A DNA stretch of 64,000 nt from Macrostomum lignano. Lineage: Eukaryota. The stretch lies in assembly GCA_002269645.1 (NCBI GenBank), contig NIVC01001008.1, positions 310,001 through 374,000 on the forward strand, in the 5' to 3' direction. Made by a program: the position numbers and the translations under genes. Every line of letters begins with the position of its first letter. Positions within the stretch are counted from its first letter, which is position 1. A model generated the notes under the pieces. It had not been told where the DNA came from, did not search any database, and saw nothing but the letters and a program-made list of their open reading frames with translations. Of this stretch, positions 1 to 64,000 are shown in pieces.

Positions 1-819
1 AGGAGCCGAGTTGCGCTGCCTAGGGAGCATCTGGACAGCCATGGAGGACGAGCGAGAGCGAGAGCGGTCACGAGACGGCGTGCCAGTTGTCGCCTCTCCG
101 AAGGACTTCCTCACGATCAGTCCGGACTGGCCGGCGGTGGCGGCCGCCGTGCGCAGGACGTGCACAATGCGGCAGTTGCAGGCCAGGATGACGCAGAACG
201 GCAGGATGCAGTACAGTGCGGAGTCCAGCCAGGCCAGCGGTCCGGCCAGGTCCCGGTGCGGCTGGGCGATGCCGCACACCGGGCTGGTCTCGTTGGCGCC
301 CGGCCAGCGGTGCTCGTACAGGCGCAGCAGGAACAGCCAGTGGCAGTTGGCCAGCACGGAGGCGCCGGCCAGCAAGCAGATGACCAGGCGGGCGCGGCCA
401 ACTGACGCGGCTGCGTCCGGTGCTGGACGGTGCAAGGCGGCGCTGCTGCTGTGCACCATGCCGACGCGTTCTAGTGTGACGGCTACGATCAGCCAGACGC
501 TGAGCTGGCTGGCTGCGCTGAATAGGAACTGGGAGCCGGCGCAGGTGGCGCTGCTCACCAGGCCGATGTTGAAGCCGAGGGCGTGGCGCAGCCAGTCCTG
601 CAGGAGGCCGCTGCTCAGCGCCAGCTGATCGGCGAGTCCCAGCGCTAGCAGGTAGGCGAAGGTGCCGCAGCGGCCGCGCCAGAGGACCCACACAGCCAGC
701 AGGTTGCCAACGGTGCCAACCGTTAGCAGGCAGGGAGCGGCGGCCCATTCGAGCCATTTGTGAGCTCGAAACTCGGCGAACTGGTCGAATAGTTCGTGCT
801 CGTATGGTAAAAGAAACAT
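1..819 (-). CDS. Rhodopsin-class (class A) peptide GPCR, FMRFamide/srw-like; 3' part runs off the window
   Basis: Frame not in the ORF track because it has no stop in the window. ATG at 819 gives MFLLPYEHELFDQF...; TM1 GTVGNLL, TM2 LALGLAD, TM3 SVWLIVAVTLERV (DRY variant), TM5 LYCILPFCVILACN. Open for 273 codons to position 1; in-frame TGA upstream of the ATG. Confidence 0.9.
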   Translation of the reverse strand, partial: MFLLPYEHELFDQFAEFRAHKWLEWAAAPCLLTVGTVGNLLAVWVLWRGRCGTFAYLLALGLADQLALSSGLLQDWLRHALGFNIGLVSSATCAGSQFLFSAASQLSVWLIVAVTLERVGMVHSSSAALHRPAPDAAASVGRARLVICLLAGASVLANCHWLFLLRLYEHRWPGANETSPVCGIAQPHRDLAGPLAWLDSALYCILPFCVILACNCRIVHVLRTAAATAGQSGLIVRKSFGEATTGTPSRDRSRSRSSSMAVQMLPRQRNSAP

Positions 820-1244
820 TTCGGCTGCTGCTGAGTTGCGGGAGGGGAGACGGAGACTTCCTCATGAGGCAAATCGAAAAGCTGCCTTTGTAGGCAACGG
901 CCTGGCCAATAGGCGCTATGCTGCTCCCGATCCCAGTTCTGTCAGGTGGTTTAAGCCCAGCTTCATCTCTCGATAGGAGAAATTCTGAAACAAATTTTTA
1001 AATAGAGACTAATTGAACTTAGCAACCGCTTCCGGAGCAGATAAAACCCTATTACAGGAGATCAAAACGATAAATCAATGAATCATGAAAATCATCGAAA
1101 AATGTAATAAAAAACTGTGTATATAACCGAAGTAGAAGGACACTGGCTAACACTCGATTTTCCTAGAAATGACGTCATGGAGTCCGGTAAGGACCGCATG
1201 TTTGTCGGATCGCCAGTTCTCGAGAAATCGGATTTCGATAAAAA

Positions 1245-1330
1245 ACAATAATAATAATTGATTACACTTGCCCTAATGGGCAGATGTGCAAAGTGGTCGT
1301 CATACACACCCTCAAATATCCCAGCTATTG
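1245..1330 (-). mobile_element. 3' fragment of the CORE-like SINE family (internally deleted)
   Basis: ataataattgattacac...gggcagatgtgca...cacaccctcaa..cccagcta matches the tail and body of the copies at 2535 and 54180. Confidence 0.6.
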
Positions 1331-2534
1331 TTGGCTAATGCTGAGAGTTATGTGTCAAGTGCTACAACACTGCCAATAGGCTATCAACATAAACAGCTGA
1401 TTACTAAATACACAATATCGGAGCTAACATACTAAATGTATGCCAGTTTTAGTATTATTGGTTTCAAGCTAGAGTGGCTGCGCACGTAATAGAACCGCGC
1501 AGAATGACGAGCTGCATCATGCATGTTGGAAATTATTCATTATGTAACCGGAACTTAAGACATTTCATTATTAAGAGGCGCGTATCAAGACCTAACGGTT
1601 TCTTTGTTCAGCTTAGGCAACTTAAAAGACTAAACGCGCCAAGTAACTATAAGGGCGAGATACAAGAGCAATGTTGACAGTTTGTGTAGCAGTAAAATAG
1701 GCATATCAGTTATTTATAGTTTGATCAACCCATTCTATTGGAGCATGTCAGTAAAAGAGAACGCCCCGAGCGTTCGCAGAGTGTTCTCTAGATAGCAGCG
1801 AACTGCAGACTCGCAGCGGCAAGCGCAGGACTGCGGAATTCAATTATAGCTGCGGGGCATTCAGCAGCTCAGATTGCTAAAGCAGATTTGCGCCTAATTT
1901 CTGTCTCTGCAGAACGACTAATCCTTGGAGTCTCGCTCAGCGTCTCCCCTCTCCGGAGCGGACTGATGCTCCGCAGGACTCGCGTGCCCGCCCTGATGTT
2001 TGTAGAAAAGAGCCACTTAGATACTAGCGGCTCAGATGAGAAAGAGGCGACTCAAATGAGCGATTATAGAGCTGCATCGTTGTTTGTATTTTAATCAGCT
2101 GCTCAGTCGTTGTTAAAAAAACGAAAAAGCAAAAAAAAAAACTGCCTAACCAATCAAGTATTCGCGATTAGCACGCAAAAAACGTTTCTAATAACCGGAG
2201 TGGAACTCTGTTTCATTGTGACACTGGAAATCTTGCCGAGGATTTGACTATATGGATGAGCGAAAATATTTGAAATTAAATAGCTATCCTTTGTCAGGCG
2301 TGAAAGCGCCAGCATCTCTTGACTGAAATTACCGTAGCATAGAAAAAAGGGGAAAAGTACAAATAAATATTGTGCAGCAATGCTGGCTAAAAATCTATTT
2401 ACAGCAAAAGTGGTTTCTGGGCAGGTGATATTTCTTCTTAGTTGCAGAATTCGTTGAAAAATATATATTAAAGATATATATTATACAAAATATATTATAG
2501 ATAAGAAGATCCCTTAGGAGCCATCGCCAGCCTT

Positions 2535-2871
2535 TTATAATAATAATACTAATAATAATAATAGTAATTGATTACACCTTCCCCAAAGGGCAGATGTGCA
2601 ACCGACAGCTCAGCCACAGCTATCGCGCGGTGCATCTGAAGGCTGCGAACGGCTGATCAGTCCAAGGACTGGGGGGGGGGTCGTCACACACACCCTCAAT
2701 TACCCCAGCTAATGCTGGCACCCATTTTACAGCTGGGTGAACTGAAGCAATGCAGAGTCAAGTGTCTTGCTCAAGGATACAAATTGTTCCAAGTGAGTCG
2801 AGAATCGAGCCCCCGACCTTTCAGTTGTGAGTCCGACGCTCGAACCACTGGGATACAAACCCTCGGTAGAG
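2535..2871 (-). mobile_element. tRNA-derived SINE with CORE (MIR-like) domain and (TTA)n tail
   Basis: Minus-strand head with A/B-box-like cagtggttcgagcg...gggctcgattctc. Central cccattttacagctgggtgaactgaagcaatgcagagtcaagtgtcttgctcaagg resembles MIR core. (TAA)n tail at 2537-2570. Flanked by ~30-bp diverged direct repeats (2505-2534 and 2872-2904). A second copy lies at 54180. Confidence 0.8.
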
Positions 2872-3220
2872 GGAAGGATCCCTTGGGAGTCATCGCGTCA
2901 GCCTATACAACTGCACTGACTACTGTTCAGAGATAATATCGAGTGCCAACAGACTTGAATGAAATATTGCTTGCTACACAATTATCGATAAATCTTTGCA
3001 GCATCAATGATGTGCAGTAGTTTTGTATTGTTATTGCTAGCAGCGGCAACTGGGCTGCATGGGACAAGAATAGCAGAAAATTGATTAATTGCTATTTGGA
3101 AGCAGCAGATTTGGTCTTGCCCATAGACATACGTCGTAGACATAGAAAGGCAAGCAAGTTGATAAATTCTGATCTTTGCTGTTTGGAAATCGATGTTCAA
3201 AAATCCAATAACAGATTTGA

Positions 3221-3225
<5 letters not shown>

Positions 3226-3291
<66 letters not shown>
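3226..3291. repeat. (GA)n microsatellite
   Basis: About 33 perfect GA units. Confidence 0.99.
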
Positions 3292-3293
<2 letters not shown>

Positions 3294-3863
3294 CTATGAG
3301 AGAGGTTGCCGCTGGCATCCAGGTCTTTGTGCTGGTGTCTATGGCCGAATCAGCAACCTATGGACAAGACCAAATTTACTGCTGCAAAATAAAATTTTCA
3401 ACTTGGTTGGCAAAAGCAATACTTATAAAATGTATGCTAAACAGATAATAGACTCTCTTGTCCATAGACAATTGAGCCCGCGAACGCTTTAAAGCACTTT
3501 AAACCATGTACTTTAAGCCATGAACTGTAAGTATTTTAAGCCATACATATTATTACAAAAATCTGCTCTCTCTAACGGAAAGCATTCGAATTGGCTTTGA
3601 AGAAGTGACACTTTTGGAATTCGCAAAATACGTCATGCAGTTTTGCTTCCCAAAGGCGGCTTTACCATCCTAATTTCAACCTGGTCTTCGTGCTCCCCAA
3701 ATTCAATTAACTTAACAAGGAATTCATTGCTGAGAGAAATCTTTTTGCCCTCCGACAAATCGCCCAGACAGTCCTATATTTAAAGTGAAGCCTTAACGTA
3801 CTTCACAGAAAATTAACTAATTAGGGAAGATTTACTGGTCATGACTAAGAAAGACCTCCACTC

Positions 3864-4003
3864 TGCAGGTGATAATTATGCCTTGCAGGTGATGATTATG
3901 TCTTGCAGGTGATGATAATGTCTTGCAGGTGATGATTATGTCTTGCAGGTGATGATAATGTCTTGCAGATGATGATAATGTCTTGCAGGTGATGATTACG
4001 TCT
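3864..4003. repeat. 20-bp minisatellite (tgcaggtgatgattatgtct), ~7 copies
   Basis: Direct inspection. Confidence 0.95.
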
Positions 4004-4568
4004 AACGGGCGATGAAAAAATGTTTACCAGGGGAAGGTAATGTCAAAAAGGTGCGGATAACGACAAAGGTTGTGTGCAGTGTACAGTTGCGATAATAATG
4101 TCTAAATGCCTATAATTAAATTTCTTGTGTCTAAACTAAGCCTATACTAAGAAATGATTCATTAGGGTTTAGCGAAGACATTAATTTACATAATGTGTTA
4201 CTTAAATAGGTACTAGGTACTAATTACAAAATAGAAATTGCAGTTTTAGTTGTCCAGACCTCTAAATGGAGATTTTTTGACGTCATACTGCTGTAATTTA
4301 AAATAGATTTCAGCGGCTGCGAACTGTATACTGTACTACGCTTTCAACATGGATCCAAACACGTCATGTGCTTGTACGGGGAATGTACGCGCTCAGCTTA
4401 GAAAGCTGTTGTACACTGTTCTAAAAATAGAAGACATTCCAGCTGGGGTAAATCAGCACACAAGCGGTATATAAATAAATCTGTTTCCAAATCAAAATTG
4501 TCTTAACGCACAGCTGTCTCAGTTGCTCTCGGACACCTCGATCCCACTGTAAAAAGGGATTATCTTAA

Positions 4569-4808
4569 ATGCTACCAATTGGAAACAACCGTCAGTTACA
4601 TGGTGCTGCAGGAGTTCTCAATGACCCGACCCATTCTCTCGACGATTACAAGAGCGACAGATGCGTCAGCTGCTTAAAGAACCAGCGTGGCCAGGTGACT
4701 CTGCCTTGTGCTCATTTCCTGCTGTGTGGACCGTGCGGCCAGCAGGCTGTCGATTGTCCGAAGTGCGGCCATCGGATAGTCGGCCAAGTGAAAGTCTTCA
4801 TAGCCTAG
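4569..4808 (+). CDS. Small IAP-type C3HC4 RING protein (or isolated terminal exon)
   Basis: C-x2-C-x11-C-x-H-x3-C-x2-C-x6-C-x2-C spacing and IAP-like C-terminus IVGQVKVFIA*. TAA immediately precedes the ATG. TATA-like tatataaata near 4468. Confidence 0.7.
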   Translation: MLPIGNNRQLHGAAGVLNDPTHSLDDYKSDRCVSCLKNQRGQVTLPCAHFLLCGPCGQQAVDCPKCGHRIVGQVKVFIA

Positions 4809-6983
4809 TTGGCGGCTATTTTTGTATTGAATGAGGCATAGCATTTTTCAATGTAGCTCTTATAATGACGTATAGCGGACATCGCTCATATAACCACGCA
4901 GGCTACTTTGTAATACACCGTCTTAAAAAGTGCATACAAATTGTATTATCTTTAAATATAATAAAATCATCATTTACGATTCAATGAAAAATTCTTTTCT
5001 ACCTTTAAGATACGTTTCAATTTTATGAGGTTATTCATTTTTTAAATGTGTATAGAATTAATGTAACATGGCCGTAATGCACGTCAATTTATTTCCTATG
5101 GCTTGATAGGCTTTACCTACGTACATGTTTCCTAAATTACATGTCTATACATGTATAAGCGTACATGTATACGTACACTAGTTACATACATGCAGTACTA
5201 GTACATACGAGCGTACATATGTACAATACATGCAGAAAGTGCGATCGCATATCCAACGGTCTTCAGGTCTGCAGATAAAAATCTTAACTAGTGTCCATAA
5301 TGTATTAGACACAGTCATAAATATGTAAGATTTTTCTGAATTCTATTTACATGTACCATATGCGTACATTGTGACGTTGTCAATTTTAGTAGCCTCGCCA
5401 AGGGCCGTTTTTTTAACATACGGTACCAATCTATAATATTGTTAATTTAATGGTCCCGTATTCTCACGTCTGCTTAAAGTAGTGACCAAAGAATTTTAAA
5501 TAACTTGCGTACGTTTGTGAGCCTAAGTACAGTAGGCGATCGATAATTTCTGTTTTTCTCGCCGGCCAATAGAAAAGCCGCGCATAAATTATGTTAGCCT
5601 GAAATTAAGTTCTCCGCGCGCGCCCACCCCTAGCCCGCTCTTTATCAGTCCTGTCTGGGGGGGGGGGGTTCACAAACTCGAAATTTCACAACGTCGAAAT
5701 TTCATAACATCGAAAACTCGGGTTTGGGAAAATGTTTTTTACATTGTTATTTTTATGAGCTGTATCCTAGAAATAGCGAGAAACTAAAGATGTTGAAGGA
5801 TCAATAGCAACCACTTTCACAAGGTCGAAACTTCGACCTTGCGGAGTTGGTCGGTGTATTTTTGACTAACTATATAATATTATATAATTTCGTACATCAA
5901 GTATCAATGGAAATGGTTAAATAAGCTCGATAAGCTTTTAGGTAGCTAGAAATAGCTGTAATGCTAAATAGAAGCAGTAGCAAAAGGCGCTGCCCTGAAT
6001 AAAAAGAAATATCTACAGCATCAGGCAATTCAGCGTTCTGCGACGTTTCACAAAACTTAGCACAAAATTTTACATCGTTAAGAAGAGAATCTTTCACAAG
6101 CTCGAATATATCACAAGCTTACTTTCACGAAACGAAACATCAGTTACTTATTCTTAAATTCCGGATCCAAAATAGACCGTTAGTTTTAACGATAGTATAA
6201 GAGAATATATAAAAGCTTTAAAAACTTAACGTTAATATTTATTTGACGCAGTGATAAGTTTCTCTTCAAAAATCTGTTTTAAAAAGGTTTATCTTGATTT
6301 GTGGTGTTATATTAATTGAGAGCAGAAAATGACGCACGATTTTAAAAATACAAAATATTCGCTTATTGAAACTCTCACCGCCTCATAGATTACACCAGAT
6401 ACTCAACTTTATTAATTTGTGTCAAAATATTTGTATTACCTTTCCTTTACTTATATTTTTTACTCTGCATTGTTTTAAATTTGTTAAATTTCAATGAGAT
6501 TAGTGGATTAATGTGTTTAGTTAGAAGACAGGAAAATTATTTACAACAAATGTAACATATTATTATTGTGATTAATCACAAAAATTATATAGAATTAACT
6601 TAAGAAATTTCAGTAGCGTTTTATATATAATGAAAACACTACCATATTTGCTTTTTGATAGACAAAAATTCTGCTATAAAAATCATTGAAAAGTGAAACA
6701 ACATTATTAGTTAAATTGATGATATGATTTTTCAATAATTAACCAAAATAAAATATTTTGTGTCAACACTTAATTATTGTGGTAAATTTAAATTCAAATC
6801 TAAAAATAGTTAATGAATTTCATTAAAATGAACTCCAGCTTAAAGGCTTATTTTTTGCAAGTTGACATCTTTAACTTATTCAAACGCAATGTTATATTGG
6901 AAAGATTGTTTTTAATGGAATATATGACATAAATATTATTCCAAACTATCGCCATTGAAACTTCATGCCATTGTAAAGTAAAG

Positions 6984-9900
6984 ATGTCCGCACCAGCAGC
7001 CGCGCCTCCAGCAGGTCCTGCGGGAGGTACACCAGGTGGACCACCGTAAGTTACAACTTCAAGCTCATTTCGAGTATTTCATTTGCTAAATAAATATTTC
7101 ACGTGTGACCCTATTTGACCCCCATCTACAAATATAGAGCTGGCAATGCTGAGGAAGAGGGCGGAGCTCCGAAGCCGACCTACACTCAGAACCGGCGCCT
7201 CATGCAGACTCAGGCCCAAGTGGAGGAGGTCAGGCTTGGTTCTGAGCTTTCATAAACTTTTATTAGCAAATGGGAATCAATATGCAAATCTTAACATCGA
7301 TGAGTTGAAGCTGTTTTACATGCATTATTACATTATTGCACAATTTTCCCTCATTTCCAGGTTGTGGACATTATGCGAGTCAACGTTGACAAAGTACTCG
7401 AGCGCGACGCTAAGATCTCCAATCTGGATGATCGCGCTGGTGAGGACATTTTCTCAGGCTGTTTTTTGACTGCAGAATGTACATTGTACTTGTGTACTTT
7501 GATATTAATGTGCATTGCACTTGTGTGTATATTGGTGAATGTACATTGCATGCGTGTACGCTGATGAATGTACATTGCAAGTGTGTACATTGATGAATGT
7601 ACATTGGCTTCGCTGCTAATATTGATTTCTTACATTTATCGGAGCCAGGATTTTAGTTCGAGGTGTGGGGGGCGGCAGCACCGGGGGTGCCAGTATATTG
7701 ATCCCTAGGGCCTAGGCTACGCCCCTTAGGCTGATTGATTGATTGGTTTAATGTATTTGCAACTTGAATGCAGCTTGGATTGCCGCAAATCCTTAGACTT
7801 ACAATAATTGCTTTGCTTGTTCTTTGAATTCAAAGGTGCCAGGATTTTTTTAAAATTCATCAATTCACGATTATTAGTTTTTGAATCTGCATTGCCATTT
7901 CTTGCTTGGCTGCAGCAGTGAATTTATGAATATTGTATGCCAGTGCACTAAACTCTCATAAATATCCATCTGCTCAGACGCGCTGCAGGCCGGCGCCTCG
8001 CAGTTTGAGGCCAGCGCCGGCAAGCTGAAGAATAAATACTGGTGGAAGAACATGAAGGTATTATGCAGTTGCATCCCATATAGACTGTTAGATACAAATG
8101 GACCCTTGACCTTGCATGTTGTCAGTGAATGTAAATATGTCCTTTTTTATTACATTTCAAAGTTTTTTGTTTTTTACGTTGTTTTAATGATAAATGTTTG
8201 AATCGATTTTTGCTAGAAGACAGCTTAGGAATGCAGAAATCCCGAAATGAGCAGATTAGGAATGCAGAAATCCCAAATGAGCAGATTAGGAATGCAGAAA
8301 TCCCAAATGAGCAGATTAGGAATGCAGAAATCCCAAATGAGCAGATTAGAAATGCAGAAATCCCAAATGAGCAGATTAGAAATGCAGAAATCCCAAATGA
8401 GCAGATTAGTAATACAGAAATCCCAAGTGAGCAGATTAGGAATGCAGAAATCCCAAATGAGCAGATTAGAAATGCAGAAATCCCAAATGAGCAGATTAGT
8501 AATACAGAAATCCCAAGTGAGCAGATTAGGAATGCAGAAATCCCGAATGAGCAGATTAGAATGCAGAAATCCCGAATGAGCAGATTAGGAATGCAGAAAT
8601 CCCAAATGAGCAGATTAGAATGCAGAAATCCCAAATGAGCAGATTAGGAATGCAGAAATCTCAAATGAGCAGATTAGAAATGCAAAAATCCCAAGTGAGC
8701 AGATTAGGAATGCAGAAATCCCAAATGAGCAGCTCTAGAATACCGTGTCTCGTTAGGTTTGCCTTGCACTTTTAAATTAATTTTCATGTTGTACTTTTGC
8801 ACAGAAAAATATTGTCTGATTAATTCTTTTTCTACATTCAAAATCTTGATGTTGTAAAATTCTATTGCTTAATTACACATGTATTGGTGCTGTGGCTAAG
8901 TGTTGAATTTTCCTCATCAATCATCTTTCAGATGATGATCATCATGGGCGTGGTCGTCGTTCTAATCATAATCATCATAATCAGTGAGTTTTTTCTGGTT
9001 TGCTCACTCTGCCGCTTGCTTTTTGGACATTGATTTACGAGTATATTAGAAAGTTATAACTTGAAGCTGACTATCATCATCTTAGCTTGTTTGTGCCTTC
9101 AAATCGTGTCCGGTTGCTATACCACCTGGTTCCGGTTGCTATCCCACCTGGTTCCAGTGAGTCGATTTCCCATCTGGTTCCAGTTGCTATCCCACCTGGT
9201 TCCGGTTGCTACCCCATCCGGTTCCGGTTGCTACCACATCTGGTTCTGGTTGCTACCCCACCTGGTTCCGGTTGCTACCCCATCTGGTTCCGGTGTCTAC
9301 CCCATCTGGTTCCAGTTGCTACCCTACCTGGTTCCGGTTGCTACCCCATCTGGTTCCGGTTGCTATCCCATCTGGTTCTGGTTGCTACCCCACCTGGTTC
9401 CAGTGTCTACCCCATCTGGTTCCGGTGTCTACCCCATCTGGTTCCAGTTGCTACCCTACCTGGTTCCGGTTGCTACCCCATCTGGTTCCGGTTGCTATCC
9501 CATCTGGTTCTGGTTGCTACCCCACCTGGTTCCGGTTGCTACCCCATCTGGTTCCGGTTGCTATCCACCTGGTTCCGGTTGTTATCCCATCTGGTTCCGG
9601 TTGCTACCCCATCTGGTTCCGGTTGCTATCCCATCTGGTTCCGGTTGCTACCCCACCTGGTTCCGGTTGCTACCCCATCTGGTTCCGGTTGCTATCCACC
9701 TGGTTCCGGTTGTTATCCCATCTGGTTCCGGTTGCTATCCACCTGGTTCCGGTTGCTATCCATCTGGTTCCGGTTGCTATCCCATCTGGTTCCGGTTGCT
9801 ATCCACCTGGTTCCGGTTGCTATCCACCTGGTTCCGGTTGCTATATCACCTGGTTCCGGTTGCTATATCATCTGGTTTCAGTTGCTACCCCATCTACCAG

Positions 9901-10131
9901 ACATAAATCGGCCTTTGAATCTTTATAAGTTAAGACATTTAAATACACGTAGTTTTTTAATTAATACACTCTCATTTATTACTGACAGTCAGCCCCAGAT
10001 GTTTTATGACCTATTGTACCTGAATTGATCAACTGAATTGAGTATTGCATTTTTCTATTCGAACCACAACTGATCCCTTCGAACCATATAATCTCGTTCC
10101 TTCCTTACTTTCAGTCTCAGTTTCTACGTGA
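6984..10131 (+). CDS. VAMP: Synaptobrevin / VAMP1-3-like R-SNARE, 6 exons
   Basis: Exons 6984-7045, 7138-7228, 7361-7439, 7978-8057, 8932-8983, 10115(or 10121)-10131; all GT-AG and phase-compatible. Protein has [55 protein letters not shown], a hydrophobic tail anchor and ...ST*. Confidence 0.95.
8220..8732. repeat. 30-bp minisatellite in VAMP intron 4, ~17 copies
   Basis: Unit agcagattaggaatgcagaaatcccaaatg. Confidence 0.97.
9110..9895. repeat. ~19-22-bp minisatellite in VAMP intron 5
   Basis: Unit ggttccggttgctaccccatct; source of the spurious ORFs at 9061-10028. Confidence 0.97.
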
Positions 10132-11394
10132 AATTTAATCCCAGGGATTAATATAATTCTAGCCGAACCAGTCAAGGTGCCGTCCATCTATAAATGTTAT
10201 GCAATTTGTACTAATACTTTGAACAAAGCCGCTTTCCTGTGTGTGAACTGTGTGCCAGTAGCCACCAAAATGCTATTGATTTATAAGCAGCGCCTGTGTG
10301 CCGACGAACCCCTCACCAAGCTTTTTCAACCGCCAATAAATGAGCTGCAGTCTGTCAGTAGCACAGGTACTAGAATGACTAGATGGGCCACTCAGCACAT
10401 TTGCGTGTAAGCTACTTTCAGTTCAGTAGTAAGTTAGACAGAAGCATTTTAATGTATTTTAAAGTTATTGGCTCTTATTGGCTCCAGCTTAAACCCTCCA
10501 GCAGCGCCTTTCCACACTACCCCCGCCCCGCCCCAATTTTATTGCCTTTCTCGGAATTCCAGACTAAAGCTGCCATGTACATTTTAGTGGACTGGCCAAT
10601 GTACATTATTGCTGAACCAATTAGCAAGTTGTTTACCGCCTTCAAGCTTGGGCTTCTAAACTTTTCAAAGTCGTTTCAGCTGCCTTTATTTTATGAAATA
10701 GCTTATGTATTCTTCTTTGCTACTGAACTGAAAGTAGAAAGTTGTTTTACTAAGTAATATGTGCCTGAGTGGCCCACCTAGTCATTTTAGTATCTGTGAT
10801 CAGTAGTTAGATATCATTCCAGCAATCATAATTGGTGTAAACTGCGCGCTTTTAACACTCGGAAATGTTGAATTAACGATAAATTGTGCACTAATATTAG
10901 CTATGTGCAAAAATTATTGCTTAGACTGGTTCGAGTTCAATCGTTGCAATGCTTTAATTTCCAGTAAAATGTAAGTGTGTTCGCGTAGAGCAGCGGCTGG
11001 ACGCCACAGAGAAGTTCACGAAATTAGCATTCACTTTTCATTTTGTACTGTTTTTAAAATATTCACCTATTTAATTTATACTTTCCTCTGTCATGGGCAC
11101 AGTTTTGCACTTACACGTAGAATCCCCATTATTGTGTTGATTCCGTTTCCCTATTAAATCTACCTCAAGTGAAATTTTTTCTCACAGATTCAGTCAAAAA
11201 TAACTACGATAAATACTGATCGATCTTGATTTTTGTCTCAAATGTGTGGCCGCATGGGCTTTTAAGTAACCGGTACTATGTTTTCTTCAGTGTAGACCAC
11301 TATGGAACTAAAACAAACTTTAGGAACCCTAGAACGGACTTTATGGCATCATAAAGCAAACTTTTAGGGCACTAGCTAGCGAAAATCCATGCAG

Positions 11395-12590
11395 GACACC
11401 ATAACATGAACATTCAGGAGACCATAACTTGAACCTTTATGACACCATAACTTGAACCTTCAGGAAACCATAACTTGAACCTTTATGACACCATAACATG
11501 AACATTCAGGAGACCATAACTTGAACCTTTATGACACCATAACTTGAACCTTCAGGAAACCATAACTTGAACCTTTATGACACCATAACTTGAACCTTCA
11601 GGAAACCATAACTTGAACCTTTATGACACCATAACATGAACATTCAGGAGACCATAACTTGAACCTTTATGACACCATAACTTGAACCTTCAGGAAACCA
11701 TAACTTGAACCTTTATGACACCATAACTTGAACCTTTAGGACACCATAACTTGAACCTTTATGACACCATAACATGAACCTTCAGGACACCATAACTTGA
11801 ACCTTTATGACACCATAACTTGAACCTTCAGGAAACCATAACTTGAACCTTTATGACACCATAACTTGAACCTTCAGGACACCATAACTTGAACCTTCAG
11901 GAAACCATAACTTGAACCTTTAGGACACCATAACTTGAACCTTTAGGACACCATAACTTGAACATTCAGGAGACCATAACTTGAACCTTTAGGACACCAT
12001 AACTTGAACCTTCAGGATACAATAACTTGAACCTTCAGGAAACCATAACTTGAACCTTCAGGACACCATAACTTGAACCTTCAGGACAGCATAACTTGAA
12101 CCTTCAGGACACCATAACTTGAACCTTCAGGACAGCATAACTTGAACCTTCAGGACACCATAACTTGAACCTTCAGGACACCATAACTTGAACCTTCAGG
12201 AAACCATAACTTGAACCTTCAGGACACCATAACTTGAACCTTCAGGACAGCATAACTTGAACCTTCAGGACACCATAACTTGAACCTTCAGGACACCATA
12301 ACTTGAACCTTCAGGAAACCATAACTTGAACCTTCAGGACACCATAACTTGAACCTTCAGGACACCATAACTTGAACCTTCAGGACACCATAACTTGAAC
12401 CTTCAGGACACCATAACTTGAACCTTCAGGACACCATAACTTGAACCTTCAGGACACCATAACTTGAACCTTCAGGACACCATAACTTGAACCTTCAGGA
12501 CACCATAACTTGAACTTTTAGGACACCATAACTTGAACCTTCAGGACACCATAACTTGAACTTTTAGGACACCATAACTTGAACCTTGGG
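11395..12590. repeat. 23-bp minisatellite, ~51 copies
   Basis: Unit gacaccataacttgaaccttcag; variant-rich on the left, homogeneous on the right. Confidence 0.98.
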
Positions 12591-12847
12591 GACATCATTA
12601 AACGAAAATTTAGGATATCATAATAGCCATGTAATTCTTCCCTTAATATGCGTCGCTATGCTATGGGATACAGTTGTACTAGATGTAATATACATAGTTG
12701 TAGGAGGTATATAGAAATTTAATCAGAAACCGCAGTATTTATTAGTCCCTGAAATTTAATAAACTAGTTGCATGCAATGCTAGTTAAATTTTCTTCATCA
12801 GCAAAACAGTGTATGTCTATTCTCCATTTCCTCTTTTCCTTATTAAA

Positions 12848-13133
12848 ATGAGGATTGTGTCATAAGTTCGCGGACACAAAATAGAATGCAGTTAAAGCAA
12901 GCAGTGTCACTTAAACTAGGAGTGACACTTCCACATGTACATATAGTTGCTCTTCAGCAGCACACACTTGAACTGCATCTTTCTGGCAGCTTGCTGATCC
13001 CGTCAGCAAAGACATCTGAGGGTTTCCTTTTTATCCACGGCTTGAAATCCCCGATTGCAATGCAGAGAACGCTCTTCAATGGCAGGGAAGCTGCCTGTCA
13101 TTTGTCAGCGAGCTTATGACACAAGCCATCGTA
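12848..13133 (-). mobile_element. Internally deleted mariner (MITE-like) remnant
   Basis: Inverted ends ttgtgtcataagttcgcggac (12855-) and gtcagcgagcttatgacacaa (-13124), with TA at 13132-13133. Minus frame reads WIKRKPSDVFADGISKLPERC, like a mariner transposase C-terminus. Confidence 0.6.
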
Positions 13134-14055
13134 TAGTATAATAATCGATTTAAGTAAAGCAAATATTGCTCACGGATATTAGAAAACCAACGATTCATGA
13201 GAGAAGCATTACATATTAGTTGTGCTTCCTGGCGCCAGGTTTTATTATTTTAGTAATATAATACTTTAATGTGGCAGATCTTTTTTTCTAATTTACTTTT
13301 CTGCAAAGCACCATCGTAAATGTTTTAGTTAATTTGCACAGTTTTATGCTTTTATTATCAGTATTAACGAAGCTATTCGGCTTGAAAACTACATAAAAGT
13401 ACAGCTTGCACTCAAACCTGCCGCTTTTCAGTTGCTGTCCTGAAGTGAAGCCTGACTGCCATCTGTTTAATCAGGATCGAATGCTTGCTGAACGGAATCG
13501 AACAAATTTTACTTAATCTTTTATCACCAGCTCGCTGTGTGTAGGGCATATAGCTGCAATACCATAACCATAACTTGCGCATCCATAACTCAGTACATAA
13601 CTCACAGTTTTCTTTAAATATTATATACAATATATTTTTTTTGGTTAATTCTACAACCTACCATATTGTTTTCCTTATGTTTTTTGTTGAATTCTTTTCT
13701 CTGATAGTCTTGGCCTTGTTGTACGCGAAATATTGTTTATTTTAATTTTTTCATTATATGATACTCGTACTTACGATTCTTTAAATGCGCGTTGTAACTG
13801 TTTTAATGGTTTAATAGCGAGTGTATTGGATTTTTATTTGTTTTATTTATTGTTTTACTGATTGACTATGCTACGCGTTCAAAATTGGTCACCAATTCAT
13901 TAGAATTTATGAAATTTATTACCGTTACAATCAGTTGATATTGATATTTGCTATCATATTATTGCAATTTTACACCCTTCATCGTGTCCTTGATAATTTT
14001 ATTATCGATAATCAATGTAATAGTGTTTCGGCTTTCACTTCCAATTCTAACAGCC

Positions 14056-15108
14056 TGCCCTGGCTATATGAGCAGTGCCCTGGCTATATGAGCAGTGCCC
14101 TGGCTATATGAACAGTGCCCTGGCTATATGAGCAGTGCCCTGGCTATATGAGCAGTGCCCTGGCTATATGAACAGTGCCCTGGCTATATGAGCAGTGCCC
14201 TGGCTATATGAGCAGTGCCCTGGCTATATGAACAGTGCCCTGGCTATATGAGCAGTGCCCTGGCTATATGAGCAGTGCCCTGGCTATATGAACAGTGCCC
14301 TGGCTATATGAGCAGTGCCCTGGCTATATGAGCAGTGCCCTGGCTATATGAGCAGTGCCCTGGCTATATGAGCAGTGCCCTGGCTATATGAACAGTGCCC
14401 TGGCTATATGAGCAGTGCCCTGGCTATATGAGCAGTGCCCTGGCTATATGAGCAGTGCCCTGGCTATATGAACAGTGCCCTGGCTATATGAGCAGTGCCC
14501 TGGCTATATGAGCAGTGCCCTGGCTATATGAGCAGTGCCCTGGCTATATGAGCAGTGCCCTGGCTATATGAGCAGTGCCCTGGCTATATGAGCAGTGCCC
14601 TGGCTATATGAGCAGTGCCCTGGCTATATGAGCAGTGCCCTGGCTATATGAGCAGTGCCCTGGCTATATGAGCAGTGCCCTGGCTATATGAGCAGTGCCC
14701 TGGCTATATGAGCAGTGCCCTGGCTATATGAGCAGTGCCCTGGCTATATGAGCAGTGCCCTGGCTATATGAGCAGTGCCCTGGCTATATGAGCAGTGCCC
14801 TGGCTATATGAGCAGTGCCCTGGCTATATGAGCAGTGCCCTGGCTATATGAGCAGTGCCCTGGCTATATGAGCAGTGCCCTGGCTATATGAGCAGTGCCC
14901 TGGCTATATGAGCAGTGCCCTGGCTATATGAGCAGTGCCCTGGCTATATGAGCAGTGCCCTGGCTATATGAGCAGTGCCCTGGCTATATGAGCAGTGCCC
15001 TGGCTATATGAGCAGTGCCCTGGCTATATGAGCAGTGCCCTGGCTATATGAGCAGTGCCCTGGCTATATGAGCAGTGCCCTGGCTATATGAGCAGTGCCC
15101 TGGCTATA
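14056..15108. repeat. 20-bp minisatellite, ~52 near-perfect copies
   Basis: Unit gccctggctatatgagcagt. Confidence 0.99.
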
Positions 15109-16341
15109 TCAAGCACTTTATTAAGACGGGGTGAGAGTTCACTGCGCTCGACTGCTCTGTTAAACTCTCACTCTCTTTCAGACCTGCGGATTGAATCGCT
15201 ATTACAGCTAAGACTCCCTTGTATCCAATAGTTTTCTCCCAATTCCCAAAAAGGAAACGGGGAGTAGGCAAGTGGGGGTAATAAATAATTAATCGCTTAC
15301 CCGCGTAATCCACTCAGCCGAATAAAAGCTGGTCAGCGGCTGCACTTTCTGCTGCATAAAGCTATATAAGAAAAGCTGCAACGAAGAAAGACCCCTTTCA
15401 ATTTTACTGTGTATTTGCAATCCACAATATGCTACTCAGTTATAATTCTCAGCTAGTAGGCTCGTGCGAATATTATATATTCCTTTTTGTAAGGTTGACA
15501 ACAATTGCTCCTTGTGATTCTCTTTTTATCATACACAAACGGCGATGCTTAAGAATTCTTTTTCTTCGTTATTTTAACTCATTCGTGTATTTTTGTTTTA
15601 ATTTGCTTTTAATTCCTATGTTAATTATAACTGTTTAAATCCTTTATTTTAACATTCGACTAAATTTATCTTTAACACAGCGATATATGATTCTATAGTC
15701 CCTAGTCCAGCCATTTTTACCTCTGCTGCAGTCGGTATTTTGTTTTAACTGTTTCGTTTATCGTCCAGTTAAAACAGTTTAGAACATTTCCTGTGTTTTT
15801 CTTTTTGCCTTTATTGCACTTAGCACACGAAATATATTAATGATTATTACAGTGTAGTTTTAATTTGTATACACGTAAAAATTCTTCTGAAAGCAGTTTT
15901 TTTCAAATTGAGTCTTTTCTCACTTTTAACAGATTGAGAACAGCTACTGCACCTACAGGCACATTCTATTGTGTACATGCATAGCGTACTGTACTCGTAC
16001 ATGTACGTGTACTGAATGATTGGCTCGTGATCATACACACGGGGTTTGCGTAACCATGTGAAAAATTATATTTGCAGGAGGGCTGTGAGAGCACACTGGC
16101 TCTCATCGCCTTTGGCAACATCGTACGTCCCACCGCAAGCGCTAACGGCAATTCTACCCATTTCGCTGTCTCTTGAGCACAAACACCTGTATAAGCACGC
16201 TATGCCAATGCTGTACACAGGACACGCACTCATACGCTCACAGAAGGAGGTGTACAGCGGCCCTGAATTTCTAATCATCAGGCATGTACACCCCCAGGTG
16301 AACCCCCAGGTCAAATTTTCGTGCTCAAGCCCCAAATGAAT

Positions 16342-16414
16342 GCGACCGCGCACGGAATCGAACCAGCAGGGGTCGTGACGTGAAAGTCAACGGCGTCTAC
16401 CAATGCGAGCTATA
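16342..16414 (-). mobile_element. tRNA-like Pol III head (probable second SINE family or tRNA pseudogene)
   Basis: Minus strand has A-box-like TAGCTCGCATTGG and a perfect B-box GGTTCGATTCC. Stems are imperfect, so it is not called as a functional tRNA. Confidence 0.5.
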
Positions 16415-18959
16415 TGTACACATGCAGGCCTCTTGCACCAACATATGAATTGCTGACCTACAGACGATCAAACGGTATCTTCTAGCGTGGTCCGTGCTCT
16501 CTTTTTCCTCCCCACACGTCCCACTGTGTGTACGAACGTAGCTTGAAATTTTCAATGTAGATGTATAGAGAGACAAGGTTCCTTAATTGCTTAGGCTCCA
16601 CTATACACATCCAGTCACAGCATCAAAATATAACTTTGTCAGTAGGCCTTACTAAAATGAAGGCAACGTCGTCTCGAGGCGCGATTCAGGACGAACGTAC
16701 AGTAACACCGCCGTCGACCTACAATAGTTTGGGGCGCCAGGGTCAGCCAACAGGCAGTGTAGACGATACTACGCCGAGCGTCAGCAGTACGACTCGGCAC
16801 AGATAGTGATGTGGCCTGCCAGCTGGAGTCGCCGACGGTGCAACAGCTAGTATACATGTAGGTCGCTTGGACCAGCTGGCGTGGGAAATAGTGTGCTATA
16901 ATTACTTATCGCCGATCTTGAAGACAACTTGCAGCAGGCTGCTGTACATAGCTTTCGCCAGGTTAACTTGCTGCTCGAGTGAGTACATTCAGCGTTCAGC
17001 TCCCGGGAGTTTTTAAAATCAAGACGCTCTGAAATAAAGCTAATAGCTGCCTTAATCTGGAGGGCATGAAACTGCAGGACACAGCCCTCACAGATTGGAA
17101 GGCGGCTCGTGTGATGACGCCGCAGATCCAGACTGCGGATCCAGAACCAGAAAGCCGATGTATATAGACGAACTATACCAGCTGACACATACGGGGCCGG
17201 AAGTATGGTTTCTCGGCAATAGACTACTGATCAGTTTTTAAATTCAGTCGGTTAATTCTTCCAGGGCCATATGCTTCATTTTCGACTAAACGTAAATAGC
17301 TTCAGGGCGGTGCCACAAGCTTCATGCTTTAGTTTACATTCTATCACTAAGTTGAACTCCTTGTGCTATGACCCTATGTATTTTCTCACATCCACTTTTT
17401 ATCTAATACACATTATATTTGCATTCTTATTCTTTAACGCTAATGTTTATCATTCCGTTTCGAGCAGGAGGCGCTGACGGACAGGAACTAAAAGGACCAC
17501 TAGCAGCAGTACCCCCGGTATACGAGCTAAAATGATGTTTCCGAACTCCGCAGTCTATTTCTTGACGGAAATTGGCCTCCAAAAAATTCACGATCTCTAA
17601 GTCTGTATATATAGCGTCTACGAGCTGATATCCTGTATATGATGGGTTCGGCCTTTTTAAGCCTATAGCTTCGGGCCTCAGAATTCAGAAATGAATCACT
17701 TAGAACTCTGGCCTCTCACTCCTGTCAGATGGTCAGCCCCATGGTAGCTAGATTGTGGGCGAGCAGCAAGGTCCTATAGCTAAGAGAAGACAGCGAGACA
17801 AGCAGGGAGAATTTGAAAGGTAGAGATTAGCTAATCCGCAGATTAACTAACCCGCTGCCACCAGTCCGTGCGCCCCGGCTCACCATACCGGAGCTATCGA
17901 AATCGGACTTCCGACTAGAGGGGCACTGCACTTACCTGCCATCTAGTGTCTTTTAGCTGTCTAAATCTCGAAATCATAGCCGAATAGAAGGGACGCTGCT
18001 GGGACTAAGATCGCATTGGCCATGCAGGGACAGAGAGGACTTCTGCAGGGGGTTCTTGCGCTGGCGAGCCTCTATACACTACTAAAAGTACTATTTCTTT
18101 ACCAAATTCCCAGACGTACATGTATAAGTACACGTAACTGCACGCTTTTGGCACTAAATGTGTTAACACGTCGACAGATAGCGATGATGTGGATGTATTG
18201 TTACTTTTGGAGACCTTCTGACTAATATTTATCTCGTTTTAGCCGCTTAGCTGCCTGAGACCGCGCGAAAGCGCCAGTCTGGCGCTTAATTCGCATGCTT
18301 ATCAAGATTTCTGAGAACGACTGATTAACTGGGAACTGCGCCGCTTCCGGTCCACTGTGACCTCTGCCCCTAGATCTAGCCACTCATCCGAGCTGGCATT
18401 GCGCAAAAGAAAGAAAACATTAAGCCTTTAACTTCCAGATTTAACTTTCTCACTTAATCCGCAATCCTAGACGCTTTAGATTGAGTTAGAGCGAATGGCT
18501 ACTTTTCATATTGACTGACACTTCTGCCTCGAGTTTGGCACACAAAAGCAAGCAAAAGTGCAAATCCTATCAGACTACATAGGAAGGGGTCAGACAAAGG
18601 GCGCACCCAGTTAAGCAGGTCAAGAAAGCCTCTCACCAAACCAATCAGAGGACCTATCTGCCGGTAGCCAAGGAATCCACAGAGACCGCAGCGCTCGGAT
18701 GGGATGCTGCTGCTGATCTTAACTGACGAGTGCCGCCGGTACTCTTCACCTGCCGGTTGTCGTTGCTGCTCTTAGATCACTGCCGGGGAAATATCGATGA
18801 TGCTTCTCAGGGGGAACTTAGCTGCTGAAGCCGAAACTGCCGGGGGAAGGGGGACCAGACGTCGAAGACGCAGCAGATGCCGAAGGGGGCGTCTAAGACG
18901 GGGTTAGGACCGTGCAAGAAGGGAGGTCCAAGCAGGCCTTTTCGAGCGCGGGTCGAGTT

Positions 18960-19105
18960 GCCGCCTTTTATAGCTCTATAAAAGCTCTATAAAAGCTTTA
19001 TAACGCGCGCCGAATTTTCTGATTGGCTGAGAGCTTTTGTTAAAATAGGCGCCGAATTTTCTGATTGGTCGAGCCGGGGGCAGTCAGGTCGACTCTGATT
19101 GGCTG
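18960..19105 (-). promoter_or_regulatory. Pol II promoter-like module: three CCAAT boxes plus TATA cluster
   Basis: RRCCAATCAG on the minus strand at 19022-26, 19064-68 and 19098-102; CTATAAAA on minus at 18966-73, plus two on the + strand. Direct repeat gccgaattttctgattgg occurs twice. Confidence 0.55.
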
Positions 19106-22100
19106 AGCTCAAGACCCCAAAACCCACCCCACCAGGTGGCCTTCAGACCCCAGGGAAGATTAAAAGAGAAAGTAACAGAGCTAGTGGGGAGAAAGCTGGA
19201 AAGACCTCTGACCCAGACAGGCTGGAGCCAAAGTGACAGCTAGACCGCTATAAATCACTGAAAACAGTGAAAAAAACCGCAAATCTGGGGATCAGAATGG
19301 GGTTGAAACCATTCCTCCCAGACTTAGTGTCGCCCGTCTAGACTGCTAGAGGTCAATCCGTCTCAAACCCAGACAGTCTGACCTTCAAAGATGCGTAAAC
19401 AATCCAAAATTAGAATCCTAAGAGAAGTACATTGAGTATTTATCATTATTAATAGTGATGGCATAAATTAGTGTAGAACTTAGCCTGGATGAGAGAATGG
19501 AGAGAGATTCCTAAGCTAGCCTACTGACAGTATGGGAAAAGCGCATCGAAGCGAAATGGGCGGTTTTAAGATTGCAAAAAGATGCGTCCTAATCATATAT
19601 CGTGGTCCTTTTTTGCTATATAGCTAGAAACGAGACAATTCCGATCACGCGGCGGCCAGATCGTGTTAAAAACTAAAAATTGGATATTACGATAATTGCA
19701 CTGCAAGCAAGCAAGCAAACAGTTTATGTATAGTTGGTTTTAAAGGTCTTAATTATTATCTCCTCAGGTTCGAACTGCATGCGCATGCATATGCCAAAAG
19801 ACGTCCCCCACTTGTATATACAGTGGTCCTTGCATTTGCCGCTTGGTAGATGGAAAATGACAGCAGAGCAGCCTCAACTTCTATCTAAGTCATTAAAATT
19901 ACATGGATAGGACCTAACCGTATTTTAAATGTGTTGTAAGATGTGAAATTATTTTTACCATTTATTTTTATAAACACATGTGTCTCGCGTATGCAGTATC
20001 AAATCCGTATTTCAAGATAAAAACAAATACAATATGCTCAAATTATACAGAAACGTCATATAATTTGCAAGAGAGAAAAGAGAGCTCTTTGTAATAAATT
20101 AAAATATTTTTAGAATAAAGAATAGCTATAAAAGTTGAGTATTCACGGACAACTTGATATTTTAAAGCACCGAAATTTAGGGCCGTTAAAGCATTACATA
20201 TGATCGACGATCCCGGCCCGAACCTTCCGTGTTCGAGTATATGCCTTTGAATATGGCTGCATGTATCTGGGCACTTGTGTACCTGCTCAGGTGTATTGGT
20301 GGAAAGTAGTTAATGTTGGTTGTGTGGCAATAATAGGGTGCAAACACAGCCCTTGTCTCTCTCTAAAAATAATTTCGATTTCGGGCACTAATTATTGCTC
20401 TTGTTTAAGAATGAATTGCTCTAATAATATTTAAGTTAATTTTATGTATATAATCAAATTAGTCAATCTATCTTATTGAACCTATGCCTAATTAACCTAA
20501 TCTAAATATAGAAATAAATACTCATTTGTATTTGTACTAGTCTAGGCCTACCAGTCCATATGTCATATGAATAGTTAATTTGAAGACAATTTATTAATCA
20601 ATATCAATATAAAATGATATAGCCTATTGTATGTCTATTAGTATTTTTTATATTTCTTATGTTTGTAAATTTTTTATTGTCTTGTATTTTTGAAAGTGCC
20701 TCAACTTCAAGGTTTGGGTTATTGTTAAGTTATACTCTAAGTTTTGTTTGATCAATGACAATGATTACTCTTAAACATTTTTTTATATTATTAATTTTTT
20801 ATACATGTGCAACCTTAGGTAAGGAATCACCTGGCCATTTCTATTGGCAAAATAAACATTAAGTTGCTAGGCCTATTGGCTAAGAGTAGACACATGACAA
20901 TGACTATTATTTTGTCCAATAACAACTTACATGTGTAATGCCAATAAAAATGTCTAGGCGAATCCTTAGGTTCCACCTAACCTAAGCATAAATTTTTATT
21001 GGCTTATCAGTGTAACTTAATAATCAAGAGTTAGAAATTTTTGGCATACTGTGGTATAGGCCTATACCTAAACTTTTGCCTATAAAACTTAAGTACTTTA
21101 TAGGCCTATATTTGACATTTTCAATCTTGGAACTTGGACACTTTCAGTCTTGGAACTTAATTATCTAGCCTAGTGATGGACCAAATGTAGATTTTTGCAA
21201 AGTTCTGAAACCAAATCCAAATGTACAAAAAATTCTAAATCTAAATATGAGTATCCGAGTATGTTTTAAATATTTAGACAAAAAGTAAAAGGTAAATGGC
21301 AGGAATAACTATGACACCTTTCAATGACAAAAATGTCTCATCATTTAATTAGTTATTGTATTAGTGCTATACATGAATTTTTATGTTACTGCAAAAACAG
21401 ACATTTTTTTTAATTTTTCAAAAGTTGTACTTCTTTTACACTTGTATACTTTTGTTTGTTTTTTTCATATTCAGAAACATATTTGGAAATTTGGGAAATA
21501 GAATTTCCAAAACAGTCAGATTTCTAAAAAAGTGAGACTTTTTTGGATTCAGATTCTAAATCTAAATATTTGGATCCATCACTAATATGGCCTCTAGCAT
21601 CTATTGCTAGATTGTCTTGTTGCCAGATTGACTAGAAGCCATTAAAATGAATTTGTACATAGCTGTATAAAGAGGCCAAGTAAAGTTTTTAATTTTATAC
21701 TAAATTTGATATCTTTTATTTGGTACTTAATAGTTTAACTTTTAATATTTTAAAAAAATACTAGAGAATATTTGAAAATATAATTTACTTAATAAGTTTT
21801 TTAGCCTTACCTTGAGTTAATTTTAATGCCTTTCTGGGACCTTTTTTGGAATATAGGATTATAAAAAAATGGGTATGCAGAAATTTTCTTACTGCATAAA
21901 TAAATTTTTGGGCTTAGTGGAAATTCTGCTTGCCTCCCATCTACACTTATAAGGAGAACTGTTTTTGCTTTGCTTATCTATAAGAATATATATTTACAAA
22001 TTTTACTAATTGACAATTAACAATTTATCTATTAAAATCCATCAATCTTTCCATTGAATCTGTTATAGTAATAAGTATTCATCATTAAACTGAATAGAAA

Positions 22101-22806
22101 TGAATTTCTAGGAAAATAATTAAATGTGCAAAAGTAAAAGATCATTGCCTATGCTAATTACCTGTAAGTGTTATTATAATACGCTTAGAATTTAATTCTT
22201 ATATTTATATATTCTTAAGGATTTCTTAAATTAAGTCTTTAACAATCTAATTATATATTTAAAATGGTTTTATAGTAAATGTATAAAATTTTAATTTATT
22301 TAAAGGCCTTAAGAGTTTTATTAAATTTTTTTTTATAAGTTTCAATTTTTTAGTAACGACATTTTGGCAAATGTCACTTGAGTAAAATCATTGTTAATCA
22401 ACATTTTGTTAAAAATTTGGCTACTTGATTGGTTTTTCAACTTTAGATTTGTTTTTTAATCTATATTAATTTGAAGCTTATTAGTATTTATAATAGTTTT
22501 GTTTAATTTTTTGGTATTTAAAGATACATAAATGTAATTTGGCAATACCATAGGCATAGTTGTTGTTTTTGAAGGCATATTTAAAGTAACTGCAATGCTG
22601 TACATACATATTTTGCCATAGTAATTACCATAAGCCATATTAATAATATTCTAAAATCATATAATAAATAGTTTAGCTTTTGACTATGCCTATTGCAGGA
22701 TTTACTACTATGGCCAAACACTAGGACACCAGGAATTAAGTTTTATGCTTCAATTTCTGAGGCTCAAAGTAATTCAATCTCTCGCTGTAAAACTATTCCT
22801 ACTGCC

Positions 22807-23358
22807 ATGGACAACTTTGACACCGCGGAATCAATGCACCGGCTTGACCAGCGCCTGCAGATATCCGAGCGGGCCCTGCTGGAGGCTCGCAGACGACGCG
22901 GCGATCTGGAGTATTTCCTATCTGAAATGGTCCGGCAAGCCACCGATGCTGAGCAGCGCACTGAGCAGGCCAGAGAGCAGCTTGCTTCCCTGGAGCACCG
23001 TCAAGAGGTTCAACGCCGCGAGTTGCAGCACTGGGAGCGCCTGGCCGCTGAGGCACAGCAAACGGCAACTGAGGCCACCGAGGAGCTGTCCAAGCTGCTG
23101 AATGTTGGCCGGGCCACTCGCAATCGGTTGAACGATTCCGCTTGCGGCTTTGTTGATCGCCTGTTCGCCTCGCTGCCCTGGTCGCCGCCGTCTCCGGAGT
23201 CGACTGTGCCGCCGCCGTCGCTGAGCGAAGACCTGGCCAAGGCTGCCGCTGAAAGCGACGCCCAGATGGAGTTGGCCGCTGATAAAATTAATCGGATCGC
23301 TAGCCAACTGCCTAGCGTGGTAGCTGGCCAGCAGCCACAGCTGGAGAATGAGATGTGA
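22807..23358 (+). CDS. Intronless coiled-coil protein of unknown function (183 aa)
   Basis: GC-rich ORF after an AT-rich block; good Kozak context gccATGg at 22807; Glu/Gln/Arg/Ala heptad-like helix followed by a Pro/Ser segment. Confidence 0.65.
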   Translation: MDNFDTAESMHRLDQRLQISERALLEARRRRGDLEYFLSEMVRQATDAEQRTEQAREQLASLEHRQEVQRRELQHWERLAAEAQQTATEATEELSKLLNVGRATRNRLNDSACGFVDRLFASLPWSPPSPESTVPPPSLSEDLAKAAAESDAQMELAADKINRIASQLPSVVAGQQPQLENEM

Positions 23359-23624
23359 AGATGGTGGAGTTTCTTTTTTGACGCTACTTCCTGTTTACCA
23401 ACCTCACCGTCTGTTCTACTTTTCCTGTTATTTAATAAGTTTCCATGCATTTTCCTTCAGGTTTCTACAAGTTAAGCTAGTTCGTTCTTAAGCTATCTGC
23501 CTTTAACTTTTGTTTTTTTCGTCTTCCGTGTCTAAGAAAAAATAAACTGTTTTGGCATTTTGTGTGTGTTTTTTTATTAACAGTTCTTTTTTTGCGTTTG
23601 TGTATTTCACAGTCGTCTAAACTG

Positions 23625-24205
23625 GAGTGAATGGGGTGAAGGCCAGCTGCACCCAGTGAGTGAATAGGGTGAAGGCCAGCTGCACCCAGTGAGTGAATGG
23701 GGTGAGGGCCAGCTGCACCCAGTGAGTGAATGGGGTGAGGGCCAGCTGCACCCAGTGAGTGAATGGGGTGAGGGCAGCTGCACCTAGTGAGTGAATGGGG
23801 TGAAGGCCAGCTGCACCCAGTGAGTGAATGGGGTGAGGGCCAGCTGCACCCAGTGAGTGAATGGGGTGAAGGCCAGCTGCACCCTGTGAGTGAATGGGGT
23901 GAGGGCCAGCTGCACCCAGTGAGTGAATGGGGTGAGGGCCAGCTGCACCCAGTGAGTGAATGGGGTGAGGGCCAGCAGGACCCAGTGAGTGAATGGGGTG
24001 AGGGCCAGCTGCACCAAGTGAGTGAATAGGGTGAGGCCAGCTGCACCCAGTGAGTGAATGGGGTGAAGGCTAGCTGCACCCAGTGAGTGAATAGGGTGAG
24101 GGTAGCTGCACCCAGTGAGTGAATAGGGTGAAGGCCAGTTGCACCCAGTGAGTGAATGGGATGAGGGCAGCTGCACCCAGTGAGTGAATAGGGTGAGGCC
24201 AGCAG
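23625..24205. repeat. 33-bp minisatellite, ~17 copies, each with a CA|GTGAGT donor-like motif
   Basis: Unit gtgagtgaatggggtgagggccagctgcaccca. Confidence 0.97.
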
Positions 24206-24272
24206 GACCCAATACAGCAGTGCAAACAGTTTTCGATGAAGGTTGCAAAACAGTGCAAATAGTTTTCGATGA

Positions 24273-24686
<414 letters not shown>

Positions 24687-25162
24687 GAGGCTTTGGCGAA
24701 TGCAGGATTTTTTAGCCCTTAAAAAGACTACTGGCAGTAGCAAGTGTTCTCCGGCTAGGAGTTAAGCTGTTTTTAGACCCTAAGAAACTTGTTTGTTGCT
24801 TTTCAGATTCATTAAAGCAGAGACGCCCACCTGAACAGAACCTAATAGTAACTTAATAGAATTTTCATCAATAATTTAAGTCCCAATAAGTAAACAAACC
24901 CGTATTCCTTTTAGATCATTTATTATCATTTTAACTATAACTTAGATGCCACCCCAGTAGTGTGAAGCGATTGTGTAACAGAGTTATTTGCCATTGTTTA
25001 AGCTATAGCAAATATATATGAAACATTTACACTGCAAGACCACGATCTAACTGTGTGCGTGTGTGGAATTATGTTTTGACTTTGTCATTTACTTCCTTAC
25101 ACCTTGTATTGACATATTTCATTGTTAGCTGTGGGATTATATTTTGTGAGAATCATCCGTGA

Positions 25163-25905
25163 GAATAAATCCCCTCAGGAATCGGCCATCAGAATAAATC
25201 CCCTCAGAAATCGGCCATCAGAATAAATCCCCTCAGGAATCGAGCATCAGAATAAATCCCCTCAGAAATCGAGCATCAGAATAAATCCCCTCAGGAATCG
25301 AGCATCAGAATAAATCCCCTCAGGAATCGGCCATCAGAATGAATCCCCTCAGGAATCGAGCATCAGAATAAATCCCCTCAGGAATCGGCCATCAGAATGA
25401 ATCCCCTCAGGAATCGGCCATCAGAATGAATCCCCTCAGGAATCGGCCATCAGAATGAATCCCCTCAGGAATCGGCCATCAGAATGAATCCCCTCAGGAA
25501 TCGGCCATCAGAATGAATCCCCTCAGGAATCGACCATCAGAATGAATCCCCTCAGGAATCCACCATCAGAATAAATCCCCTCAGGAATCGGCCATCAGAA
25601 TAAATCCCCTCAGGAATCGGCCATCAGAATAAATCCCCTCAGGAATCGGCCATCAGAATGAATCCCCTCAGGAATCGGCCATCAGAATAAATCCCCTCAG
25701 GAATCGGTCATCAGAATAAATCCCCTCAGGAATCGGCCATCAGAATAAATCCCCTCAGGAATCGGCCATCAGAATAAATCCCCTCAGGAATCTACCATCA
25801 GAATAAATCCCCTCAGGAATCGGCCATCAGAATAAATCCCCTCAGGAATCGGCCATCAGAATAAATCCCCTCAGGAATCTACCATCAGAATAAATCCCCT
25901 CAGGA
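25163..25905. repeat. 29-bp minisatellite between the ATP-c copies, ~25 copies
   Basis: Unit aaatcccctcaggaatcggccatcagaat. Confidence 0.98.
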
Positions 25906-25947
25906 AAAGTCGTTATGCAATTGCTCCTGCACAAGGAGGGAGTTTAG

Positions 25948-26355
<408 letters not shown>

Positions 26356-27183
26356 GAGGCTTTGGCGAATGGTCATTTATTAGCTTCGGTTGCCGATGTA
26401 GTAGCTCTACACAAGTTGGGTTTCAATAAACAGTACCGGTAGGACGTGTTGTTCGACTATGCAGCCTCTAGAATACGAGTATGGAAGCCCAGCTGTAGTT
26501 TAAGGTTCCATTCTAACCAACTATTTAACTAGACTTTAAAATTTAGTGTTCACATTTCTAGCCGTATGAAATTTAATTAAAATACTATAGTTTCTAATGC
26601 CAATCGCTTGAAAGGCTATTTTTCAATTGCTTTAAATGATCAGTAGATATTTAATAGCGCTAACTGACAAACTAAAACTAGACGTTTTTTTCAAAGTCTT
26701 CGCCCTTGTGCTAATTTAATTGCAAATGAAATAAAAATAAACTGTTTATGGTTTACTGATAATATTGATAATTAATAACTGATAATTAATCTAAGAAAAA
26801 AATATGACCTAATACTTTTTATCATTTTAATTATACTGGGGTACAACTCGTAAATCAATTGTGATGATCTGCTTCATGTGCTTCGGCAAATACTTCTACC
26901 TGCCGCAACGAAAAAATTCTGTTTTGATGAAGAATAGCCTCTTATGAAGAGCCTCTTAACAGAAATCAGGATAAAAGGTTCAAAAATAGTTCGGCGCTGA
27001 AATTGTGTTAGTCTATGGTGTCTGAGCGAAACGTAATCGCAAAAAGTATGCATCTTTCGCGCTTATCGTCTTAAGTTTAAAATACATTTTTAATTGACGA
27101 TCATTGTACATAGCTACTCATAATTTTTGTGTAAAGGTGTTTGTGAAGTCTAATTAGCTCGTAGCTAGTTAGTTGGAGTTATA

Positions 27184-28377
27184 ATGGCTGCTGATTCCGA
27201 CCAAACAGAGACGCAAACTTCGGCTATCGGTAATGCATCTGAAGTGGCTTTGCACACTGATGATCCCCTGACAACCATTAGCAGTGAGCAGTCACCGTCG
27301 GTCTGCTTAACAATGGATCAACTGTCTGGCAATGCCTCCAATGCCTACAATGCTGCTACCTCGATTGATGGAGATCGGGCCTGTCCAGATTCCGCTGCCG
27401 CTACCTCTGCTAGAGCGATTGAGTCAACCCTGCTTGCCCCCAATGCTGAAGTAGATGACGAGGTAATTCAGATCGTCATGCTTCCGTGTAGAGCTTTTAT
27501 GGAGAAAATAACAGCCTTTGAGTTAACATTTGAGTTTAGCTCTTCAGATTAATGATCTAAGACACCTTATCAGAGGCTTATCTACATCACTTTATCCCAG
27601 CATCGTAACCCTCAGAACCTGGATGCAGTGCCTTCGATGCCATTAAAATATTCTCAATCTCACTTTCATCACCCTAATCATCCTAAATGACCTCAAGCTG
27701 TCCGAATCTCCGTGACCCGCTGCATCACACCAATGACACATTTGAAATCGGATCTCCACGATATGAAGTTCCATGAACCAGGTAGCCTAGAGTCAACAGG
27801 TTGCACTATTTGTACACACGCTTGTACTCATTATTCAACCACCCAGAAGCCTGACGAGACTCCAGTCTGTCGGATCTGCCTGGACGGCGCCTCATCCGGA
27901 CCGCTGCGCCGCCTCTGCGCCTGCCAGGGCACCGTGGGGAGCCTCCACCGGCACTGCCTGACCCGCTGGCTCGGCCTGTCAAAGAAGCAGCACTGCGAGC
28001 TGTGCCTGCAGCCGCTGCCGGTGGTGATCGACCAGCCGGGCCTGGTACAGTACATCCGGAACGCCCCTAAACGCTGCCACTGTGTGGCTTTGCTAGACTT
28101 GGTCAGCCTCCTTCTGATGCTGCCGCTCATTGTGTACTGCAATCTGCTCTCCGTGTCCGCTTTGCAACACTTCAGAGAGCTGCGCTACCTTCGCCTGCGG
28201 CAGTACTCCTTCTGGGAGATTTGCTTTGGCATTGTGCTGACCCCTTTCCTGCTGTCCGGCTTCCTGCTCTGGATCTGGTTCGTGTGCCGCGGCCACCGTT
28301 CTGAGTACAGGCGCTGGCGTCTGGAGCATCGGCGGGTGACGCTGTGCGAGTCCGAGTCCTCCCTAGCTGAGCAGTGA
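27184..28377 (+). CDS. MARCH-family RING-CH (RINGv) membrane E3 ligase, 2 exons, ~269 aa
   Basis: Exons 27184-27462 (gag|gtaatt) and 27847-28377 (cccag|aag), phase 0. CRICLDG...CACQGTVGSLHRHCLTRW...CELC C4HC3 motif followed by two hydrophobic helices. Confidence 0.88.
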
Positions 28378-29564
28378 GCGCACCTCACTTAAAATCTCGG
28401 AATGCGATGTACTCATCATACTACTGACTGAAAAGTATAGTGCGCGCGGGTTTACAATAGTTTAGTGAATTTAATGAAAAGGAATCGCATCCAGCGCTTA
28501 TTAGACTACTGATGAATAGTACTAATATGCGCCAACCAGGCTGAGAGAACAACGAAAAAAATGAATATAAAAAGTAGAGATTTGTCGCCAGTGAAAAAAA
28601 TCGAGGACTTACGACAAAGCGAGGTTTATAAAGTGCTAAGTTGTTCACTTTTCAGCTATAAATAATTTCCATACAATTTCTGATTCTATTTTATTTTTCT
28701 TTCATATATGGATATACTACTCATTAGCTATTACTCGCCCAATTTCCAGCTTGGTCAAATGAACTGTAATTTTTGGACCGAATATAAATGCCTACTGAGA
28801 GTAGTGCTCTGGCACTCTCAAACATAGATAATTATATAAACTAACTGAAACCGCGAAAGTCGCGCAGAAATTAAACTGACTGCTCAAGCAGAAAAAAAAC
28901 TCGCTATACGACCGTAGTTTTCAGTTCTCAGAAGTCTTCTGCCAATTTGTGTTATGAACAATTTAAACATGCCTGTCTGGACTTTTTATATCTGTCATGG
29001 ATTCTTTTAGATACTGCGAAGGTTTTCGAAGGTTTGCTTACCTTCTGGCCCCTCAGCCCCTCCTGTCCCTTCTGTTTGATCCATTTTCTTTCGCACAGTT
29101 CGAGGAAAGTGCATAACGGGTTTGCATATATACTGAGAACATGAATTATGTTTATTGATCACAATGTGTATTGTGCCTTATCTGTCAATGATAGGCGTCC
29201 CTTTACTATTGATCTATAGAATTTCTACTGCTGAATAGAACAGGGAGTTTTCAATTCAAAACAAAAACAACTGTTCAAAACCGTTTTTCCGGCATGCCAA
29301 TAAATGCACGCATAAATATGAAATCTATAACTGTGTATACTTACAAAATATTATATAGAAGTTAGTGAGTGTGCTCTCTGCTGGGACTCGTAAAAATAGC
29401 AAATATTATTTGAGGCGCCAGGTTGGGAACAATTATGAAAATGCTCAGAGAGTGCCCAGTTTCTTGCCTTCTGTAAGCTATTTAACTGACAAGATTCAGT
29501 TCTTTGTTCTAAATGTATACACTGTAAAAGTACGTAGACTCGTGGTATGTTCGTGCTGAGATAA

Positions 29565-31505
29565 TGAGAAAGATAAGGAGGAGGGTGGCAGGGGTGGATT
29601 GAGGTGAAGAGACAGATAAGGAGGAGGGTGGCAGAGGGGGATTGAGGTGAAGAGACAGATAAGGAGGAGGGTGGCAGAGGGGATTGAGGTGAAGAGACAG
29701 ATAAGGAGGAGGGTGGCAGAGGGGGATTGAGGTGAAGAGACAGATAAGGAGGAGGGTGGCAGAGGGGGATTGAGGTGAAGAGACAGATAAGGAGGAGGGT
29801 GGCAGAGGGGATTGAGGTGAAGAGACAGATAAGGAGGAGGGTGGCAGAGGGGGATTGAGGTGAAGAGACAGATAAGGAGGAGGGTGGCAGAGGGGATTGA
29901 GGTGAAGAGACAGATAAGGAGGAGGGTGGCAGTGGATTGAGGTGAAGAGACAGATAAGGAGGAGGGTGGCAGAGGGGGATTGAGGTGAAGAGACAGATAA
30001 GGAGGAGGGTGGCAGAGGGGGATTGAGGTGAAGAGACAGATAAGGAGGAGGGTGGCAGAGGGGGATTGAGGTGAAGAGACAGATAAGGAGGAGGGTGGCA
30101 GAGGGGATTGAGGTGAAGAGACAGATAAGGAGGAGGGTGGCAGTGGATTGAGGTGAAGAGACAGATAAGGAGGAGGGTACGTGGCAGAGGGGGATTGAGG
30201 TGAAGAGACAGATAAGGAGGAGGGTGGCAGTGGATTGAGGTGAAGAGACAGATAAGGAGGAGGGTGGCAGAGGGGGATTGAGGTGAAGAGACAGATAAGG
30301 AGGAGGGTGGCAGAGGGGGATTGAGGTGAAGAGACAGATAAGGAGGAGGGTGGCAGAGGGGGATTGAGGTGAAGAGACAGATAAGGAGGAGGGTGGCAGT
30401 GGATTGAGGTGAAGAGACAGATAAGGAGGAGGGTGGCAGAGGGGGATTGAGGTGAAGAGACAGATAAGGAGGAGGGTGGCAGAGGGGGATTGAGGTGAAG
30501 AGACAGATAAGGAGGAGGGTGGCAGAGGGGGATTGAGGTGAAGAGACAGATAAGGAGGAGGGTGGCAGAGGGGGATTGAGGTGAAGAGACAGATAAGGAG
30601 GAGGGTGGCAGAGGGGGATTGAGGTGAAGAGACAGATAAGGAGGAGGGTGGCAGAGGGGGATTGAGGTGAAGAGACAGATAAGGAGGAGGGTGGCAGTGG
30701 ATTGAGGTGAAGAGACAGATAAGGAGGAGGGTACGTGGCAGAGGGGGATTGAGGTGAAGAGACAGATAAGGAGGAGGGTGGCAGTGGATTGAGGTGAAGA
30801 GACAGATAAGGAGGAGGGTGGCAGAGGGGGATTGAGGTGAAGAGACAGATAAGGAGGAGGGTACGTGGCAGAGGGGGATTGAGGTGAAGAGACAGATAAG
30901 GAGGAGGGTGGCAGAGGGGGATTGAGGTGAAGAGACAGATAAGGAGGAGGGTACGTGGCAGAGGGGGATTGAGGTGAAAAGACAGATAAGGAGGAGGGTG
31001 GCAGAGGGAGATTGAGGTGAAGAGACAGATAAGGAGGAGGGTGGCAGTGGATTGAGGTGAAGAGACAGATAAGGAGGAGGGTGGCAGAGGGGGATTGAGG
31101 TGAAGAGACAGATAAGGAGGAGGGTGGCAGAGGGGGATTGAGGTGAAGAGACAGATAAGGAGGAGGGTGGCAGTGGGGGATTGAGGTGAAGAGACAGATA
31201 AGGAGGAGGGTGGCAGTGGGGGATTGAGGTGAAGAGACAGATAAGGAGGAGGGTACGTGGCAGAGGGGGATTGAGGTGAAGAGACAGATAAGGAGGAGGG
31301 TGGCAGTGGATTGAGGTGAAGAGACAGATAAGGAGGAGGGTGGCAGAGGGGGATTGAGGTGAAGAGACAGATAAGGAGGAGGGTGGCAGAGGGGGATTGA
31401 GGTGAAGAGACAGATAAGGAGGAGGGTGGCAGAGGGGGATTGAGGTGAAGAGACAGATAAGGAGGAGGGTGGCAGAGGGGGATTGAGGTGAAGAGACAGA
31501 TAAGT
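29565..31505. repeat. 43-bp purine/G-rich minisatellite, ~45 copies
   Basis: Unit gagacagataaggaggagggtggcagagggggattgaggtgaa. Confidence 0.98.
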
Positions 31506-31656
31506 AGGGAGGCAGAGGACAGTCTAAATGAAGGAAATAACTGGTAACAGATGAGGTGCTGGGGTCGAGCTAAGCACGTCTGCATCATTGCTTATAAATG
31601 TTAAATAGTTGATTAGACTGAACCTCGATAGAGGACTACTTAAAAACGCCCTATAT

Positions 31657-34600
31657 TCACACGGAACTTCGTCTGTCTCTCCCTCCTCCAAGCTGCTCCG
31701 TTTGTGACGCGCTGTCTCTGCATGCCGGGCTGGTCTGAAGGCTTGCGTCCGCCAGTGGCGCCGCAGCGGCGACCGCAGGCGCTTCTGCTGAGGCTTTGAC
31801 GTTTGTGCTGAGTATTGTCTCCAGACTGGCTGCGGCTGCCGTTTGGAGAGTGGAGGAGTGGAGAGACTATTTGTTATAATCTGCTGATAGCCGCCTCCCA
31901 ACTACTCAGGGCTCTGATGGACCGCCACTGCCTGTCCTCCCAGGGCTCTGATTGGCCCACCACTGACTCTCCTATCAGGGCTCTGATTGACCCGCCACTG
32001 GCTCTCCTATCAGGGCTCTGATTGACCCGCCACTGGCTCTCCTATCAGGGCTCTGATTGGCCCACCACTGACTCTCCTTTCAGGGCTCTGATTGACCCGC
32101 CACTGGCTCTCCTATCAGGGCTCTGATTGACCCGCCACTGGCTCTCCTATCAGGGCTCTGATTGACCCGCCACTGGCTCTCCTATCAGGGCTCTGTTGAC
32201 CCGCCACTGCCCTGTCCTCTCGGGGCTCTTTTTGGACCGCCACTGCCTGTCCTCTCGGGGCTCTGATTGGCCCACCACTGCCTGTCCTCTCAGAGCTCTG
32301 ATTGGCCCTGCCACTGACTCTCCTTTCAGGGCTCTGATTGGCCCCGCCACTGCCTCTCCTCTCAGGGTTCTGATTGGACCCCAACTCCTATTATTCGACA
32401 AAGCGACGCTCACCTCTACACTGGCCGCAGGCTCCAGCGCTCTCTGAATTCTTCACACTACTGCCACCACCACCGCCACCACCGCCGCTGATGGCCAGGC
32501 TGACCAGAGGCAGCACGGCGGAGTTTCTCTGTGCCGCCATCATGCCTTTCAGGTCCAGCTTCCTGCTGCCGCTGCCGGCGCTCGAGCTGCTCTTGTTGTA
32601 GGCCCGTCTGGTTGAGGAGGAAGTCGATGCTAGACTGTGCACCGTGGACAGCGGCTGCTGCTGGCCTGACAGTCTGGAGAACTGCATCTTGGAGCTAGTT
32701 GAGTCCATCCTGATGGCGAATTCGTTGCCGTAGATGCTCACCCTTCGTTTGCTGGTCAGCCTGCGGTGGTTTATCTTGCCGTTTGGGGTCGAGGATGCGC
32801 CTCCGCCGGAGCCGTCCGCGTCATCGGCGGTGGCGCCTGCGGATCTTTCGTCAGCGCCTTCAGTGACGGCGGACGGTCCAGCAGTGGACTCTGCAATAGG
32901 GTCATCCGTGGTCCGATGGCCGTACACCTGCTTGTTGAACTCTTCTCCGTTGAACATGCTTTTGTTGATAGCCACTAGGGCTGTTAGGCGCTGAAGTGTT
33001 GCATGATTGGGCTGTGTTTATAACAGCTGCTAATTGGATAGTTAGTGCGTCTATGGTCTGCTAATTGGATAATTATTGTGCCTATAGCCTGCCAATTGCA
33101 ATGTTTCACCTGAGAGAAAGATCCTTTGGCGGTGAAGACCAAGTAATAAACAATGCAGACTGGCAGCGGCAGCAGCGGCAGGAACTCCAGCACATAACTG
33201 GCATTTATTGTCCAACTGGGCAGCGGCAGGCCCACCTCGTTCGGCTTTTTAAACCATTTAATTACCAGATTCGCCTGCGGAAAAGTTGATGTGGTCGCGC
33301 ACGAAATTGAATCAAGGCAATAAGTTATAAACCTTTTTGTTAATCTAATCTTGACTAGACGCCTAAATAAGCTGTTTGTTAGGATATACAGGCAAAAGAT
33401 AAGCATGCATCAACTACACTACTGTTAGTAGAAATAGAAGCAAAAATGAGTAAATTTAATTTAACCCAACAAAAGTGTCTGGGAAATTTCTGCTCTCACA
33501 ATCAGAGCAGCCGGTGACAGCACGGTCCAGCAGACTTTCCACCATAGCGACAGATTTCCTCGCAGCATAATCTTGATGATGGCGCTGAACTGCTGCACAC
33601 CGAACACCCAGCTGACGGTTGCCAGCTCCATGAGGCACAGCAGCGCCACCGACCAGGCGATGCCGTAGGCGTCAAGCAGTTCGACCAGGTGAAATCCTGC
33701 CTGCAGTTGTTTGTTGAAAATAGGCGCTCCGTTAATATTTGTGGGAAGGGAATTGCTGCAGCTATACTGTATTGGATTAGCAATTGGTTATGAGTTGATT
33801 AGTGCTGGCTCAAATAAAACTTTATAGTGCTGCTTTATAGGCATTGGGGACACAGCTGAGTATTTGGGTCACAGCTGGGGTTTTGGAGTTACAGCTGGGG
33901 TATTGGGGTCGCAGCTGGGGTATTGGAGTCACAGCTGGGGTATTGGGGTCATAGCTGGGGTATTGTGGTCACAGCTGGGGTATTGGAGTCACAGCTGGGG
34001 TATTGGGGTCGCAGCTGGGGTATTGGAGTCACAGCTGGGGTATTGGAGTCGCAGCTGGGGTATTGGAGTCACAGCTGGGGTATTGGAGTCGCAGCTGGGG
34101 TATTGGGGTCACAGCTGGGGTATTGGGGTCACAGGTAGGGTACTCAGGCTACACCCTGAGGCTAAAGGATATGGGGTGCCGGCAGCCACAACAGAAACGG
34201 CAGCCAGAAGACAGCAGGAACTCAGGCCGGCAGTCCCGCACAGAGGTGCTGAGCGGCAGCTGCAGGCCGGCCATGCCCAGACAGAAGGCCGGCAGCCACC
34301 AGACTCGAAGGCCTTCGCCGCCGACTCGCAGCAGGTCGTGAAAGCTGATTGGCCGGCCGCCGCAGAGACGCAGCGCGCCGGAGGCGGCGGTGAAGGCCAC
34401 GGCGGACAGGCAGTCGGCGCAGATGGCCAGGTTGAGAAAGGTGAGAATTGCCGCTGTCAAGAACAGAATCCCACTCAGCCAGGCCGGCTGCCAGCAGAGC
34501 AGCGCCGAGTAGGCAGCGAATGCGCCTGCGAGAGTCTCTGCAACAGCAGGGGGCAAACGGGGGCAATCGGATGTGGATCGCCATTGCCCAGGCTGTTTAT

Positions 34601-37600
34601 CTCGGGGAGCTCAGAGTTTGCTTATTGAAAAGTTTTTTTTCAAACTGAGGTATTGTTAGTTTTGTTGATTAGTTTGTAAGCTTGTTAATCCGCGTACTTA
34701 GATTTTTTAGTAGCAAAAGTTTAAGATATCTAATCGGGGATGTCTCTCTGATAAATTAGAGATCAGAAAGATCAGAGAGAGAAGAAAGATTATAGAGAGA
34801 TCACAGAGATCACAGAGATCACAGAGATCACAGAGATCACAGAGATCACAGAGATCACAGAGATCACAGAGATCAAAGAGAGCTCAGAGATCACAGAGAT
34901 CACAGAGATCACAGAGATCACAGAGATCACAGAGATCACAGAGATCACAGAGATCAAAGAGAGCTCAGAGATCACAGAGATCACAGAGATCACAGAGATC
35001 ACAGAGATCACAGAGATCAGAGAGATCACAGAGATCACAGAGATCACAGAGATCACAGAGATCACAGAGATCACAGAGATCACAGAGATCACAGAGATCA
35101 CAGAGATCACAGAGATCACAGAGATCACAGAGATCACAGAGATCAAAGAGAGCTCAAAGATCACAGAGATCACAGAGATCAAAGAGAGCTCAGAGATCAC
35201 AAAGATCAGAGAGATCACAAAGATCACAGAGATCACAGAGATCACAGAGATCAAAGAGAGCTCAAAGATCACAGAGATCACAGAGATCAAAGAGAGCTCA
35301 GAGATCAAAGAGAGCTCAGAGATCACAAAGATCAGAGAGATCACAAAGATCACAGAGATCACAGAGATCACAGAGATCAAAGAGAGCTCAAAGATCACAG
35401 AGATCACAGAGATCAAAGAGAGCTCAGAGATCACAAAGATCAGAGAGATCAGACAAGTTTTTATTTTTACAATAAAAGTCTATTAATCAAAGCAGATTTA
35501 GCATTAACAATGCATTAGCAAACACGCTAGCTGCCAAGAGTTACAACTCGTTAGAATTCGTCACTAGTGATAATATTAGGGAATCATGTGTCAATCAAAT
35601 GCCGGGTTCGGTTCTTATCCTCAGCGATTACCGCACTAAACAGTGGCAGAGATGAGAGCGCCAGCACAGCTGAGAACAGCATCATGAGCGGCCACCATCG
35701 GTCCAACAGGGAGCGGAGTCGTTGATGGCAACCGACGCACCTGCCAGACAGCCAGGTGTTGAGAACGTCGGCCAATACCAGAGTGTGCAGACACTCTGAG
35801 GAAAAGCTGAGCAAGGCCAGGATGAAGCTCCAGAGGCTGGTTGCCCAGCGGAAGCCGGGATTGGCTGAGGCGGCGGTGGCCGACATGATGAATACGCTGT
35901 AGCGAAATCCCAGGCCTGTAATTATTAGTGCCCCTGACTATGAACTTTAGCAATCCACTGTCTTGTATAGATTAGCAATCCACTGTCTTGTATAGATTAG
36001 CAATCCACTGTCTTGTATAGATTAGCAATCCACTGTCTTGTATAGATTAGCAATCCACTGTCTTGTATAGATTAGCAATCCACTGTCTTGTATAGATTAG
36101 CAATCCACTGTCTTGTATAGATTAGCAATCCACTGTCTTGTATAGATTAGCAATCCACTGTCTTGTATAGATTAGCAATCCACTGTCTTGTATAGATTAG
36201 CAATCCACTGTCTTGTATAGATTAGCAATCCACTGTCTTGTATAGATTAGCAATCCACTGTCTTGTATAGATTAGCAATCCACTGTCTTGTATAGCTTAG
36301 CAATCCACTGTCTTGTATAGCTTAGCAATCCACTGTCTTGTATAGCTTAGCAATCCACTGTCTTGTATAGATTAGCAATCCACTGTCTTGTATAGCTTAG
36401 CAATCCACTGTCTTGTATAGATTAGCAATCCACTGTCTTGTATAGCTTAGCAATCCACTGTCTTGTATAGATTAGCAATCCACTGTCTTGTATAGATTAG
36501 CAATCCACTGTCTTGTATAGATTAGCAATCCACTGTCTTGTATAGATTAGCAATCCACTGTCTTCTCGGTGCATAGATTAACAATCCTCTTTATCCTCAA
36601 TACATAGATTAGCAATTCACTATTGAATATGAGTACATAACTAGCACTCTAGTGCCCCCCCCTTCGGGACGGCCAATAAGCAAGGAGCAAAATTATTTAT
36701 ACAAATCCATTAGAAAAGCACATTTTCTTAAGAACCAATTATTGCAAAATTTCAATACTTCTTCAGTGATACATCACCTTCCTTACTCGTATTCGAGTAA
36801 AAATGTCACGGACAAAGATGTTTTCTATGAATCTTTTTTTTTCCACAAGTAACAAAAGGACAACAAAATAAAGCCTTAGCAAGCATCCCCCAGTCAGCAA
36901 GAACCCCCACCCCCAGACAGCAAGCGCCCCCCAGACAGCAAGCGCCCCCAGACAGCAAGCATCCCCCCAGACAGCAAGCATCCCCCCAGACAGCAAGCGC
37001 CCCCCAGACAGCAAGCATCCCCCCAGACAGCAAGCGCCCCCCAGACAGCAAGCGCCCCCAGACAGCAAGCGCCCCCAGACAGCAAGCATCCCCCCAGACA
37101 GCAAGCATCCCCCCAGACAGCAAGCGCCCCCCAGACAGCAAGCATCCCCCCAGACAGCAAGCGCCCCCCAGACAGCAAGCGCCCCCAGACAGCAAGCGCC
37201 CCCCCAACCAGCAAGCGCCCCCAGACAGCAAGCATCCCCCCAGACAGCAAGCATCCCCCCAGACAGCAAGCGCCCCCCAGACAGCAAGCGCCCCCCAGAC
37301 AGCAAGCATCCCTGGATAGAAAGAATCCCTGGATAGAAAGAATCCCTAGTTAGTACGGTTTTTGGGGCTAGTAGAAGTTTAATCTATATTTTGAGCTTCA
37401 CCAATTACCAAATAGGCTACTATTATAAGTAGCAATTGTGAAACCGAAGCCTGAGAACACTCACTGTCGTCAAACAGGCTGGAAATTTCCAGCGAGCTGT
37501 CGGTGGACATGATGATGCCGGCGAACGAAAACAGGATGAAGCCGCAAAAGAAGCTGACGAGGAAGTCAATAATTGCCACGGACACTGCGGTTCTGCGAGG

Positions 37601-40600
37601 AGGGTTGGGATCAGGTAAATTAGCTCGCCCAGAGCGCTTTATAATCGGGATAGGGGGATTTTCTGCAGATAGAATCGGGATAGGGAAATTTTTAAGAGAG
37701 AATCGGGATAGGGGGATTTTCTGTAGACAGAATCGGGATTTGGGGAATTTTTTAAGAGAGAATCGGGATAGGGGAATTTTCTGCAGATAGAATCGGGATA
37801 GGGGAATTTTCTGCAGATAGAATCGGGATAGGGGACTTTTCTGCAGAGAGAATCGAGATAGGGGAATTTTCTGAAGATAGAATCGGGATTAGGGGATTTT
37901 CTGTAGACAGAATCGGGATTTGGGGAATTTTTTAAGAGAGAATCGGGATAGGGGAATTTTCTGCAGAGAGAGTCGAGATAGGGGAATTTTCTGCAGATAG
38001 AATCGGGATAGGGGACTTTTCTGCAGAGAGAGTCCAGATATGGGAATTTTCTGAAGATAGAATCGGAATAGGGGTATTTCTGCATAGAAAGTCGGGATAG
38101 GGGAATTTTCTGCAGATAGAATTGGGATAGGGGAATTTCTGCATAAAAAGTCGGGATAGGGGAATTTTCTGTAGAGAGAATCGAGATAGGGGAATTTTCT
38201 GAAGATACAATCGGGATAGGTGAATTTTCTGCAGATAGAATTGGGATAGGGGAATTTTCTGTAGACAGAATTGGGATTAGGGGAATTTTTTAGGAGAGAA
38301 TCGGGATAGGGGAATTTTGCTGCAGTGAGAATCACGAATTTTTTGCAGAGAGAATCGGGATAGGGGAATTTTATTAAGAGAGAATCGGGATTGGGGAATT
38401 TTCTGCAGAGAGTCGGGTTAGGGGAATTTTCTGTAGACAGAATCGGGATAGGGGAATTTACTGCAGACAGAATCGGGATAGGGGAATTTTCTGCAGAGAG
38501 AATCGAAATAGGGTAATTTTCTGTAGACAGAATTGGGATTAGGGGAATTTTTTAAGAGAGAATCGGGATAGGGGAATTTTCTACAGAAAGAATCAGGATA
38601 GGGGAATTTTCTGCAGACAGAATTGGCATTAGGGGAATTTTTTGAGAGAATCGGGATAGGGGAATTTTCTGCAGATAGAATCGGGATAGGGGAATTTTTT
38701 GAGAGAATCGGGATAGGGGAATTTTCTGCAGATAGAATCGGGATAGGGGAATTTTCTGAAGACAGAATTGGGATTAGGGGAATTTTTTGAGAGAATCGGG
38801 ATAGGGGAATTTTCTGCAGATTGAATCGGGATAGGGGAATTTTTTGAGAGAATCGGGATAGGGGAATTTTCTGAAGATAGAATCGGGATTAGGGGATTTT
38901 CTGTAGACAGAATCGGGATTTGGGGAATTTTTTAAGAGAGAATCGGGATAGGGGAATTTTCTGCAGAGAGAGTCGAGATAGGGGAATTTTCTGCAGATAG
39001 AATCGGGATAGGGGACTTTTCTGCAGAGAGAGTCCAGATATGGGAATTTTCTGAAGATAGAATCGGAATAGGGGTATTTCTGCATAGAAAGTCGGGATAG
39101 GGGAATTTTCTGCAGATAGAATTGGGATAGGGGAATTTCTGCATAGAAAGTCGGGATAGGGGAATTTTCTGTAGAGAGAATCGAGATAGGGGAATTTTCT
39201 GAAGATACAATCGGGATAGGTGAATTTTCTGCAGATAGAATTGGGATAGGGGAATTTTCTGTAGACAGAATTGGGATTAGGGGAATTTTTTAGGAGAGAA
39301 TCGGGATAGGGGAATTTTGCTGCAGTGAGAATCACGAATTTTTTGCAGAGAGAATCGGGATAGGGGAATTTTATTAAGAGAGAATCGGGATTGGGGAATT
39401 TTCTGCAGAGAGTCGGGTTAGGGGAATTTTCTGTAGACAGAATCGGGATAGGGGAATTTACTGCAGACAGAATCGGGATAGGGGAATTTTCTGCAGAGAG
39501 AATCGAAATAGGGTAATTTTCTGTAGACAGAATTGGGATTAGGGGAATTTTTTAAGAGAGAATCGGGATAGGGGAATTTTCTACAGAAAGAATCAGGATA
39601 GGGGAATTTTCTGCAGACAGAATTGGCATTAGGGGAATTTTTTGAGAGAATCGGGATAGGGGAATTTTCTGCAGATAGAATCGGGATAGGGGAATTTTTT
39701 GAGAGAATCGGGATAGGGGAATTTTCTGCAGATAGAATCGGGATAGGGGAATTTTCTGAAGACAGAATTGGGATTAGGGGAATTTTTTGAGAGAATCGGG
39801 ATAGGGGAATTTTCTGCAGATTGAATCGGGATAGGGGAATTTTTTGAGAGAATCGGGATAGGGGAATTTTCTGAAGATAGAATCGGGATTAGGGGATTTT
39901 CTGTAGACAGAATCGGGATTTGGGGAATTTTTTAAGAGAGAATCGGGATAGGGGAATTTTCTGCAGAGAGAGTCGAGATAGGGGAATTTTCTGCAGATAG
40001 AATCGGGATAGGGGACTTTTCTGCAGAGAGAGTCCAGATATGGGAATTTTCTGAAGATAGAATCGGAATAGGGTATTTCTGCATAGAAAGTCGGGATAGG
40101 GGAATTTTCTGCAGATAGAATTGGGATAGGGGAATTTCTGCATAAAAAGTCGGGATAGGGGAATTTTCTGTAGAGAGAATCGAGATAGGGGAATTTTCTG
40201 AAAATACAATCGGGATAGGTGAATTTTCTGCAGATAGAATTGGGATAGGGGAATTTTCTGTAGACAGAATTGGGATTAGGGGAATTTTTTAGGAGAGAAT
40301 CGGGATAGGGGAATTTTGCTGCAGTGAGAATCACGAATTTTTTGCAGAGAGAATCGGGATAGGGGAATTTTATTAAGAGAGAATCGGGATTGGGGAATTT
40401 TCTGCAGAGAGTCGGGTTAGGGGAATTTTCTGTAGACAGAATCGGGATAGGGGAATTTACTGCAGACAGAATCGGGATAGGGGAATTTTCTGCAGAGAGA
40501 ATCGAAATAGGGTAATTTTCTGTAGACAGAATTGGGATTAGGGGAATTTTTTAAGAGAGAATCGGGATAGGGGAATTTTCTACAGAAAGAATCAGGATAG

Positions 40601-43600
40601 GGGAATTTTCTGCAGACAGAATTGGCATTAGGGGAATTTTTTGAGAGAATCGGGATAGGGGAATTTTCTGCAGATAGAATCGGGATAGGGGAATTTTTTG
40701 AGAGAATCGGGATAGGGGAATTTTCTGCAGATTGAATCGGGATAGGGGAATTTTTTGAGAGAATCAAGATAGGGGAATTTTCTGCAGATAGAATCGGGAT
40801 AGGGGAATTTTCTGAAGACAGAATCGGTATAGGGGAATTTTCTGCAGATAGAATCGGGATAGGGGAATTTTTTGAGAGAATCGGGATAAGGGAATTTTCT
40901 GCAGATAGAATCGGGATAGGGGAATTTTTTGAGAGAATCGGGATAGGGGAATTTTCTGCAGATAGAATCGAGATAGGGCAATTTTCTGAAGATAGAATCG
41001 GGATTAGGGGATTTTCTGTAGACAGAATCGGGATTTGGGGAATTTTTTAAGAGAGAATCGGGATAGGGGAAGTTTCTGCAGAGAGAGTCGAGATAGGGGA
41101 ATTTTCTGCAGATAGAATCGGGATAGGGGACTTTTCTGCAGAGAGAGTCCAGATAGGGGAATCTTCTGAAGATAGAATCGGAATAGGGGTATTTTCTGCA
41201 GATAGAATCGGGATAGGGAAATTTCTGCATAGAAAGTCGAGATAGGGGAATTTTCTGCAGATAGAATCGGGATAGGGAAATTTCTGCATAGAAAGTCGGG
41301 ATAGGGGAATTTTCTGCAGATAGAATTGGGATAGGTGAATTTCTGCATAGAAAGTCGGGATAGGGGAATTTTCTGTAGAGAGAATCGAGATAGGGGAATT
41401 TTCTGAAGATACAATCGGGATAGGGGAATTTTCTGCAGATAGAATTGGGATAGGGGAATTTTCTGTAGACAGAATTGGGATTAGGGGAATTTTTTAGGAG
41501 AGAATCGGGATAGGGGAATTTTGCTGCAGTGAGAATCACGAATTTTTTGCAGAGAGAATCGGGATAGGGGAATTTTATTAAGAGAGAATCGGGATTGGGG
41601 AATTTTCTGCAGAGAGTCGGGTTAGGGGAATTTTCTGTAGACAGAATCGGGATAGGGGAATTTACTGCAGACAGAATCGGGATAGGGGAATTTTCTGCAG
41701 AGAGAATCGAAATAGGGTAATTTTCTGTAGACAAAATTGGGATTAGGGGAATTTTTTAAGAGAGAATCGGGATAGGGGAATTTTCTACAGAAAGAATCAG
41801 GATAGGGGAATTTTCTGCAGACAGAATTGGGATTAGGGGAATTTTTTGAGAGAATCGGGATAGGGGAATTTTCTGCAGATAGAATCGGGATAGGGGAATT
41901 TTCTGAAGACAGAATCAGGATAGGGGAATTAGAGAGAACTACGCTATGAGAAATGTTTCTAGCAAGGAATTTGTTAGGGAGATTTTCTATATATGCGAGC
42001 TAGATTACGATTGGGGAATTCTCCGAATCAAAAAACCCTAGTCATGAATTCTCACTTCTTGCAGCCGGTGTGAAACCGGTTGTAACTGGACAAATTGATC
42101 AGGCATCCGAACCCGATGCCCAGGTTGTAGAACACCTGCACGAGAGCTTCGTACCAAGCCTGCGGCTCTGTGAGGATGTCCCAGTTGGGCCGGATAAACA
42201 TGCGAATGCCGGTCAGTGAGCGCGAGTCCCGCACAGCCAGGATGAACAAGATGACGATGAGCAGCAGGCCCAGGACTAGGCACACGCTGAGTATCTGCGC
42301 GACGATGGGGCGGAACGGGGGCGGTAGGGGGCGCTTAGGATTCTGTAAGGGAGAGAGAGAGTATTTGATACTGATTGGAGTGGCGCAGAGGAAGATAGAT
42401 AGAGATGGATAGAGATGGGCAGAGCTTGATATAGATGGGCAGAGACGGATATAGATGAATAGAGGTGGATAGAGATGGACGGAGCTGGATAGAGATGGGC
42501 AGAAATGGATAGAGATGGATAGAGATGGATAGAGATGGGCAGAGACGGATAGAGATGGACAGAGATTGATAGAGATGGATAGAGATGGATAGAGATGGAT
42601 AGAGATGGATAGAGATGGATAGAGATGGGCAGAGACGGATAGAGATGAATAGAGATGGATAGAGATGGATAGAGATGGATAGAGATGAATAGAGATGAAC
42701 AGAGATGGACAGAGATGGATAGAGATGGACAGAGATGGATAGAGATGGGCAGAGACGGATATAGATGAATAGAGATGGATAGAGATGGATAGAGATGGAT
42801 AGAGATGGGCAGAGACGGATAGAGATGAATAGAGATGGATAGAGATGGATAGAGATAGATAGAGATGGATAGAGATGGGCAGAGATGGATAGAGATGAAT
42901 AGAGATGGATAGAGATGGACAGAGATGGATAGAGATGGACAGAGATGGATAGAGATGGATAGAGATAGATAAAGATGGGTAGAGATGAATAGAGATGGAT
43001 AGAGATGGATAGAGATGAATAGAGATGGATAGAGATGGATAGAGATGGATAGAGATGGATAGAGATGGATAGAGATAGATAGAGATGGATAGAGATGGGC
43101 AGAGACGTATAGAGATGAATAGAGATGGATAGAGATGGACAGAGATGGATAGAGATGGACAGAGATGGATAGAGATGGACAGAGATGGATAGAGATGGAT
43201 AGAGATAGATAAAGATGGGTAGAGATGAATAGAGATGGATAGAGATGGATAGAGATGAACAGAGATGGATAGAGATAGATAAAGATGGGTAGAGATGAAT
43301 AGAGATGGATAGAGATGGATAGAGATGAACAGAGATGGATAGAGATAGATAAAGATGGGTAAAGATAAAGATGGAATAAAGACGGGATAAAGATAAAGAT
43401 GGAAAGAGATAGATAGAGATGAATAGAGATGGGCAGAGATGAATAGAGATGGGTAGAGATGATTAGAGATGGGTAGAGATGAATAGAGATGGGTAGAGAT
43501 GAATAGAGATGGGTAGAGATGATTAGAGATGGGTAGAGATGATTAGAGATGGGTAGAGATGATTAGAGATGGGTAGAGATGATTAGAGATGGGTAGAGAT

Positions 43601-44199
43601 GAATAGAGATGATTGGTAAAGATCGATAGAAATCGGAAAGATACGGATTCAGGCGAATTAATATCGGAGGAAAATGGCGAGCAATGGTGATGTGGGAAAG
43701 GGAGGTAGAAAGGGAGAATTGAAGAGCAGTTCAATTTTGAGTCGCTCAGCAACTCATTAATGTTTTTAATTAGCTGTTGGTGCGCTTGTAAGTAGTGCTT
43801 TTATTATAAAAAATCGGTGACTTGAACGCTAAAAATTGGTTAGAGAACAAGTTGTTGTTCATAAGAAGATCTGGTTCCATGAAGTTTACAATAAATATTG
43901 CTGTTATCAAGAGTTAGCTCTGGTATAGCAAGTGGCGCAGGTTAGTTTTTAATCGTAACGGTTTAGCCAAAACCATTAGCCAAAAATATTATACAATTTT
44001 TCATCCAAGCATTGGTTTACCATCATTGTGGCTAAGTTTATTGGCCGTTCAAATGTCTGAAAACAATGTTTTGGACTTATTAATTGAAGGTTCAGAAGTG
44101 ATACACAGGTAAGGATTCATTGACTGATCGGCTGATTGGTTTACTGTTTGATTGATATATTGATTGATGGTGGATGGCTTGATTGATTGACTGATTGAC

Positions 44200-44263
<64 letters not shown>

Positions 44264-44272
44264 AGATAGATA

Positions 44273-44308
<36 letters not shown>

Positions 44309-44398
44309 TATTGATTTATTGACTGATCGGCTGATTGGCTGATTGGTTTACTGTTTGATTGATATATTGATTGATGGTGGATGGCTTGATTGATTGAC

Positions 44399-44467
<69 letters not shown>

Positions 44468-45740
44468 TCTTGATTTCTTGATTGATTGACTGATTTATTG
44501 ATTGACTGATTGACTGATTGACTGATTGATTGACTGATTAACTGATTGATTGATTGATGGATTTCTTGACTGATTAACTGATTGATTGATTGATGGATTT
44601 CTTGATTGATTGACTGATTGATTGATTGACTGATTGATTGATGGCTGATTGATTGATTGATTGAATGATTGTTTGATAGTTTCATAGGCCATAGAAGATA
44701 TAGCTACCTTTCCAGAATTTCGAATGCCCCTGCACAGAGACACCGCAATGAGCAGCCACATGAGCAGGCAGCAGCCCCACAGCTGCCAGTTGATGCTGTT
44801 AAATTCGCCCGAGTTGTCCGGGGAGAGGCCGAGCACACCGAATCTGACAGGTGACAAGATTGACGGCTTTGTGCTCATGCTATCGGTCTGTGGATAGTAG
44901 ATTACATTGTCACACCTGCTCCATCAGCATCAGGGGATATTTATCAACCAGTGTCACACCTGAGCAGTTCTGCTCCATCAGCATCAGGGGATATTTATCA
45001 ACCAGTGTCACACCTGAGCAGTTCTGCTCCATCAGCATCAGGGGATATTTATCAACCAGTGTCGCACCTGAGCAGTTCTGCTCCATCAGCATCAGGGGAT
45101 ATTTATCAACCAGTGTCACACCTGAGCAGTTCTGCTCCATCAGCATCAGGGGATATTTATCAACCAGTGTCGCACCTGAGCAGTTCTGCTCCATCAGCAT
45201 CATGGCAATCAGGATCAATAATCAGCAGCAATAAAACTAATTGACGTCACACCTGAAATATTCCCTACTGGCCACGATAAAATTAACAGCCGTGAAGTTG
45301 GTGACGCTCAATACAGCGGAAGTGCCATTCAAATCGGTGCCATTTTCTGACCAGCTTTCATTGTAGACGCTGAAGCTGCAGTCTAAAATAGAAGGAGAAA
45401 TTAGTAGGGAATAAATCAACGTGTCTCTGGCAACGGGAGGCCGAACATTTGCTATCTGTCCTTGTTAGGTTGGTGAACACTTTCCGGGATTTAGATCCCA
45501 GCTGCTCAATCCGCCAGATTGCTTTCGTCAGGCGATTCGTGACCGGCCAACACCCTGAGACGTCTCTCAGATTCGAGTTCAGAATTTTGAAACAGCTGCT
45601 GCCATGCAATCTCGAGTGGCATTTCAGCTGACCGTTTCATCTCACGTGCCAGCTGCTTCCCAGTTCCGCCTGCCTCCCCTGCCTTCTTTGAGCTCTCCGC
45701 TCGTTCCTAGATCTCTCGGATCTCTCTGATCTCCCTGATC

Positions 45741-45837
<97 letters not shown>

Positions 45838-47453
45838 CTCTCTGATCTCTCTGATCTCTCTGATCTCTCTGATCTCTCTGATCTCCCTGATCTCCCTGAT
45901 CTCCCTGATCTCCCTGATCTCTCTGATCTCTCTGATCTATCTGATCTCCCTGATCTCCCTGATCTCCTGATCTCTCTGATCTCTCTGATCTATCTGATCT
46001 CCCTGATCTCCCTGATCTCCCTGATCTCCCTGATCTCTCTGATCTATCTGATCTATCTGATCTCCCTGATCTCCCTGATCTCCCTGATCTCTCTGATCTC
46101 TCTGATCTATCTGATCTCCCTGATCTCCCTGATCTCCCTGATCTCCCTGATCTCTCTGATCTATCTGATCTATCTGATCTCCCTGATCTCCCTGATCTCC
46201 CTGATCTCTCTGATCTCCCTGATCTCCCTGATCTCTCTGATCTCTCTGATCTCTCTGATCTCTCTGATCTCTCTGATCTCTCTGATCTCTCTGATCTCTC
46301 TGATCTCTCTGATCTCTCTGATCTCTCTGATCTCTCTGATCTCTCTGATCTCTCGTCTGCTCCGTGTCTTGTCTCGTCCTGTAGTCTCTCCCGCACTCAC
46401 TGGCGCTGTTGAAGCTGTGTTCGCAGTTGGCCCAGGGCAGGTTGGGCGCCAAAGAGGCAAAGAAATAGTACAGGCACAGCGCACCCATGGCGCTGTAGTA
46501 CACGGCCAGGTAGAGCAGAATAATGAAGGACGCAATGCCGATGCCCCGGCTAATGGGCACAATTTTCCACACTCTGTAGAAGCCTTCGCGAAAGTATTGG
46601 CCTAGTATGAGCTCCAAAAAGTAGATCGGTATGCCGCAGATGATCATCATGATGAGGTAGGGGGCGAAGAATGCACCTGGAATGAGTGGGAATTTGAGCG
46701 AGTACTATAGATCCCACCGACATGGAGGTGACTTTGATCCCACCAAGATCCCACCAAAAGTTAGTGTAGTGTATGTAGGCTTGCTTATCCGGAAGTGAAG
46801 TACGCTGATACACGTATCATTGACCCTCCTATCGAAAGTAGCTTAGATCCCACCTACCGGAAGTGACTTAGATCCCACCTACCGGAAGTGGCTTAGCTCC
46901 TACGTACCGGAAGTGGCTTAGATCCTACCTACCGGAAGTGGCTTAGCTCCTACCTACCGGAAGTGGCTTAGCTCCTACCTACCGGAAGTGGCTTAGCTCC
47001 TACCTACCGGAAGTGGCTTAGCTCCTACCTACCGGAAGTGGTTTAGCTCCTACCTACCGGAAGTGGCTTAGCTCCTACCTACCGGAAGTGGCTTAGCTCC
47101 TACCTACCGGAAGTGGCTTAGCTCCTACCTACCGGAAGTGGCTTAGCTCCTACGTACCGGAAGTGGCTTAGATCCTACCTACTGGAAATGGCCTAGATCC
47201 CCTCCACCTACAGGAAATGGCATAAATATCAAATGTCACCTGTAAGCAAATCAAACTCATGCTACTCTACAAACACACCCATATTCCTCAGGAAATCGCT
47301 CTCACCTCCGCCGTACTTGAAGCAGAGAACGGGGAATCGCCACACGTTGCCCATGCCGATTGTAAAGGCCATGCAGGAGACGAAGAAATCGTACTTTCCC
47401 CTCCAGGCGTGCCAGTAGTGATCGGCGTCTTCGTCGCTCTCGTGGGATCGCGT
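31657..47453 (-). CDS. SLC6 (sodium:neurotransmitter symporter family) transporter B, divergent; no in-frame ATG found
   Basis: Exons 47453-47306, 46676-46401, 45382-45253, 44843-44708, 42294-42056, 37592-37465, 35915-35632 (alternative 34525-34242), 33700-33500, 33274-33110, 32990-32414, 31835-31657; phases are consistent. Motifs [54 protein letters not shown]. The last exon is less certain; read-through would stop at 32391. Confidence 0.88.
31915..32370. repeat. 35-bp minisatellite in the last SLC6-B intron
   Basis: Unit cagggctctgattgacccgccactggctctcctat. Confidence 0.95.
33845..34135. repeat. 20-bp minisatellite
   Basis: Unit cacagctggggtattggagt. Confidence 0.96.
34242..34525 (-). CDS. 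Alternative (duplicated) exon 7b of SLC6-B encoding EL4b-TM8-TM9
   Basis: Open 284-nt exon, ctcgcag|GC (phase 1) to TCT|gtgcgg (phase 0). Same length and phases as exon 7a; aligns to SLC6-A exon 9. Confidence 0.7.
34775..35452. repeat. 9-bp repeat (agagatcac)n between exons 7a and 7b
   Basis: Direct inspection. Confidence 0.97.
35950..36612. repeat. 25-bp minisatellite, ~25 copies
   Basis: Unit gattagcaatccactgtcttgtata. Confidence 0.98.
36885..37310. repeat. 18-19-bp C-rich minisatellite
   Basis: Unit cccccagacagcaagc(gc/atc). Confidence 0.97.
37643..41930. repeat. ~31-bp satellite (4.3 kb) with ~1-kb higher-order repeat, in SLC6-B intron 5
   Basis: Unit gagagaatcgggataggggaattttctgca; marker tgcagtgagaatcacg at 38321, 39321, 40320 and 41525. 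Confidence 0.98.
42400..43610. repeat. 10-bp repeat (agagatggat)n
   Basis: Direct inspection. Confidence 0.97.
44120..44670. repeat. (ATTG)n microsatellite with an internal duplication
   Basis: Direct inspection. Confidence 0.96.
44905..45203. repeat. 54-bp minisatellite, ~5.5 copies
   Basis: Unit ccatcagcatcaggggatatttatcaaccagtgtcacacctgagcagttctgct. Confidence 0.97.
45710..46355. repeat. (TC)n plus 9-bp (gatctctct)n compound repeat
   Basis: Direct inspection. Confidence 0.97.
46845..47190. repeat. 25-bp minisatellite carrying ACCGGAAGTG (ETS consensus), SLC6-B intron 1
   Basis: ACCGGAAGTG at 46856 and every 25 bp to 47156 (13 perfect copies). Confidence 0.97.
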
Positions 47454-47574
47454 CTGACAAGGGAGCGGTTTGGTTGGGTGACACTTTTGGGATGATGAGG
47501 CACAATTATTGGAGATGAGTCACATTCGAATGTGGTGATGAATTACGCTTACATGTATAAAGTACAAGTCATAA

Positions 47575-48200
47575 TCATGGGTTGATGAGTCATACTCATG
47601 GGTTGATGAGTCATACTCATGGGTTGATGAGTCATACTCATGGGTTGATGAGTCATACTCATGGGTTGATAAGTCATACTCATGGGTTGATGAGTCATAC
47701 TCATGGGTTGATGAGTCATACTCATGTGTTGATGAGTCATACTCATGGGTTGATGAGTCATACTCATAGGTTGATGAGTCATACTCATGGGTTGATGAGT
47801 CATACTCATAGGTTGATGAGTCATACTCATGGGTTGATGAGTCATACTCATGGGTTGATGAGTCATACTCATGGGTTGATGAGTCATACTCATGGGTTGA
47901 TGAGTCATACTCATGGGTTGATGAGTCATACTCATGGGTTGATGAGTCATACTCATGGGTTGATGAGTCATACTCATGGGTTGATGAGTCATACTCATGG
48001 GTTGATGAGTCATACTCATGGGTTGATGAGTCATACTCATGGGTTGATGAGTCATACTCATGGGTTGATGAGTCATACTCATGGGTTGATGAGTCATACT
48101 CATGGGTTGATGAGTCATACTCATGGGTTGATGAGTCATACTCATGGGTTGATGAGTTATGCTCATTGTGTGATGAGTCATACTCATTGTCACACTCATA
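47575..48200. repeat. 21-bp minisatellite carrying ATGAGTCAT (AP-1 consensus)
   Basis: Unit tcatactcatgggttgatgag, ~27 copies. Confidence 0.98.
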
Positions 48201-48589
48201 CTCATTACTCAAATTTGCTGCTTTAACGTCTCCTGCCCTATCTTGTAATCAAAATATCGAAGGTTTGTGAAAAAATCTTGAATAAGAAAATGCAGTGCTT
48301 CTACAGGTATAGCAGAAATTTATATGAATTTCTATCGAACTGCCTTTTCTGCTTTGAATAGGCCCCTATTGAGTTTTCATTGATTTCGGATAAACTGCTT
48401 TGAGGCAGCAATGGGCAGCGCTGCATGCGGTGTATTGATGAGATTTTCCCATGCCCGAGGCGGTAGTTGCTTCATAAGCATGCTCCCTAATTTCTTCTCA
48501 GCTAGCCTCTGTAACAAACAGCTCTTTAAAAATAAAATGTTATTCTACAAAGTGCGTTTCGATCTTATCACCGATAAACACTCGGGGTC

Positions 48590-49692
48590 CCTTCTCATTC
48601 CCCAAAACGACACTGGGAAGCCTTCTCATTCCCCAAAACGACACTGGGAAGCCATCTCATTCCCCAAAACGACACTGGGAAGCCTTCTCATTCCCCAAAA
48701 CGACACTGGGAAGCCATCTCATTCCCCAACACGACACTGGGAAGAATTCTCATTCCCCAAAACGACACTGGGAAGCCGTCTCATTCCCCAAAACGACACT
48801 GGGAAGCCGTCTCATTCCCCAAAACGACACTGGGAAGCCGTCTCATTCCCCAAAACGACACTGGGAAGCCATCTCATTCCCCAAAACGACACTGGGAAGC
48901 CATCTCATTCCCCAAAACGACACTGGGAAGCCATCTCATTCCCCAACACGACACTGGGAAGAATTCTCATTCCCCAAAACGACACTGGGAAGCCATCTCA
49001 TTCCCCAACACGACACTGGGAAGCCATCTCATTCCCCAAAACGACACTGGGAAGCCATCTCATTCCCCAAAACGACACTGGGAAGCCGTCTCATTCCCCA
49101 AAACGACACTGGGAAGCCGTCTCATTCCCCAAAACGACACTTGGAAGCCTTCTAATTCCCCAAAACGACACTGGGAAGCCATCTCATTCCCCAAAACGAC
49201 ACTGGAAGCCGTCTCATTCCCCAAAACGACACTGGGAAGCCGTCTCATTCCCCAAAACGACACTGGGAAGCCGTCTCATTCCCCAAAACGACACTGGGAA
49301 GCCTTCTCATTCCCCAAAACGACACTGGGAAGCCGTCTTATTCCCCAAAACAACACTGGGAAGCCGTCTCATTCCCCAAAACGACACTGGGAAGCCTTCT
49401 CATTCCCCAAAACGACACTGGGAAGCCATCTCATTCCCCAAAACGACACTGGGAAGCCATCTCATTCCCCAACACGACACTGGGAAGCCATCTCATTCCC
49501 CAAAACGACACTGGGAAGCCATCTCATTCCCCAACACGACACTGGGAAGCCATCTCATTCCCCAAAACGACACTGGGAAGCCATCTCATTCCCCAAAACG
49601 ACACTGGGAAGCCATCTCATTCCCCAACACGACACTGGGAAGAATTCTCATTCCCCAAAACGACACTGGGAAGCCGTCTCATTCCCCAAAAA
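48590..49692. repeat. 31-bp minisatellite between SLC6-A and SLC6-B
   Basis: Unit cattccccaaaacgacactgggaagccatct. Confidence 0.98.
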
Positions 49693-49722
49693 GCACTCGG
49701 ACACTTTCATATCCATGACAGC

Positions 49723-61212
<11,490 letters not shown>

Positions 61213-62064
61213 TTTAAATAAATTTTCAATCTTTAATGAACTTCTTCAAGCGGAGTTCCATTATCGTCTGCAGTAGTAAAAAGTAATAATTTTAAGCAAT
61301 AAACTGGCCAAGAGGGGGGTCCCGTCCGACCCCAGCGTTCTCATTCTGTCTAACTTTGCCTCTCTCCGTAAGCTTACTTGTATTCTGCAGCTGGGGACCG
61401 CCCCGTCCTATCTCTCGTCTCCGAGCCTGGCGCACGCGCGAATTATTTATGGACTACTAATGGAGGCTAACAGAGATCTGGATTGGAAACTGGTAAAAAA
61501 AAGTCCTACTATAATTTCAATTAAACAATTAAACAATCTGTTATAACTATGCAGTCCATATAGTTACACGCTGAAGTCCTTGGCTACTCGGGGTGTGAGA
61601 AGAGAGCGCAGGGGTGGCTGCAGAGACTAAAGCTACAGGTTTGTTTAAAGTCTCTGCTGGCTGGTGTACGAGTTACAACGCTGAGAACAATTCAGTCTAA
61701 CAAAAGGGGGTTGCCCCGACCTGCAGCAGGCTCACGAGAGCGGCCCTTGACTCGCCATGGAGGGAGTTCATTGCTGAGCAATCTTGTGAAATATAGAGAC
61801 AAAATTTAGCGTATGAGATTTTTATTGTTTAGCTTTCATTGCGGTGAATGGATGGAAACCGAAAGACATCGAAGTAGTACAAAGAGAAACTAGATTAAAA
61901 ATTAATATTGCCCTCGTACATGTACATTGCAGGCTAGCGACAATTGGCCAAGAAGTGAAAATAGGAACCAAGGGCGACAGAAAAAAGGTGGGAGAGAGGC
62001 TGAGGAGATGGTGGGAAACAGAGGATGGCAAAAAATGAGAAAGAGTGTGAGAAAGAGAAAGGGT

Positions 62065-63010
62065 GGGAAAGAGTGTGGTAAAGAGTGTGGTAAAGAGTGT
62101 GGTAAAGAGTGTGGTAAAGAGTGTGGTAAAGAGTGTGGTAAAGAGTGTGGTAAAGAGTGTGGTAAAGAGTGTGGTAAAGAGTGTGGTAAAGAGTGTGATA
62201 AAGAGTGTGGTAAAGAGTGTGGTAAAGAGGGTGGTAAAGAGTGTGGTAAAGAGTGTGGTAAAGAGTGTGGTAAAGAGGGTGATAAAGAGTGTGGTAAAGA
62301 GTGTGGTAAAGAGTGTGGTAAAGAGGGTGGTAAAGAGTGTGGTAAAGAGGGTGATAAAGAGTGTGGTAAAGAGTGTGGTAAAGAGGGTGATAAAGAGTGT
62401 GGTAAAGAGTGTGATAAAGAGTGTGGTAAAGAAGGTGATAAAGAGTGTGGTAAAGAGGGTGATTAAAGAGTGTGGTAAAGAGGGTGATAAAGAGTGTGGT
62501 AAAGAGTGTGGTAAAAAGTGTGGTAAAGAGGGTGATAAAGAGTGTGGTAAAGAGGGTGATAAAGAGTGTGACAAACAGGCGCGGATCCGGGAATTTCTTG
62601 AGGGGGGGCCAAATTTTTTCATACTGCCCCGAGTAGGAACCCACCCAAGGCCCAAGCCCTTTCTTTACTTAGAAGGGGGCCAAAGGCCAAGAGCAGAATT
62701 TTTTTCGAGGCAGCTGAGGGGGGCCATGGCCCCCTTGGCCCCCCCCCCAGGATCCGCCACTGGTGACAAAGAGGGTGATGAAGTGTGGTAAAGAGTGTGG
62801 TAAAGAGGGTAATAAAGAGTGTGGTAAAGAGTGTGACAAAGAGTGTGATAAAGTGTAGTAAAGAGTGTGGTAAAGAGTGTGACAAAGAGTGTGATAAAGT
62901 GTAGTAAAGAGTGTGGTAAAGAGTTCGATAAAGATTGCAGTAAAAAGGGTGGGAAAGAGTGTGGTAGATAGAGTGTGGTAAATAGGGTGGTAAAAGGGTG
63001 GTAAAGTGTG
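62065..63010. repeat. 12-bp repeat (aaagagtgtggt)n, interrupted by a MITE
   Basis: Direct inspection. Confidence 0.97.
62576..62762. mobile_element. hAT-type MITE, 187 bp, 8-bp TSD
   Basis: TIRs CAGGCGCGGATCC / GGATCCGCCACTG (2 mismatches); gtgacaaa duplicated at 62568-75 and 62763-70. Confidence 0.85.
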
Positions 63011-63354
63011 TGTTAAAAAGGTTGGGAAAGAGAGGATGAGAGTTGGAGAAGGGAAAGATTAGACGTCACTGTCAAATCATTTTTGTAATAATGGCACAGG
63101 AGAGCTGATTAACTTCAATCTTACTAGTACAAGCTATTTGAAAAGGATCGGAAGAGCTGAACCAGACCTAAACTCAAGATATAAACTTTAGTAGTCAGCA
63201 CTGTGTTGATCTTTGATATTTGAACAACTACAATACACTACAGTGTGAGGGGGTGAGAAAGAGGGTAGTAGGATAGAGTGGAGAGGGGAGGGTGACCAAA
63301 TACCTGATCGTGGGATTGAGACTTAAAACTATCTCCCTTCACTACACTCCAATA

Positions 63355-63622
63355 TACTCAAATGAACTGGCGCCCACTCAAATGAAACGGCGGGCCCACT
63401 CAAATGAAATGGCGCCCACTCGAATGAAATGGCGCCCGCTCAAATGAAATGGCGCCTACTCAAATGAAATGGCGCCTACTCAAATGCAATGGCGCCCACT
63501 CAAATTAAATGGCGCCTACTCAAACGAAATGGCGCCTACTCAAATGCAATGGCGCCCACTCAAATGAAATGGCGCCCACTCAAATGAAATGGCGCCCACT
63601 CAAATGAAATGGCACCCGCTCA
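63355..63622. repeat. 20-bp minisatellite, ~13 copies, with AAATGGCG
   Basis: Unit ctcaaatgaaatggcgccca. Confidence 0.96.
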
Positions 63623-64000
63623 AAAATGAAATAGGACCCCAAAGACTTATTGCTCTACTGATATACAGTAGCATGCATGACATGTTTTGCGGTAAACACA
63701 CGGACTAGGTCCAATTTATTTGCCATTATAGTCCGTACCCAGTCTTACCGCTTCATACACGCCAAGAGTTGTTGATGCGATGGCAGTAATGGCAGGGTAA
63801 GCTCTTATTATCTGTATAATGCTGGATTAAGGAATTCTTAGCAAACTTCGATAAAGTTCAAAGCCGTGGCAAAACAGGGCAACAGCTAAAAAGCCAATAA
63901 CTTTCAAGTATGCAGCTTAAGCTTAGGCATCCAGATGTGTCTCATTACAAATGCAAAGCTTCAGAGGTCTACTTCGCTTCGAAAGACTACGGCAACGTTA

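Follow-up and report, generated by a model that had tools for sequence, protein, structure and literature searches.

Two adjacent 284-nt exons of the Macrostomum lignano gene SLC6-B, designated 7a and 7b, probably form a mutually exclusive pair that arose by an old tandem exon duplication, a reading to which we assign a probability of roughly 0.55. The gene lies in the window, i.e., the whole 64-kb stretch of DNA that was analysed. Mutually exclusive exons are a known and common kind of splicing device. No example in SLC6 genes was found in the literature searched, in agreement with the first-pass annotation, which knew of no such switch in this family, and SLC6-B would apparently be the first report for SLC6.

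Gene model and exon geometry

The SLC6-B model and a comparator exon from its paralogue SLC6-A include the following features (slashes mark splice junctions).

32391..47453, minus strand: SLC6-B gene, manual model built from frame displays
47453-47306, minus strand: E1, manual model
46676-46401, minus strand: E2, manual model
45382-45253, minus strand: E3, manual model
44843-44708, minus strand: E4, manual model
42342-42056, minus strand: E5, manual model
37465..37592, minus strand: E6, constitutive, TM7; strong donor ACA/GTGAGT; exits in phase 1
35632..35915, minus strand: exon 7a, 284 nt, phase 1 to 0; acceptor ttacag/GCCTGG, donor GCG/gtaatc
34526..35631, minus strand: 7a-7b intron, 1106 nt, mostly a 9-bp minisatellite at 34796-35451
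34526..34539, minus strand: three acceptor AGs before 7b, giving exon starts 34537, 34535, and 34525
34242..34525, minus strand: exon 7b, 284 nt, phase 1 to 0; acceptor tcgcag/GCGCAT, donor TCT/gtgcgg
33500..33700, minus strand: E8, constitutive, TM10; acceptor ctgcag/G; phase 0
33274-33110, minus strand: E9, manual model
32990-32391, minus strand: E10, manual model; alternatively, splicing onward from a GTGAGC donor near 32415
54552..54802, minus strand: homologous exon of SLC6-A (comparator), 251 nt, phases 1 to 0, also starting with GC

The predicted gene is a divergent SLC6/NSS transporter. Against the Pfam SNF profile (PF00209; cut-off 27), its product with 7a scores 333.1 bits and its product with 7b 325.3 bits, covering profile positions 3-521 of 524; with exon 7 deleted the score is 319.7 bits, so 7a and 7b each raise it. 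Identity to any non-Macrostomum protein found is at most about 33%, and TM10, encoded by E8, aligns with high confidence to TM10 of GlyT2/DAT. SLC6-B lies tail-to-head behind SLC6-A, a more canonical tandem paralogue upstream, whose homologous exon encodes a canonical TM8 (FFLMLLLLGFSSQ), matches the SLC6 exon-7 profile with an hhalign probability of 99.5%, and aligns globally to GlyT2 with z = 25. As SLC6-A carries a corresponding exon with matching phases, the unit duplicated in SLC6-B would be a natural exon; exon boundaries in the two paralogues fall at corresponding places.

Exon 7a encodes the end of EL4 together with TM8, IL4, and TM9, while TM8, IL4, and TM9 also exist in a second version, encoded by 7b. 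The coordinates and splice boundaries given in the first-pass annotation for two open 284-nt exons, each entered in phase 1 and left in phase 0, were confirmed, and the similar ends it had pointed to (RWW...LPLFSA in 7a and RVWW...LPLSTS in 7b) are present. The length of both exons is 3n+2, both are open in the frame set by E6, and either one completes a 784-codon open frame with E1-E6 and E8-E10. Because 7a (284 nt) and 7b (284 nt, or 296 nt via the upstream AG) both enter in phase 1 and leave in phase 0, the frame stays intact only when exactly one of them is included. With 7a and the 284-nt 7b in tandem, a stop is reached 17 codons into 7b, and with both skipped, 9 codons into E8. The claim that skipping both shifts the frame is thus borne out; the companion claim for including both holds for the 284-nt 7b and fails for one available acceptor, because an AG at 34537-34536 would permit 7a and 7b to be joined in frame.

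We compared the pair with the criteria for clusters of mutually exclusive exons of Pillmann et al. 2011 (PMC3228551), which use a default length tolerance of 20 aa. The exon lengths match within this tolerance (284 nt for both, or 296 nt for 7b via the upstream AG), both exons have AG...GT bounds and pass from phase 1 to phase 0 such that either suffices, and the two are neighbours with no constitutive exon in between, as the interval 37464-33701 holds just two coding-like segments, the remainder being minisatellite. The criteria also ask for homology of the encoded sequences, which is faint here, and for a single exon of the cluster in each mature mRNA; the two predicted proteins carry one exon each. 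The architecture first proposed, that of adjacent, coding-like exons of equal length and phases, either of which completes the frame, stands. The sequences flanking 7a and 7b are each unique, and the minisatellites next to them differ.

Several splice sites of the pair are weak. The 7a acceptor lacks a pyrimidine tract, the 7b donor has T at -1 and C at +4, and both donors fall short of the other nine in the SLC6-B model, which are mostly GTGAG. Among the acceptors preceding 7b, that for start 34537 is phase-1 compatible, lies 12 nt upstream, yields the 296-nt 7b, and has the best pyrimidine tract; that for start 34535 (ttgcagAG/ACT) is phase-0 compatible, so that a 294-nt 7b could follow 7a in frame; and that for start 34525 is phase-1 compatible, yields the 284-nt exon, and is the junction used in the UniProt model A0A1I8HVN2. 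Lengthening 7b from 284 to 296 nt leaves the HMM score the same (58.5 and 58.6 bits).

UniProt models from M. lignano are identical to SLC6-B over the shared exons, and a second locus copy matches it at 99-100% identity. One of two independent models, A0A1I8F5Z4, runs E6-7a-E8 without 7b and carries the E6 junction ...SSLFDD/S/LGFRY; it contains frameshift-type errors from an older assembly. The other, A0A1I8HVN2, starts exactly at 7b (AFAAYS...) and joins E8 (...LPLSTS/AGFHLV); it is probably ab initio and not cDNA-based, because it continues into antisense ORFs of the adjacent gene. SLC6-B and A0A1I8HVN2 have 2 amino-acid differences in 408 residues, and the position of both within 7b (p about 0.04) hints at weaker constraint on that exon.

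Coding signature and similarity of the two exons

The firmest new evidence comes from codon usage. Under a codon log-odds model trained on the remaining SLC6-B exons, 7a scores +32.7 bits and 7b +50.6 bits (0.54 per codon) in the proposed frame only, with the two other forward frames at about -60, and 0 of 5000 shuffles match the score of either exon. Among all six-frame 94-codon windows of the 64-kb window, 7a falls in the top 1.3% and 7b in the top 0.7%. Beyond the proposed splice sites the signal is gone, the open sequence flanking 7b scoring 0.0 and -0.5 per codon. By codon position, the GC fractions are.52/.52/.73 in 7a and.64/.56/.83 in 7b, compared to.50/.46/.73 in the constitutive exons. 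Openness alone is not significant, as 9% of 7a shuffles and 21% of 7b shuffles are open. The ORF, phase, length, and codon bias are preserved without detectable DNA similarity to 7a, which argues that 7b has probably been selected long-term as coding sequence, in a frame used only when 7a is left out. A role for 7b as a poison (NMD-switch) cassette exon was rejected, since its +50.6 bits lie in the frame read only when 7a is skipped; the frame read after 7a stops at codon 17.

Similarity between the two exons is faint. The ungapped peptides share 15/95 identities (about 16%; p = 0.023, BLOSUM sum p = 0.033), position-by-position nucleotide identity is 33% (p = 0.024), the global alignment has z = 1.9 with 56/1000 shuffles reaching its score, and BLASTP gives E = 1.2. 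No DNA similarity was detected between 7a and 7b, the longest common match being 12 nt, and the correlation of their hydropathy is not significant. Homology of 7a and 7b is weakly detectable and at best nominally significant (p about 0.02-0.06).

Identity to the SLC6 consensus is about equal for 7a (22%) and 7b (23%). Scored in context with the SLC6 HMM, 7a reaches 66.1 bits versus 52.4 +/- 3.2 for shuffles (0/300 reach its score), while 7b reaches 58.5 bits versus 53.5 +/- 2.9 (15/300), a marginal fit; scored in isolation, neither exon matches the SLC6 TM8-TM9 exon profile. In both, the first and last segments have high-posterior alignments to the family: at the start AFAAY pairs with LAFxxYP, and at the end TM9 ...LPL.. 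pairs with the segment that precedes GG.Y. The description of 7b as aligning residue-for-residue to TM8 of SLC6-A is weak: the global alignment has z = 2.5 with 23/1000 shuffles as good, and the sole BLASTP match between them (E = 0.034) covers a different stretch.

Alternative readings of exon 7b

Exon 7b could be a relic of an exon duplication (a pseudo-exon) that is decaying or hardly ever used, in which case 7a would be the sole productive version and inclusion of 7b splicing noise. This reading is consistent with the marginal fit of 7b to SLC6 TM8-TM9, with its weak donor, with the location in 7b of both residues at which the second M. lignano copy differs, with an open frame that is unremarkable at 68% GC (21% of shuffles), and with the ab initio appearance of the only model that uses it. 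However, a neutral relic so old should have lost its frame, periodicity, and splice sites, whereas 7b has kept length and phase although its DNA similarity to 7a is gone, and its coding signal in the required frame (+50.6 bits, GC3 0.83) is bounded by splice sites and stronger than that of 7a. We therefore consider the relic reading unlikely, while leaving it some weight. An assembly or haplotype artefact, with allelic or homeologous exon versions misplaced in tandem, is very improbable: M. lignano, a hidden polyploid, is difficult to assemble (PMC10468722), and A0A1I8F5Z4 has frameshift-type errors from an older assembly, but 7a and 7b lack DNA similarity (best match 12 nt) and share about 16% protein identity, versus 99-100% for the second locus copy, and each has its own unique flanks and a distinct minisatellite beside it.

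Two further readings concern the cluster of acceptors. Rather than being an alternative internal exon, 7b may open the coding region of a separate transcript truncated at its 5' end, which would be produced by SL trans-splicing or from an intronic promoter and would encode only TM8-TM12 and the C-terminal tail. SL trans-splicing is frequent among Macrostomum genes, with ATG as the probable 3' end of the leader (PMC10468722). An SL joined at exon start 34535 would give ATG/ACT CTC GCA GGC GCA TTC in the coding frame; the pyrimidine tract in the acceptor region of 7b is strong, and A0A1I8HVN2 begins at 7b. That model, however, starts with AFAAYS, the codon after the phase-1 acceptor, with no Met; a five-helix fragment of the LeuT fold has no obvious function, and the exact equality of 7a and 7b in length and phase would be left unexplained, making such a transcript improbable. 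We give similarly little credence to inclusion of both exons via start 34535, which would yield a doubled TM8-TM9 hairpin and 14 helices with no alternative splicing. The phase-0-compatible ttgcagAG/ACT acceptor does place 7a, the 294-nt 7b, and E8 in frame, but an AG right behind another AG is an unexpected choice, A0A1I8F5Z4 joins 7a-region sequence straight to E8, and an extra TM8, a core scaffold helix, is hard to fit. The phase-1 compatibility and identical length of 7b would also be coincidence.

Exon choice, comparable systems, and TM8 residues

According to the mutually exclusive reading, an old tandem duplication of a 3n+2 exon would have produced 7a and 7b, both of which stayed coding, and each mRNA would contain exactly one of them between E6 (TM7) and E8 (TM10). 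Messages with both or neither, in which a stop follows after 17 and 9 codons, respectively, would be removed by nonsense-mediated decay. The choice would presumably be made by splice-site competition, 7a combining a poor acceptor with a fair donor and 7b a good acceptor with a poor donor. The predicted products are two transporters differing only in 95 residues, which comprise TM8, lining the substrate and Na2 sites, and the neighbouring TM9.

Other means of exclusion were considered. Steric hindrance was rejected, as the 1106-nt intron between 7a and 7b is too long, and so was U2/U12 incompatibility, as all sites are GT-AG. With regard to docking-site/selector RNA pairing of the Dscam type, in which a docking sequence is complementary to a selector beside each variant exon, a scan of 33400-37700 for inverted repeats returned 13 short pairs, the best matching at 16/20 nt (37448-37467 with 34131-34150); no pair serves both variants, and none is above chance for an 8-nt seed at this single locus in one species.

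Among known systems, a close likeness is to exons 4a and 4b of C. elegans F30F8.9, a validated mutually exclusive pair, both 83 nt and 17.9% identical in amino acids (Kuroyanagi et al. 2014, PMC4165533). As in SLC6-B, these are adjacent, equal-length 3n+2 exons with matching phases and comparably low identity (17.9% versus about 16% for 7a/7b), and the frame shifts on double inclusion or skipping. Single inclusion and dependence on NMD are known for F30F8.9 from RT-PCR in wild type and smg-2, whereas SLC6-B is known from genomic sequence alone. Among solute carriers, the exon 4 variants of SLC12A1 (NKCC2) code for a transmembrane segment, and ion affinity differs among them. There are three, and they are spliced mutually exclusively (PMC9741552). 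SLC12A1 is likewise a cation-coupled carrier in which alternative homologous exons exchange a membrane helix close to the path of the ions; however, it is an APC-type cation-chloride cotransporter of another fold and family than SLC6, and its variants are closely alike and functionally characterised, whereas 7a and 7b are extremely diverged and read from sequence only.

It is doubtful, though conceivable, that swapping the TM8-TM9 module yields two carriers from one gene that differ in ion coupling or substrate handling. If it does, this would be the first such splice switch described in the SLC6 family, and the divergence of 7a and 7b beyond recognition would show the sequence freedom tolerated by the TM8-TM9 scaffold helix pair. 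Which property would differ between the isoforms (ion coupling, substrate, kinetics, or partner binding) cannot be inferred from sequence. The first-pass annotation had proposed that splicing switches the Na2 positions from S-S in 7a to L-N in 7b. The former assignment is reasonable, because LSFSS of 7a aligns to the family LGLDS with a posterior of about 0.8. The latter depends on the aligner, being L-N (ungapped), D-C (phmmer versus GlyT2), or A-A (hmmalign, posterior 0.1-0.4), so the switch and the two ion-coupling or substrate modes drawn from it are speculation.

For the canonical SLC6 comparison, the GlyT2 and DAT structures served as matched references. Both SLC6-B exons differ from canonical TM8-TM9 in being unrecognisable when scored alone. 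The canonical Na2 ligands of TM8 are A351/T354/S355 in LeuT and L434/D437/S438 in SERT. Like the T-S of LeuT, SLC6-B 7a has the small hydroxyls S-S, as does SLC6-A (GFSSQ).

Exons 7a and 7b and the reading frame of SLC6-B

The minus strand carries a tandem of two SLC6/NSS transporter genes, SLC6-A (about 62000-50000) and SLC6-B (47453-32391). In SLC6-B, two candidate alternative exons for the TM8-TM9 region, 7a and 7b, fall between exon 6 (E6), which carries TM7, and exon 8 (E8), which carries TM10. The best explanation is that they form a mutually exclusive pair, a reading to which we assign a probability a little better than even (about 0.55).

35915-35632, minus: exon 7a, 284 nt, AG before, GT after, open
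34525-34242, minus: exon 7b, 284 nt, AG before, GT after, open

Exon 6 ends at 37465 (ACA, then the donor GTGAGT), one base into a codon, while exon 8 begins at 33700, at a codon boundary; both 7a and 7b open in the frame that completes the E6 codon and both finish at a codon boundary. Exons E1-E6, 7a, and E8-E10 give 784 open codons, as does the same series with 7b instead. Joining 7a to 7b brings a stop 17 codons into 7b, and omitting both brings one 9 codons into E8. On rechecking the geometry, the coordinates, 284-nt length, and phases in the first-pass annotation proved correct, its terminal motifs (RWW...LPLFSA and RVWW...LPLSTS) are present, and skipping both exons does shift the frame, as it had stated. 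Its claim that including both also does so holds for a 7b starting at 34525 but not for a start at 34535, which keeps the frame. A longer 7b of 371 nt, which would run to the donor at 34155 and likewise keep the frame, was rejected, because the codon signal ends at 34242 and a UniProt model uses 34242.

The chief new evidence is the codon usage of the two exons. Openness itself is not more than chance, with 9% of 7a shuffles and 21% of 7b shuffles open, and in the GC-rich 7b region other frames are open as well. Codon log-odds trained on the nine other exons of SLC6-B are +32.7 bits for 7a and +50.6 bits for 7b in the proposed frame; the remaining two forward frames each give about -60, and none of 5000 shuffles matches either exon. 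The GC content by codon position is.52/.52/.73 in 7a and.64/.56/.83 in 7b, compared to.50/.46/.73 in the constitutive exons. Per codon, the 7b log-odds are +0.54 within the exon but fall to 0.0 and -0.5 in the adjoining open sequence; the 7a signal is likewise confined by the proposed splice sites. By its codon usage, 7b undergoes translation, or did so until recently, in a frame used only when 7a is absent.

The spliced SLC6-B model matches two UniProt models, A0A1I8F5Z4 and A0A1I8HVN2 (both from M. lignano), with identity over the exons in common; the top match outside this free-living flatworm species is only 32–33% identical. This places the window in M. lignano or a very near relative. 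A0A1I8F5Z4 contains ...SSLFDD-S-LGFRYS..., the junction of E6 with 7a, and continues to E8 without 7b. Across E4, E5, 7a, E9, and E10 it departs from the window only where its sequence reads the same DNA in another frame, as in E9, which indicates indel errors in the older source assembly; its shortened 7a (…HQRLR-LP-AGFHLV) is probably an artefact of such errors. A0A1I8HVN2 starts at AFAAYS, the first full codon of 7b from the 34525 acceptor, and joins ...LPLSTS to AGFHLV, the junction of 7b with E8. Its path (22921-34523, minus) takes in 7b, E8-E10, and one more exon (about 31817-31662) before continuing to 22921; 570 more residues run through this exon and ORFs antisense to a RING-CH gene:

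27712-28377, plus: RING-CH (MARCH-like) ORF, antisense to the A0A1I8HVN2 ORFs

A0A1I8HVN2 is thus probably a chimeric ab initio prediction rather than a cDNA. Its 408 residues that align with the window contain two differences, L to I and A to T, both within 7b; by our own calculation the chance of both falling there is about 0.04, which gives a slight hint of weaker constraint on 7b. Neither UniProt model found for SLC6-B covers the whole gene, and in one of them it is joined to antisense ORFs from a neighbour. For the annotation of alternative exons that have diverged, in a genome as rich in repeats and as polyploid as that of M. lignano, SLC6-B offers a test case.

Homology of the two exons and the Na2 site

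By the criteria in PMC3228551, exons are predicted to be mutually exclusive if they are alike in length, conserve splice sites and frame, and are homologous. The pair proposed by the first-pass annotation agrees in length and in splice sites and frame, and each exon alone completes the frame and carries a codon signal, but homology is borderline. A BLASTP comparison of 7a with 7b gives E = 1.2 and a global alignment z = 1.9. Aligned without gaps, the equal-length peptides share 15 of 95 residues (p = 0.023) and the nucleotides are 33% identical (p = 0.024); BLAST detects no DNA similarity between the exons, and the correlation of their hydropathy profiles (r = 0.36) is not significant. When each exon was placed between exons 6 and 8 and scored against a profile built from 60 SLC6 proteins, 7a scored 66.1 bits (shuffles 52.4 +/- 3.2, 0/300 as high) and 7b 58.5 bits (53.5 +/- 2.9, 15/300 as high). 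Alone against an SLC6 exon-7 profile (hhalign), neither 7a nor 7b gives a signal, while the corresponding exon of SLC6-A reaches 99.5% probability. Identity to the family consensus is 22% and 23% for 7a and 7b, as opposed to 27–46% for other membrane exons. The parts that hmmalign places confidently are AFAAY of 7b, on the LAFxxYP motif, and the TM9 ends ...LPLFSA (7a) and ...LPLSTS (7b), on the segment before GG.Y of TM10. By sequence, therefore, 7a and 7b appear only weakly homologous to each other and to SLC6 TM8-TM9.

54802-54552, minus: SLC6-A counterpart exon, 251 nt, phases and first two bases as in 7a and 7b

The matching phases and first bases of this SLC6-A exon indicate that the duplicated unit is a genuine, conserved exon unit; 7a and 7b are equal in length, and the SLC6-A counterpart differs. 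Searching the window, including the SLC6-A introns, by tblastn with 7a, 7b, and SLC6-A exon 7 yielded no further hidden copies above noise. For 7b-like proteins or orthologues, HMMER was run over 1.84 billion representatives and gave A0A1I8HVN2 only (the next match is 32% identical and covers E8-E9 only), and a word-index search returned the two M. lignano models only.

It had also been claimed that splicing would switch the Na2-site residues from S-S in 7a to L-N in 7b. In TM8 of 7a, hmmalign places LSFSS on the family LGLDS with a posterior of about 0.8, so S-S at the positions of LeuT T354/S355 is a reasonable assignment, and it agrees with GFSSQ of SLC6-A. The L-N half is not established: the posterior for TM8 of 7b is 0.1–0.4, and the residues at these positions are L-N in the ungapped alignment, D-C by phmmer against GlyT2, and A-A by hmmalign. 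A switch of ion site between the isoforms is thus unsupported speculation.

Exon 7 apart, SLC6-B deviates from canonical SLC6 proteins at several points. After SGK at the beginning of exon 5 (42342-42290, minus) come 16 inserted residues, rich in proline, unless splicing uses an internal AG, and exon 6 has Asp at the TM7 Asn position of the family (VAIIDFLVS; judged by eye). Its product may be something other than a conventional Na+-coupled carrier.

Splice sites, exclusivity, and alternatives

The nine other SLC6-B donors are mostly GTGAG (five GTGAGA/T, plus a possible GTGAGC near 32415), whereas 7a has GTAATC and 7b GTGCGG preceded by T. The 7a acceptor lacks a pyrimidine tract, and a long one lies ahead of 7b, where three AGs give exon starts at 34537, 34535, and 34525. 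The starts at 34537 (296 nt) and 34525 (284 nt) both match the phase-1 donor of E6 and have equal HMM scores. The start at 34535 instead matches the phase-0 donor of 7a, allowing an in-frame mRNA that contains both exons, although we consider this improbable.

The same start bears on another low-probability alternative, in which 7b is the first exon of a trans-spliced message: the Macrostomum spliced leader is described as probably ending in ATG (PMC10468722), and joining at 34535 would put that ATG in the 7b frame. At the 5' end of SLC6-B (47453-47519, minus), the first recognisable exon lacks an in-frame ATG, and nothing upstream of it as far as 50500 is evident as an ATG exon. As its acceptor (cttgtcag, then ACG) is phase 0, a leader ending in ATG would supply the start codon of the gene.

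For 7a and 7b as a mutually exclusive pair, steric hindrance is ruled out by the 1106-nt intron between them, every SLC6-B intron is GT-AG, and a complementarity scan of 33400-37700 revealed nothing convincing as docking/selector pairing. What remains is that exclusivity would arise from the frame rule combined with NMD, together with ordinary competition between splice sites. This combination explains 14/19 of the C. elegans clusters with non-3n exons, among them a pair of exons identical in length (83 nt) with only 17.9% amino-acid identity (PMC4165533). An inverted repeat of 20 nt (37448-37467 and 34131-34150; 16/20 complementary, 8-bp perfect core) has one arm over the exon 6 donor and the other about 100 nt downstream of 7b, and is no better than chance would give here.

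Substitution of membrane-helix exons is common in channels and transporters. For SLC12A1, three mutually exclusive exons are mentioned (PMC9741552). In agreement with the first-pass statement that no such switch is known in SLC6, we found no mutually exclusive SLC6 exons in full-text literature, the available portion of the human catalogue supplements, or the C. elegans catalogue, which is absence of evidence only. The pair is a probable addition to an established device, not a new class of device. If both isoforms are made, SLC6 would join the families of transporters and channels in which exon substitution tunes a membrane helix, and SLC6-B would be a natural chimera experiment in which two very different TM8-TM9 segments of the LeuT fold share TM1-7 and TM10-12. 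If 7b is unused, it is an ordinary duplication relic.

Minisatellites in and beside SLC6-B

Each SLC6-B intron examined (window 32000-48000) is filled with its own long minisatellite, including the following:

37643-41930: 30-bp unit x146, 4.3 kb, roughly 1-kb higher-order period
42393-43611: 20-bp unit
35947-36564: 25-bp unit
34796-35451 and 45710-46354: 9-bp units

Many of these yield long spurious ORFs and high codon-score artefacts. Between the 3' end of SLC6-B and the next gene, a 745-codon ORF (29351-31588, minus) in a region of extreme GC skew (0.62) consists wholly of proline/serine/leucine-rich repeat (…LLLICLFTSIPLCHPPPYLSLHLNPPLPPSSLSVSSPQSPSAT…) and is more likely a minisatellite than a gene.

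What the first reader, a model, noticed from the sequence alone, without database searches (positions are those of the whole stretch)
47306..47520. SLC6-B lacks its own start codon; first acceptor is in frame with a flatworm spliced-leader AUG
Seen: the TM1 exon frame is closed by TGA at ~47520-47522 with no ATG before the conserved region. A strong acceptor ctcccttgtcag|ACG CGA TCC (47453) is in phase 0. I found no convincing ATG-bearing phase-0 exon in the 2.2 kb up to the SLC6-A stop. Established: flatworm SL exons end in AUG, which can act as the initiator Met. Inference: SL trans-splicing would give [24 protein letters not shown] and could resolve an A-B dicistronic transcript.
Basis: partly seen in the sequence, partly recalled or inferred. 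Interest (0 to 1): 0.72.

Follow-up and report, generated by a model that had tools for sequence, protein, structure and literature searches.

The report
Transporter gene lacking its own start

Summary
On the minus strand, exon 1 of SLC6-B (47453-47306) starts at a good 3' splice site in codon phase 0. Its frame is closed upstream by TGA (47522-47520). It has no ATG before transmembrane helix 1. The 2.27-kb spacer holds no credible ATG-bearing first exon.

The window is Macrostomum lignano (Mlig_3_7, NIVC01001008.1, bases 300001-364000). Its 35-nt spliced leader ends in ATG, about 30% of its genes are trans-spliced, and the repeat-adjusted A-B spacer (549 bp) meets the published operon criterion. 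SL-AUG initiation is therefore plausible and is my preferred reading (about 0.48).

A phase-0 donor (GAG|GTGATT, of median strength) sits 15 nt before the SLC6-A stop. Spliced to the same acceptor, it gives a stop-free A-B fusion ORF of 1498-1514 aa. The public annotation carries one SNF gene here with a 1510-aa product, against 683 aa for A and 820-836 aa for B. I read that as a merged A-B model. It could be a chimeric-model artefact or a real two-domain protein.

If SL-AUG is right, this is one more instance of a known flatworm mechanism. A search for three junction k-mers in public RNA-seq would decide.

The parts
47306..47453 (-). SLC6-B exon 1 (148 nt, ends in phase 1). It encodes the short N-terminal tail plus TM1 (GMGNVWRFP) and has no ATG before TM1.
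47454..47473 (-). 3' splice site of exon 1: ccaaaccgctcccttgtcAG, with AG at 47455-47454. It scores 8.3 bits and is the best acceptor in the spacer. It is a candidate SL acceptor and/or cis acceptor.
47520..47522 (-). In-frame TGA that closes the exon-1 reading frame 23 codons upstream of the acceptor.
47551..47553 (-). Possible cis donor CAT|GTAAGCG (7.8 bits), 99 nt upstream of the acceptor. The in-phase upstream frame (48248-47553) is open but holds no Met.
47567..48187 (.). 21-bp tandem array, 29.6 copies, directly upstream of exon 1. On the minus strand it is rich in out-of-frame ATGs.
48188..48592 (-). 405-bp unique spacer segment between the two arrays. It could hold the SLC6-A 3' end or a SLC6-B promoter. 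It has no AATAAA or ATTAAA.
48572..48598 (-). Best (weak) candidate ATG-bearing phase-0 mini first exon, MRRDPECLS|GTGATAA, donor 6.0 bits. It is within chance expectation.
48593..49691 (.). 31-bp tandem array, 35.5 copies, filling most of the A-B spacer.
49723..49725 (-). Stop codon (TGA) of SLC6-A.
49739..49743 (-). Phase-0 donor GAG|GTGATT inside the last SLC6-A exon. The exon would end at 49741, 15 nt before the stop. It scores 7.6 bits. Joined to 47453 it gives a stop-free A-B fusion ORF.
49723..61212 (-). SLC6-A coding region: 12 exons, 683 aa, own ATG at 61212, complete SNF domain.
31657..47453 (-). SLC6-B coding region: 11 exons, 820 aa (836 with the alternative exon-5 acceptor at 42342), complete SNF domain. 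The stop ends at 31657, which is the 3' end of the annotated CDS.

Best explanation
SLC6-B is an intact, separately functioning transporter gene whose first exon starts at a 3' splice site and carries no initiator. Shown: gene integrity, the acceptor, the closed frame, the absence of a cis ATG exon, the identity of the organism, and the sequence of its SL. Inferred: the primary transcript either reads through from SLC6-A or starts in the 405-bp unique spacer, and it carries the repeat-filled, ATG-rich upstream region as an outron. The 35-nt M. lignano spliced leader is then trans-spliced to 47453. Its terminal AUG lands in frame and is the first and only AUG ahead of TM1. Translation would give [24 protein letters not shown]..., a 19-residue cytoplasmic tail before TM1. 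On this reading the 1510-aa public gene model is a chimeric A-B model, built from a minor cis-spliced by-product of the same pre-mRNA (donor at 49741 joined to acceptor at 47453).
For: The organism is M. lignano. Its SL ends in ATG, 30% of its genes are trans-spliced and 15% are in operons (PMC8629364; 38.8% in PMC5730564). SL AUG as initiator is established: more than 40 S. mansoni cDNAs need it (Cheng 2006 via PMC9851317), and it is noted as a start codon for Macrostomum in PMC10468722. SLC6-B is intact, with 11 exons, consensus GT-AG sites, no stops, and a Pfam SNF match over profile positions 3-521 of 524 at E=9e-105. The frame is closed upstream and the first internal Met lies in TM1. The acceptor scores 8.3 bits and is the best in the spacer. 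No cis ATG exon rises above chance. Phase 0 is required by this model but is only a 1-in-3 coincidence under the fusion model. The repeat-adjusted A-B distance is 549 bp, under the 1 kb criterion. Chimeric gene models at flatworm operons are common and can span several kb (PMC12582326). The same annotation makes a chimeric model of the tandem ATP synthase c genes in this window.
Against: No SL-containing read or cDNA for this site could be examined. The annotation pipeline cuts at SL peaks (PMC5730564), yet it seems to have left A and B joined. The acceptor reads TGTCAG, not the enriched YTNCAG. Two median-strength cis donors lie upstream (49741 and 47553). The SL AUG has U at position -3, a weak context. 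There is no canonical poly(A) signal between A and B, although there is none after B either.
Confidence: 0.48

Rival explanations
1. Cis-spliced fusion. The segment 49740-47454 is an ordinary 2287-nt intron. Its donor, GAG|GTGATT, lies five codons before the apparent SLC6-A stop, which is then intronic. Splicing joins the two ORFs in frame. SLC6-B needs no start because it is the C-terminal half of a roughly 1500-aa, 24-TM two-domain SLC6 protein that initiates at the SLC6-A ATG. The topology allows this, because both SLC6 termini are cytoplasmic (established knowledge).
For: GenBank-derived gene calls list one minus-strand SNF gene with a 1510-aa product whose CDS ends exactly at the SLC6-B stop, 31657. 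My models give A = 683 aa and B = 820-836 aa. The donor 49741 to acceptor 47453 link gives a stop-free ORF of 1498/1511/1514 aa, depending on the exon-5 acceptor. 1510 fits a model that is 5'-partial by 1-4 codons, as the neighbouring model P0005 is 5'-partial. The donor scores 7.6 bits against a median of 8.1 for true donors. About 0.08 such phase-matched sites are expected by chance in that exon (4 exonic GT >=7.6 bits in 4.5 kb). The annotation is built from spliced RNA-seq and Trinity evidence plus TransDecoder (PMC5730564). Two-SNF-domain models exist in molluscs.
Against: I could not retrieve the 1510-aa sequence or its exon table, and no simple link reproduces 1510 exactly. The model is absent from the protein collection. 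Chimeric models of adjacent genes are a documented artefact in flatworms (PMC12582326), and this window has another. No functional tandem SLC6 protein is known to me. A and B share only 28% identity, and both best match domain 2 of the mollusc proteins, so the arrangement is not an inherited architecture. The acceptor being in phase with the SL AUG would be a coincidence.
Confidence: 0.3
2. An unrecognised cis 5' exon supplies the ATG. It could be the weak mini-exon at 48598-48572, or an exon outside the spacer such as within or upstream of SLC6-A. It is spliced to 47453.
For: One phase-0 candidate exists, MRRDPECLS|GTGATAA, with donor 6.0 bits and G at -3. The 405-bp unique segment could hold a promoter.
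Against: Candidates are fewer and weaker than chance. The ATG sits in the last unit of a 35-copy array full of other ATGs. The in-phase frame behind the better donor at 47553 has no Met. The annotation shows no separate SLC6-B gene.
Confidence: 0.08
3. SLC6-B is a 5'-truncated duplicate that is not translated as a transporter. The tandem-repeat expansion replaced its original first-exon start, making it a young pseudogene. Alternatively it is translated from the internal Met in TM1 or from a non-AUG codon.
For: A 621-bp minisatellite abuts the exon. The TM7-TM8 region of B is divergent. SLC6-A keeps its ATG, N-terminal tail and TM1 in one exon.
Against: 820 codons over 11 exons have no stop or frameshift and all splice sites are intact. 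The SNF match is full-length at E=9e-105, and the TM1 and TM6 motifs are conserved. At 28% identity to A the duplication is ancient, so an untranslated copy should have decayed. Starting at Met28 would delete TM1a.
Confidence: 0.08

Closest known systems
SL-AUG-dependent mRNAs of Schistosoma mansoni (Cheng, Cohen, Ndegwa and Davis 2006, as cited in PMC9851317 and PMC12582326)
   Same: The flatworm SL ends in AUG. The acceptor is in frame with an ORF that has no initiator of its own. The SL AUG becomes the initiator Met.
   Different: Those cases rest on cDNAs and translation assays. Here there is only genomic inference, in a free-living macrostomid, for a 12-TM transporter, and a competing cis donor lies upstream.
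Macrostomum lignano SL trans-spliced genes and operons (Ustyantsev and Berezikov 2021, PMC8629364; Wudarski 2017, PMC5730564)
   Same: Same species. The pair lies on the same strand. The repeat-adjusted spacer is 549 bp, under the 1 kb limit. The spacer is inflated by tandem repeats, exactly as described for operons. The acceptor is a CAG.
   Different: No SL-read evidence was seen for this gene. The acceptor reads TGTCAG rather than YTNCAG. The raw spacer, 2.27 kb, is long.
Chimeric gene models at flatworm operons (PMC12582326)
   Same: One annotated gene has a product of about the summed length of two complete, separately recognisable proteins. The spacer is several kb. The downstream part starts at a candidate SL acceptor.
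   Different: That work covers parasitic flatworms and predictor-based annotations. Here the model comes from a transcript-assembly pipeline designed to cut at SL sites. The two halves are paralogues of one family.
Two-SNF-domain protein models in molluscs (Ylistrum balloti XP_060064335.1, 1573 aa; Mytilus galloprovincialis VDH94761.1; Gigantopelta XP_041349165.1; Physella XP_059161224.1)
   Same: Two SLC6 domains lie in one predicted polypeptide of 1100-1700 aa in spiralians. The segment between the domains is 66% identical between Mytilus and Ylistrum.
   Different: These are predicted models only. Both M. lignano genes resemble their domain 2, so there is no orthology of arrangement. They may be chimeric models too.

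Membership tests
SLC6 / NSS transporter (Pfam PF00209 SNF) | Full-length match to the SNF profile above the curated cut-off | tested here: met
   B: 351.8 bits, E 8.9e-105, profile positions 3-521 of 524. A: 489.9 bits, profile positions 1-522 of 524. The cut-off is 27 bits.
SLC6 / NSS transporter (Pfam PF00209 SNF) | Conserved TM1 (GNVWRFP) and TM6 (GxG...SYN) motifs, and end-to-end alignment to solved transporters | tested here: met
   B has GMGNVWRFP and [17 protein letters not shown]. It aligns to human DAT residues 61-599 at E 5.6e-84. The TM7-8 region is divergent.
SL trans-spliced gene of M. lignano | The organism has SL trans-splicing with a defined SL | tested here: met
   The window is GCA_002269645.1 NIVC01001008.1. 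The SL sequence and its frequency are in PMC8629364 and PMC5730564.
SL trans-spliced gene of M. lignano | SL-containing reads map with their 3' part starting at the acceptor | not testable with these tools
The TBONE-based annotation apparently did not cut here, which is weak negative evidence.
SL trans-spliced gene of M. lignano | [quoted passage not shown] | tested here: inconclusive
   The acceptor is strong (8.3 bits). Donors of 7.8 bits (47553) and 7.6 bits (49741) lie upstream. Their number is within chance density.
SL trans-spliced gene of M. lignano | Enriched acceptor motif [T/C]TNCAG | tested here: not met
   The site reads TGTCAG, with G at -5. The motif occurs in only 9551 of 21754 trans-spliced sites (PMC8629364), so it is not obligatory.
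SL-AUG-initiated ORF (slORF, flatworm type) | The acceptor is in frame with the conserved ORF, there is no in-frame stop after it, there is no own AUG before the conserved domain, and the frame is closed upstream | tested here: met
   The SL+exon 1 RNA has its first ATG at nt 33-35 and the next at codon 28, in TM1.
SL-AUG-initiated ORF (slORF, flatworm type) | Evidence of translation from the SL AUG | not testable with these tools
   This needs ribosome profiling or N-terminal proteomics.
M. lignano operon (criterion of PMC8629364) | Adjacent genes on the same strand with no opposite-strand gene between them, and a repeat-subtracted distance under 1 kb | tested here: met
   The distance is 2269 bp. 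Subtracting the arrays of 1099 bp and 621 bp leaves 549 bp. No ORF of note lies on the plus strand apart from repeat-derived frames.
M. lignano operon (criterion of PMC8629364) | The downstream gene is SL trans-spliced | not testable with these tools
   See above.
Chimeric (fused) gene model | One annotated gene whose product covers two complete, independently recognisable proteins | tested here: inconclusive
   The product is 1510 aa and the CDS ends at the B stop. A is 683 aa and B is 820-836 aa, each with a full SNF domain. The exon table was not seen, and 1510 was not reproduced exactly.

The most novel reading that the evidence does not exclude
One acceptor, two fates. The 47453 splice site is used both in cis and in trans. 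In cis it pairs with the donor five codons before the SLC6-A stop, giving a covalently linked 24-TM A-B hetero-tandem transporter. In trans it pairs with the SL, whose AUG makes SLC6-B alone. The choice between cis- and trans-splicing would then set whether the two paralogous transporters are made as one polypeptide or separately. This would be a natural concatenated SLC6 dimer, possibly paralleling the two-SNF-domain models seen in molluscs.
Probability: 0.12. Interest if true: 0.65.

Novelty: new member of a known kind. Interest (0 to 1): 0.3.

Why it matters
If the SL reading is right, this is a clean textbook-style case in a transgenic model flatworm. A 12-TM transporter could not be made at all without the AUG donated by the spliced leader, and the public gene model (one 1510-aa protein) should be split in two. 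If the fusion reading is right, it would be an unusual natural tandem SLC6 protein. Either way, the locus shows how tandem paralogues, repeat-inflated spacers and shared cis/trans acceptors confound flatworm annotation. It also offers a simple assay, three junction k-mers, for competition between cis- and trans-splicing at one site.

Tried and rejected
1. Rfam and tRNA scans of the window found nothing. The SL sequence is not in the window, even with up to 3 mismatches.

2. Homology searches with B exons 1-2 and with exons 5-10 did not return the window's own annotated protein or any transcript-derived B protein. They returned only distant SLC6 fragments and a 5'-truncated UniRef model, P0125. 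No N-terminus from a cDNA could therefore be read.

3. Exact look-ups of the ATP synthase c ORFs starting at their Met failed, because the annotated product is 5'-partial. P0125 has no contig on record.

I did not try to get round this.

5. I tried to reproduce the 1510-aa product. I tested single-intron links, one cassette exon, three exon-5 acceptors and alternative last introns. Nothing with credible sites gives exactly 1510. It fits only if the model is 5'-partial by 1-4 codons.

6. I rejected SLC6-B plus repeat-encoded extensions as the source of 1510 aa. The maximum is about 1068 aa through the 47553 donor, or about 1006 aa from intron-4 read-in.

7. I rejected orthology of the A-B arrangement to the mollusc two-domain proteins.

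8. A poly(A) signal scan was uninformative. There is no AATAAA between A and B, but none after B either.

9. I rejected a splice from SLC6-A exon 1 to SLC6-B exon 2. It would be in frame, but it leaves the intact, conserved B exon 1 unexplained.
Full report
WHAT IS THERE

The feature lies on the minus strand. Reading 48000-46800 shows an exon, 47453-47306, that encodes [49 protein letters not shown](G). It is bounded by ...ccgctcccttgtcag| and |gtgaga. ACG at 47453 is a complete codon, so the acceptor is in phase 0. The same frame is closed by TGA at 47522-47520, and none of the 23 codons between holds an ATG. The first in-frame ATG is codon 28, inside TM1.

THE TWO GENES

I built both gene models by hand from open frames, tblastn with homologues, and GT-AG sites.
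- SLC6-A has 12 exons and 683 aa. Its own ATG is at 61212, in the same exon as TM1, and its stop is TGA at 49725-49723.
- SLC6-B has 11 exons from 47453 to a stop ending at 31657. It encodes 820 aa, or 836 aa with an equally good alternative acceptor for exon 5.

Both give full-length Pfam SNF matches. B covers profile positions 3-521 of 524 at E 9e-105, and A has E 1e-146. B aligns end to end with human DAT, with B residue 16 opposite DAT residue 61. The two proteins are 28% identical, so they are old paralogues. Most intron positions and phases are shared. B is therefore an intact gene, not debris.

THE ORGANISM

The window also carries two tandem mitochondrial ATP synthase subunit c genes on the plus strand. 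Searching with one returned the window's own product, and the nearest named relatives were Macrostomum lignano proteins. Looking that product up placed the window at bases 300001-364000 of NIVC01001008.1 in assembly GCA_002269645.1, which is M. lignano Mlig_3_7. The flatworm assumption is right.

M. lignano has one 35-nt SL, CGGTCTCTTACTGCGAAGACTCAATTTATTGCATG, which ends in ATG. About 30% of its genes are trans-spliced and 15% lie in operons. Operon spacers are typically inflated by repeats, and the published operon criterion is a repeat-subtracted distance under 1 kb (PMC8629364). The SL gene is not in the window.

IS THE OBSERVATION MORE THAN CHANCE?

A PWM built from the other 21 acceptors and 21 donors of the two genes gives the exon-1 acceptor 8.3 bits. 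True acceptors score 0.5-11.8 leave-one-out, with a median of 6.2. It is the best AG in the whole 2269-nt spacer. Resampling gives 0.88 such sites per 2.27 kb, so only about 0.03-0.05 are expected in the short interval where the exon has to begin. The site is very likely a real 3' splice site.

Enumeration of all ATG...GT first exons in phase 0 found six. The best is a 9-codon exon, 48598-48572, with a 6.0-bit donor. That is fewer than chance, since resampling gives a mean of 4.5.

The spacer is 1099 bp of 31-bp repeats, 621 bp of 21-bp repeats and 549 bp of unique sequence. It therefore passes the operon criterion.

Phase 0 alone is weak evidence. In S. mansoni the SL AUG is in frame in 28% of trans-spliced transcripts, although more than 40 cDNAs depend on it (Cheng 2006, as quoted in PMC9851317).

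1. A phase-0 donor, GAG|GTGATT, sits inside the last SLC6-A exon. The exon would end at 49741, 15 nt before the stop. It scores 7.6 bits, against a median of 8.1 for true donors. Joined to 47453 it removes the SLC6-A stop and gives a stop-free A-B ORF of 1498, 1511 or 1514 aa, depending on the exon-5 acceptor.

2. A 7.8-bit donor, CAT|GTAAGCG, lies 99 nt upstream of the acceptor (exon end 47553). Its in-phase upstream frame runs open through the 21-bp array as (THEYDSS)n, but it holds no Met.

3. The gene calls recorded for this contig list a single minus-strand SNF gene with a 1510-aa product, whose CDS ends exactly at my SLC6-B stop, 31657. Neither A (683 aa) nor B (820-836 aa) comes near 1510, and neither does B with any repeat-encoded extension (at most about 1070 aa). 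The sum of A and B does. I could not obtain the sequence or the exon table. 1510 fits the 49741-to-47453 link only if the model is 5'-partial by 1-4 codons, as the neighbouring model P0005 is 5'-partial. The merged-model reading is therefore an inference, which I hold at about 0.85.

HOW THE ANNOTATION WAS MADE

The annotation came from StringTie/TACO transcript assembly plus mapped Trinity contigs. Transcripts were cut by the TBONE pipeline at SL-read and poly(A) peaks, and ORFs were then called with TransDecoder (PMC5730564). A continuous 1510-aa ORF therefore implies a read-supported in-frame junction between A and B, and no SL or poly(A) peak strong enough to cut there.

Two things weaken this. 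Chimeric gene models at flatworm operons are common and can span several kb. Flatworm SL acceptors are also widely shared with cis-splicing (PMC12582326). This same annotation joins the two ATP synthase c copies into one model. An older UniRef model, P0127, chains SLC6-B exons to the antisense of three plus-strand genes.

WEIGHING THE READINGS

Both leading readings explain the missing ATG.
- The SL reading needs the acceptor to be in phase 0, which the data satisfy, and treats the phase-matched donor in SLC6-A as a coincidence of about 0.08.
- The fusion reading explains the donor and the 1510-aa model. It treats the match to the SL AUG as a 1-in-3 coincidence, and it requires a kind of protein not known to function.

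Two-SNF-domain models do exist in molluscs, with a 66%-identical inter-domain segment between Mytilus and Ylistrum. However, both M. lignano genes resemble their second domain. There is thus no inherited architecture, and the mollusc models may themselves be chimeras.

My probabilities are:
- SL-donated AUG as the functional route: 0.48.
- A functional cis fusion: 0.30.
- An unseen cis exon: 0.08.
- A non-translated or aberrantly initiated copy: 0.08.
- Remainder unassigned.

I think it likely (about 0.75) that A-B fusion transcripts exist at some level, whichever route is functional.

COMPARISON WITH WHAT IS KNOWN, AND NOVELTY

The proposed mechanism is the flatworm SL-AUG initiator described by Cheng et al. 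in 2006. The context is that of the M. lignano operons of Ustyantsev and Berezikov (2021). The annotation problem is the chimeric-model class described in PMC12582326. If the SL reading is right, the locus is a new instance of a known kind. Its interest lies mainly in curation, since one gene would be split into two, and in providing a neat test case for competition between cis- and trans-splicing.

The more novel possibility is a dual-fate acceptor that yields either a covalent A-B tandem transporter or SLC6-B alone. It is not excluded, but it has little support.

WHAT WOULD SETTLE IT

The GenBank CDS join, the SL-read and T-fill tracks of the M. lignano genome browser, or counts of three junction k-mers in public RNA-seq (k-mer sequences) would each settle the matter quickly.

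Noticed in passing
window 24318-26355 (+): Two tandem, near-identical mitochondrial ATP synthase subunit c genes (ATG at 24342, second copy ending at 26352). The public annotation has one model spanning both copies. Its 122-aa product starts PSSSQPVAM..., without a Met, so it is 5'-partial. This looks like a chimeric model of tandem duplicates.
   Followed up: partly
window 55823-56833 (-): A mariner/Mos1-type transposase remnant (Pfam HTH_48 and Transposase_1) broken over three reading frames. It sits inside intron 7 of SLC6-A.
   Followed up: partly
window 47567-48187 (-), with 46828-47200 and 48593-49691: Minisatellites fill the introns and the A-B spacer. The 21-bp array is open in two minus-strand frames. 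One frame, (THEYDSS)n, is in phase with the 47553 donor and with SLC6-B but has no Met. The other, (PMSMTHQ)n, has two Met per unit but is out of phase.
   Followed up: partly
window 34523-22921 (-): UniRef A0A1I8HVN2 (P0127, 981 aa, M. lignano) maps here at 98-100% identity. It starts with an ORF in SLC6-B intron 7 (34523-34242, AFAAYSALL...). It continues through SLC6-B exons 8-10 and then through the antisense of the RINGv, ATP synthase c and coiled-coil genes. It is either a prediction artefact or a sign of long minus-strand read-through.
   Followed up: partly
proteins P0128-P0130 and P0240 (not in the window): Predicted proteins with two SNF domains occur in molluscs (Gigantopelta 1227 aa, Mytilus 1093/1260 aa, Ylistrum 1573 aa, Physella 1685-1723 aa). 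The segment between the domains is 66% identical over 137 aa between Mytilus and Ylistrum. This could mean real tandem SLC6 proteins or a conserved tandem gene pair that was mis-merged.
   Followed up: partly
window 47454-49722 and 31000-31656 (-): There is no AATAAA or ATTAAA in the 2.27 kb after the SLC6-A stop, nor in the 650 nt after the SLC6-B stop. Only variants occur (AATAAC at 48544, TATAAA at 48324, AATAAT at 47510).
   Followed up: no
window 1-861 (-); 27691-28374 (+); 4569-4805 (+): Other genes in the window are a rhodopsin-type GPCR running off the window start, a RINGv-domain gene and a C3HC4 RING-finger ORF.
   Followed up: no
window 42294 versus 42342 (-): SLC6-B exon 5 has two in-frame acceptors of similar strength, 48 nt apart. 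The upstream one adds [16 protein letters not shown] to the TM4-TM5 loop. A third AG lies at 42333.
   Followed up: partly
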